Shown piece by piece: positions 1 through 64,000 of a stretch of 64,000 nt of DNA (position 1 is the first letter of the stretch; the number at the start of each line of letters is the position of its first letter). Made by a program: the position numbers and the translations under genes. The notes under the pieces are model-generated. The model was given only the letters and a program-made list of their open reading frames with translations, was not told the DNA's origin and ran no database searches. Location of the stretch: NCBI GenBank assembly GCA_964304625.1, contig OZ199838.1, positions 2,904,471 to 2,968,470 on the forward strand, given 5' to 3'. The DNA is from Kudoa neothunni (Eukaryota; Animalia; Cnidaria).

Positions 1-782
1 TCTGAAAGAGTTTTATTATACCTTAAAAAAATATCGTTGGTGCCTATAGATAGGAATTCTACTAGGACAACTTCATTACGATTCGAGTGACGTATTGATC
101 TATATATTTTATCCAATATTTCTTAGTTATGTAAACGAATTCATAAGATTGGAACCTAGGTATTCGGAAATATTGTATATCGATGAATCGGGATTTTCCT
201 TATCAACCCGTCGTTCCCAAGGTAGATCCCTTTCTAGGACGAGAGCAAACTTAAAGGTCAAATACATCCGATCTCAAAACATATTAATAGCGGCGATGAG
301 TGACAAAAAAATTTGGAATTTTAAAATTCACAGGGGGCGTGAGCCAATCTGTGTTTTCGTCATCTCTAGAAGGTCTTTTTGCAAAATTGGAGGCGAATTC
401 TGTCGATAAAGCTATTTTGGTTATGGATAACGTAGCTTTCCATAAGACTGAGAGTGTTAGAAATTTGATAGAAAGCAGTCCTCACGAGCTCTTACTACTA
501 CCACCGTATTCACCCTTCCTTAACCCAATTGAAGAAGTTTTCGGGCAACTGAAATCAATTGTTAAAAGGATAGCACCAAAAACACATGATGAGCTGATTG
601 AATGTATGGAAAATAGTCCGACCAAAATAACCGAAACCAACTGTGAGAGCTATGTGAGTCATTCAAAATCTTACTTTTCAGCATCACTGCTTAAGAACCC
701 CATTAACAATTAATGCAAAAACTATTATTTAACTATAAAATTTGTTGGTTTACTATTTTTGCATCTTGATCGTGAAATACTG
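1..782 (+). mobile_element. Tc1/IS630-like DD34E transposon, 3' part, frameshifted transposase
   Basis: ORFs 95-409 and 300-713 carry YIDESGF, VMDNVAFH and LPPYSPFLNPIE (D-34-E spacing). Right TIR GCATCTTGATCGTGAAATACTG ends at 782, followed by TA. Confidence 0.9.
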
Positions 783-874
783 TATTGCTGTTGGATTTTT
801 AAACCACAAAATTCCCTCGAAACTAGAGTCAATCTTAAGCCCAGCTGGAAATCATATGCCAATGATTGTGGGTA

Positions 875-1150
875 CAGTAAAGTAAGTAACCTATTTCACG
901 CATTTTTTAAAACCCTATTTAGTTAAAATATTGATTGATTATTGTTTATATAATGTTTCTTCTAGTATTCCAGTCAACAATTTTTATAAAAATTATTCCA
1001 ATAAGTTGCTAAATAATGTAACAAAAAGTCACGTGACTGTTCAATTTCGCACACTTTTTTCGGGTATTTCTTGTTTATTATTTAGTTAAGTCAATATTGA
1101 ACGCATAAAAACCTATAACTAACTATTTGCGAAAAGTACAATATTGCTTA
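875..1150 (+). repeat. Left-end fragment of a pogo/Tc1-type dispersed repeat
   Basis: Starts TA|CAGTA. 882-990 resembles 55470-55590 and 1042-1150 resembles 5645-5756. Confidence 0.65.
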
Positions 1151-2202
1151 TTAAATTTATTTTCAGCATGTGATAACTGTTATATTTTATGAGTTTAAAT
1201 TATAACTTATAATCCGCATGCTCGAGTCGTCATATGTTCCATTTCCTTTAGAGATACAAATTAATCTGATAACAAATAATGGAAATTTTTTATATTATTT
1301 TGTATCCAATAAATGATTGATTGTTAATTTATCCAAATTTTCAAAAATATATATGATAATTACGCTAGATTATTGATGGACCTAGGGTGGATGCACCATT
1401 AAAAATTTCTTATTCTTCAAACTTTTCTAGGATTTACAAAAAGTTAAGTTATGTAAATATTAGCTAATATGTAAAATATGAATAATGTATATGCAGTAGT
1501 TTTAGAGGTATTCATTCCCTGAGATAGAGCCAATTCCTTGAAAAATCCAGATTTTTTCAAGAAATTAAGTATATTTATTGTATTATTTAAGCTATCTTGG
1601 TTTTCAAATTATTATCTAATTTATTTGTGATTATTTTTGATGCTCTAAATATAAATGATGACTAGAAGATAAATATTCATTAATTTCTTTATATTCATGT
1701 GAAAATATTTATCAGCGCTAATATGCACATATTTATGGAAACGAAACAGATTATTCCCTTTCTTTCAAAAATTTATCCATAAGCACTTGCAGAGTTGTTA
1801 TCTGGAATTGTTAAATATTTTTATGCTGAGGAATAACAATTTCTTGCCGTTTTCAGACTTATGTATGAGCTCTAAGTGTATATTTGTATTTGGAATATGT
1901 TTGCATGATGATTAAAACGTAATTTAATCCACTTATCTACCAAGAGCCATTTTTACTTTTTCTTATTATTTATGAGTTTTATGGTTAATATGTTATATTT
2001 ATTTATAATTGTTTTATTATTATCGAGTTTTGATAATAAAAAATCACTGATATGATAAAGTTAGCATTTTTGAACCTGTTGTAATGTATTTACGATCAAA
2101 AATGGCTATTGCGCATTCTTCGTCGTAGGTTATTTTATCATTTTTTAAAATCCAATTTTTTCTGATGTTTCTTTTATACAATAAGGCATACATTTGAATT
2201 TG

Positions 2203-4092
2203 CAGTCAAACCTCGATATTGCGAAGTAAATCGGGGATCCAATTTTACTACGCAACACAAAATTTGTACGCAATACCGATGCTCGCACACGCATGCGCAT
2301 TGAACGGGAATTGTATTTTTATGATTTCACCTATTTTTTTAAGCATAAAATCCAGAAATGAAAATGTAAGTTAATGGTTAAATGAGATTTCTTTTTATTT
2401 TTTGTGAAAAAAGTCCGTTATGGTAGTTTGGAATTCTCTTTTTTTAGTATTGAGATCAATCGGTCCATTACAGAGTGTAGGTCGAATAAACCTTCTGGTT
2501 CTTCCGCGATAAAAGTTTTCCTTAAAGTTTGTATTGCTTCTCTAATTTTCGTTGTAGGGACTTTTTTATAGCTTTGTCTGTTTCATCCTTTTCATTATCA
2601 GATTTATCGTCTATGTCGCTATTAATGACAATGACGGGTGGAGTTTGCTTCATCGTGAACTTTTTGGTTAATCTCAGAAGATGATACATCATCAAATGAG
2701 TCTAGTCGATTTAGAAAAATAATTTTTGATAAAATACCTTCATTAATGTTTTCATATTCTTGAATTTTTTGAATAGTTGTTGATGCTATTAAACATATAT
2801 TTATAATTTTAATAAAAAAACACTTGACTTTTTAAAACAATTAATAATAATTTCCTTCGAAACATTATTCCAAGCATTTTTTAACGTTTTTAAACAATCG
2901 AATAAATTATAGTTTTTTAATATTAATTCATTATCATCCAATACACTAATCGAATGGAGAATTTTTTTATAGTTGCTTTTTAATGAGTTAATTATTCCTA
3001 AATCGCAAGGCTGTAATATTGATGTAGTATTTTTCGGCAAAAATAAAAACTTAATATTTTCTAGACCGTCCGTCCATGTCTTTAGGGTGGGAGGGGCATT
3101 GGTCTAATAAGATTAAAACTTTTCTGTTCTCTTATTCAAACATATTGTTAAATTTTTTCATAATTTGAAAAAAGATAAAGGCGTTCATCCATGAGTTTTT
3201 CTGTGAAAAATATTCAATTGGTAGATGGGATATATTTTTAAAACAACGAGGCTTCTGATATTTACCAATTACAAATAATGGAAATTTTGAACCATATAAG
3301 GCCGCGGACACTTTAGATTCTCGGACATCTTGTTCTGCTTTTAATGTGTAAGTTCGCTTATTAATTTGTTGGTAAAAAAAGCGCAGTCTCATCAACATTA
3401 ATAATATTTTTATTCTCAAATTGCCAAGCATATATATTGAAGGAGAATCAGCACTAGATGCTTCCCCGTAGAGTCTTAAAGAACAAAGTCCAAATCTATT
3501 TTTAAAGCAAGCAAGCCAGCCATCCTCTACTTGGATTAAAATTGTCGATATTTTTTTCTTTAACGATTGACAATGCTTTTGCTATTATTGTTTCGCCAGA
3601 AATTTGTTTTTTATTATTTTTGGCATTTACGATCCAATTATAAACTTCGGTATCGACATCTTCATGTTTACCGCTAGAAAATCGCTTTCCCTTGTTAGAA
3701 ATATTGGAATCAATAATTTTTTATTCCACTGAGAGAATTCTATAGAGTTGAATATTGTTAACAAAAAGTATCGTTATTATTAATATAAAGGGAAAACATT
3801 TGAATACTTAGTCCGAATTTCATTACGGTCATTTTTTGAATTTTGAATTGATTCAGTTGAATTATGGTAACTAATAATTTTGTTGTTCTCATCAATATCT
3901 CGCTGCACTCTCGACATTGTCAATTATACTGCGCACTATCGAATAATATACGCTTTAGTCTATTTAAAAAATTTTTTCTTTACAATAATTTTATAATATT
4001 AACATTAATATACCTAATATATTTTCCAATTTGACCAAAGAAGAACAAATACAAGAGATATTAGGCTACTACGAAATATCGAAGCACAACTG
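2203..4092 (-). mobile_element. pogo/Tigger DNA transposon, degenerate; transposase starts at 3917 (MSRVQRDIDE)
   Basis: Imperfect TIRs CAGTCAAACCTCGATATTGCGAAGT / CAGTTGTGCTTCGATATTTCGTAGT. DDE_1 motifs IGKYQKPRCFKN, SWMN and PKNTTSILQPCDLGII. Several frameshifts; two small introns at 2786-2823 and 2702-2737. Confidence 0.9.
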
Positions 4093-4562
4093 TTATATTT
4101 TTACAAATACTAGAAAATACATATTACGTACTAAAATTCAATCCATCTACGGAGTTATTTGATCGATATTGCGCTCTAATTCCAATAGATATTAAATTTA
4201 ACATTTTCTTAAAATCCAAGTGTATTATTATTTATTATTATTATGGAATTTTTATTCTTACGAAATTAATGTTGACAACAATGCCTTTCTATTTTTTAAT
4301 TTATAAGAATTATTCAAGGTTAATTATTCTCCAATAAAATTACACTTTAAGTACATGATGCAAAACGAATATCATTTTTTAATTCCAAATGACCTCTAAT
4401 CCATTAATTTGCAATTATGAAGTCTCACTGAAAGTGGTTACTTAAATTTGAGGAAATAGAATTTTACACTATATTTTCCAGATATTTAATTATTTTTTCG
4501 GAAATCTAGAATATTGAATTTTATGACCAAATATATACTAAGCGTGCGCACACATATATTTG

Positions 4563-5357
4563 ATGTGCAACATGCTTGCTGACGGTGAGCCAGCTTATCT
4601 GAACTGGAATTATAAGAACCTTTTAACCAATGAAATTCTAATATTGTCTAAGCTGATATACAGAAATAAGAATCAATTGAGACGCTCAAAGGCATTAACT
4701 CGGTGTCAGCGGGTACTATTAATTGACTTTTCTTTTTTATTTTATTTTCAGATATTGGCGCATTGCAATAAATTTTTGGAAATACTCGACAGCAAAAATA
4801 ATAATAAAAATAAAAAGAAGTATTGATAAGCATGAATTTTATCATTTTTATATTACCTTATAGACAGTTAGTCCGGAGGACAACGCTTGTAAGCTGGTCT
4901 ATGCGTTGATTGCACCACATTTAACGTTTTTTAGATGGTACGAAATTGCGAAAAGACATTTTTGTATTTTAAATATTATATAATTGAATAATTTTTTGTA
5001 GAGTGATCGTCATGGAAGCAAAATTTGGTTTCTTTTTTAATCTTTTTTCTCTCCTAATGTCAATTATATCTCGTATCTGGTGTGTTTTGTTGTTTGAGTT
5101 ATTTTTTTTAATTTCATTATTGTAGGGCATTATTTTTCCATTACAGGTCTCTAGTTTGTGATCCACGTACTGGGAAGAAAACGCGTTTCCCCAATAAAAT
5201 ACGCGAAAATTCGTCATCTTCTCATTCAACACCTCGACGAAAATCATTTGGTGCCCTTTTCTATTGTAACAATTCAGTGAAAACTACAACCAACAAAAAG
5301 AAAATCCAATACAAAGTAATGTTCCTAAAAATCTACGGTGTTTATTTAATTGTTTGA
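4563..5357 (+). CDS. NEPRO: NEPRO/RMP64 (yeast Rmp1)-like RNase MRP subunit, at least 6 exons; 3' end uncertain (5357, or about 5487 with one more intron)
   Basis: GT-AG splicing (first intron 4713-4751) gives EILILSKLIYRNKNQLRRSK...NCEKTFLVIV...LMSIISRIWALF. This matches recalled Rmp1 HRNKNQHR and NEPRO CCKTFLLTV...GLVSRLWVL. Confidence 0.75.
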
Positions 5358-5633
5358 TTAGAATTGGCGAATTTTTTGCAGATTGAAATTTTTTTCGTTT
5401 TGTCATTTAAATTTTCTAAAAATAAACAACCCTACATTCCTCTGGAATTTGCGGCATGTGATTAACGGATTATGGTACATGTTTTAATTGTTCAGAAGCA
5501 ATATAGGACTCTGCTGTGTATATACGTTTTTGTGTCGGATTTTTGTTCAACTGAATATTTATGTAAATAGCGTAAAATTTATATTAAGTAAGGTTTCAAA
5601 TTAAAATAATGCGCAGCTAATATATTTCAGTTA

Positions 5634-7395
5634 TTGTAAGTAACCAATTTCACGCACTTTTTTCGGGTATTTCTTGTTTATTATTTAGTTAAGTCAATAT
5701 TTAATGAGAAAAACTCCTATAACCAACTATTGTTGAAAAGTACAATATTGCTTATTATTATGAAAGTTTTCGAGTTAATGACTCAAAATCTGACATTATA
5801 TCACGTTTTAAAATATCTATTATCTCGATTTCAAATGGCATCCTAAAGATGAAAAATAAAATAATCAAAACCTACAAATGTTTTTAGAATCTAAAAATAG
5901 AAATTATTTTCAAGCAAGAAAATTTAATTCTATTGATGAAGATGTATGAGTGGATTGGGTGGACATGAATCAAAAAGATTGTAGTAAGCGTCGTCATGAT
6001 AATTAGCAAGAGAAAAAAGTTTATCTTCATGTGCAATTGTGCAATTCGTGGAGGGTTTCGTTGTTTTAAAAAAGGTCAAACATTTGAAAAAATTGTTTAT
6101 TAATTAAATTGCTGATTCTACACCTGAAACTACTTCAGATTAAATCAATCAAATCAGAACATTTCTTAAAAGATACTCTGAAAATTGTAGTTACAATGTA
6201 GACGAAACTGCCTTATTCTACCGATAGCAACAAGGGGAATATTTCAGAGACCGTTGAAAAATATTTTAGCTTTGTTAATACATTTTCCGAGTTTAAGTTA
6301 TTTTTTAAAAATTGATATATAGTTAACTGGCCTTTTTGAACGCAACTTAATCATTATTAAATGCCAATTTTTTCTGGAATAATTGCGTACACAAGTGCAT
6401 GAAATTGGTCGTGAGTCACGTCCAATGGGACTATCGGAGAAAAACGAAGGTAGAACTCTTAAAAAATCCGAGGTCGTGAAGAAAACCCAATAATATTACA
6501 ATAATAAAATTTTTTATTTTAAACTCAGCCTCTAATTACTGTCGTCAATTGAATCGTCTTAATCATCTTCACAACCCTCAGTTAAGAAGCTTGATCTATT
6601 TTTCAAGCGCTCAAGGTATCGTTGGCTCCCAACGCCGCTACTCACATCATGTATTAGTTTATTTGTTGGATGCCACATCAAACACGTATAATTATTTCTT
6701 CTGATCAACTGTTTTGCGATAAGTTTACATTTTACAGTTTTAACCTTTAATGAGTTAGTTTGTTTAGTTTTTACTGTGTTTATTAATGAATTAATTCATT
6801 CAACATTTGCAGTAGCTGGAATTTCTGTCCATAGATATTGATCAAGCCAATCTTTAAAATCTTCTACCTTTAACCAATCTTGATTGGAGCACACATTATC
6901 CCATGCTCTTTTATGATCTCCGTTTGAAATTTCACACACTATAAAATAATATACGGAAATAACTTCAAAATATGTTATTAAAAAATGTTCATTTTAAGAC
7001 AGCAATGGAATATCCAAATACAATCACAGAATAATAAGAACAATTGATTGAATAACAATTATCCAGGGTTAGGAAAACGGCGCGTTACCGAGGGCATTGA
7101 TATTTTTTTAAAATTTCGAATGATTTTAATTCTCTCCATTACTAAAACAGTAAATATGATCATTCTATCTAATTCTAAAACTTATTCTTTATAAACTGAT
7201 CTCAAAGAATTAAAAAATCTGAAAGTTTTGTAAATAAACAAAAAAACACAAGATTTTGCTCAGAGTGGAAAAACCCCCATGAACTCAAGGTTAGTTTAAA
7301 AAATACCAATGTTTTCACGCCCTGGATTGGATGTGACCGATTTGACGCTCTTTTTACGGCTCCAGAGGGGATTAAGTGAACTTGGTTTCTTACTG
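5634..7395. mobile_element. Composite of decayed pogo/Tigger fragments
   Basis: Ends GTAAGTAACCAATTTCAC and (reverse complement) CAGTAAGAAACCAAGTTCAC with TA. YNVDETALFYR on + at about 6192-6224; RAWDNV...FKDWLDQ on - at about 6810-6915. Confidence 0.65.
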
Positions 7396-7437
7396 TATTT
7401 ACAATAGCATGTGCATCATTTTAAAGTTTTAGAAATA

Positions 7438-7466
7438 TGCTTTGCTTTGCTTTGCTTTGCTTTGCT
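7438..7466. repeat. (TTTGC)n microsatellite
   Basis: Five to six tandem TGCTT units seen directly. Confidence 0.9.
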
Positions 7467-7849
7467 GATGAGCAAATGATCAATTTATTTATAAATTTAA
7501 TCGTTTTTTCATCTTAGAAAAATTTTGATGGGTGATTTTTGATGTTAGAGCGTCTAATACACAGTCAACCATTCTGATATCACGGATGGACGTCACATGC
7601 TGATTAACAATTGTTATTTTTGATAAATAATAAAAAGAATTATTATTTAACTAAGATTTTTTCACAATAATACTATTAATACTAAATATTTATCGAAATT
7701 ATAAGAAAATAGATATTGTTCATAAAATTTGTATTTCATAACTTCTAAGCAGATGTATAATATATAATTGATAATATTTGTAATTATACAATAATAACTG
7801 AATATTTCACCTTAAGAGTATATAGTTTTGAAGTTAACCAAGAAAATAA

Positions 7850-10800
7850 CGAGAAAGTTGTCTCATATTGGTCCCTATTTCTGTATCATGTACTACGCAA
7901 ATTTTGACACATTTTACGATTTAACCTAATTGAAATAATCGAATGTGACGTATATTAATATTAGTTTGGAAATAAAATTTTAACATTTATACGTAGCTTT
8001 TAATCTATTAATCTCGGCTTTGCTTATTTTGCCCGGCGCACTTTTCTCACGAAATGGAGATTCTATCGTTACCATTTTATCCAAAAAATATCTTTTATGA
8101 ATATAGAGTATAAATTTAGCTTCATTAATTCAGGGATGTATCTGAATATAACTAATTTTTATCAATGAGATCAAAATGCAACCAAGGTGTAGTATAATTA
8201 TTCGGCCTATTCACTTCTTAAAATTCTTACATTAAGGTAAATAATTCTACAAAATGATATTTACGCCACTAGAATTTAATAAAACATTGATTTTTCTATT
8301 TTTTGATGTATAAATTTAATATATAAATAATTGGTATTGTGTAATTTCACATAAAATAATATTTGAATCCTATATGTCGACATTGTTGTTACATTATTAT
8401 CATCATAATACAAAATTTTGTTCAGCTAAAATCTGTAAATGTTTGTAATACACGTTTTGGTCTACCTTTCAACTTCATAACTGTCGTCAACATTATTCCT
8501 ATAATTTTGTGCATATCGCCACATGGATTAAATTTACATAACTATCAAAGATGGATATTGGCGGTAGAATCATTCATAATATTTAAGATTCCACGTCAGT
8601 TATTGATGATGTGTCATTAACTTGAATTGCTTCACGTATATCCACATTCTTCAGTAACTAAACACAAAATAAAAATTATACTAAACAATTATTACATTTT
8701 TAACCTGAACTTTCTTGATTGTTGCTAATAATGGGTTTAGACTTTAACTTGAACTAAATTAAGCTGATACATAAATAATGGAAAAAATGAGTTAACCTAT
8801 CCAAATAATCCTCTTGAAAATAAGCGAGATTAATTCATTCAAAATCTTCCTTAATAAATCTTGTTGGGTCTCCTTTTGTTCAGACCTTAGTGGTGTTATT
8901 TCATTACAAAGAATTTTGGCTCTAAATATTGCTTAAATGTAGGATACAGAACAGATCATTGATTCGAAATTTCTGTAATAGTTGGCCATGCATTACACAT
9001 ATGGTTCTGAATAGGCACAAGGCTATATGCATGGATAGTAATATCTCCCAGAATACTTGAGATATTAAAAATTTGATTTCATTAATATGTTAGTCTATAT
9101 TTTTTCTAAAAAATATAAATTTTTTAAAATTATTTTCAATGGAAAATTTGTGTATTAAAACCTGTATTTGTACAATATCTCTATGCAAAAATCATACTTT
9201 TCTGGATTTAATAATAGTATTTAATGCTTATTTAAATAATATCCTGCTAACCCAACTAATTCAAATTATCTACAAACTCGTACGTTACAGACCCTAATGG
9301 GGCTTGCATACCAGACTACTTTTCACGCTTAATTCCATTATCTAAAAATTATAGAAAAAACTGCGGCTGCCGAACTACCATTTATTTTTTGAATGCAACT
9401 ATAATTGTAGTTATTTTAATGATGTCCTCATTTTATGATCGTATGTTTGAAAACAATTTTCTTTATTTATTGAAATAATAGTTTTATTATGTTAAATTAG
9501 CGATATATTTTTATATCAGTAATAAATCAAAATTCTATTAAATAAAAATTTTAATTTAATCCCTATTAAACGTTTTTTTGGGGAGCCAAGTATAGACACT
9601 CTACTGACCTTCGGCCTTTCTATAATATTTATTTCTGATAGTTCCTCCAAAATAATATTAGATGCGTAGGGTGGCGGAAAAGTTGAGTATTGCTGTTAAA
9701 TCTGGTATCACAAAACTTTAAAAATTTGGTAATCATTACATTTTTTTCTTTCACTTCTCATAGATTTCAAGTTGAAGAAGAAGAATATGAAGAATCTTGC
9801 ATGGTTGAAAATTGTTTAACGACACCTTTGATTTTGCCATTTATTGATCCCAACCTATAATTTTTGCGGTTGTTATAATAATTTCCAGCAGAACTTAAGC
9901 CAATGATCCATTTATTTATGGTTAGGTTCTTATTTTTGTCAGAATAAATATTAAGATTGTAGATTCCGTACCCGTATAATTTATCAGTGATAAATTATCA
10001 CATAGGGAATCCAATTAATTTTTATAGCACTCTATATTCTTTTCTCTCAATTTATTCCACGCTTTCCTATTTAACTTTGCGTTGGAATATTTGACAGAAA
10101 TTAAACCTACATATCAAAAGGAAAGCAGATTCAAACGTCATCTTGGGTCACATTGTGAGGCATTGGTCTATATCTGTTATTATCGCTGATATCTTTGTTT
10201 TCCACCAAGGTACAACATCATTTAATTATTTTAACGACCATTTGTTAGAATCTTCTGATTCATCATACATGATACATGCAGTCGTTATATGGCTCAAGTC
10301 AAACAAATCTTGTGTAGCCGTTATGAAGAAGGATGCTCTAAAAATAAATATGGCTACATTTAGAATATTATGATTTAAGTGAAACTTGAGTTAAATAGTA
10401 CAATCTTCGAAAAAAGTACTCGTACTGATGCACATCATAAAATTCACCACATAGGTTCAACGAAACAAAATGGTTTTGCATATAAACATACGACGCGGAA
10501 TGGTATAGCCCTTGATTATATGATGCTATTGCGAACAAACAAGAACTGATATTTTATATACGACAACTATTAAAATTGTGAAACCATACGAGACATGTGG
10601 TCAACGAATTATGTACGTAATGTGCAACATGACAATAATCAATCTTATTGGAAAAAATAGCAATCAAATGACTAACATATGATGTATAAACATTAAACAT
10701 TATTATTAAATCAAGAAAAATACGATTTTGATCACTGGAACATGGTTAAAGTATGGTTTTAATAGACGAATTCTCGTTTAAGAATAATTTGGAGATAGTT

Positions 10801-11650
10801 ATAAAATTTTATAGGAAAAGCATAGAATAACATATTAACGAAGTCAAATTTTTAATATCTCACGTATTGTAGGAAATATTCCCATCCATGAAAATAGCTA
10901 CTTTTTGAATATGTGAATATGTATATCATTGGTCAGTTGAATAAAAGATAAGTAATAATTCTAGTGCCACCTCATATCACAAGATTTTTTGTCATATATA
11001 TCCATATTCATTTTCTTTATAGTACAGATAGTATGTCTGCATGACAACTTTATACATATGTAAATGCAACATGTGCAACTATTGGAATAAAATTCAATTT
11101 AATTATTTATTTCAACCTAAATAATATTGTATGCATACAACGTTAATGATATACCATATCTTATGTTAATGGCTGAGTTTAATTTTTCAACAGTTTGAGT
11201 TGTTAGCTCTGCTCTCTAACTGCTTATCTCTCCCACTCACTCCTAATGCCTGATAAATAAATCAGCAATTCACTGACAAAACTTCTACTGTTGAAAATTT
11301 TCTAAAATATCCGATCCAGTTAAAAAAGTACTTCCGCTTTGAGTACATAACTTATTCATTGATTCTTGAGCTTTTCAAAAGTTTGGGAATACATCGACGA
11401 ACTTTAGGTCTGGTAAAGTATCTTGAATACGTAGTGTTTGATCAGACTCCCCCTCCACAATGATTGAACTTGGTTCTATCAAGGCTACAGTTGCATTCTA
11501 AAAATCATTTTATTGTTAATGACACAATACTACATAGAAATGGCTGAATCGGGAAAATATACATTGATTTATCGAAAACTTAAACTATTTTGTATTGGTA
11601 CTTATACAAGAATTAAATATATCCTCGATGTATTTTGATGCCTGGCTGTT
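7850..11650 (-). pseudogene. Decayed multi-exon membrane-receptor gene, possibly class C GPCR (GABA-B-like)
   Basis: Exon-like pieces in plausible order: NATVALIEPSS (about 11480), ATQDLFDLSHITTACIMYDES (about 10300), VWYASP (about 9310), ILGDITIHAYSLVP...MCNAWP (about 9020), KNVDIREAIQVNDTSSI (about 8630). In-frame stops present; similarity is weak. Confidence 0.35.
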
Positions 11651-12540
11651 AACCAAAAAAAAAAAAAAAAAAAAAATAAATGAAACTAAATTCATTTTTC
11701 GTATCTATAAAGGATATTTTTTGGAAAAATGATAACAATTGAGTAATTATTATTATATGAGAAAAATCGCGTCTGACAAAATAAGCACTGCCATTAATTT
11801 TTCTGTTTTAGTGAATAAAACCACATTTTTTGGTATCCTTATTACATTATCTCACTTAAAACTTATTTATAATAAGCGATAGGCATGAAAAAAATACGAA
11901 AAGTATTAAAAAATATCTACTTTGGCATGATTAAACTTATTCAAATTTAAATTTGAACATGGCAAATGGCACGTTAAATAATATTCAGGTATTTTAGTAT
12001 TGACTATACTTAATTATTTCTGACCCTTAGAGCATAACGACAGGCTAGAAATAATTAAATATAGCAGATTCTAAAAAATTAAGTCTATGAACAGCTTGTA
12101 AATGGGAGTTACTAAGATTAAAAATTCCCAGCGCGCAAGCGTACATGTCGTTTAAGATTAAATTATAACTTGCCAATAGCCCTTGCCTTTGCGCAATTAC
12201 TGTTTTTATTATCATCAGATCCGATTATATCAATTTTCTGTTATGCTCTCTTTTTAGGTTAGGTGCTTAAAAATCATTGAATTATTAATAACTATTCTAC
12301 GGAATACACATTAAAATATGATAGAAATTATTGAGCACGTTTGAACTACTAATTTTACTAAGATTGATTATAATTGAATATCTAAATTATGTAAAAATGA
12401 CTATCTAGATAATAAAGAAATATATTTTTGGCTAATATTTTTTCATTAATATAAAGCAATCGGCATCTTAAGAAGTCACAGTAACAAAAAACATTCCTAA
12501 CTTAGTCATTGCGCAAGCGTAATCCATTTCTTATTTTAAA

Positions 12541-14898
12541 ATGACCTTTCCACTGAGAATTCGACTTCTTTCATGTTCTCTATTGGTGAGATTAATTACC
12601 CGTCTATTGAATAATAATAACTTATAAATATTTCATATAACTTGGTTTGTACTTTTAGCAACATCGGTCTAATAGTTTCAATTCTTTCTATTCAAATAAA
12701 AGGAATCTTTCGATTCATGAATATCAAAGTTTTGGTCTACTGAAGGAGTTTAATATTAATGTGCCGCGAGGGAAAGTTTGTTTCAGTAAAGAAGAAGTGG
12801 ACAATTATGCTAACAGCCTTGGTAATGCTATATTTTTAACATCAACAATAATCACTGTTGGAACAGTTCATAATGGTGTGAAAGATATGGTTGTGAAAGC
12901 TCAAGTGTTGACAGGTGGCAGAGGTAGGGGTCACTTTAACAACGGTTATCAATCTGGAGTTCATATCACTCACTCGTAACCTATTGTTTGAATAGTCACA
13001 AAAATAAATTTCATTTGATAGAGTGGATAATGCAAGCGAAGTGGCTGCACAAATGATTGGACATAATTTAATCACCAAGCAAACCACCGCGAAAGGAATT
13101 CCTTGCAACAAGGTGAGTTGGAGTTGGTTGATTGTTGTGTTTAATTGACTCTCCCAATAGGTGTTTGTATGTGAGAGGTTATATTCAAGAAGAGAGTTTT
13201 ATGTGGCAATTATGTTGGATCGTGTTTTTGCTGTAATCCAACCTAAATTGAACTAGATTGAGTATTGTAACACGATGACATTTTAGGGGCCCGTTCTTAT
13301 CGGAAGCTCACATGGAGGTATGAATATTGAAGATGTGGCGAAAAACGATCCTTCAGCCATCCACCAACAACCCCCTCAATGTGTTTAAAGGTATATCACA
13401 AATATATGATTTGTGATGGTGTGGATTGAGTTTTTCTATTCTGATAATAACAAACAAATTGTTAGGTTTGAGTAAAGAGGAAGCGCGAGATTTTTTAAAA
13501 AAACTTTCTTTCACCGACGACTGCTTGGATGAGGGTGTGGATCAACTGCTTAAATTATATAGATTATTCGTCGAAAAAGATTGCACAATGGTGGAAATAA
13601 ACCCCTTCTGTGAGACCAGCGATGGAGGAGGTTTTTGTACGCGTTTGTTATCATTTAGAACATTTGTTTAGTTTATTGCCTTGACTGTAAACTTCAATTT
13701 GATCCTAACGCTTTGTTTCGACATCCCGATCTACTGCAATACACTGACAACACTCAGATTGATCCTCGTGAGGTTGATGCCACCAAAAACAACCTCAACT
13801 ATGTGGGTTTGGATGGCAATATAGGTTGTCTTGGTAATTTTTCAAAATTTTTCCTTTTTTTAAGTCAATTTACAATCTTAGTGAATGGTGCTGGTCTTGC
13901 CATGTCCACTATGGATATAATTCATTTGAACGGGGGTAGCCCGGCTAATTTTTTAGACGTTGGTGGAGGTGCAACTGTGAAACAGGTGTTCGAGGCTTTT
14001 AGAATCATCACAGGAGATCCCAACGTATTTCCTAGATAGCGCCAATAGGGAAAAGTTATAGATTTTTATTCGGTTGTTGTTTTTAGGTTAGAGCTATTTT
14101 GGTTAATATATTTGGTGGTATTATGAGGTGTGATGTGATTGCGGAAGGCATTATTGAAGCAGCTAAGAATCTCTCTATAAAAGTTCCTATTGTTGTACGC
14201 CTTCAAGGTTGATTTAAATTTTTTACGTTGTTAAAATTTGAAGTTTATTCATTAAAATAAACAAAAGTTTTTATTATATGGATAAAGCTCATTTGAATGG
14301 ATTTTTAGGAACAAAAATGGATGAGGCTAAAGCTCTGATTGGCAATTCGGGGTTACGCATAATGTCAGTAGATGATCTCGATAGTGCTTCAAAATTGGTA
14401 GTTTTTAATTTACTTTAAATGAAAAATAAATGAGAACACGTGACATTTAACTATTTCTAAAAGGATGCTCATGCTTAATAATTTTGTACTGCCTTTGTTT
14501 TTGAATTTTCTATTTATCCAATATTCTAATAGTATTTGCATAATATTAAAAATGCCGCAAATTTGTTAGATTTTATTCATATTCTATTGTTACCATGGTA
14601 ATAAAATAAATTAAGCTTAAATTTGAATACCTTAATTACATTACATTACGTTATATTATATATTGTATTGTATTGTATTATATATATTATATATTATAGA
14701 ATAAGTAATATAATATAATTAACAAATGAATTTGAACTGACACATGCATGTGCACATTTAATTATTCTTTGATGCAATATCTTCATTTAATTTCAAAATG
14801 GCCGTCATAACGTATTTTATTAGGTTTGCAAGTTGGCTCATATTGTCGAAATAGCAAAGGAAGCAAAGTTGAACATTAATTTTGAATTGCCTATTTGA
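12541..14898 (+). CDS. SUCLA2: Succinyl-CoA ligase ADP-forming beta subunit, mitochondrial, multi-exon
   Basis: Presequence ending [10 protein letters not shown]; [13 protein letters not shown]; GGMNIEDVA; VEINP; [14 protein letters not shown]; [10 protein letters not shown]; [10 protein letters not shown]; SUCLA2-type C-terminus [22 protein letters not shown]. Confidence 0.93.
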
Positions 14899-14952
14899 AT
14901 GTTGTCGTCATTTTGATTTTTGTCCGTTGATGCGCGCGCTTGCCACTTATTC

Positions 14953-15863
14953 ATGAAAGATAGAGCTAGACGTAAAAATGCAGGGCGCAATATGAAAGCG
15001 CTTTTAGCGAGAGATATCGGAGATGCAGCTGATGATGACTTTTACAAAAATATATATGGTGGTTTTGATGAAAAGAGCGATGATAAGGAGTTCAAATCTG
15101 CTGACGAATCATCTACCGATCATTTCGACTCAGACTTTGATCGGAGTGAGTCTGATATCGATGAAGCTAAGGTAATAGAGGAAGAAAAAGAGTCTAGAAA
15201 GCCAATTAAAAAACCAAAGAAACAACAAAAATCCTCAACTTATGGTTATCCTTATACCTCCAAGTCAAACAACACCAACAAAAAGGTATTTAGATTTTTG
15301 ATGAATTTTTTTATTTGATTCAATTTTAGGAAATAGATCTGGAAAGTTTCAACTCTGATTTGGCTCAAATTACATCATCTTCAAACAAAAAATCCAAAAA
15401 ACAATCAAAACCACCTATTCGAACTATGACTCAAGAGCAACTACTAAGAGAAGCGAAAAAAACTGAAAAGCTTAATTTGGAATCACTTCAAAATGCGGTT
15501 AGCATTGATCTCTCCAACAAATCCAATAAACCTAAAAGAATTCTCCACTCTAGAGTTGTACAGATAAAATCTCCTGCGGTGCGTTATTGCTCAAAAATTG
15601 TGATGGATGAGGATGGTCCCTGCAATAATCTTCGATCAAGAACTTCAAACACACTCAGCTTCCAAAACTCTAATTCTGTCAATGGTTCTGTAAAAAGTCA
15701 TTCTGACAGTTATTTTAAACAACAAATGCCAACTACTCGACATCAAATTTGCGAAATTTCCTCCAAAAAAGCTAGATATCGTGATCCTGTCACCGGATCG
15801 TATTTTCACGACGCCAGCTGTTTTAGAAAACTTCGTACTCTTTGGGCACGAGTCGATAATTAA
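14953..15863 (+). CDS. VPS72: VPS72/YL1 H2A.Z chaperone; 2 exons, intron 15286-15329
   Basis: RARRKNAGRNM..LL; YGGFDEKSDDKEF; DHFDSDFD; MTQEQLLREAKKTEKLNLESL; YL1_C motif CEISSKKARYRDPVTGSYF. Confidence 0.93.
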
Positions 15864-16199
15864 TTATTGATTTGATTTGTTCGAAATGAAATTTATTTTG
15901 TATTGAAATGGTTTGCTTAATTTCCATATGTTCACCACCCCCGCATATTAGCATTCGCTTAGGCACCGATAGGAGGACATGGTTAATTAGTTTTGTCAAT
16001 TTCGATTGGTATTGTTGCATATTATAAGAATAAGTATGAAACATTAAAAAATATTTTGTTACGATGACCTAGAAGGGTTATGAATGTCTGCTATAAGAAT
16101 ATGGACATTTTTAGTGTGAGTAATCCCCCACTTTATACATACAAACGAACAGTATGTCAAAACTTCGGAATAATTTAAATGAAAAATGGTAAAATTTCA

Positions 16200-17867
16200 T
16201 CTTTAAACTCCCAGACTCTTATTAATACCATTCCAAGACTACTAAGCCATCGTACATTTATGTGGTACAAAACATCAGTGAAATCTGACTCCACTTCTTC
16301 AAAAAAATTCTGGAACTCTCGGTGATTCAGCCCCATTCGACCTTATCATATTTACTGCATTTGTGACAGGAACAATGACATTCCTGATGTCCAGTTTAAA
16401 TTTGAAAAGACTTTCTTGGTGATTTATACAGTGGAACGAAAGTAATTCGTGCTTTGGAAAGATTTATTGGATCCTGTCCCACGTTAGTTTGACAAGCCCG
16501 CGATGAGTTCCAATTAATGCAGGTGCTCCGTCAGTTGTAATACTCACGATTTTATCAACACAACTGTGATCTCTCCATGCAATTCATCACACTCTCATAG
16601 AAGTCCAGTCCAGTTGTAGTGTCTCTGAGGCTTTCTATCAAAAAGAGCTCTTCTGTAATTAGAAAATTTTTATCGATACCAAGAATAAAAATGAGCAACT
16701 GTGCAGTATCATTCAAGTCTGTGCTCTCATCTAACGCTATCGAGAACCATTTGAAAGAAGATGCAATATTCAATAGCTTTTCTTTTAGGTTAGTAACGAT
16801 CACATCAACTCTACGAACAAAGGTTCTCCTTGACAATGAAATAACTTCAATGTTGGTTTCACTTCTGGGCAAACTATGTTCCCGACATCTATCATACAAG
16901 ACTTAATAAATTCCGCGCTAGAAAATGGTTTGTTATGTTTTACGATCTATGTGCCAATACGAAACTTGCCTTTGTTACATCCGCATTTATAGATTCTGAC
17001 TTTAAAAACGCATCTTGTTGTTTTAATTTATTCTCCATGTCCACTATCTTCCTTCTGTGTTCAATTACTATAAGGTTTTTTACCGAAATTTTGGTGATGA
17101 GATTGGAAGTGACTTTTCAAGTTATACTACTTGAATACCGCACAAGTATCATGATAAATCAAACATGTGACTTTGGTCCTAACATCAACAAAAAAATACT
17201 TTTCTGTCCAATCAGTGTTAAAAACACGGCATTCATAATCAATCTTTCGTTTTGACACGCTTATTATGGTTAAACTGGATTTCGATGTATTTTTAGTCCT
17301 GATTATAGAATTTGTAGGCTCAGTGGTCATTACAGTCTATTAAATGTATTTTACATATTATTATAAACGTACTCTGTTCAAAATTCGATTTTTTTTGTGA
17401 TGGTGAGTCTCCTTCTTTAATTCTTTAAAGGTTTCTTATGGGTTATGAAGCTGAGTTTCGGCTTAGCGGAGCTTAATTGTTAACAGTAATGATTTTTGAA
17501 CCTACTTTATATTTATTAACCTGTGATCAAGTTTAAAAGTTCTCTTTCGGTAAACTTTTTACCTTAAATTATGTTTCGATTGCAAACATTACATTGAATT
17601 TAAAAAGCGCTTCACAGGTCATTGAACGGTCATTATCGCGTTTTAGTGGAGAATCACACTCATGTTAAAATATACGTCTATGTTTTATTTATCATAGACG
17701 TATTAAAATAAATTAATACGGATGCATGTTGTATATACCTTCATTAACATTAGTCTCGCACTTAAATAATATCCTAGTTGTATTGTTTAATAATCAAATC
17801 AGAAATTCGCATATTTCTTCATTCAACTTGATCAAATTATACTCGGGCCGTAACGTGCCCATTCCTG
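16200..17867 (-). mobile_element. hAT (Buster/GTF2IRD2-like) transposon remnant, 3'-truncated
   Basis: KRKIDYECRVFNTDWTEKYFF, CLIYHDTCAVFK*YNL, FSIALDESTDLNDTAQL, ITTDGAPAL, FHCINHQESL. 5' TIR CAGGAATGGGCACGTTACGGCCC at 17867. Confidence 0.88.
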
Positions 17868-20800
17868 TTATAAACGGTTGTTGTTCAAGCATGTAGAATA
17901 TTGAAACTTACTACATCCTCATAGCATTTTTTTCATTCTTATTTTATCCTAATTAAAGCTGTATTATTATTTTTAGTGTTATGAATTTTTATTGTCAAAA
18001 CGCTACATTATTAAAGGCAATTATTGAGCGTTATTTGATAAATTGTCTCCAAAACTGTGCTTAAAGTGTGATTATTAATTGGAGCATTTGTAATTAACTA
18101 AAATAACAGTTACTACAAAATTTAATAATTGTTAGTAATCTTTAGAAATAAAATTAATTTTGACGGATTATTATTACGGAGAAATTAACCATGTTATGCA
18201 TACAAGTTTATATTAGTTTTTTGCTATTAATAAATTCCTTTTTTCTACCAATTCGTTATTTTTACCGGAAAAAAGAAAGATAATATATTGAGTTAAGGGT
18301 TTAATTAGATTAACCAAGACCTACAATAATAATAATAATAATCTAACGTTTCTTTAACTCATATTTAAGTACAACTTCGGAATTAAATACACATTTTATT
18401 TTTTAAGTTTTAAAACAAGTATTTTTGTGAATATAGTATTAATTTAATTATTATATTCTAATGATATCGAATATTCATAGTTTCGTGTAACAAACAGAAC
18501 TCAGACTAAATGCTCTTAATTTATTGTTACTTGAAGGTTTTTTGTAAAATCATATTTTTAAATTCATTATTGAAATAGAAATCAATATATTTTTGATGCA
18601 AATACAAAGTATGATTAATTTTTCCATCAGGACAATATCAATATAGGTGTTTTCTCACCTGTTTATTTTCGATGATGCAATGACAGCAAATTTTGTTTAT
18701 TGAAAAATTTATATTGACAAAGTGATAGAAAACTAGGAATCCGGACGTTGTATAACAAATGATCTTTTAAAGTTGAGTAATACCACAAATACTCACTGTA
18801 CCCTTTTTATGTTTGATATTTGTTTTATATAATTTCAACGAATTATATTAACATTGATATCGTTTTAAAAATAATGTTTTTAAATGATAAATGGTATACA
18901 GTGCTAGATTGTTACTGAACTAGGGATAATTGTGAAGTTATTTATAACCAATCTTGAGGGTATAAATCCTCCATGGATTGCGGTTTTCAGCCATTGGGAC
19001 AATAAAAACATTTCCTACAAAAAGAAAACCAACTGCTCGTTTTATAGCTGACACAAAAAACACCATCTAATAAGTGTGCCGTGTGCATTCGCATTCGCAA
19101 TCGGAATCGGAATAATGAAAATCACAATCTTAGGAGAAGATAAATATTATGTTCTTGTGATCATTCATGGGAAACTTTTTAGAAGTTATCAAAATTATTA
19201 TCCATCTCCGAAATTTCATTTCTGAAGATTATTTTAATTATTAAGCATTCTTAGGAACTATTAAATTAGTTGTTTATACATTTACCAGTTAATAATTACT
19301 TCCTAGGGTCAAACTTAGGGCACAATTTATCAAATAACACTCAGTAATTGTCTCAAACGATAGAGCGTTTCGAATGGAAAGATATATAATACTTAAAATA
19401 GTCATTCTGCTTTAATCAAACGAAAATTTATATGACAAAGTGTTATGAGTATGGAGGAACTTTTAATATTCTATACTTCAGAACAACAACCATTGATAAT
19501 GATTTACTGTTAATTTTTTAATGATGATAATATCATATAAAAATAAAATAAATGGCTCGATGCATGATTTGTATTCATATTCCTTCATAGTGAAATGTAC
19601 AAACCGATGTTTAACATGAAGACTATGTTATTGATTTCAACATCATATTTGCGATTAGAAGAAAAATTTATTTTTATAATTTTGGGGAAACTTTTATGCG
19701 CACCAGAATGGAAAGCGCATATAAGGTTTTTTAGAACTATCTCTGACTAAAATAGTCATAAAAACGCTTAAAAGGGGAGCCACACGCCCCACAGTTACCA
19801 CTAAATTATGTGGTGGTTTTGCTGTAAATCTTAGTTGATATTGAAAAACAGAGGAGGTTTACCGTATTTAGAGATTGATATTTAATAAACTATAATTTTA
19901 AAATCCGAACAAATTGGAAACAAATGAATAATATTTATAAATAGATTGACAATTGTTGTACATACAAATATGCGTCCACGTGTTGGATGAACTTAAGAAC
20001 CGAGTTCCTCGTGTGATTGTGCGCACGCAGTTAATACTCATTGCGTTGGTTGGGGGTCATTGTGCATTTAGCAATGACATTGACGTTGTGATGATACTAA
20101 GGTAGGGACAATCGATGCATTGTGAGATATTACCTTAACTGATTTGTTCAAAACCATAAGTTTTAATGCTTGGAATAATTGAGCTATCGTATGATGACAA
20201 CTTTGGACACCTCTGAGAATCAATGATTAATTCTTACGTTGCAATCCGCTGAGAAATGCTCAACATTTACAAGCTTTTTACATTATTGTCGTATTAGACC
20301 AGTTTATTTCATTACAAATCCATCAATTAATGATTTACTGTGCTTTCGTTGTGTTGGGCCAAGTTCCGTATCACGATATCATGATATGGTACGAAGCGTG
20401 GATACAGTATTTTCTAAAGTAGTTTTCTCCCTGGATTATTTGAGTTGGGCCTCCGCAAATATCGAGACTGACTGAATATTGAACAGTTAACATTGTGTGT
20501 ACATGGAGGTTGGAATTATGGAGATTTTCTATCAACCTCAAGTTTAAACTGTTCGGTTTGGTTTACATTGTTAACCCGCTGAAAAATTGAGTAAAGCAAA
20601 GCGTTGGATCTTGCCGGCTATTTTTATGTTTGCTATGTGTATAATAAGCGTGGGTCTGTTTTTCCTACAATTTCCTTTAAATAGTACCATTTAGTTGGTT
20701 GGATGAATTGCTGTACAAATTAAGTATGAAGTTGAAAATATGGTTCTTTATTATCAAGTTCAGATGACGAGGATTTTAAGAAATATATCTAAGTAAAACC

Positions 20801-23747
20801 ATGAGGTAATAATCTTTTAATTGTGCGATGGCCACGATAAAAGTTTGATTACGGTTTAAAAAACGACGTATTTTTTCGATAATAAATGAATTTTTATTTT
20901 AATTTCTATTAATTTTGTTAAGAAGGACTAGATTTTATAATTAGAATGTATTCATTTAAAATTTTTAAACTATAGATAAATCAGGTATCCTTAAAGCTTG
21001 TTTATAATTTATTGGGGAATTTTGTGTGTTAATCTGAGTATGTGTGTGTAAATAAATCAAACAAGAGGATTTTATCTCCTATCTTTAACGATAGTTAGTA
21101 AAAACAAATATAAAAAACCTATGAACGGAGGATAATTATTTTTGCTACATAGTCGATGAGAATGTAATAAACTTTTTAAATATTATTGAAAGCTAACCCC
21201 TTCTTACATAAATGTTTATTGTATCGGAATATTATGGTAATCCAACTTTATTGGAAAGTATAAAACTCCTGAATTGACTCTATATCGTATTAACAGTGAG
21301 AATTCACTTTAAAAGATCTAGCGAAAAATAAGCATATAAAAATCTTCAAAATTAATTTCAATGATAGACGATCTCTGGTATTGACACTCTTTGATTCAAA
21401 TTGTCCCAAAGAACATAATGGCTTTTGAAAGAATTCAGCCCTAATGAGATGATATTTTAAGACACGTACATTAATAGATTTCATATATATTTGCTTCTTT
21501 TAAACAATTAAATGTGATCATCTTAAATCGGTAATTTGTCGGGAAAATAGAATAAAAAATTCAAATAATAAGAATTAATGGAATCATTAAGGTTATTGAA
21601 GTGTCAAACCCTGTCAATGTCTCAAATAAAATTTGATTACAGTAACGTTTCGATATTACGCAACTTGTAAGGACCAAAGGAAATTTGCGTAGTCATATAA
21701 CTCACTTTTCCAATAAATTATTTTAATATAGATTATCTAGTTTGTTTTTAAAATTATTATCATCTTAGTCTACTACAGAGTATGAAAGAAACTACAATAG
21801 GTGACGGCTCGTGAGAACCTTCCATGATTTAATGACTTACACAATACTGTTACTAATTAAAATCAATCAAATAAAAGCATAACAATTATAATGAATTATT
21901 CAAACCTTAGTTTTTGTTTTAATTAGCCATGGTTTTTTAGATAGTCATTTAAACGAATTTTCCGCGTAATAAACTATATTTATTAATGATTAATTAACGT
22001 TGGGTTTTACTTATTGGAATTAAGCCCTAGGGACTTAGTAACAATTAATAAAAAACAAAAATATCTCATACCTCACTTTTAGATAGAATTTAATTCTTTT
22101 ACGCTAAAAGGGACACTTAAACTTGTAAATTAAGTTATGCACTTTCCATTTAGTTAGTTAAACTTCTTCGCAATCAGAGCGATTGGTTAGTTTCAAAAAT
22201 CAGATAATTATTATTAGCTCCTCTAAACCCCGTTGAGATTTAGCTTTAGTAAATTTTGAAAAAGTAAAATATAAGGATTATGGCATTAAAAATCAAAAAA
22301 TCGGTTATGTATTAGCGAGTCCCAATATAATTACCTATTTTTACGAATTCAGAGCATTAAGATTTTATGAAAACACAAAGAATAGATTCTTTTGGAAAAT
22401 TAACCACAAACGAAACACTTTAAATATATGAATTTAGCAAATAACGAAAGATAAAAATTGAATCACGCAATTTTGAGACCTAATTGTATCAAAAATTAAA
22501 CGTGTCCAAAAGTATTTAATTTATGATATTAAATTTCAATTAAAGATTCAAATTTATTACAAATAAATTAAATAAAAATTAAGGAATTAGTCCCCTAACG
22601 TTTCGGTAATTTTAACCACAAAGGGATTAGGCATAACTTTTCCTTATATTTTTGCGACTAATATTATCAATCATTTAATTTTTGAAAATACCATTTATTA
22701 ATAAGAAAAACTAAGTAATTTTAATTATAGTTTAACTTATAGAATGGGAAAATAAATATTAAGATTTAAAACATCCACTGTTAAGTGCCGCATAGCATAA
22801 AGACGGAATATATTTGAAAATGCCCCGGCTTTCGTTAGAAATAATTTCATCAAGTTTACTAGAATGGAAGTTACCATAATTTATTTCGGTTTGAAATAAG
22901 TTGAATGACTCATAAAAAATTATTGAGTTAGAGTATTTAAAAAAAAATAAAAGTTGACGTTACAAAAATTAAACTTCTATATTTGCTTGTATGTATATGA
23001 ATTTTTTTAAAATTTGTTTATTTAAGCGAATAATTATTAAAATAAATCTAAAATGATAACATGGCAAACGAATATAATGATTTAGGAGGTGATTAATCGG
23101 ATCAATGATTCTAGCGGCCTATTAATAGATTAATAATGATATTCCCGCTAAATTTAATAAATTTTTCTTAAATTCAAAATTAAAAAATTTAAACAGTTAT
23201 ATCACCTTTAATAAATAATTAATTTTTAAACAATTTATTATATAAAAATAAATGGTTTCATATTTAATATAGTTAAGGCCATTGGACGTATAATTAATTG
23301 GAATTAATTGAGTATAAATTATTAAATTAAATATATTTAATGGCGATTACAATATTTCAATTTTTCTTTTCATCGATAACTTATAAAAATAATAGGTTTA
23401 ATTAAACAAAAATAACCAGGTCAAACCCCATTTACGTGCTCATTAGGAGTAATCTGTAAAAATTGGATCCGTATAATTTGAACGATTATAAACTAAAACT
23501 GAATTTAGGTGAAACGAAATTAATGAGATTCATGGTTTAAATTGTTAAATCGATTTATTAATAAAAGCAAATAAATATTGGGGATTAAAAGAAACTAAAA
23601 TTGCATTTCAATTATAATAATTATAAGTAGAAAATAAATTAGAATTAATTGGCGTGTGTCATAATAAAGTGAGTTATATATTGTCAAATTCAATAAATAA
23701 TGACATCATATAATATTGGAGAGATAGTTCAATAGTTATAAGTTTAG

Positions 23748-26739
23748 ATGTTAGCGATTATATTATTGTTCAATAATATAGTCTTTGCTATCGGTAATGT
23801 TACATGAACTTGCTTCTAAATATATAGATTTTAAAAATTTAGAGACGACGAATCTAGTTACAACTAAACAACAACAACAACAATGTATGGAATGCATAAA
23901 ACAATCTGATGGTCGTTGGTGTATCCAAGGAGTATACCGTTATTGCTCACAAAAATATCTATCTATAGCATTAACGAATGTAGTGGAATCCATCGAAAGA
24001 ACAATGTGTGTCTGTAGATGATCAATGTGAATCCTATATTGAAAGTGGATTAAATCATGTAGTATGAAAATCATTGAATTTCCGTATGATTGAGTAAAAT
24101 TTTAAAAGGATGAAGTAGGAAAGTTAATACGTGTTGATGAGCCCGGACCACACAAATGGATTTTACCTCGTAGATGCTAGCACGAAATCTATAATCTAAC
24201 ACATTGATATTTGTGTTATTAGGTTTTCATAAAAACTACCAAGGCGATTTATTTCTTCGGAATGAAAATATGGATGGGCCTTATTTCTATTTTATAATTG
24301 ACAATAACATTTTTGGTACCATTTTCGGAAACAGAGCTCGAGAGATGAGTAAAGTAAATTGTTTTTATTGATTTTCAACATGCTTTTAGTTGAAGAATTC
24401 GTTTCAGGTGAAACTAATAATCTGATTGCCATGGGTATCCTATACAATCGAATTATCTCCACAGAATCGTATTTTTTCGAAATTAGCTTTTGACCGATAT
24501 GATATCTTTAGAAGTTTTATCGATTTTCGGCATGTTTTGACATTTACACGACACAAAGAATCAATAGTATGTTTTTAATGTAGATACCCTAAGCATTATT
24601 GGTATTTAAGTTATCTGTCTTCGACGAACATAACACAGAAAAAAGAAAGCAACAGCACCAAAATCATCAGGATCGCATTAGAATTAATACCAACAAAAAT
24701 GTCGCTATTGAGACCATCCTTCAAATTGGGCTATGCCATAACTCGGTTATAAATTATTCTACGCCATTATTTTTGATTTCTTAAACATAGATTGGGTGGC
24801 GAAATTATTTTTCAGGCAGTAAATTTATATTGGTTGTTACTAACACGTTACCATTTGGACAATACAGTCCAGTAATTTCGCATCTATTAATGTTTGTTTT
24901 TATAATTCTTTTATTTGAAGTTACATATGTTATCATTTGGAGACGAGTTAAAATGCAAAATAGAAACCAATGGAATTTACAACAATAGCGTGAGTGTTTA
25001 TAAATTCAAATATTTATTTATAAAAATAAATCCAGAGGATTATTCGCAAAAATATATTTTTCCCATTGATTACAAAAAAAATTAATGATATTTTCGTTAT
25101 AACATCAAATGAGGATGTTGAGAACTTTTACAATGTATTTTTATATTCATTGTCAGTGTAATTAAAACAATAATATTTATTATTATACCACAAAGGACTT
25201 CTTTCTTTCCAGTGGAGAGGATATTGGACATGTGGTAGTATTTTATGACTGGATGGATCATAGTTTTTATCATGAGCTCTCTGAAAACATAATAGTAATA
25301 TGGAGATAACGATAATTTGAATATAAATCATATTTGATTAGACGAGAAAAACCACGTTTCGACTAATTAAACCACAAGGAGATAACTACACTTCTATCAG
25401 CGTAACAAAAATTAACAGGCATACTTAATTTGATTTACAATCAAATTATTAATTTATTTGTAAAAAGCTACTCCGATGTTAATCATAAGTTCAGAGTAAC
25501 TCAAGATGTTACTGTTAGTGTGCGGGTTCAGGTAATAAAGTGTGTTCAAGGAAATCCAACTAGAACGTGATTATTTCCAATTTAATGTAGAAATTACTTT
25601 TGATTTTAGTTACGGAATTACATTGGCTGGTTTTGGAGCTGTAGAGGTTGTACTCGATAAGTACGATTGTGCGTGTGATTGTGAGAGTGAGAGCGATCCA
25701 TCATATGTAAATATTATCATCAATATGATAGTTTATGTCGAAATTTTTTTTGGAACAATTATAGATTGTTAACAGCGCTTCTTGTTCATTTAAAGGGAAC
25801 CATGTGTGTGAGCATTGTCGTTGTGTCACTGTTGTGTAAATTTAAATTTTATTTAAATGATAACACAGATATAGTTCGGGTGAGAAATGCAACACAGTTC
25901 AAGATGGATCCGGCCTAAAAAATAAAAACCATTTCAGTGAAGAATGCGTGAAGACAGTGATGTCTCAATTCTATGGAATCACTACCGTCGAGGAAAAATA
26001 TATGCGCATGCAAAAATACTGTTTTATAAATTTCTGTCATATTAATTTCTTTTTAAATGACCAAATTTGTGATTATCGGAAGCATTTTTATGAGAAGCTT
26101 CAAGAGAGTTGTATAGACCAAACAACTACACAAGTTCGAACGAACACGTTGTCTTACATTTAATAAAGTTAGGTTTGCAATAATAAAGGAAGTTGTTACC
26201 AAGGGGTTTGCGAATGCTCATTTGGTTTTGCTGGGAATTATTGTGAGACACATGTATTATTGTGCATGATACCTGTATTATACGTAACAATTTTTTCTCA
26301 TACTTTCTAGATAAAATCGTATAACTGCGACATTATTAATGTGTGTGTGAAGCATAAACTAGAAATATTAAATTATTCAAAAGATGATATGCAAACACAA
26401 TTCTTTGATGAATATTGCCACAAATTTTTCTTAACCTATAATAGTGAACTTGTGAAACCAGAAACATTTTGCATCTTTGACGCATACCCCTGTGTCTTTA
26501 TGTACGGGATCTCCAACCACGGAGTTAAATATTACATTTTGTTGGATAGAATATATTGGAAAGGTAATGTTTCGATGGTTTCAATATGTCACGGAATCGA
26601 TATAGTTTGTTTGGACGATCATCGAGCAGTTATTTTATGTGTTTTCGCCATTGGATCGCTATTGGTTTGTTTGGTTATCAGTCTCCTTTATCTAATACGA
26701 TCGGGATTCTACAATAAATTTTCTTTTATTAAATCTTAA
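23748..26739 (+). CDS. Divergent integrin beta subunit, many small exons
   Basis: Signal MLAIILLFNNIVFA; PSI CMECIK..GRWC; betaI motifs FRHVLTFT and ILQIGLCHNSIGWRN; hybrid-EGF junction LAGFGAVEVVLDKYDCACDC; I-EGF CNNKGSCYQGVCECSFGFAGNYCE; TM helix; 13-aa tail. Confidence 0.85.
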
Positions 26740-27213
26740 AATCAAAAACTTTTTCTTTGCCTAAGTTATTTTGATCAAAATGTATTATTTTTCTGTTGGT
26801 TCCAATAAGAACAATATTTGACATGAGTCTCTTATTTCAACCCATGTTAGCTATACTTTTTTTGTCCTCACAACTAAAATTGCATAATATAAATAAGTCA
26901 TAATTATTTCAAATTAAAACTTAAATATCAAAAATTATATGTTATATTAAGATAACTAATATATTATTTCGGAAGTTACACTTTATGCCGTTTATTAAAA
27001 GTAAAATAAGTTAAGAATAATTTGTTTGATTTAATCATTCATGAAAGTTGAATATTTTGAACAAATATATTTATTAATAAAAGAGGTCATTTGACGTATA
27101 CTCATAAATGCAATCTACGTCATTAATTCAGAATTTATAATCTTAATAAAAAATTAATAATTAAAGATTTCAACAGATAATAGATATAATACTGTAAAAT
27201 TTGTAAATTACCA

Positions 27214-27726
27214 CAATATTTATCGACAAGTTTGAAACATGTTCAATTAAGTTGCAAGTTGCTGGCGTATTCTGTGGTTATTCTAGGTTAGGCTGCAGTG
27301 ATGTTCATTAAAACATGAAAATTTCTCGAACTGATACGAAAAAATAATTAAACACCTGTATGCTCTAAAATAATTCTAATATTAATTATATCTTTTGAAG
27401 AGTGGAAGCAAAGTTAGACTTGGGATATTTTAAATAATTTTGAAATATGTCAATGGAATCTTATTCGGGGTTTTCTCGTTACATTCTATCAAGTCTTCTC
27501 GATTTTTTGGCTATCCACTTTTTACTATGGATTTAGGTCGATGAGAAATTCCTTTGATAAAATTAATAAATGGCGAATATGGATGTTGTAACAATAAAGT
27601 TTTTCATTATTTTGAATGAGCGTTCCCATTATTTCATTTTTTTATTCTACACCCACTATAATACTGTAAAATGCAAGTGACTTGTAACTTGTTTGAACAT
27701 GTTTGCAATTTGATCGAGAAATACTG
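27214..27726. mobile_element. MITE with about 50-bp imperfect TIRs (Tc1-like ends)
   Basis: Left CAATATTTATCGACAAGTTTGAAACATGTTCAA versus right (reverse complement) CAGTATTTCTCGATCAAATTGCAAACATGTTCAA; TA follows the right end. Confidence 0.65.
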
Positions 27727-28614
27727 TATTTATGGCAGAGGTATTCTTTTTATTTTAACCAAAGACATACTCAGATCAAATTTAGTTTTGAATTATTTGT
27801 ATTATCTAGTTGTATTTTATTAGTATTCAACATTTAAATATTTATTCAATTCAAATTGATCAAATTCATGACCAATAGATGATATTATTTCAACAAATCG
27901 ATTAAATTATGATCTTTTATTTCAGCGTTGTAAATAATGTTTTATAATAACTTTATAAATCAAAAATAAATGAAGGTTATAACGATAATAATAATAATAA
28001 TAATGCTATAAAAAGTTGATAACCTGAAAAAATAATTATGGATGTAAAAATAAGTAGTAAAAATTTACATGGCTTTTAGAAACCAAGAAAGAGCACCTTA
28101 TATCGTATATAATAAATATGCATATTTTAGAATAATACCATGTTAGATTCAACAGTAGAATATTAAGATAATTTAAATAATAAATATAAATTATTTTTGC
28201 GCAAAAATAACTAAATAATAAACCATTATTTGTAATTATTGCTGAACGGAGAGGATTACACGAGCAGCCGACTCTGATCGAATTATACGTAGGTCAGAAT
28301 TTGGGGATTTTTTGTGTCGATCTATGCATTGAATATTCTTTTTAATTAATTATAAACAATCGTAAAAGAAATAACAAAAAAACGCACACAACAGGGTGAT
28401 TTTCAGGAGTGACATATTTGAGTCAGACCATTAACCCTTCAGTAATTCAAGTTTTATATACTATTTAAGATGTAATAGTAAGATAAACGAAATATAAATG
28501 GGATATGTCATATAATAGACTTAAATTGTAGTCGAAAAAGAAGAAAAATATAATAAATTTTTACGATGATCGATGATCGTTACTTCCCGGAGATATTCGA
28601 AGCACGCGTTAAGT

Positions 28615-28675
28615 GTCAATGATGAGGGCAACGACGGGCGGACAGATTTTCATGTTGAGCGTCGTTTTCTGAGAC
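28615..28675 (+). ncRNA. SNORD43: Box C/D snoRNA U43 (SNORD43/snR70 family), guide for 18S Cm at the E. coli C1402-equivalent position
   Basis: C box ATGATGA 28619-25; guide CGACGGGCGG 28632-41 complementary to 18S CCGCCCGUCG; D' CAGA 28643-46; C' ATGTTGA; D CTGA 28669-72; terminal GTC/GAC stem. GACGGGCGGACAGA matches recalled human U43. Confidence 0.88.
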
Positions 28676-30320
28676 TTGCCTTTCATGTTACCAAACACAC
28701 TTTGTTAACCTGTTGTTACTACCTTTATGCTGTGTTGCGTGTTATAAGTTTCTGATTAAGTGAATGTTTTTGTTTTTAACGTACGCTCGCATTTTTATTA
28801 ATACCGTCTCTCCTACTCTCCTACTTTTAAAAACTCCTGCGATTAGTTGTTAAAGTTGAGTCGTTCAACAGCCTTCTAGCTATAGTTTATCACTATCCTA
28901 ATTAACGATGTATAAGATGTGACTCAAGCCAAGGGTGTTATTTGTTGCGGATAGCTAACCTAACCTAAACGAAATGAATAAATAGAAGTTTGATAAAGCC
29001 TTTCTTTTGGGACTAAGTTTTGAGAAAACTAGATTGTTTGAATTAGACGTGACTTGCACATCAGTGAAAATTGGACGACGTGGTATTCCTGAGAAGGTAG
29101 CGATTATTATATGATTATGTAAAAAGCGTGTAAATTGATAATTGTGATTCTTAATATTTTGGAAAACTTTCTGGAATATATTTATATATTTTCATTAGAC
29201 GATAGAATTTATTTAAATTAGATTAAGAAATTAATATATACATTGGGTAACGTGTAGATTGTAATTTGAGAAAATGTTACAAAATTAACGTACACATAAG
29301 ATTATAATGAGTTATCTATTTCTCGAACTATTTAAAAACATTTATTTGACCGTTAAGAATATAAAATATTTTTAAATTAATTATTTTTTTGATGATACTT
29401 TGTAATGACGTGTGTGGTTCGTAACTTATCAGATGCGTAGAGATTTTTGTATTCGATTGGTAGTAAATGGGAGAGAGAAATAAAAATTGGGTCAGGGAAT
29501 TAAAGGAAAAATATGGAATAACAAAGTGTTTCCAAAATTAGTCAAGGCATGGGCATGGAATGGAAACAATATTGAAAACGACGAAAATATTAGTGATTTT
29601 ATAAGTGATGGTAATTGTCACCGAGATGAGAAGTTTCGTAAATTTGACGGTAGGGAACGAAAAAACATTTCATTCAAATTTGCCTCTCTCATTTGTCTGA
29701 TTTAAGACATTACTTGAATTATCAATTGTTTAAATAGTTATAAACATCAAACGGATATTGGACCAGAGGTAGTCAATATTATTGTCAGAAAACTTAAAAA
29801 TTTTATCATTAATGAGTAATTTCCTTAAAAATAATTTATCGTTATGGTTGATTTGTAGCATTTTTTCCTCCAGAGTAAAGGGCGCGCAACCGTAGAAATT
29901 ACGAACCTCACGTGTTGTGCGTGCGGTTCGTAATTTTTGTTGGTACGAATGGGATTATGAAACTTAAATAATATTTTTGATTTTTAAACGTTAATTCTAC
30001 GCAATTTTATTATCTGATTTGATGTTTTACCTATGACTATCGCATGCAAATGTGAATGAGGTATGATCTAATACTCGCTTAAACAGAATAACATGACATC
30101 AATTTTTGAAAAAACTGGAACACGAGATTCAATTTACAACAAAAATAATCTAAAAATAACAAAATAATAGAAAAACCTATGAACATGCGATACTAATAAA
30201 TAAATTAGATTTGACGCAATAAGAACCATATCATTATACAGTCGAGATTGGATATTGCGTAATTAGAGATTTTCAAAGTTATCCTTTAAAGAGAGAAATT
30301 TAGTTTTTTCAAATTGTTAT

Positions 30321-33300
30321 TGTTATATCCCTAGAGATTAAGCAATAAACATAATTTACCGCTCACTTTGAGAGATTATATATTATATTCTGCTAGTTAT
30401 CGTATTTTGAGTTAACGCGTGCCTCTTTCTTAGCGTAAATTTGCAACTATTTACATTTGGCGACGATGGATAAGAAAATCCGAACATTTAACAGTTCAGA
30501 TGATATTAACTGCTGACTCGAACAGTTACATCACACTTTCCGAGCACACAAGATTCTTGATGATGAAGACCAGAAATCTATCATCCTAAGTAGTGTAAGC
30601 GTTGATGTATTCAAAGATATAAAGGCTAAGGTCTTTCCAAAAAACCTTATTGATATACCACTTGAAGATGTGGTACTCGCCTTAAAAGGATGCTATTCAT
30701 CTACTGTGAATCAAATAGCCCTACGGTGCATGTTTTACAAACGGCTACAGCATGAGCACGAAAGCGCTAGCGAGTATGCACTAGCCCTGAAAAAGCTTAG
30801 CGTGCAATGTGGCTACAAAGACACCCTTGAAGAAAACCTAAGAGATAGGTTCGTCAGTGGCATACTTTGCGAATCCATTAGAATGGAACTCTTAAATATT
30901 ACAGGCCTTACATGGGAAAAGGCCTTAACCTACATTGCACAAAAAGAGGCAGCTGTAAACGCGGCGAAACTAACAAATACGATCACACCACCAGTAAACA
31001 AGATCACAATTCAAAAATGCTACACATGTGGAAAGTCTGGACATCTCCGATCCGAATGCAGATATCGAAACTCCGTCTGCGATTTCTGTCATAAGAAAGG
31101 ACATATATCTGCTGCATGTATGAAAAAGAAATTCAGCCCAAAAAGAAAGAATGTGAATCACCTGAGCAATCCTTCACATGATAATCCAACGACGCGAGAG
31201 GACTATTCTGATAACGAAAATCCTGATGAGATGGTTCTTAATATACAATCGAATGCTCATTCTCCACCTATTGTGTTACTGGTCTACCTTGATAATATCC
31301 CTGTCAAATTTGAATTAGACACGGGATCTGGTAAAACGATCCTTCCATTAAATGTCTACGAACGCCATTTCCAATCCAATACGTTGTCGAAGTCGAACAT
31401 AATCTTAACAGATTACAATGGAAATAGACTTCGAACTGCTGGGACTGCTACCTTCCTAATGAGGTTTAAGAATAAAACTGCAAATGTCAATGTTATTGTA
31501 GTTGATACACCCAACAACGCATTACTTGGAAGGGATGTTATCTCCATATTTGGCATTGATATACATAAATGTTTCCTAGTCAAACCCAACAATTACGTTG
31601 ATACATATCCCGCAGTCTTTAAAAATACTACAACTAAACCAATTAAGGGATTCAAAACATCCTTAAGTGTTCATCCGAATGCAACACCTGTGTTTTCAAG
31701 AGCTAGAAGAGTACCGTACGCTCTGGAGAAAAAAGTATCTGATGAATTAGATAAGCTTGAGAAGACTGGTATCCTTCAAAAAGTAGAAAGTGCTGAATGG
31801 GCATCACCAACAGTCAACGTGCTAAAAAAGGATGGCTCGGTACGGATATGCGGAGACTACAAGCTTAGTATCAATTTGGCGCTAAATGCGGAGATATATC
31901 CCCTCCCCACACCTGAAGATCTTTTCAACTGCGTGAAAAATGGCGTTATCTTCAGTAAACTGGACCTTTCTCTGGCGTATTTACAACTGGAGGTGCATGA
32001 GGATTATCGAAAATACCTCACTATTAATACCCATAAAGGCCTCTATCAGTATACCAGACTAAATTATGGTATAAATGTTGCACCTGCAATATTTCAGAAG
32101 TTAATGGATCAGATTCTGATTGGAATAGAAGGAGTCGTCTGCTATATCGATGACATAATTGTTTCTGGTGTAACCAAAGAGGAACATGATAGGAAATTGC
32201 ATGAAGTTTTGAAGAGACTTGAAAAACATAACGTCAAAGCTAACGCAACAAAATGTGAATTTGGAGTTTCTGAAGTATCTTACCTGGGACATCTTATTAC
32301 TCCTGAAGGAATAAAACCGATGCTTGATAAAACTAAGGCCATTACTGAATGTCCATCACCTGCTAACGTAGGCGAGTTGAGATCATGGTTGGGATTGATA
32401 AACTACTACAGTAAATTTATTAGCAATTTGTCTACGCCGTTGTATCCCTTGAATCAACTACTTAAGAAAAATTCAACATTTATTTGGACGCTGCAATGCG
32501 AAAATGCGTTTCTTAACACCAAAAAGGCACTACTTTCTAGCAAATGTTTGACATATTATGATGTAGCTTTACCTATTTGCATCAGTTGCGATGCGTCAGG
32601 ATACGGCATTGGCGCCGTCCTTTCTCATACTCTAAAAGATGGCTCTGAGAAACCCATAATGTTTGCTTCGAAATCCTTGAATAATGCTGAAAAAAATTAC
32701 AGCCAACTTAAAAAAGAAGCTCTTTCAGTTGTATTCGCAGTGAAGAAATTTCATCGTTATGTGTATGGACGGAAATTCACTATACTTACTGACAATAATC
32801 CAGTATCGATATTGCTTAAACGAAATACGGGAATTCCTTCCAGTTCTACATCTAGACTTCAAAGATGGAGTATATTTTTATCAAATTATGACTACCAACT
32901 GACCTTTCGCTCTGGAAAAAACAATGCCAACGCTGATGCACTCTCTAGACTTCCATTGGCTAATAATCCCGAATTCAAAATTGAATCTGATTGTTTCCAA
33001 ATCTCCTATTTGACTTCCCTGCCCATATCTGCTGAAACGGTCCAAGCCGAAACTGATAGTGATAATATTTTAAGGCTAGTAAAAAATTCTATTATCAATG
33101 GTTGGTCAAACACTCAAACGGATCCAAAATTGATGCCATACTTCAAACGAAAAGATGAATTAACAATTTCAAATGGTAGTATAATATGTGGAAGCAAAGT
33201 GGTAATCCCAATAAAACTAAGAAAATATATCTTGGATGAGTTACATTGGAGTCATCTCGGTTCACAAAAGTTGAAATCATTGTGTAGAACATATATGTGG

Positions 33301-34393
33301 TGGCCTGAAATGGACAATGACATTCAAAGCATGTGTGATGCCTGTGAGAATTGCAGGAAATATTCGAAATCACCACCAAAAACCTCGTTTTTATCGTGGG
33401 AACTAGCTCTTTCTCCGATGGATAGAATACATATAGATTATGCGGAATTCAAATCATGCTACTTTCTGATAATCGTAGATGCTTATTCGCGATGGCTTGA
33501 AGTTTACAAGGTGAACGATATGACCACCAATACCACAATTCTAAGATTGAATGATTTCTTCAGTAGGTTTGGTTTGCCTAAACTAATAGTAAGTGATAAC
33601 GGTCCCCAATTCATTAGTCACACATTTCGTGACTTTTGCAAATGTTACCAAATTAAGCATAAGACGATTCCACCCTATCATCCGCAATCGAATGGCATGG
33701 CGGAGAGATATGTACAAACGTTAAAACAATTTCTGCAACCGACATAACCAAGTTTCTATTTTGGTATCGAAATACTCCTCATTCCATCACAAATGAAACA
33801 CCAGCTAAAAGATTTTTAAAACGTCCACCAAGGTTCATATTTTCGTGTCTAGCCCCAAATGAAAAAGATATTGTTCCAAAGTCCTTTAATAATTTCAGGT
33901 CATTTGCTGATGGAGAAATCGTGAACGTAAAGAATCATTTAACAAATACATTTGAAAGTGCTAGTATAGTGAGACGACTTGGTAGTGTTACATACACTGT
34001 TCAAATTAATGATAAACATAAGACTGTTCATATTGATGATATAATACCATGGAAAAAATGTACAACACACAATCTAGAGCTAAGCCCCGAAATCAGACCA
34101 TCAGCTGAAGATTCTTTCCATACTCCCAATTCATCACCAAATTCGTTAAGTCCTACCTCATTGACTACAGGTCATCAAGAGAATCGAAGACCTACAAGAA
34201 AGAAAATTGTTCCAAAAAAGTACCAGGAATCAATTTCTCAGCAGAGGGGAAGATGTTATATCCCTAGAGATTAAGCAATAAACATAATTAATTTACCGCT
34301 CACTTTGAGGGATTATATATTATATTCTGCTAGTTATCGTATTTTGAGTTAACGCGTGCCTCTTTTCTTAGCGTGAATTTGCAACTATTTACA
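30321..34393 (+). mobile_element. Ty3/gypsy LTR retrotransposon, Mag-like, 4073 bp
   Basis: LTRs 30321-30455 and 34254-34393 (TG...CA); 5-bp TSD GTTAT; PBS TGGCGACGA at 30458 (tRNA-Ser type); PPT AGAGGGGAAGA at 34243-53. Confidence 0.97.
30466..34274 (+). pseudogene. Single gag-pol polyprotein with a stop at 30514-16 and a frameshift near 33735
   Basis: Two CCHC knuckles; protease LDTGS; RT YIDD; RNase H CDAS; integrase HHCC, SDNGPQF and QSNGMAER. The frame resumes at 33741 with FLFWYRNTPH. Confidence 0.93.
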
Positions 34394-34541
34394 GTTATTA
34401 TCTTATTGTAATGTAAAAATATTTTTTAACAAAAAATTAAAAAAAATTTATTAATACAAAAAGTCTCGTTATTGCGTGGAAATTTTTTATTGCGTGGTTT
34501 TTTGTGGTCAATTGGTTTAATTCAGATAGTGTTTTTTCATT

Positions 34542-36061
34542 ATGTCCCGTGAACAACGCAATATTTCAGAGAAAATGGAAATCATCCATTACTACAATTC
34601 AATAAAAACGTTGAAGGGTGCGAAATCAATGACAATTTCCAAGTTTAAATTGAGTGCTATAGTAGTCTTCTATTGAATAGTATTGTAAAATCACATTTAA
34701 GGTCATTCAACACTTGATAGAATTCTTTCGCACGAAGATGAATTCAAAAATATAGACGATGAAGTGTATGATTGGTTTGTTAAACAACGGTCGAATGGTA
34801 ACGTTCTGTCAGGAGATGCCATTATCAAAAAGGCTTCTTATATTGCAAATGAAAACAAAGTTTCCAATTTTAAAACCAACAAGGGATTGCTTGCAGGGTT
34901 CAAGTCAAGATATGGGATAGTTTTCAAAAAGTTCCATGGCGAGGCTGCGAGTGCAGATGTTGCATCTGTCGACTCATGGATTATTGAGAACATTGATTTG
35001 ATCAGAGCATATAATCCAAAAGACGTTATTAACATCGACGAAACTTCTCTTTATTATGAGCAGTTACAAAATAGTAGTTACGTTTTAAGGGAGGAAGTAG
35101 GGATTAAGGGAAAAAAATTATCCAAAAAAGGGTGACTGTTTTACTGTCCTCAGCTTTAAATGGGGATAAGTTCCCATTAGTTGTTATCGGGAAATTTCAA
35201 AATCCTAGATGTTTTAAGAGTCAAGCACCTCCCATGTGAATATTATGCACAAAAAAGTGCATGGATGACTTCTAGGATATTTATAGAAATAATGAAAAAG
35301 TTTAACCGAAGGATGATAAATCAGAATAGAAAAGTCTTAATTTTGTTGGACCAATGTCCAGGCCATCCAAAAAATATTGATTGCTTTGAAAATATCAAAT
35401 TTTTGTTCTTACCTAAAAATACAACTAGTATTTTACAACCCCTTGATTTAGGCATCATTCGCTGTCTTAAAAGCAGGTACAAAAGTTCAATGACCGAGCG
35501 AATGGTTTTATGCGAAGATTCTATCATAAAAAAATGTACATTGCTCGACCCAATGATAACATTAACTAAATGTTGGGGCAGTATTCCGCCGCAAATTATT
35601 ATTAATTGCTTTAAAAAATCAAAAATATTTGGGGGTATTAAATAAAATTACGACGAGAAAGTTATTCTCAGTTTATAGACCAAGAAGATGTGAGTGAGAT
35701 ACCTCAAATCAGCAACTGTTCTCAAGGTAATATTTAATGTATACGTAATTAATTTTTTCTAGATGAAATCGAAGATTCAGAAAATATGTTTGATGACGAT
35801 TATGAAGCAACATGTGAGGAAGAAAATAATGAGGACTCATTGTCCATAAGTGACGAATCTGACGATAGCGAATCAATCATTGAAGACATCAAAATTTCAA
35901 TTAATCGAATGAAAAATGCAGTGAACGTTCTGAGGGAAGCTTTTATTAAAGAGGATCTGACGGGATTGTTTGATTTACATCCCATAATGGACCGAGTTTT
36001 AAAAATATCAAGAGAAAGATTCCGACAAACTAAAATTACAAGCTTTTTCGACAAAATTTGA
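34542..36061 (+). pseudogene. Tigger transposase, frameshifted; introns 35635-35678 and 35727-35762
   Basis: CENP-B-type HTH (YDWFVKQR...FKSRYGI), NIDETSL, LLDQCPGH, LQPLD, acidic tail ending QTKITSFF. Confidence 0.9.
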
Positions 36062-36499
36062 TAAATCACATTTCATTTAATTAAATAATATATTTATATA
36101 TAAAAAATTGATTTTCACTAATTGGCATCGGACGTAAACACGAAAAAATCGTATTTTATAGTACAATGCGCACGCAAAGGTCTGGATATTGCGTAAAAAT
36201 TTGTTATTGCGTGGGTTTTTGTTGGCCCCAGAAACCCACGCAATATCCAATCTCGACTGTATTTCATTACATTAGTTTCTTTTACAAAAATAACGTATAT
36301 CATCACGTTATTTGAAAAGGGATAAAATCGACGTAATTTGTATAATTTTTTAGATATCCTAAGATTTTGAACTATAATTGTTTATAATAGAGGTGTAGGT
36401 GTATCAAAATTTATCAGTTTGATGTAGGAATAGTTTTTTTATTAATTAACTTAATATCCTCGAGTGATAATTCGCTCAAACTTCCCTTACTAATTGTAA

Positions 36500-39400
36500 T
36501 TTGTCGACTCCGCGTGTTTGTAGAATTAAGCATACATTCTCTCCCAAATTCGTACAATTGTTGATAAAAACCGTAATTTTAATGATGATTGTTCTCAAAA
36601 ATATTTCTTCACCCATTCAATGAATAAAACGGTGTGTTTGCTTTGTCTCGAATCAGCCGCCGTATTAATCCTCTTACACACATCGGGGGTCAAAAATGGG
36701 CCCAGCCTCTTTTATCAACGATTTTCTTAAAATCTCTCCTACAGAGTTTTCAGTAATTTTTCCTAATTTATGTTATTATTTTATTAATTTAAAATATTTT
36801 CTGAAATAAAAATAAAATGAATTATAAACACTATTAAATCATCGAAACATTAAAACTTCCATTCCCCATTCTTTATTGGAAATCTATGATAATTACTCTC
36901 TTAATTCCATGTGTAATATCAAATAAAACCATTAAATATTCATTTAATTTTAAGAATAAGTAAAATAATTTTGAAGAAGAGATAAATCGATGAGTTTTTA
37001 ATGTGTCACGTGATCATATAGATTCAAAATCACCTGAACTTTGGTCTGTTTTAGAGATGGAAAGAGATAAACATGGAATTCTACTGGATGGCACTGATTT
37101 TGAGTTTAGCGACTATTCGATTAAACAATCCTATATCCGATTATGATGATTCGGATGATGAAACAGAATTTAGCACTGAATTGATTGCCACGTTGACTTT
37201 GAAAAATGGAGAAAAGTGGTCTAAACAACCAACAACAAGCCAACGAAGAACTGACGTGGAAAATATTTTTAAGTGCCGATCAAGTTTCAAATCGCATGTG
37301 CTAAAACGATCGGATACCCCATTCATGGCATTTTTAAACTATTTCTTCAACGAAATCCTTGATTTGATTGTTGAATGCACCAATAATTATATTAAAAACC
37401 ATATATCAAAATTAACTATGATTATCAAAGATTATCTATTGAAATATATTGTTGGCTGCATAATGATTGGTTTAATGAAGGATAAAAATATGGATATTCG
37501 AGAATTCTGGTCAACCTACAATAAATCAGTCAATCTCCATTAATTTATTTGAAAAAATATTTTCGTGTATTCGGTTTGATAAAAGAGAATCCAGAATACA
37601 AGATGACAAATTGGTTCCCATAGGGAAAGTTTTTGAGCACTTTATTGGAAATTTTCGAAAAAATTATACATCCAATGAACAAATGACCGTTGATGAGCAA
37701 CTGGTGACATTTAGAGGGAGATGTGGGCCCAAAATGTACATTCCAAATAAACCCGGACGGTATGGTGTTAAAATATGGGCTTTATGCGACTCAAAGATTG
37801 CCTACCTATTCAAGGCAAAGGTATATTTTGGAGAAGATAATGGCGAAGTACAGTTTAATCAAGGGGAAAATGTTGTGAAAACTTTATGTGAGTCGATTTT
37901 TAAATCTGGTCGAAATATCACAACAGATAATTTTTTCACTACTCTTTCCCTCGCAAGATTTCTACTTGGCCAAAAATTGATAATTGTAAGAACTATTCGA
38001 AGAAATAAAAAATTTTTGATAGATACCAGAGTTTCAAATGTCGAAAGGAAATGAAAATAATAGTCAGTTCTTGTTGTCAACACTTTACAGAGATGCGAAT
38101 ATTGATGAAGAAAGTCCAAAATCTGAAACTATATCCTACTATAATTCTACAAAAGGTGGAGTTGACACTCTTGATCAAGTAGTAAGATATTTTTCGGTAG
38201 AAAGAAAAACACGAAGGTGGCCAATGGCTCTTTTCTATAATTTGTTAGACATTGCTTCGTATAATGCCTACTTGTTGTATTGCGAAAAGCATCCCGCATT
38301 CTTGAATAAATATAGAAGGCGAGTTAGAAGAGAATTTCTAGAATTACTCGCATACGAGCTTTTACCATCTAAAAGTCCCGAAACTGGCATTCTATCTTTA
38401 AGAAGACCTAAAATCTTACAAAACAATATCAGAAAGTGGTGCCAAATCTGTATTTGTTCGAGGAGATTGAAAACGTCGTCGCAGTGCAAATTATGCAATA
38501 AAATGGCGTGCCAACTTCATAATAAAGAAGAAATAATTTGCATTAAATGTTTGAATTAAAATAATATCAATTAGAATTTTTGAAATTTTAAAAACGTTTT
38601 CATGTGTTTATTTTTTAGTGGGGGTCAACCTAAGTTTTTTTGCGCATGTGTACGAGGGTTAAAGGAATATAACTTGGAACAAAACGTGGGGAATCCAGTG
38701 AAAAAATCAACAATAACAACAGGGAACATACGACCTTAAAATACCTTGAAAGTTACCAGAAGAAACTCAGTTGATTAAAAACGAAATCTCTAACCCCAGA
38801 AGACCAATCTGAAGCAAGTTTTATGATATCATATATCATATAACATTGCTCGGCGAAACAAACCATTTTTAAATGGCGAATTTATAAAAGAATGTATAAT
38901 GGATTGTGTTAACGTTGTTTGGCTGGAATTGAAAAAAAAGTTTGAAAATATTCCGGTATGAAGGAAGACAATTGTGTGTCTTATAGAAATGATAAGTGAA
39001 AATTTAAGCCAATAATTAAAAGATACAAGCAAAGATTTGGTGCGTTATTCATTAGCTTTAGATGAATGCATCGATATTAAAGACACTGCATAATTGCTTA
39101 TCTTTGTACGCGAAATAGACCCTAATTGTTGTATCACTGAAGAGTTACTTTCTTTGGAACAACCGATGGAAAGTACAACGACTGGGCGGGATTTGTTTGA
39201 ATGTGTGGTTAAAGCAGTTGAAAACAATGAATTACCTCTGAGTAAATTTACAAGCTTAACAACTGATGGCACTCGCTCTTTATTGGGCAAGAATTTGGGA
39301 ATGATTTAACTATTGAATGGAAAGCTTAAAAGGGAATCTCCTTTTTAATCTTTTCTGTCGTTTCACTGCATTTTAAATCAAGAAAGTTTGTGTAAATCTG

Positions 39401-40250
39401 CATTAATTAAGTTTAAACCTCATTGTAAATATGGTTGTGAACGCAATAAACATCATTTGTTCAAGAGCTCTGAGTCACCGTCAGTTCAGGTCGTTGTTAA
39501 ATGACCTTGATTCTGAGTACAGAGACGTTATCTAACATAACAACGTACGATGGTTGTTAAGTTTAGGAAAGATTTAATAATATGAGAGACGAAATTCGGG
39601 CTTTTCTTAAAATGAAAGATTTGAATTGTGAGTTTATTCATAATATAGACTGTGATGAATGGAGGTTTGAGGTTATGTTCGCAATTGAATCATTGAAAAA
39701 CTCAATGAATTAAACCTAAAGTTGTAAGGTAAACAACTCATGGTTTATGAAATGTTCAACCATTTTAAATCTTTTGAAGCGAAACTATCCCTTTTTATAA
39801 ATCAAAGAAATGAAGGGAAATTTACTCACTTTCCATTGCTTCCAAAAGAAAAAGTGCCTCCGGCTATTCGTTTATGAAAAAGCCATCTGAAATCTTTAAT
39901 TTTAAATACTCACATTGTTATTCTCTGTTGATGTCAACATGGTTCCCGGCGAGTTTCAGCTGGAACTGATAGATGTTCAATCTGATAATGTTTATTAAAT
40001 GAATTGTTTGTAGTTGTTCCACTAGTAGAATTTTACAATTCGTTACCTGCTAAGAGTTTTCCATGCCTTACAAATTTCGCTTCGGAAATATTTTCTATGT
40101 TTGGGTCAACTCATATTTGTGAGCAAAGTTTCTTCTGTATGAAAATTAATAAAAACAAGAATAGGTCTGCTGTCAGAAAAGAACCTACGAGCCGTACTCC
40201 TAATATCTTCGAACTAATAGCTTATAACCGAACCTTAAGCTATTAGTTCA
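36500..40250 (+). mobile_element. hAT (GTF2IRD2/Buster-like) transposon remnant, interrupted by piggyBac; ends approximate
   Basis: CLLCLESAAVL|KEYNL split by the insertion; KPFLNGEFIKEC; SLALDEC; LTTDG; FHCILNQESLC; dimerisation motif FGSTHICEQSF. Many stops. Confidence 0.88.
36669..38658 (+). mobile_element. piggyBac transposon with frameshifted transposase
   Basis: TTAA at 36665-68 and 38659-62; TIRs TCCTCTTACACA / CCCTCGTACACA; TVDEQLVTFRGRC, YIPNKPGRYG, TDNFFT, YNSTKGGVD and a C-terminal Cys-rich domain. Confidence 0.95.
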
Positions 40251-41309
40251 TGAAAATATTTAGTAATTTTTTTCTTTATATTCTAGTTTTATTTAACGTC
40301 TGAAATGCAACACCAATCGCTTCAGAGTTGAAACTTTATGATAAATATAAGTTTTATTAATTGGTATAATTAAGGGAAATTAAAAGAAATAATAAGTTAC
40401 GATAACTTTTCCTGGTGGAATTATTAATATAAATATATAAAACCTTAAAAGATGAACGTTACATTGATACTTACCAAAAATTAAGATTTTTTTGATTTCA
40501 TGTTATTTTAATCATAATTTGGGATTGTAATATTCCGTAATAAATTTTAAGAAAATTATTTCTGTAAGTAGATTATATTTATCACAAAAGATTTAATGTA
40601 ATCTGAAATATTATAAATCTAATTAATTTTTATTAGTTTAATCATATTCAAATTTATAATTTAGGTCTCATTTTAAAGTGGATGTAGTATTGAATTTTAT
40701 GCTTACAATAATTATAAAATAATTGCATCAGAATTATTTTTTATATATTTCATATGTACTCAATGAGTAATATTAACTCTTCATAATTTTAATTAAAATT
40801 AAAACTTATCAGGTATAAAACCTATTATTTCAATCGTAACTTGCAATAGTATGCCGATCATAAAATTTCTATATACAAAAAAGTTTAATTCTTTTTTAAA
40901 TTAATCTATACCCTAACATGTTTATTGTACCAAAAATGTTAGAAAAACCACCAATAGGTATTTAAGTTCTCAGAAAACACCTAATCAACAATGAGGCCCA
41001 CCACTACCACTACCTTAGAGGGTTGACTAAGTCATAGATACAATGTTTGTATATAAATTCATATACTTCCCTGATACACCCTTAGAAATAAAATAATTTG
41101 AGATTATATAATCCATATAAATATTAGCGGTTAAAAGGTCATTATTTTAAAATTATTGTAAAAATCGTATCATCATAAGAAGATACCGACAACATTCCAA
41201 CAGAAGAAATTTCAATTAAAACTAATAAGTTATCTGAGACTGAACGCATTAGAAAAATATCAAAACAACGTTGGTTTAAACACTTATAACGATAAATTAA
41301 ACAAATATG

Positions 41310-44300
41310 CTAATGTGAATCATCAGACTCTATAATATGTCCCTCAGAATCATCATCATCGTCTTCGTCATTACCGGACGAATCGGAGTGGTCAAGTCTA
41401 AAAAGAGGGATAGGAGGAACAGACGACGAATCACCCGAAAGATCATCCATAAATTCTTCAGCTAAATCATCGTCATCTTCATCTTCGTCTGGGTAGCCAA
41501 CAGTTCGATCTTCGAGATCATATCTAGAGTAGAAGAGGAAGAATTCCTTGGCTGAATATCCATCCTGTGTTCGGCAGTTTATGTATTTGATGTAGTTGTT
41601 TTCGTCGAAATGCTTTACTGCTAGTACCAGAGAATTTGCTGCAGGTGATATCTCTCTTGGCTATAGAATGAAAATTAATATGTGATTAGATTAAGACCAA
41701 ATGTAATGTATCATTCAAAAAAAGTTAAAAACACACGAATTCATCATCAACTATATATAAACTATACGACGTGTCATATCAACCCTCCTAATCATAATTA
41801 AAAATTTCAAAATTCACATTAACCTCGAAAGAGACTATGCACTGATATATTCAAGAAAAAAGACGTGCGAACGAACACTGAAATTTATCTTTTACTCTCT
41901 AATATACTCAAAAATGATTACATCCCAACGAATTTGGTGTCTTTAGGACCCATATTTTTATTTTACAATAATTATAAAAAAATTTCTTAATTCTAAGCAA
42001 ATTTTAAGAATATTCTACAGACAGAATTTTGAGAAAAAGGGTCGATTGTTTCGCCAATTAATGCTCGAAAATCCCATTCGGTAAGTTTAGTTGGAGTTTC
42101 ATAAATTTTCGTTAAAATTAGATCAACAATTTATTTATATACATTAAAATCAATTAATATTTATTCGGCAAACTGATTACACTCATTCAAAGAACGAAAT
42201 CGGTCAAAATATCTTCCACAACTTATACATCGAGTTTCTTTTATTATGTTTAAGTTAAAATCCATTATTTCAACCTCTTAGGAACAATATAGAACATATA
42301 TTTTAATTACTTTCTGATTCTGTGATTTATAACTAATAATGATTAAATAAATGTTATACTATTTAATTTTAAAGCATTTCAAGTTGATTAAAGGTCTAGA
42401 AATTCGAATTCTAAACGTACAACAACTATCGCAATTGAATTGAATGTTCAGCGAGCTTTTACGTTGCAGGTCTGTGGCTGTGGGCGGGGTTTTAAAAAAA
42501 TCAAGGTCGTGAAAAACGCTAGTTTAAATACAAAAAAAATATACTCGTATCTATTAAAGTTATTAATCTTCTCCCGATTCATTAATTACATTTTCAGATT
42601 TAATTTAAATTTATCGTCGTATTATTGGAATTTATTGGCGCGAACGCTCAATCATACTTAATGTCTAACATAGATCAATACACCCAATATTAAGTATTTC
42701 GCACTCCGTAGTTCAAGATATATTTTGAAATAACATTTAAATTTTCTAATAATGCACGGCAGTGCGTACTTAGTCATTATGTATCCGTGTCACGTTAAGC
42801 AATCTAATGTGCTGTCCTTCAATATCGTAAATGTTTAAACCTTGTATGATATAAGCTGAATAGGATACATAATTTACAATATAGATATTATTGTCGCACA
42901 TAACAAAGTTTTTGTTATTATTCAACGTTTACAGGTTTTCGATAAAACCCCAAGATTTTGTAAAAATGGAAAAAATCCATGATGGCCATAAAAACTCCGA
43001 GACCCTGAGAAAAACCAAGCCCCGGTATGAAATGCCACACAGCCCACCAAATTCGACTTGAGAGGATCAACTAATTCAATAAGTCATTATTCTCTCATAA
43101 CTCCCTCGGTAAAAATGTCCCAAAAACTTGTATGACATTTCGAAACATTCATTTATAAGTTATAGTAAAATAAAAATCCGGGGGTCCAAAGGTCCTCAAG
43201 TTCGTTGGAATGTGAATTTTATTTCAATACGAAATTTACGCAAATTATCTATCAACATTTCAAAATTTGTAAATATCGTAAATTAACGAGAATTACGAAA
43301 ATTACAAGTTTTTCGGATTAATATGCAAAATATTATAATTTTTAAATCAATATAAAATCACTTTTGGAATTAAAAGACCTCAAGTTCTTTAAAGTGTTAA
43401 ATTGAGTAAATACTGTTACCGTTAACTGTTGTCAAAAAGCACGCAGCTTATCCTCCAAGGCTACAACAATCACAATAATACCTACTATAGTCTAAACTCT
43501 ATAATGTCTAATTATTCATATTAACGTTATATTGGATGCAACAAGTATAACATTAAACAACTCCAATAAAAGTTAGAAAATAATTATCTTATTTAATTTT
43601 TCTTATGCAATGTGCAAGTAAGTAACAATTAAAACAAGATTTTTAATTACAGTTGATTCATCTTCATTAAGTGCGTTAGGTTCGTAGTTGAACGTTCCGC
43701 CACAAGCATCGTGCCAAGCTAAATTTCGAATTAATTAAATCACAAGATCATCTGACACAACAACAAAGATTTACGAGTGTATTCATTCATCACAATGAGG
43801 AAAACATCCAAGAAATTATGGTCCATTTCAACCATAGATACAAGATCATTGGCCAAAGTGTAACAACCATGTTTGTAATGTTGAATTTCGAAACAAGCTT
43901 CAGTCTCGATTTGGACAGGTATAGTTGTATCTTGATAATCGTCGTTTTGAACTTTATTGGTCTCATTATTTCCATTTATCTATAGACAAAAGATACTTAA
44001 TATTGTCCCCATGAAAGTGGGAGCACAATCAAACACCTACAGAATCATTTTCATCACCGGTGAACATATCGATTCCAGTAATTTTTGATATATAGCTGGA
44101 AAAAACCACAGATTTGAACATCTTTTTAATTTTATTTATGGTTGGATATTTGTCTTGAGCGAATTCCTCTTGCATCACATTCAAACGGCTAATATAACAA
44201 ATACATCAATCAATCAATTTTGTTTTACTGAGAAGTTTTTATAATACCAAATTTGTGGGAAATCTCGTTTTTTCCAATTTTGACAGGCGCCCTCATTCAC

Positions 44301-45760
44301 AGAATCTTCAATTTCTCTCAAAAGTTGTCGATGTACATCTGGCTGGTGGAAATGTTATTGAGAAAACAGATCACATCTACTTTTAGAAATCTTGCCAACA
44401 TCACTTGATATTCACTGGCCATAGAAGCTCTCAAACATGGAACAATTTTCTCGCCCAGAAACTCCTTGTTGATAATATCATGCATAATGTCTTTCTAAAA
44501 TTATTATTATTATCATTATTATTATCAACAAAATAATGAATAAAAATAGTAGCTACAGGTTCACTATCACTGTTGATGGTAGTGAATTGTTGGTAGTTCC
44601 CAAATGATGGAGGTGTTGTTGGTGTTTTTACTTGAGTAGACTCATTGTACAAAAACCATCCAGTAAGTGCTTTTCTTTGTTTGAATGGACTGAAAATCTC
44701 TTCAACCTAATTCGATTTTTAGTATTGTTTCCAACTCATTAACATGAGCAAAAATTGCTGGTGGCAATTATAAAAATCAATATCATACAGCATGGAATGA
44801 CTTTGGTGAAACTTGGAACAATGCAATCGAATTTCTTTTAGGAATGTATTTTTTAACTGCATTCTTCGCATAACCCATTATATCTAGGATAAATGTGTTC
44901 AATAATAAAATACAAAAAAATGACTGAACAATAGCAGATGATAAATTTTAAAAGTATTCATGTTAATTCATCATTATTTATAACTCGAATCGATTACATC
45001 TATCATACAATTCCAGATGTCCTCCATCTTCATCGACCCAGTCGTTTGGGGTGAGATAATAGATAAAAGCGATGGCGCGTTTATCTGTTTGATCGTCATG
45101 ACAAAGTAAATAATCTAAACAACCATGGGTTCTAATTATAGAAATCTGTTTGTTGTTTTAAGTTCGCACCTGAATAGGAGTAATTGGAGAAGAATATATC
45201 ATTCGATTCACTAAAGGTAATCCCAGAGACATTCACCAAGATTTCTTTCAGCGGATTTATAATAAGTTTACTTCAAATATTATTATGGATTAATCAAATT
45301 TCTAAGAAATCCGGTCATTAAAAATCTACTGAGTTTTTTCCATTGCAGACCAATTTCTGTATCCATTCAAATCAAGACTCTAAAATTTATGGTCCTCTTT
45401 TAATTTTTGAAACAAAACTAGAATGTACTTGTTTGAAATTAAAAAGATCATTAACTTTCACATCCAATGGAATACGTGAATAATCTTCTTCAAGTCCTTT
45501 TACTTGATCTTCAGGAAGTACATTTTCTATGATAATATGCTTGAATGGGTAAGAATAGTAGGTGATTTGAGATTTCCCATGGCTAACAGTCTCAAATTCG
45601 TCATTGTTAGGTGTTCTCTCCTCCCTTACAAACACATAACAACATTAACGTTCAACTCAATAACAAGAGAAACAACAATAGGATACTTTCTCTGAAACTT
45701 GTTGCTCATCTCTTTCAACACTGAAAGGTTATTGGACAAGTACGAAAGAAACGAATCCAT
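41310..45760 (-). CDS. OGFOD1: OGFOD1/Tpa1 ribosomal prolyl hydroxylase, multi-exon; last intron about 2 kb (41661-43650)
   Basis: YPFKHIIIENVL; NDLFNFKQ; DYLLCHDD...RAIAFIYYL...DGGHLELY; RKALTGWF; second domain HYKHGCYTL, WHDACGG; last exon PAANSLVL...YIKYIN. Confidence 0.9.
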
Positions 45761-46202
45761 CTATGCAGCTGATATTATACTGTTGTCACGTGGCTCGTTT
45801 AACTCACATGTAGAGATTTGATTGGGACACGATTAATGTGGATGGCTGCTGCTGTTTTTTGTTTAGCATAATTTAAATATCCATTTTTAGTAATTACTTG
45901 CGATAATTATCAAATTATGAAATTTATTTGGTTGATTTGTTATTTATGAACAATTAGTTAACTGTTGATTTTCTTTTTAATGCTTTGTTGATGTGCTGTA
46001 ATCTTACATGAATAATATTCAGGCAGGTGAACCGATTGATATCTGCCTCTCTATCAACAAACAATAGATCATTTATCCTCGAATAAATAGAATAGACCCT
46101 CATAAAATAAGTGCTCCATCAATCAGTTATACATTCCTATTGATATTTTATAATAATTGAGGGTTATTATGTCGTCTATTTGGTTAGGTTTCGGGCTTAA
46201 CT

Positions 46203-47470
46203 ACAGTATACCTGTATCAACTTTGGGCTCAAAAGAAACCATTCGTCAAAACTCGGCTATATGTTTAATCTGTGTATCGTCTCACTAAATATTGAATGTA
46301 GGGTTTTTCGAGCTATTTCGTCGCGTGTGCTTGCAATCATCGTTATTAGTATAGATTCAACCATATTTACAAATTAATATTATGAGTAATTATACTCATA
46401 AGGATCTGCTAATTATAGACTTTATTAGACAGCAATCTTCCTCTGGTAAGAAGAAAAAACAAGTTAACGATGACATAAGGATAGTGGTCATCAATCAAAC
46501 GATAAAATATATAAGAAATTCGCATAATGCAAATGATTTTGGACTTCCGAGTACCACTGTTGCGTCTATTGTGACATCGAATGCAAAAATTGGGAAAACC
46601 AAAGCATCTGAGAGAGGAGGTGATCATTGTTCAAAGCTCTCAATGGAACAAAAACCCATCTTAGAAATTGGGTAGATGAGGACATGACTATCACATTATC
46701 ACATTGAAGGCGCTCTCTGTTAAAATTTTAGATGAATGCGGAATTAAGGTGGGTCTTAACACCATAAACAGATGCTTAAAAGAGTTTCATTACTCACTAA
46801 AAACTTTAACCATCGTCCCTCAAAGAAGAAACTACGAGTCTACTCTAGAGGGACGGTTTTTATATTCTCAGAAATTTAACACCAAAATGTTGGAGAGCGA
46901 AGACAAAAACTTCATTTTTATAGATGAAGTTGGTTTCGTGCGGTACTAAATCTGGTCACTCTTTAACAAGAACATCTGCATACGTCCGTGACGGTGTCGG
47001 TGTGGTAAGAAGCAAGAACATTTTCATAGTTGCCGCCATGAATAAGTATGGCATGATATTCCATAAAATAAACCATCGGCCTGTTAATGGTGAAGGTTTC
47101 AAAGCATAGTTCCTCGTGGAACTTGTAAATGTCTCTAATGAAATCAGCATTTAAACTCCTTGCTTTATTTTTGATAATGCGATTATACATCAGTATAAAG
47201 GACTGCAAGAGTTAATGCAACAATTAGAATTGAATCTATTATACTTGCCCCTTACTCTCCATATCTTAACCTTATTGAGAATTGTTTTAGTAATTGGAAG
47301 AACTATGTCGTAAGAAGTCAATCGAGAAACGAAACGGAGCTATTAAATTATATTGATGAAGGATTCCAAACTATTTCTTCTGTTTTTTGTGGCGGATATT
47401 ACAAAAAAATGCTCCGATATATCGTACGTTGTTTAAATAAAGACACGATATTAGAATAGAATTAAAAAAA
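46203..47470 (+). mobile_element. Tc1 DD34E transposon remnant
   Basis: FIFIDEVGF, FDNAIIH and YLPPYSPYLNLIE (D-34-E) across frameshifted ORFs. TA|CAGTA at the left; right TIR not located. Confidence 0.85.
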
Positions 47471-47779
47471 TATGATATCAGTTTTAATTATTTATTTTTT
47501 TATACTCATAATGTTTTATAATAAATTTTTTTTTAATTATTTAATAAAAACCCTATATTTACAAAGTGTGCTTAGTTCTCTTTTGTAATATTTCCTTCGA
47601 AGAAAATTGTTTGATCTTTTTAATCATACAAGCTTTCTGGATTTTTGTTTGTGATTTTCCTGTATTTACTTTCAAAAACGCCATAAATAGACACAATCCT
47701 GTTGTTATGGATTTAGTTATTATAAACTATACATTCTTTTTGAATAAAAATTCCATGAATCAAGCATAAACTTTATGAA

Positions 47780-48360
47780 CTATTGTATCAAGTTCATATC
47801 GCGGATCCTTTTTCGACGCTATTATTTTGTTCTCAAGAACTTCTTGATTCCTGTAGCGAGAGATTTTTAAGAAACATTCACCATTTTAGTTTATTCCCCT
47901 AATCAACCCAAACTAAAACTTAAAACTTAAACTTAACTTAAAACCAAAACTGTCGGTTTTTTTGTAATTCTTCCGATGATGTATTTTCTTTCGGAGACAA
48001 CAGTCTCATCTAAATGAACTACAACATCTTTCTTACAATTTTTGTGCATTCTTCATCTAGTTTTGAAGCTACCAAAAATTGTCGTATACTTTTCCACTCT
48101 GATATGGTGGAAAAAGTTGCACTATTGTCATGATGTTGTATGTATGCGTTTTCCGAGTCCATCATTTGTCTTTTCATTTTTATTGTTTATATTTTATATT
48201 TGTTTCAGATTCCTCTAAGAATTCCATTGATAGCTTTTTTAGGAATTATTTTCTTCATTGAAGTAGAGCCGACTAAGAAATCGAGGGTTCCTAATCCCAT
48301 ACGGTTGAAATGTATTGTATCCCGCCACATCTACTCTACTTTGCTGTAAAATACAGACGT
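47780..48360 (-). mobile_element. Merlin/ISXO2-like transposase remnant
   Basis: Frameshifted CTKI..KDVVVHLDETVVS.RKY..GRI, then ECFLKI...VEKGSAI, resembling Merlin KIGG..VEIDES...RKY.RGR. Confidence 0.55.
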
Positions 48361-48399
48361 TAGCCTGTGTCTAGTAGCTCTTTTCGTAGAATATCATCA

Positions 48400-48930
48400 C
48401 ACAAGCTGATTGAAAGTACAACACCACGTTTGGACATATTTAACATAGAATTATCTTAAGTGTTGATTTTTCCTTTTCATGACCTGTATCAGAATCAACG
48501 CTCCAACAAATACTTTGAGATCTGTAACGTCAATTTTCTTGTAATGTAACTTTTCAGCAACAATTTATGTATTGAAAAAAGATACAATAATATCCAAAAT
48601 TTTATTATTGAAGAAGTTAAATAAAGCATCATTCAGAGATGAATATTTTTGTAGAGCTGATCGTCTAAAACCATAATTTCTATCAAATATATTTTTAGAA
48701 TTTGTTCAACTTTTGATTCAAGTTGGTTGAGAATACCACTTTGCATTGTCCTTCCCCAGTAGAAATAGCATGTTTGACGAATCCTCAATTTATATATCAT
48801 TGTTTAAATCATGGACATTGTCAATGAGTTCGTCAGTAACTTTATCTGTTACCTCCAAAGCTGTGGATCCAATTATATCAGTAACATCTAATGAAATAAA
48901 CATGAAACTCTCGCCATTATTACTTGCTTG
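48400..48930 (-). mobile_element. piggyBac transposase N-terminal remnant
   Basis: GKDNAKWYSQPT...NIF...ILDIIVS parallels LKNGEKWSKQPT...NIF...ILDLIVE at 37200-37380. Confidence 0.6.
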
Positions 48931-49085
48931 ACTGATCACTTAATACGTACACCCCTTTTTATACAAAAAATGGCGTATTATATTCCAAAATAATGGATAG
49001 TAACCTAAACATATTGGAAAAATTTGATAATATATTAGAAACATCCAGGAAAATATAAAAAACTAAAATAACTCATTGTCTAGAT

Positions 49086-49469
49086 CTGAGGTTCTCAACT
49101 GGGAGTAAATTTACCTCCTAAGAGTGAAATTTAGATGATAAGGGGTAATAAATTAAATGATATCAAAATTGAATACAGGCAATTTTAGCATAATACGGTT
49201 TGTTATGTACTTGAAGATTTTTATGGAGTTATATTATTCAGGGCTATTAAAGTAGATGAAGATGTTGGCAGAGATGCTTAATAAACTTGCAGGAATAAAT
49301 ATTTAACAACTATTTATCAACTATTATCAGGCTCCTCTTTTATGGATCGTTTCTCTTTTTGGGCATACTCCAACATTGCTTAAATAAGTACACAATCTTT
49401 AAGGTAGATATGAATTAAACTTTCAAGTTAAGGGGGTAAATTTGAAAAAATAACGGTTGGGAACCCCTG
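49086..49469. mobile_element. Non-autonomous hAT (Charlie-like) element
   Basis: TIRs CTGAGGTTCTCAAC / CAGGGGTTCCCAAC; degenerate 8-bp TSD GTCTAGAT / GCCTACAC. Confidence 0.65.
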
Positions 49470-49483
49470 GCCTACACTAGATA

Positions 49484-49983
49484 CCGTATTTCAAGATCAA
49501 CTTGCGACCAGCACATACGATTAGGTAACATTTCAAAATAATAATGACTATGAAAGAGTATACGCTAATCTTGACAATTCTAAACGGTCTGCCATTATGG
49601 AATTTTTTTATGTAAGGTGTTGTAATTGCAAAAATGATTTAATTTAATTTTTAAGGACAGATGTTATTGTTGACCAAATCAATAACAGCGGGCATAAAGT
49701 GTTGTTCTACCGCCGTATTCTCTGTTATTAAATTCTTTTGAGGAATTGTTCAATCAAATTAAATTGCTTTCTTAAAAACAAAGCTCCACAGAATAGAGAC
49801 GAGCTGCATAATGCATAATGCCATCATGGATACACCTAATCAAATATCGTCAGAACAATGCTCTAACTATTTAACCACTCTGAAACCTATTTTACTTTTA
49901 CTAGACGCCTAAATTCTGAGGTTATTGAAAATTAATAATTTACAACATTTTTGTTTTTGTTGCATGTTGATCTTGAAATGCTA
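49484..49983 (+). mobile_element. Internally deleted Tc1 element related to the one at 1-782
   Basis: TA-flanked TIRs CCGTATTTCAAGATCAACTTGC / (reverse complement) TAGCATTTCAAGATCAACATGC; internal LFLPPYSLLLNSFEELF. Confidence 0.8.
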
Positions 49984-51233
49984 TAATCACACAGTTCATG
50001 ATCATTTGTACACAATGTGCTTCAATTGTATACACCTTAAAATGATAATTAAGCTCATTCACTAATTCAATTTTTTCGAATAGTCATTGTTATGAAATTT
50101 ATAATACATTATATACAAAAACCATAGGGATAGACTGAAGTGTTACCTTCTTAAACGCTTGGACGTGAACACTCATTGGAATTTATACATCTATAAATAA
50201 TTTATTTCATCTTCACGAAATTTAGTTTTAAAAAAATTCTTCAAAATGGGGTATGCAAATTATCTACATTGAAAATATTAATATATTTAAAACACACATT
50301 GGTGGACCGCTTGTCCAAGGCGCCCAATGAAACTATCGAAAAAAACACAATAATATTATTAAAATAACAAAAATTTTTATTTTAAAATATGAAATACCAT
50401 AAGAGTGACGACTATGATGACCCTTCTCCAAGTGCTCCAAATGCATTTCGATTCGTTCACCGACTTACAAATAAGCAAGGAGCTGTTTGTTTTCTTTCAC
50501 CTGTTTTGAATGATGGTCGTGGATGCAGACGGATTATAAAAACAGGATCATCAAGTGACAAAGTACATTTATTTTTGAGAAAAATGTTTATTAACTATTG
50601 ATAAGGTAATTCATAAACATGTTCAAGCAGAACACAAAGTTAATCTATGAATATTAATTGCTTCTTAAAATAAAATGAGAAAGAATGATATAACAAATTA
50701 AAAAAAAAATAAAATCCCGAAATTGGCAAGTCTAACCAGGGGTTTTTCTTTATAAAAAATTTTAATGAGTATTTAAGGTTATTAAACAATCGATATTTAA
50801 AATAAATGGCGAAAAGTGTATTTTATTTAAACACAAATTATATTGGAAATTTTACAAGGAAAAATTTAATGAATAACAAATTTTTAAATCGACGTACTCA
50901 TGCTTGTTTTATACGAAAGTCTATTAGATATTCTGGTTGCTAGATTTTATTAAAATATTTGAATTTTTGTTATCTTTTATATTTTTTTTGTTGAATCAAT
51001 AAATTTGTTCACAGTATTGTATTAAAGAAGTTATTGTGTGTTATGATATAACACTAGGATATCTCTATGAATCCCTATAATTCATCAAATGAATATATTT
51101 TTGATTTAGTATAAATAAAATCTTCCAATGCAGTTTCACGGGTTAGGATAATTTGAGATATAAAGAAAAATTAATCACTCCATGTAATAATAGTGATAAT
51201 ATAGTTAAACGAGTTTTTAAATTGACGGTTGCT

Positions 51234-52155
51234 TTAAGGGGCCACAAACTCTAAGGTTAAATTCCTTATTTTATGATTTCCAAGCAGAATATTAGCATAT
51301 TCAAGGTTGTTGTGGGTATCACGGTAAGCTAAGTGATGATCCTTGTACATCCAATCTAAATTTTTTTATTCATATGGTTAAAATTATTAATATTTTAATT
51401 GAGAATTAAGTTTAATAAATTTACAAACAGGAATTAATTACTTGTTCTAAAGATCCTCTGGAAGTCGGTACATTGTTCGTCAATATAACATAGCTCATTT
51501 GAATAATTAAGTATTTGTCTTCTCATCTAATTTTCAATATTATACGAAAGCGGTTTTAGATGGGAAAATAAATTATTATTACCTCTTGAGTAATTACAAA
51601 CTTATTATTAGCAAGTTCAAGGCGATAAATGAAAAGAATCAGCTATCCTGCAGTTAATTACATTACAAACAATTTTTCATACAATACAAGGTAAGCAAGT
51701 GACTTTTTCCTTAAAATAGATGACTAAATTGATAAATGGATTCATTAACCTACTGACTACTAAGAATTTACTGTCGTTATCATTGCAACTGGCGAAATAT
51801 TTACAAATTTCGTCAGGTTGTGGGTACATATTGACAAAGGCGTTCACCTTGGGTGTTACTTTTCGAATTATGCTTCTCTACATTTATGTTAAAAGAATTA
51901 ATTAATAAAATTACTTTTATTTCACTATATTTAAATAAATTTTTATCATATAACTCCAATAAAGTTGTTATTATTTGTCGAAGAGGTGCGCCTTGCATTG
52001 TGAACTGAAATTAGTTATTTACATATTCATTTTTTGGACTAACAATTCTCACGGGGCTTCCTAACGTGATTTCAAAATTGAGCAAATCTAAATATATATT
52101 TTAAAATGAAATTTCACTTATAGTTACGAAACGAAAGCAGAAAAAATGTTAACAT
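51234..52155 (-). CDS. Secreted saposin-like (permuted) protein, copy A, 8 exons, about 180 aa, intact
   Basis: Spliced: MLTFFLLSFHLLNFEITLGSP-FTMQGAPLRQIITTLLELY...YPQPDEICKYFASCNDND-IIYFKEKVTCLPCI-LILFIYRLELANNK...ILNYSNELCYIDEQC...LEFVAP*. Exon phases shared with copies B and C. Confidence 0.75.
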
Positions 52156-53360
52156 TGATCCCAATATTAATTAAAAAATTGTAGATATTATCTAAAAATA
52201 TTCCGCTCATATCTTCTTATGATTTCTATAATTTCTATGGATACACAACCGCTGATAATCTAAAATTGAAATTTCTTAGGAAGCATAAAAAGAAATGATT
52301 ACGTTATCTGTATTTTCTTATTTATAACAGATAAAAATACAAGTACTTTATATAGTGGGTCTCTTAATTGAACTCGGCATTTTTTTCATTCAATTAAAAG
52401 TTTATGTAAAATATTAAAAATTCTTTTATGAAGCATTGGTTTATTTTTAGTTAAACATAAATAAATCTAAATTGAAAACAGTTAATTTATGGTTTAAGCG
52501 CAATTCTTAAAAATTTATTTGTCTGTTCCTCACTTTATCTACATTCAAATCTGAACAGATAATTATCTAAAAATAGATGGTTTATCTATAAATAATTAGT
52601 TTTTAACAAAATATTAATACTGAAAACTTTCATTGTGGTTCTAATGCGAAAATGCATGTAATGCATTGATTTTCTACTTTCCAATTTTTTCGTTGCATCC
52701 ATACACAACTCTATATATATATGTATATATAATTAATTCGTCCTCTGTTTATAATTCATATTTCAGAAAAAATTCGTATAGTATTATCATAATTTAATAA
52801 AATTGGGTGATTAAATGGCAATACTCCTGGCGTAATGAAATGTATTATTTTAAATTATAAATTCGTGATGCGGCAAATTTTCATTAATATTTACTTTTGG
52901 GTGTATATTGCGTTGTAAAAATGGTAGAAAGATCTCGTACTTAAAATTTCCGTTTATTATAGTGTAAACTATAAAAATTAAGTCTTTGGAAAAGGTGGTT
53001 TTAAACTTTGTTACATGTAGCATCATTACAAAATAAATTATATTAATTTCTTTTTATTTTCCATTAAATTATCACTTAACTGTTTTAATATTTTTTACCA
53101 AGAATGAATTGAAGTTAATATTTCATATTGATTAGACCCAAATAAAAACATTAGGGGTTGTATTAAATGGGTTTTGAGGATTATATGTAAAATTGCAAAA
53201 TAATGAAATAAAATATTAAATATAAAATAACCATATAATATAAAAACGTCTCTATTTAAAATAGCCTAATAATAGAAGAAATGATTATAAATGCATTGAA
53301 AAAATAAATATACACATTTTGATATTATTAAAACATTTTTCTAGACTAAGTGCGAATATT

Positions 53361-54296
53361 TTAGGTTGATTCCATCTTTAACGCAATATTTGTTATTTTA
53401 AGATCTTTAAAAAGAATTATGACTTCTTCAAGGCCGTAACGATTTTGATAGCCGTAAGATACATGATTCATCAATTTTATTTCTAAAATTTACAATTATA
53501 TATATATATATATTATCACGACGATATTATTTTGTTATAAACGTCATGATAACTACTTGAATTAAATGGTCGCTGAGAATCGTTGCATTTTTCAATCAGA
53601 TAACACAAGTCGTTTGCGTAATTAAGAAATTCTTGTAGCATCTATAGTTTAAATCAAACGTGAATTTATAACGATCAGAATAAAATTTTTGGAACATTAA
53701 ATATTTGAGGAACTCAACGAAATCAAAGAGATTACTTCGCCAGTAACGTCAAATGTTTTTGCCAGGCCAAGTCGATAAATATAAAGAACCAGCTATACCG
53801 TAATCAGAAAAAATAAACAAATTAAGCATACAACACAAGGTAAACAAGAATAATCTTCCCTAAAAATAAGAACTAAATCAAGAAAAATTTACTTAGCGTT
53901 GGTATACAAAAACTACTTGTTGTGCCGTCGCAAATGGCAAATATTTTACAAATTTCATCTTGATCGGGGTAAATACTCAAAAAATATTCTATATTATGTG
54001 TAGCTTTTGCAATAATACTTGTCTATAAAAGTTTTAGTGGTTGGCCTTTAAAATATACTTTCGTGTAGCTGTATTTGAATAAGACGCTACAATTCAGATC
54101 CACTAAAGCTTTCATTATTTGATAAAGGGGAAGACTTGATATTGTAAACTATAATAAATCATTAAAATATACTAATAATTTATTAGTAAATTTTACGAGT
54201 GTTGGTGTTGTGATTTTAATGTTTAAACAATCTAAAAAGGATTAAAAATAATCAGCGTCACAACTTACAAAGAAACACCACACATAACACCAGCAT
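53361..54296 (-). pseudogene. Saposin-like family copy B, frameshifts in exons 2 and 7
   Basis: Same exon layout (YPDQDEICKIFAIC, SCLPCV, FLNYANDLC). Exon 2 is 33 nt versus 35 nt; TGT ATC TGA in exon 7. Confidence 0.7.
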
Positions 54297-55083
54297 TCGA
54301 ATTATTTGAGTTTATTAGGAAGATATTACCTCAATATTTTTAAATTAATTTATCATTATAAGTTATCTTTGATATCTAAAATTTTATAATTAATGATTGA
54401 ATATATATATCTCATTCAAACAAAAATTTGTCACATTATCTTATAACTCAAAATTTGATAAGCTAATATAAAAGAATATTTATTTAATTAAACCTATTTT
54501 TTAAGGTAAAATTTTTGTATTCCTTCATGTTTAGCAAATGAGTATACAAAATTAATGAGAATGTACTGACATTCATTCGTTATAAGACTATTTATCTTTA
54601 AGTGATATAGCTTTTTGAAAAATTAATAATCTTTAATCAAACTTTTTGAAATTTCTTAACCTATTTCATTTTTTTTGATAAAATATTTAATAATATTATA
54701 TAGATCTTATCAAATGCCCATATCACCTTGGAGATAATATTGATTAGTACCTTATATCATATTTATTATCATATTTAGTTATTATAATAGTTAACGTAGT
54801 TCACGCTATACCTACGATACTGTAGAAAAGTGTGTAAAATTTTTCACGAACTATATATTTTTTCTGTGTTACTATACAAAAAATATAATTTTTCAATGTT
54901 TCGCATTTGATATTATGGAAATAATACATGTATTTTTTGTAAACGAGATAAGTTATTTTCATGACAAGATATTCAGAATATTTTGTTTATAGTTTCATCA
55001 ATCTAAAAAAATATTTTGAATATCACTCAGTTAATAAAAAACGCAAAAACATGTTAAACAAAAATATTTAATGAGCTAAAAAT

Positions 55084-55287
55084 TGTCATAATCCGAGAAT
55101 CACGATCCCTCACAATAAAGAGGGAAGTCGTTCCCGGGTGGGCGACCCGGTGGAGACCGAGGCAGTGCCCACGCTACACGGAGATATACATAGACACGAC
55201 TAAACTGGGAGGAATACCATCACTACCTTTAGTCTATTTTATTCCAGTTCTCTTTCTTTTGCGCGGCCTTAATCCCAAACTATAACA
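55084..55287. mobile_element. Solo LTR, 204 bp
   Basis: TGTCATA...TATAACA termini, 5-bp TSD AAAAT, GC-rich interior, AATAAA on both strands. Confidence 0.8.
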
Positions 55288-56320
55288 AAAATATTTTTTT
55301 ATAATAAGGGCGTCCATATTGTATTATCATTATTGAAGAATATTTCGCCAGTCGTGGGTTATTTTATAAATGAATTTTCAACGAATTATGCTTAAAGTTT
55401 TTATATAACTTAACTAATAATTCTTTTAACAATTTCAAGAATGTGTTTAATATCACGTCAACGTAATACAGTATGTAACCAATTTCACGCACTTTTTAAA
55501 CCCCCATTTAATAGGAATATTTATTAGTTATTGTTTATATAATATGTTTCTTATAATATTTCAATTAAAAAATTTTTCAATAATTTTAACAAATTCGAAG
55601 TCTTTAATTGTTCACTGATTTTTTTTTATTTGTATCTGTTAGTAATAAGTGTGTAAATGTTCAAGCTTAACTTCGTATTTTTAAAACAGAACTTTCTGAT
55701 TTATTCTATTCAAAATTTTAACGAAGATGTTTAAATTAAACTATGGCATAAATTAATGTGTTTTTTAGTTTATAAATTTTTTCGCATTCATTATTCATGA
55801 TTTAAAATATTTTATAACAATATTTGTTCTAAAATTCCAACATGAAAATTTTTAATTTATTTTATTCAATTATTTATTTATATATATATATATATATGTA
55901 TATAAGTGAATAAAAACAAAAATCTTCAATAATTATTTATTAATTAAAATTAACTTAAAAGTAGAGTAATCGTCATAAATAAAAAAAAAAGTCATAATCC
56001 GTTTATTTGAAAATCGCGCAATCCCAAAAAACCTTGGTTGAAATTTTTGAGTAAAATTACTATGAAATCTGAATTAATGTCTGGTTAAATAGCACCTCCA
56101 TCCATTTTTTGGATTCATAAGTTCGTTATTTATTCAAATTAAGTTTAAGATTGGTTAATAGAAACAACTCAATGTAGATTATTATAGTTCGTGTTCGAAA
56201 GTCAATCATGTGGACAATGGACAGGAAAATTTTGAGTAAAAACAAATTCCCTTACATCTTTTCATGAGTAATAAATACCAAAAATAAAATTTATTGGAAT
56301 GTTTAATCACAAACTAACAA

Positions 56321-57094
56321 TTACTTCATAAAATCAATATATCGATGGAGTTGACCCAATTCAACAATGTTCGTTCACACATCTACTTTTTCTATAACAC
56401 CACCACTATTAAGTCCTATTGAGACGTAACAATCATTAATAAATATTAAATTGTTGGAATAAAGACATTTTTCGGCTCCAGCAGGAAGTGTTCATGAATT
56501 GGCCGGAAATATGAATTTGAATTCCTTATTTACTGGCGATTGGTTTATAGAAGATGTTTTTAAGTTTAAAAATTGCAATAAAAAATTTATTGAATTTTGC
56601 AACGTGTTGAGTTGATTCCAGAAACGAGGGATTGTGGTCAATGTCACCAATTTATGGCATTGAAACAATTTAACATAATGAATGACCGTGTGTTTTGATC
56701 TTATCAATGAAATAAACGGGTTAAAATTAAGAATAGATCCTTTTTTATTACGCCAAATTGTCGTTATGGAGAACACTTTTCATGATGTATTCGAAATTAA
56801 CGGCATATAAATGAAACAAAAAAAATATCGTCGCGAGAAATAATATGATGATGGAAAAACTACATAAGAGAAATTTATAAAGAGTATTTCATTATTCATA
56901 GGCCCTCTATTGATGGTGTTGATGTGATTGAGAAAATAAACGAATCTCATGTTCGTAAACGAAAATTTCACCGTGGGAGTGTCCTCATAAACTAGACTAT
57001 TAGGATCATGGGCGGGATTAATTCTACTGTCAACTTTTTCCATGTCCTTGCTGAGAAACGCATCCAAGCCATCCTTTAAGAAATAATAATTCAA
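56321..57094 (-). pseudogene. Unknown coding sequence, 258 codons in one frame interrupted only by three TGA
   Basis: ORFs 56780-57094 and 56492-56776 are in frame and continue to TAA at 56321. TGA at 56780, 56492 and 56375. Confidence 0.5.
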
Positions 57095-57869
57095 AATATT
57101 AATAGAGATTAACTATGTGGACGTACAAATGACCTTCTTATCATAATTTAACCCACTTATTTAATATTTAATACTAAAGGTTTTACGAAACATAGTATCA
57201 AGTTTAAGAATGTCAAATGTGTGCATATAAATCTAATAGAGGCCATTTAATTTGCAACCAAATGCAAATTCAGATGAATCACCAATACAAAATCGGAATT
57301 TTTGTAAATAATTATTTCAAAAAAATGCCCTGTTAAAATATTTTATCAATTTTCTTTAGAATAATTAATGAAATCCATCCACATTGTCGTATTTTGGGCG
57401 TTTTATTTTAGGCCCGATTTGTCGCGACAGATGCCGAACGATGTACTTTACCGTATTTTAGTCGCATATCTCAATTAAAAAGTAATTTCTAAATATCGTT
57501 AAGGAGAATTCTAGGAAAATACTCCCCATTGTTATTTTAATTATTCTCACTATCATTATTAGTACAACCTACAATATCCATATTGAGAAGAAATTGTAAA
57601 AAATTAATAATAATAATAATAATAGTCTATTTTTTAGAATCTAGGATGTATTATTGAAATATGGCGCGGTGGTGTTAAAATCGTACATCTCTGTTGTATG
57701 CGTGCGCCGACTACGCTGGATCTCTAACTTTTGTACCTTAAACTAATGTTTTCACATTGTATTCACCAGCATAACTTATATATTTATATAGTAGAATATT
57801 CGTTTAAAATATAAAACAAACATTAGATAATGGAAAATAAAGTATACAACCAACCTACCATTTTTTATC

Positions 57870-57971
57870 ATTGCACATGCGCATTCATCAAATTTCGTTG
57901 AACCCGAAATTTCAGTATCCGAAAGAAATATGCCAATCCAAACATTTTCGGATAAACAGGGTTCGACTGTA
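57870..57971 (+). mobile_element. Right end of a Tigger-like element
   Basis: ATGCGCA subterminal motif and ...GGGTTCGACTG|TA, laid out like 36160-36261. Confidence 0.55.
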
Positions 57972-58942
57972 TACGATCTTTAAGCTGTTTATGTTCAATC
58001 AATTATGGATGTTATTACGTGTAAAACATTTTTTTATTATTTATCTCAACGATATAAAAATGATGTAAAACCTAAAAATAAACACTTAGTACCACATTTT
58101 CGCATATAAAAATGAAATTCTACGTCGTATTTTATAATTTTCTTCAATATTTTTGTGTGTTTGAATGTTTCGAGCGTTTTACACTAATATAATTAATTTA
58201 CTGAGATGTATTATCTATCAAAACGTTTACAAAAACTAGTAACAACCACAAAATATTGGAATAATGAAATCCCTATCAAAATCCTAATAATCCTCATATC
58301 AACACAGAATCACCCTCGGTTTTTAAAGGCCTAGTTTTGACGCACTTTTTTCTTCGTCCCGGGGGGATTACGTGAAGTTGGTCCCCTACTGTAGTTTCTT
58401 TGGAGAAAAATAAGAATAAATCCTAATCACGCTCAGTTTGGTAAAATTAATATCAAAATAATATTTTAACAATATTTCACAATATTTAAAGCATGGTTGC
58501 TTTTGGATATTTATAAATAATAGTGTATACAAATAAGTACAAAAAATCGATAACTTTGGACTAAAATATTGGGATCTATTGCAAGTGAGATTTAGGAGAA
58601 TATATGCGGAATGGTCCTTCGGGGTGATTCCCGACTACTTTTAGTTTCACAAATTCTTAATTTTATATTAACTACTATTTTAAATTTAAATCAAATATTG
58701 AAGTCATGAGGTATTTACAATTCAACATAATTTGGTTGTTAATTTTATGTCATTGAAGAAAAAATAGTTTTTTATTAGAGTACAAAGCATTTTATTACCA
58801 TTAGATTCATTTGTAAAATAAAGTACTATAATTATATATATATGTACTTAGTCAATGACACATTTATTTATTTATTCTGAATATAATTTTTTCGAAAACA
58901 TTCACTAAATAATATTAATAGGCATACGTTAACTAAATTGTT

Positions 58943-59883
58943 TTAAAGAGTTTCAAACTTTAAGGTCACATTGGCATTTTTGTGATTTCGTGGAAGGGTA
59001 ACGATTTCTATAAGCTCGTGCGGTTCGCCATTATAATAATATTGATTATCACTAATATATTTTTCTAAAATTATCATTATTGAAAAGTCTAAAAATATTT
59101 TTTGTAATTAATGATTATTTATTTAACCCGTAATGAAATTTTTCGAAAATACCCATACTATGGAGACCATTGAAATCTTCGCAAATTTTGCTTGTGTAAC
59201 ACATATCTTCTGCATATTTGAAAGATTCATCCCTAACCTAGAGTTATAAAAGAGTAATATTAAAAATATATTATATTTAAAAAAATGATATGGCATATAA
59301 AAAATTTAGTAGATTACTTTTTTAGTTATATAAAAATATTTGTCTGCTAATTCAATACGATAACTGTAAAGAACCAACTATTCGAATATCAAACATATTT
59401 ATAAAGTTATTTCATACAACACAAGGCAAACATGTTTGTTTTCTCTTAATAATAAGGACTAAATTTTTTGACAACTGACTAAAGCATTTTTCAAAAGCAG
59501 AAACTACTTTTGTTACCCATGCATATGGCAAATTTTTCACAAATTTGCTCTGGCTTGGGGTACTCATTGAAAAATTTTTCTACATCAGATTTAGCTCGTC
59601 TGATTATTGTTTTCTATAAAATATATATATATATATAATTTTGAAGCGGTTACTTTTATTTCGCTAAATTTGAATAAGTTGTTTCCACATAACTCGCTTA
59701 ATGCATTCATTATTTGAAAACGGGGTGTACCTGATATTTCGAACTATAATTATTTATTTTAAATAACAGAATGTATTATCTCACATGTTTTTGAGATGTG
59801 CTTCGAAAGTTAAAACAATCTAAAACAAGTAAGAATGAAATACATCAAACCTTACATAGTATAACCACAATAAGGTTAAACAT
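58943..59883 (-). CDS. Secreted saposin-like (permuted) protein, copy C, 8 exons, intact
   Basis: MFNLIVVILYCFNFRSTSQKH-FEISGTPRFQIMNALSELC...YPKPEQICEKFAIC...KQTCLPCV-LVLYSYRIELA...YAEDMCYTSKIC...LKFETL*. Confidence 0.75.
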
Positions 59884-60682
59884 TTAATTATTGATGTATT
59901 ATCTATGCGGTTAATTTGCTTAGATATTACAGTTTATATCGTAGTATAATAAGTATCTATGTTTACTAACCAAAAGATAATTGTTAATGGTTAAATCGCA
60001 GAATGAGATTAATATTATTAATAAAAATTGGGTTCAAAACATAAAATAATATCACCAAATGGTTATCTGATAAATATATTTTATTGTAGATACCAATAGA
60101 TAACCTAAATATTTATAGGTAAATATGAATTACAATTTAAACAAGAATCCAATGTTACTCCAAGTATACAAAAGAATCGACGATTCTATTATGTTTTATC
60201 GCAACAACATTATTTTTTTATTCAAAGATAAATGAAGATAATAAAGACGACATTTTAAATTCCAAGCTGATTGAGGTTTTTTAAAGTTTAAAACTACATA
60301 ATTTCATCAATCCTTTAACCCATCGGTTATTAAACATTTTACAGGTTTTGAACCCTTGTTAACGTGTTTCCTCGAAAATAAGACATGATAGCTTTTACTA
60401 TTAAAAATTGATATAACACTGGGTTGTATTTTCAAGGAAAGATTGTATGTATATTATCATATGCGTGTTAGTAAATGAGGGGAAATGGTAACGCCTAATT
60501 TTAGATAATTTTCCCACGACCAGGGATGATTGCCTAAACCCGTTTAATTATTGTATGTATAATTACATAGATTTAGTTACGATTAACTTAAATATCAATA
60601 GAATAATCTTTGTCGAAGCATTTCAATGGAAAATATCAATCTATTTTTGAATTTTCGCTCACTCTCGATCATATTTTCCCTT

Positions 60683-61556
60683 ATTTTATATTTTATCTGT
60701 CAATAATGTTCTATATTGTTATTAATTGTTTATTATTAAATCAAATCAAATGTCGATACCAAGATTCCAAAACGCTTGAAAGGTTAGAAGAGTTTGAGGA
60801 CACCAAATAAATTGTTAAAATAGTTATATTTGTTTTTGCCTAAGGAGGTCTATGTAAATTCACAAGATGTAAACATTTTTAGAAAAACACAGATTACATC
60901 AGTTTTAGAATGCATATACAGTCACCAAATTATTCCTTTACGACAACAATTCTTAATTTCAAATTACGCATTTTATTTAATATCATCATAAGACATTTTA
61001 CTTTGAAGCATCTTTAACCTTTGAATAATGAATCTACATCGTAAATAATTTGGTTACACCACAATCTTTATAAGGGAAATGCAACATCTCCTGAAAACAC
61101 GGCTTTAATAGCTTTATCTGTCTTAAAATCACTCCAAACGACATATATAACATTCTCACGGCATTCTATTGTAGCGGATGAGGATCGAACCTGAGATCCT
61201 CGAGCTGAAAGTGGCGGGGCCTTACCACTTAGACTACGGGCCATAGCGCACTTGAAGTTAGACGCAACTCTATTTATGTGGATGTGCCACAGTATTATAA
61301 GTAAAACCTAAATAACTAATTTTACTAATTATTTTCAAACCTTTATAAAAATACTAGCGTGCCTATCAAACTAAAAATACATTTTCCACAAAAATATTAT
61401 AAACTAAAATTATAATTACTCCAAAAATTTATTTGGTGTCCTCAAACTCTACTAACCTTTCGAGCGTTTTGGAATCTTGGTATCGACATTTGGTTTGATT
61501 TAATAATAAACAATTAATAACAATATAGAACATTATTGACAGATAAAATATAAAAT
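60683..61556. repeat. 131-bp inverted repeat pair (60683-60813 and 61426-61556)
   Basis: The arms are reverse complements with three mismatches by eye. Confidence 0.9.
61170..61243 (-). pseudogene. tRNA-like sequence (Glu-TTC-like pseudogene or SINE head)
   Basis: A box TAGTCTAAGTGGT, loop CTTTCAG, B box GGTTCGATCC. Acceptor and anticodon stems do not pair. Confidence 0.6.
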
Positions 61557-64000
61557 TGGCACTGGCTATTACCACGGGAATCAATTTCTCTGCAATTATT
61601 ATCTCTATTAAATAACTAATTTCATTTTATTATTTATAATTTTTTCTATTAAATTAAACAATTAGATAACAATTGCGAACATCTTTTTTTACATATTTAT
61701 ATTGTTTATTTGATTGATTATTTTCCTTATTTGGTTAAAATGTAGAATAGTGGCCGTAATACAAATCAGCGACCACGATAAAAATCTAACCTGTTGATTA
61801 TTCTAATTTTTTATATTTATCATTTAACCACCCCCTTGATTGTAAATCCAACACTATGAGGTTTCTATTAGAAAAAGCACCTGTATGTGCGTTGTAATTA
61901 TGTATTCTCTGCCACCAACACAGACAAAAAGACGATGTTGTTTTGTGTTTCGAAAGACTGCAATAATCCGTCACCAAATTTATCCATCTGCTCTAAATAT
62001 AAAATGTTTGGTGATTTTTCACTCGAAATAAAATTCCCCAAAGTGTTATTGGTTGTGGTATTTTTCACAATTTTGAAAATATACACGACGACAGTTCATT
62101 ATTCCCTTCTCGGCATTTATAACCTTTGAAATTTCTCGAAATAAAATTTCATTTCGATGCATTAAAAATTTACAATAATAATTAACGAAAATTTCCAGTA
62201 CATAATACAATGCAAAATTATATTAACCCCAAAGAAGCCTTTATTGACGATGTAACATCGAAATATATCAGAAACATTTTCGAAATATGTAGATTTACGC
62301 ATATATTTATAATCAATTCGTGGCAAAAAAAAACTATATTCGAAAATTTACCACAATGAATCTATTTTTAATCATAAATTATATTCAATTGACTTACCAA
62401 GTTAGGTCGCTTGTATATGATTATAGTTACATACTTTTACACATATACAAGCACAACAGCAGATTTTAGGTTTAAATTACACATATATAGAAAAGTTAAT
62501 ATTTATTCACGGCTGATTCTAAACGTTAATAAGAATATCTTAATGTTTACCCTAAGATTATTTCCCTTAACTTGACGGCGCTTGAAGAGTTTTTGAAGTG
62601 TCCGCAGCAGTTCAAACGACACTTTCAGATTATTATATTTATTTTAGTAACTTTTGTAATTACGATTCAAATCAATTTTAAAAATTAGATTTATCCTTCT
62701 TAGTCGATTATAAACTATCGTTGTTGTTTTAAAAATTGTTAATAACAATGAGTACTATTGATCATTAATATTTAAGAAAAATAAAGCAAATCTATTCACT
62801 AGTTTTTATGAGCTATAAAGTATCTCTACATAAATGAAAAATATTGAACTAAATATCTAAGAAAGGTGGCAACTGATTTTAACTTAAAAGTAAAAAACAA
62901 ACGTCAAAGGGTGGTATCAATTAACATAATTAAATAATGTAGTAGGAAGATGGGAAGTATTACCTTAAAAGCCCATAAAATTTAGTGGAATCTTTATAAC
63001 ACGTATCGACCACTTTGGAGACCCCTGTCCTAATGTATAAATATTAATATGGGTGTGAAGAGGTTCTCAAATTATTTTGGTAAACTAGCCGCATAAAAGT
63101 TTCTCTTAGTGTAAGCATTCACAATTGATTTTATCGCTCTGTCTAAACCATACACATATATATATATATATATATATGCGTTACCGAAATGACTATAGAA
63201 GCTGCAGAATTCAGTTTGTATGGGTGGTATTTTCTCTGATCGGATGACGCACTCATAATTAAACAATTTTTTCGTAATCTATTTAGTTCTTGATTAATCT
63301 CAAAATATGTTATTCTCGAATTAACGTTGTGTACATAGAATATGCCTCTTCATAATAGAACTACATAACCATTTCACTGTTGTTCATTGTGTCATATTCT
63401 TGAGGTGATGTTTTTGCATGTTCTTGTTATAAATTAAAAGTTTAGCGCCAATATAATATTTATGTTTAGATGAATTATTATTTTGGTTTAATATATTAAT
63501 ATTTTGATAACAATTCCATAATTTAACTTTGGAATACACAATTTTTGGGTCAAACTCGTTGCATTTGCACATAAAGTTTAAACACAAATCATATAATTAA
63601 TAAAATTGAGGATTAGAATTACATTAATAAGATTAGAAACAACTTGAAGATGTGTAGAACTATCGGACTCATAATATTTCTAGAAATAGTTGCTCCAGCT
63701 GGAGTTCTTACCACCCCTGAGAACAGAGATGAATATCAGGTATATTTTTGAATTTTCTTATCTAAAATATTATATAGTCTGGACTAGCTATAATGTTCAA
63801 TTTCGGTGAGTTATATATTTTACCGTATCATTTTCGGTATGTCGAAGCATACCAGGTTATTTCTTTTAAAAGTTTCAGAACACGAAAATGCAGATGTAAA
63901 ACCAGATTGTATCTAATTTCTTTAAGATATTGTTCTAGTGACTAAGTTCGTCAATATGGAGGAACATATCAAAACCATCAAATGGTGCATAAAAAATGAA

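What the first reader, a model, noticed from the sequence alone, without database searches (positions are those of the whole stretch)
51234..59883. Three-copy family of secreted, stand-alone circularly permuted saposins (swaposin-like)
Seen: three minus-strand genes (51234-52155, 53361-54296, 58943-59883), missed by the ORF track, share 8 exons with matching phases, a hydrophobic N-terminus and six conserved Cys in the order P..IC..FA.C - CLPC - LC.....C. Known: canonical saposins run CxxC - LC...C - P..IC..L.LC with bonds C1-C6, C2-C5, C3-C4, and the reversed order is the swaposin of plant aspartic proteases. Copy A's LANNK..TQE...ILNYSNELC closely recalls that insert. Inference: there is no CxxC before the first Cys pair and no IC..C after the last, so the order is C5,C6,C1,C2,C3,C4. 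That implies one permuted fold in a free secreted animal protein with no protease. The copies are strongly diverged and one is disrupted, which fits birth-and-death evolution of a membrane-active or lipid-handling effector family.
Basis: partly seen in the sequence, partly recalled or inferred. Interest (0 to 1): 0.82.

Follow-up and report, generated by a model that had tools for sequence, protein, structure and literature searches.

The report
Expanded secreted cysteine family of Kudoa
These three genes belong to a previously unannotated family of about 50 small secreted, disulfide-bonded proteins in a tuna-muscle parasite (Kudoa neothunni); they partly resemble a back-to-front saposin (a lipid-binding fold), but that fold is unproven and the cysteine pattern departs from the plant version.

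Summary
The three genes are real, but all three are intact: eight GT-AG exons each, near-identical lengths, 187-188 aa, 38-41% identical. The 'disrupted' copy disappears with the intron-4 splice sites shared by all three. The genome matches Kudoa neothunni. The family has about 50 loci (33 in one 430-kb cluster), plus one relative in another sample's metagenome; the scan noted it before on other DNA of this genome. Saposin ancestry is plausible but unproven. For: exon 4 looks like a saposin C-terminal half, followed by a CxPC helix; language-model neighbours are SapB_2 clusters (under 0.9). Against: no Pfam or PDB match; the cysteine that opens the plant swaposin is absent; about half the paralogs carry a fourth cysteine pair, lost jointly at least three times; two paralogs lose cysteines in pairs that fit a nested hairpin ladder better than swaposin bonds; about 80 residues of conserved flanks are not saposin-like. 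Copy A's likeness to the plant insert is not family-wide. No RNA evidence was found. The spliced protein was not searched or folded, so the fold is open.

The parts
51234..52155 (-). Copy A, intact 8-exon gene, 188 aa. Exons 52155-52128, 52087-52053, 52004-51915, 51877-51772, 51723-51683, 51642-51583, 51526-51442, 51355-51234
   Evidence: alignment to paralogs
53361..54296 (-). Copy B, intact 8-exon gene, 187 aa. Exons 54296-54269, 54231-54197, 54148-54059, 54022-53917, 53872-53832, 53792-53736, 53641-53557, 53482-53361
58943..59883 (-). Copy C, intact 8-exon gene, 188 aa. Exons 59883-59856, 59819-59785, 59743-59654, 59613-59508, 59458-59418, 59377-59318, 59237-59153, 59064-58943
   Evidence: no internal stop
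52053..52155 (-). Exons 1-2 of A: putative signal peptide (hydrophobic first 9-12 residues); no SignalP available
51772..51877 (-). Exon 4 of A: most conserved module, amphipathic helix then F-x-N-x-Y-P and C76-x5-C82; resembles a saposin C-terminal half without its first Cys
51583..51723 (-). Exons 5-6 of A: C96-x-P-C99 followed by an all-round hydrophobic helix; position 107 is Cys in the 8-Cys paralogs
51442..51526 (-). Exon 7 of A: helix with invariant Ala/Ser129 and C133-x5-C139; position 125 is Cys in the 8-Cys paralogs
51234..51355 (-). Exon 8 of A: variable linker, short helix and an alternating hydrophobic (strand-like) C-terminal motif seen in most paralogs; no TM or GPI-like tail
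52156..52260 (-). Upstream region with GATA-type words (AGATAA/TGATAA), a feature enriched upstream of the family
   Evidence: not controlled against other promoters

Best explanation
A, B and C are intact members of a Kudoa-expanded family of about 50 secreted, roughly 19-kDa, disulfide-stapled helical proteins. Shown: gene structure, copy number, tandem clusters, a local five-gene clade, purifying selection, a fourth disulfide pair (C107-C125) present in about half the family and lost repeatedly, and some broken paralogs. Inferred: the core derives from the junction of two tandem saposin repeats, so a C-terminal half (helices 3-4, C76/C82) precedes an N-terminal half (helices 1-2, C96/C99/C133), as in swaposin. 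It was then remodelled: the C3-C4 bond of saposins is gone, C139 and C107/C125 are new, and an extra N-terminal helix plus strand-like termini were added. Inferred function: the proteins are exported, apparently under a shared GATA-type promoter, and bind lipid or membrane surfaces at the host interface through the hydrophobic helix after CxPC, with surfaces diversified between paralogs. Lysis is possible but not indicated: charge is mixed (pI 5.7-8.6).
For: Exon-4 hydrophobic columns (54, 55, 62, 65, 66, 75, 79) sit at the offsets from the C-x5-C that I recall for saposins (recall, not tested). A frame holding exons 4-5 has SapB_2 clusters as Atlas feature neighbours, ten of ten named hits in one clan, scores 0.77-0.85 (lead only). 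C99 to C133 is 27-29 residues in the short subfamily against 28 in StPSI (Cys71-Cys99, PMC7447066). The plant insert also has a hydrophobic patch after its CxxC (PMC5717070). Permutation from tandem repeats is the accepted origin of swaposin (PMC3320104). dN/dS 0.22-0.58. AGATAA upstream of 29/36 genes against 35% background.
Against: No Pfam or PDB match for any exon or exon profile. Genome-wide SapB_1, SapB_2 and Saposin scans miss these loci. No Cys at the swaposin Cys6 position. Invariant Ala/Ser at 129, where saposins have a large hydrophobic residue (saposin side from recall). Paired Cys losses in L015 and C3:5150573 fit another bonding. Exon 7 has no saposin neighbour in the Atlas. No expression data.
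Confidence: 0.4

Rival explanations
1. Nested-ladder hairpin, not a swaposin. Exons 5-7 fold as an antiparallel two-helix hairpin with bonds C96-C139, C99-C133 and C107-C125 (twin C-x7-C register). C76-C82 closes a local loop in the exon-4 module, which is either a left-over saposin half or a convergent motif. The protein would act as a compact protein-binding effector or variable antigen.
For: C107 and C125 are both present in 21 loci, both absent in 17 and discordant in 1 (plus reading). They lie 8 residues inside C99 and C133, the register of a hairpin. L015 lacks C96 and C139 together while keeping C76/C82; C3:5150573 lacks C76 and C82 together while keeping CxPC. Small residue 129 would face large residue 103. 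A bond between the two Cys of a C-x5-C motif was not ruled out even in StPSI (PMC7447066).
Against: Only two informative losses, both in odd paralogs: L015 may be truncated and C3:5150573 gained C80 and lost C107. L013 lacks C76 alone. A C107-C125 bond is also compatible with saposin helices 1-2.
Confidence: 0.33
2. One reading: a free single swaposin with bonds C76-C99, C82-C96, C133-C139 that permeabilises host membranes like amoebapore or the plant insert.
For: Motif order, linker and spacing as in the best explanation; secretion; expansion in a parasite.
Against: The mature chain is about 168 aa, far longer than one saposin fold, with conserved flanks. The plant C3-C4 equivalent is missing. 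Net charge varies from -2 to +3. The helix after CxPC has a low hydrophobic moment (0.11-0.21). The paired losses above do not fit these bonds.
Confidence: 0.12
3. An orphan alpha/beta fold unrelated to saposins, serving as a structural or adhesive component of the spore or polar capsule and expressed as one developmental battery.
For: No detectable relative among 1.84 billion representatives except one metagenome fragment; strand-like motifs at the start of exon 3, in the linker (87-90) and at the C-terminus; shared upstream GATA words.
Against: Median identity of 29% among about 50 paralogs is more typical of interface families than of structural subunits (inference). The SapB_2 feature neighbours are unexplained.
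Confidence: 0.15

Closest known systems
Plant-specific insert (swaposin) of plant aspartic proteases, e.g. StPSI
   Same: C-x5-C motif before a CxxC motif; hydrophobic patch after CxxC; 27-29 residues from CxxC to the next shared Cys in one subfamily (28 in StPSI).
   Different: No protease; own signal peptide; no Cys at the Cys6 position; extra C139 and optional C107/C125; 13-residue linker against 30; about 30 and 50 extra residues at the ends; no HMM-level similarity.
Canonical saposin-like proteins (saposins A-D, NK-lysin, amoebapores; Pfam SapB_1/SapB_2)
   Same: Small, secreted, helical, six or more conserved Cys; exon 4 has SapB_2-like features; parasite expansions of such proteins are known (own knowledge).
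   Different: No CxxC at the start of the mature chain; no complete canonical domain; Pfam models do not match.
Junction of two prosaposin repeats
   Same: C-terminal half, short linker, N-terminal half is the sequence seen between tandem SapB domains and the proposed source of swaposin (PMC3320104).
   Different: The outer halves are absent; no prosaposin gene was found in this genome to compare intron positions.
Twin C-xn-C helical hairpins and lineage-specific small cysteine-rich parasite effectors
   Same: Two C-x7-C helices with a co-varying inner pair; tandem expansion, rapid divergence, no homologs.
   Different: Resemblance from own knowledge only; no family model matched.

Membership tests
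Swaposin (plant-specific insert) | C-terminal saposin half precedes N-terminal half (helix order 3-4-1-2) | tested here: inconclusive
   Motif order fits, but homology of either half is supported only by sub-0.9 Atlas hits for exon 4 and none for exon 7
Swaposin (plant-specific insert) | Cys 25 residues before the C-x5-C (StPSI Cys6) that bonds the last Cys (Cys99) | tested here: not met
   Residue 51 is never Cys in 34 exon-3 rows; three paralogs have a Cys at 55 instead; StPSI map from PMC7447066
Swaposin (plant-specific insert) | Six Cys with only one after the CxxC | tested here: not met
   Two Cys (133, 139) after the CxPC in these genes, four in the 8-Cys paralogs
Swaposin (plant-specific insert) | About 28 residues from CxxC to the next conserved Cys | tested here: inconclusive
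   27-29 in the short C3 subfamily, 31 in L047, 33-34 in A/B/C
Swaposin (plant-specific insert) | Inserted in an aspartic protease precursor | tested here: not met
   Stand-alone 187-188 aa genes with ATG, hydrophobic leader and stop
Swaposin (plant-specific insert) | Bonds C5-C2 and C6-C1 (here 76-99 and 82-96) | tested here: inconclusive
   Two paired losses favour 76-82 and 96-139, but both are in odd paralogs
Saposin-like proteins (SapB) | Match to Pfam SapB_1, SapB_2 or Saposin | tested here: not met
   Exon-wise scans at E<=10 blank; genome scans miss the loci. Exons are short, so sensitivity is low
Saposin-like proteins (SapB) | Canonical order CxxC, C, C, C-x5-C with long helical spacers | tested here: not met
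   No CxxC upstream of C76; exons 5-7 of 8-Cys paralogs show the canonical order only with 7-residue spacers
Saposin-like proteins (SapB) | Four- to five-helix saposin fold | not testable with these tools
   Spliced model not submitted; the natural exon4-intron-exon5 frame folded at pLDDT 50, uninformative
Saposin-like proteins (SapB) | Lipid or membrane interaction | not testable with these tools
   Needs bench assay

The most novel reading that the evidence does not exclude
An independent circular permutation of the saposin fold in an animal: a free, secreted swaposin-like core with rewired disulfides and added flanks, expanded to about 50 co-regulated paralogs in a gene-poor fish parasite, present in at least one other species, and acting on host membranes or lipids.
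Probability: 0.35. Interest if true: 0.78.

Novelty: new variant of a known kind. Interest (0 to 1): 0.57.

Why it matters
Kudoa neothunni has only about 5,300 predicted proteins (PMC12239612), so about 50 secreted paralogs are roughly 1% of its genes, and no full-length member is in the protein databases searched. I found no paper linking Myxozoa to such a family. Whatever the fold, it is a strong candidate host-interface family for a parasite of tuna muscle. If the permuted saposin core is confirmed, it would be a second natural origin of the textbook swaposin permutation, outside plants and free of a protease.

Tried and rejected
Alternative intron-4 splice sites that give a stop in C or a phase clash in B: rejected because one 106+41 nt solution fits all copies. 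RNA confirmation: the holders were low-depth contigs with no joints, and the one raw RNA run laid no reads. Pfam and PDB scans by exon and by exon profile: blank or chance. Word search with the exon-4 alignment: blank, but its length window cannot reach 188-aa proteins. Big search: P0001 genuine, P0002 a repeat artefact. Weak SapB hits L003-L006: no convincing saposin gene. Internal duplication (exon 4 vs 7, exon 3 vs 7): hhalign probability under 1%. The buried hydrophobic helix as an argument against saposin: dropped, since StPSI has one too. AlphaFold on a natural read-through frame: pLDDT 50, so no fold search was run. Host of sample SAMEA5316497: not found in the codfish paper I guessed. 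Frizzled-CRD, GFRalpha and chemosensory-protein spacings came to mind from memory; no scan supported them. The joined spliced protein was not searched or folded. Broken paralogs were left as they are.
Full report
Observation. I read the region on the minus strand and listed all splice signals. One model fits all three genes: exons of 28, 35, 90, 106, 41, 60 (57 in B), 85 and 122 nt, phases 1-0-0-1-0-0-1, all GT-AG, introns 36-94 nt, 188/187/188 aa and no internal stop. Start and end coordinates match the finding exactly. Pairwise identity is 38-41% and alignment scores lie 52-58 standard deviations above shuffles.

Organism. The assembly has 40.26 Mb in four contigs, about 30% GC and a (TAAACC)n array at 12.04 Mb of contig 2. 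This matches the Kudoa neothunni assembly from yellowfin tuna: 40.2 Mb, N50 12.0 Mb, GC 30.4%, mean intron 49 bp, one (TAAACC)n chromosome end, and almost no parasite RNA (PMC12239612). An earlier scan note gave the species lead; the check is mine.

Family size. Exon 4 of copy C found 33 places. An 18-row profile found 49 at E<=1e-4, 33 of them on contig 3 between 5.05 and 5.47 Mb; an exon-7 profile found matching downstream exons at 36 places. I held 40 loci. Exons 4 and 5 were 106 and 41 nt in all 36 chains modelled, although other lengths were allowed. A, B and C form a supported clade (96/91) with two genes 21-26 kb beyond the window. Median identity over exons 3-5 is 29%. dN/dS among the five is 0.22-0.58 with dS near saturation: purifying selection, and no evidence for positive selection at this depth. 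Two paralogs are broken (C3:5121387 within exon 4, C3:5059205 at exon 7), and L015 and L017 are irregular. Birth-and-death evolution therefore holds for the family, though not among the three genes here. The scan had already noted this family in other windows; those notes are not independent support.

Relatives elsewhere. Pfam and PDB scans were blank, and so was the length-limited word search. I therefore used the big search with the exon-4 profile. It gave one genuine hit (P0001, E 6e-10) and one repeat artefact. P0001 comes from a 2-kb contig of an ENA metagenome assembly (L047) that carries exons 1-7 with the same plan and the 8-Cys pattern, at most 39% identical to the paralogs I held. 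The family thus probably exists in another myxozoan; the host of that sample could not be confirmed. No annotated full-length member turned up, so none could be folded. As the operators instructed, the joined spliced model was not sent to any search or folding tool; joined translations were used only inside scripts to check frames, count cysteines and build the tree.

Cysteine framework. A, B and C share C76-x5-C82, C96-x-P-C99 and C133-x5-C139. About half the family adds C107 and C125, each 8 residues inside C99 and C133. These two are both present in 21 loci, both absent in 17 and discordant in one (with one shifted row and four more loci read by eye). On a tree built from exons 3-5 only, joint absence appears at three or more places (main 6-Cys group, C3:5143401, L017, weak backbone).

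For a saposin origin. Exon 4 has conserved hydrophobic columns at 54, 55, 62, 65, 66, 75 and 79, the offsets I recall for saposin helices 3-4 (recall, not a test). The Atlas places a natural frame holding exons 4-5 next to SapB_2 clusters, ten of ten named hits in one clan, but at 0.77-0.85, with low recognition and 17 intron-coded residues in the query, so this is a lead. The CxPC is followed by an all-round hydrophobic helix, as in StPSI helix 3 (PMC5717070). C99 to C133 is 27-29 residues in the short subfamily against 28 in StPSI. A C-half, linker and N-half is what a trimmed tandem repeat gives, the accepted origin of swaposin (PMC3320104).

Against the swaposin label. The Cys6 position here (residue 51) is never Cys, and C139 has no counterpart. 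The exon-7 likeness of copy A is not family-wide: 129 is Ala or Ser in all 32 rows, 132 is mostly polar, and exon 7 has no saposin neighbour in the Atlas. L015 lacks C96 and C139 together, and C3:5150573 lacks C76 and C82 together. Both are clean pair losses under a ladder 96-139, 99-133, 107-125 plus 76-82, and neither is under swaposin bonds; but both genes are odd, so the weight is modest. The mature chain is about 168 aa, with an extra helix in exon 3 and strand-like motifs at its start, in the linker and at the C-terminus, none of which belongs to a saposin. An AlphaFold run on the natural exon4-intron-exon5 frame gave two helices at pLDDT 50 and settles nothing.

How it probably works. 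Shown: intact, conserved, leader-bearing genes with no TM or anchor tail, in tandem arrays, with strongly diverged surfaces and mixed charge (pI 5.7-8.6). AGATAA occurs upstream of 29 of 36 genes against 35% of background windows (p 3e-8 before correction; paralogs are not independent and other promoters were not used as control), which suggests co-regulation. Inferred: export, a disulfide-stapled helical core, and binding to lipid or membrane surfaces of the host.

Verdict. A real, undescribed and much larger family than reported, with all three window copies intact. It fails defining features of the plant swaposin and should not be filed as one; it may still derive from, and work like, a saposin. 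Interest 0.57; if the permuted fold is confirmed (about 0.35) it would deserve about 0.78.

Noticed in passing
G000 C1:2,989,006 and 2,994,486 (L009, L016), 21-26 kb beyond the window end: Two more intact-looking 8-exon copies on the same strand; they form a clade with A, B and C.
   Followed up: yes
upstream of family genes, e.g. window 52156-52260, 54300-54400, 59884-59960: GATA-type words (AGATAA, TGATAA) enriched upstream of 29-30 of 36 family genes against 35-39% background.
   Followed up: partly
L047 (ENA ERZ28624939, sample SAMEA5316497), 1267-1978: Eukaryotic, 26% GC contig in a metagenome assembly with exons 1-7 of an 8-Cys family member; probably an unnoticed myxozoan in the sample.
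   Followed up: partly
G000 C3:5130080, 5125546, 5106832: Three paralogs share a ninth Cys at position 55 with no evident partner; B and C have an unpaired Cys at 40/41. Possible inter-chain bonds.
   Followed up: partly
G000 C3:5071369: Paralog with an intron 4 of about 1.2 kb, probably an insertion, with exons 5-7 intact downstream.
   Followed up: partly
G000 C3:5136589: Exon 4 appears to end in a GC donor.
   Followed up: no
window 30670-34274: 1025-aa gag-pol-like ORF of an LTR retrotransposon (protease, RT, RNase H, integrase motifs by eye).
   Followed up: no
window 95-713, 16555-16899, 34764-35645, 37073-38559: Fragments resembling DNA-transposon transposases (Tc1/IS630-like, hAT-like, pogo/Tigger-like, piggyBac-like), by eye.
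   Followed up: no
window 60683-61556: 149-nt inverted repeats, 94% complementary, 576 nt apart: likely a MITE just upstream of copy C.
   Followed up: no
window 13713-14039 and 14920-15863: Exons resembling succinyl-CoA ligase beta subunit and YL1/Vps72, by eye.
   Followed up: no
L003 (G000 C3:5,917,000), minus strand: Open frames of over 100 aa that look like fibronectin type III repeats; the weak SapB_2 hit there is chance.
   Followed up: no
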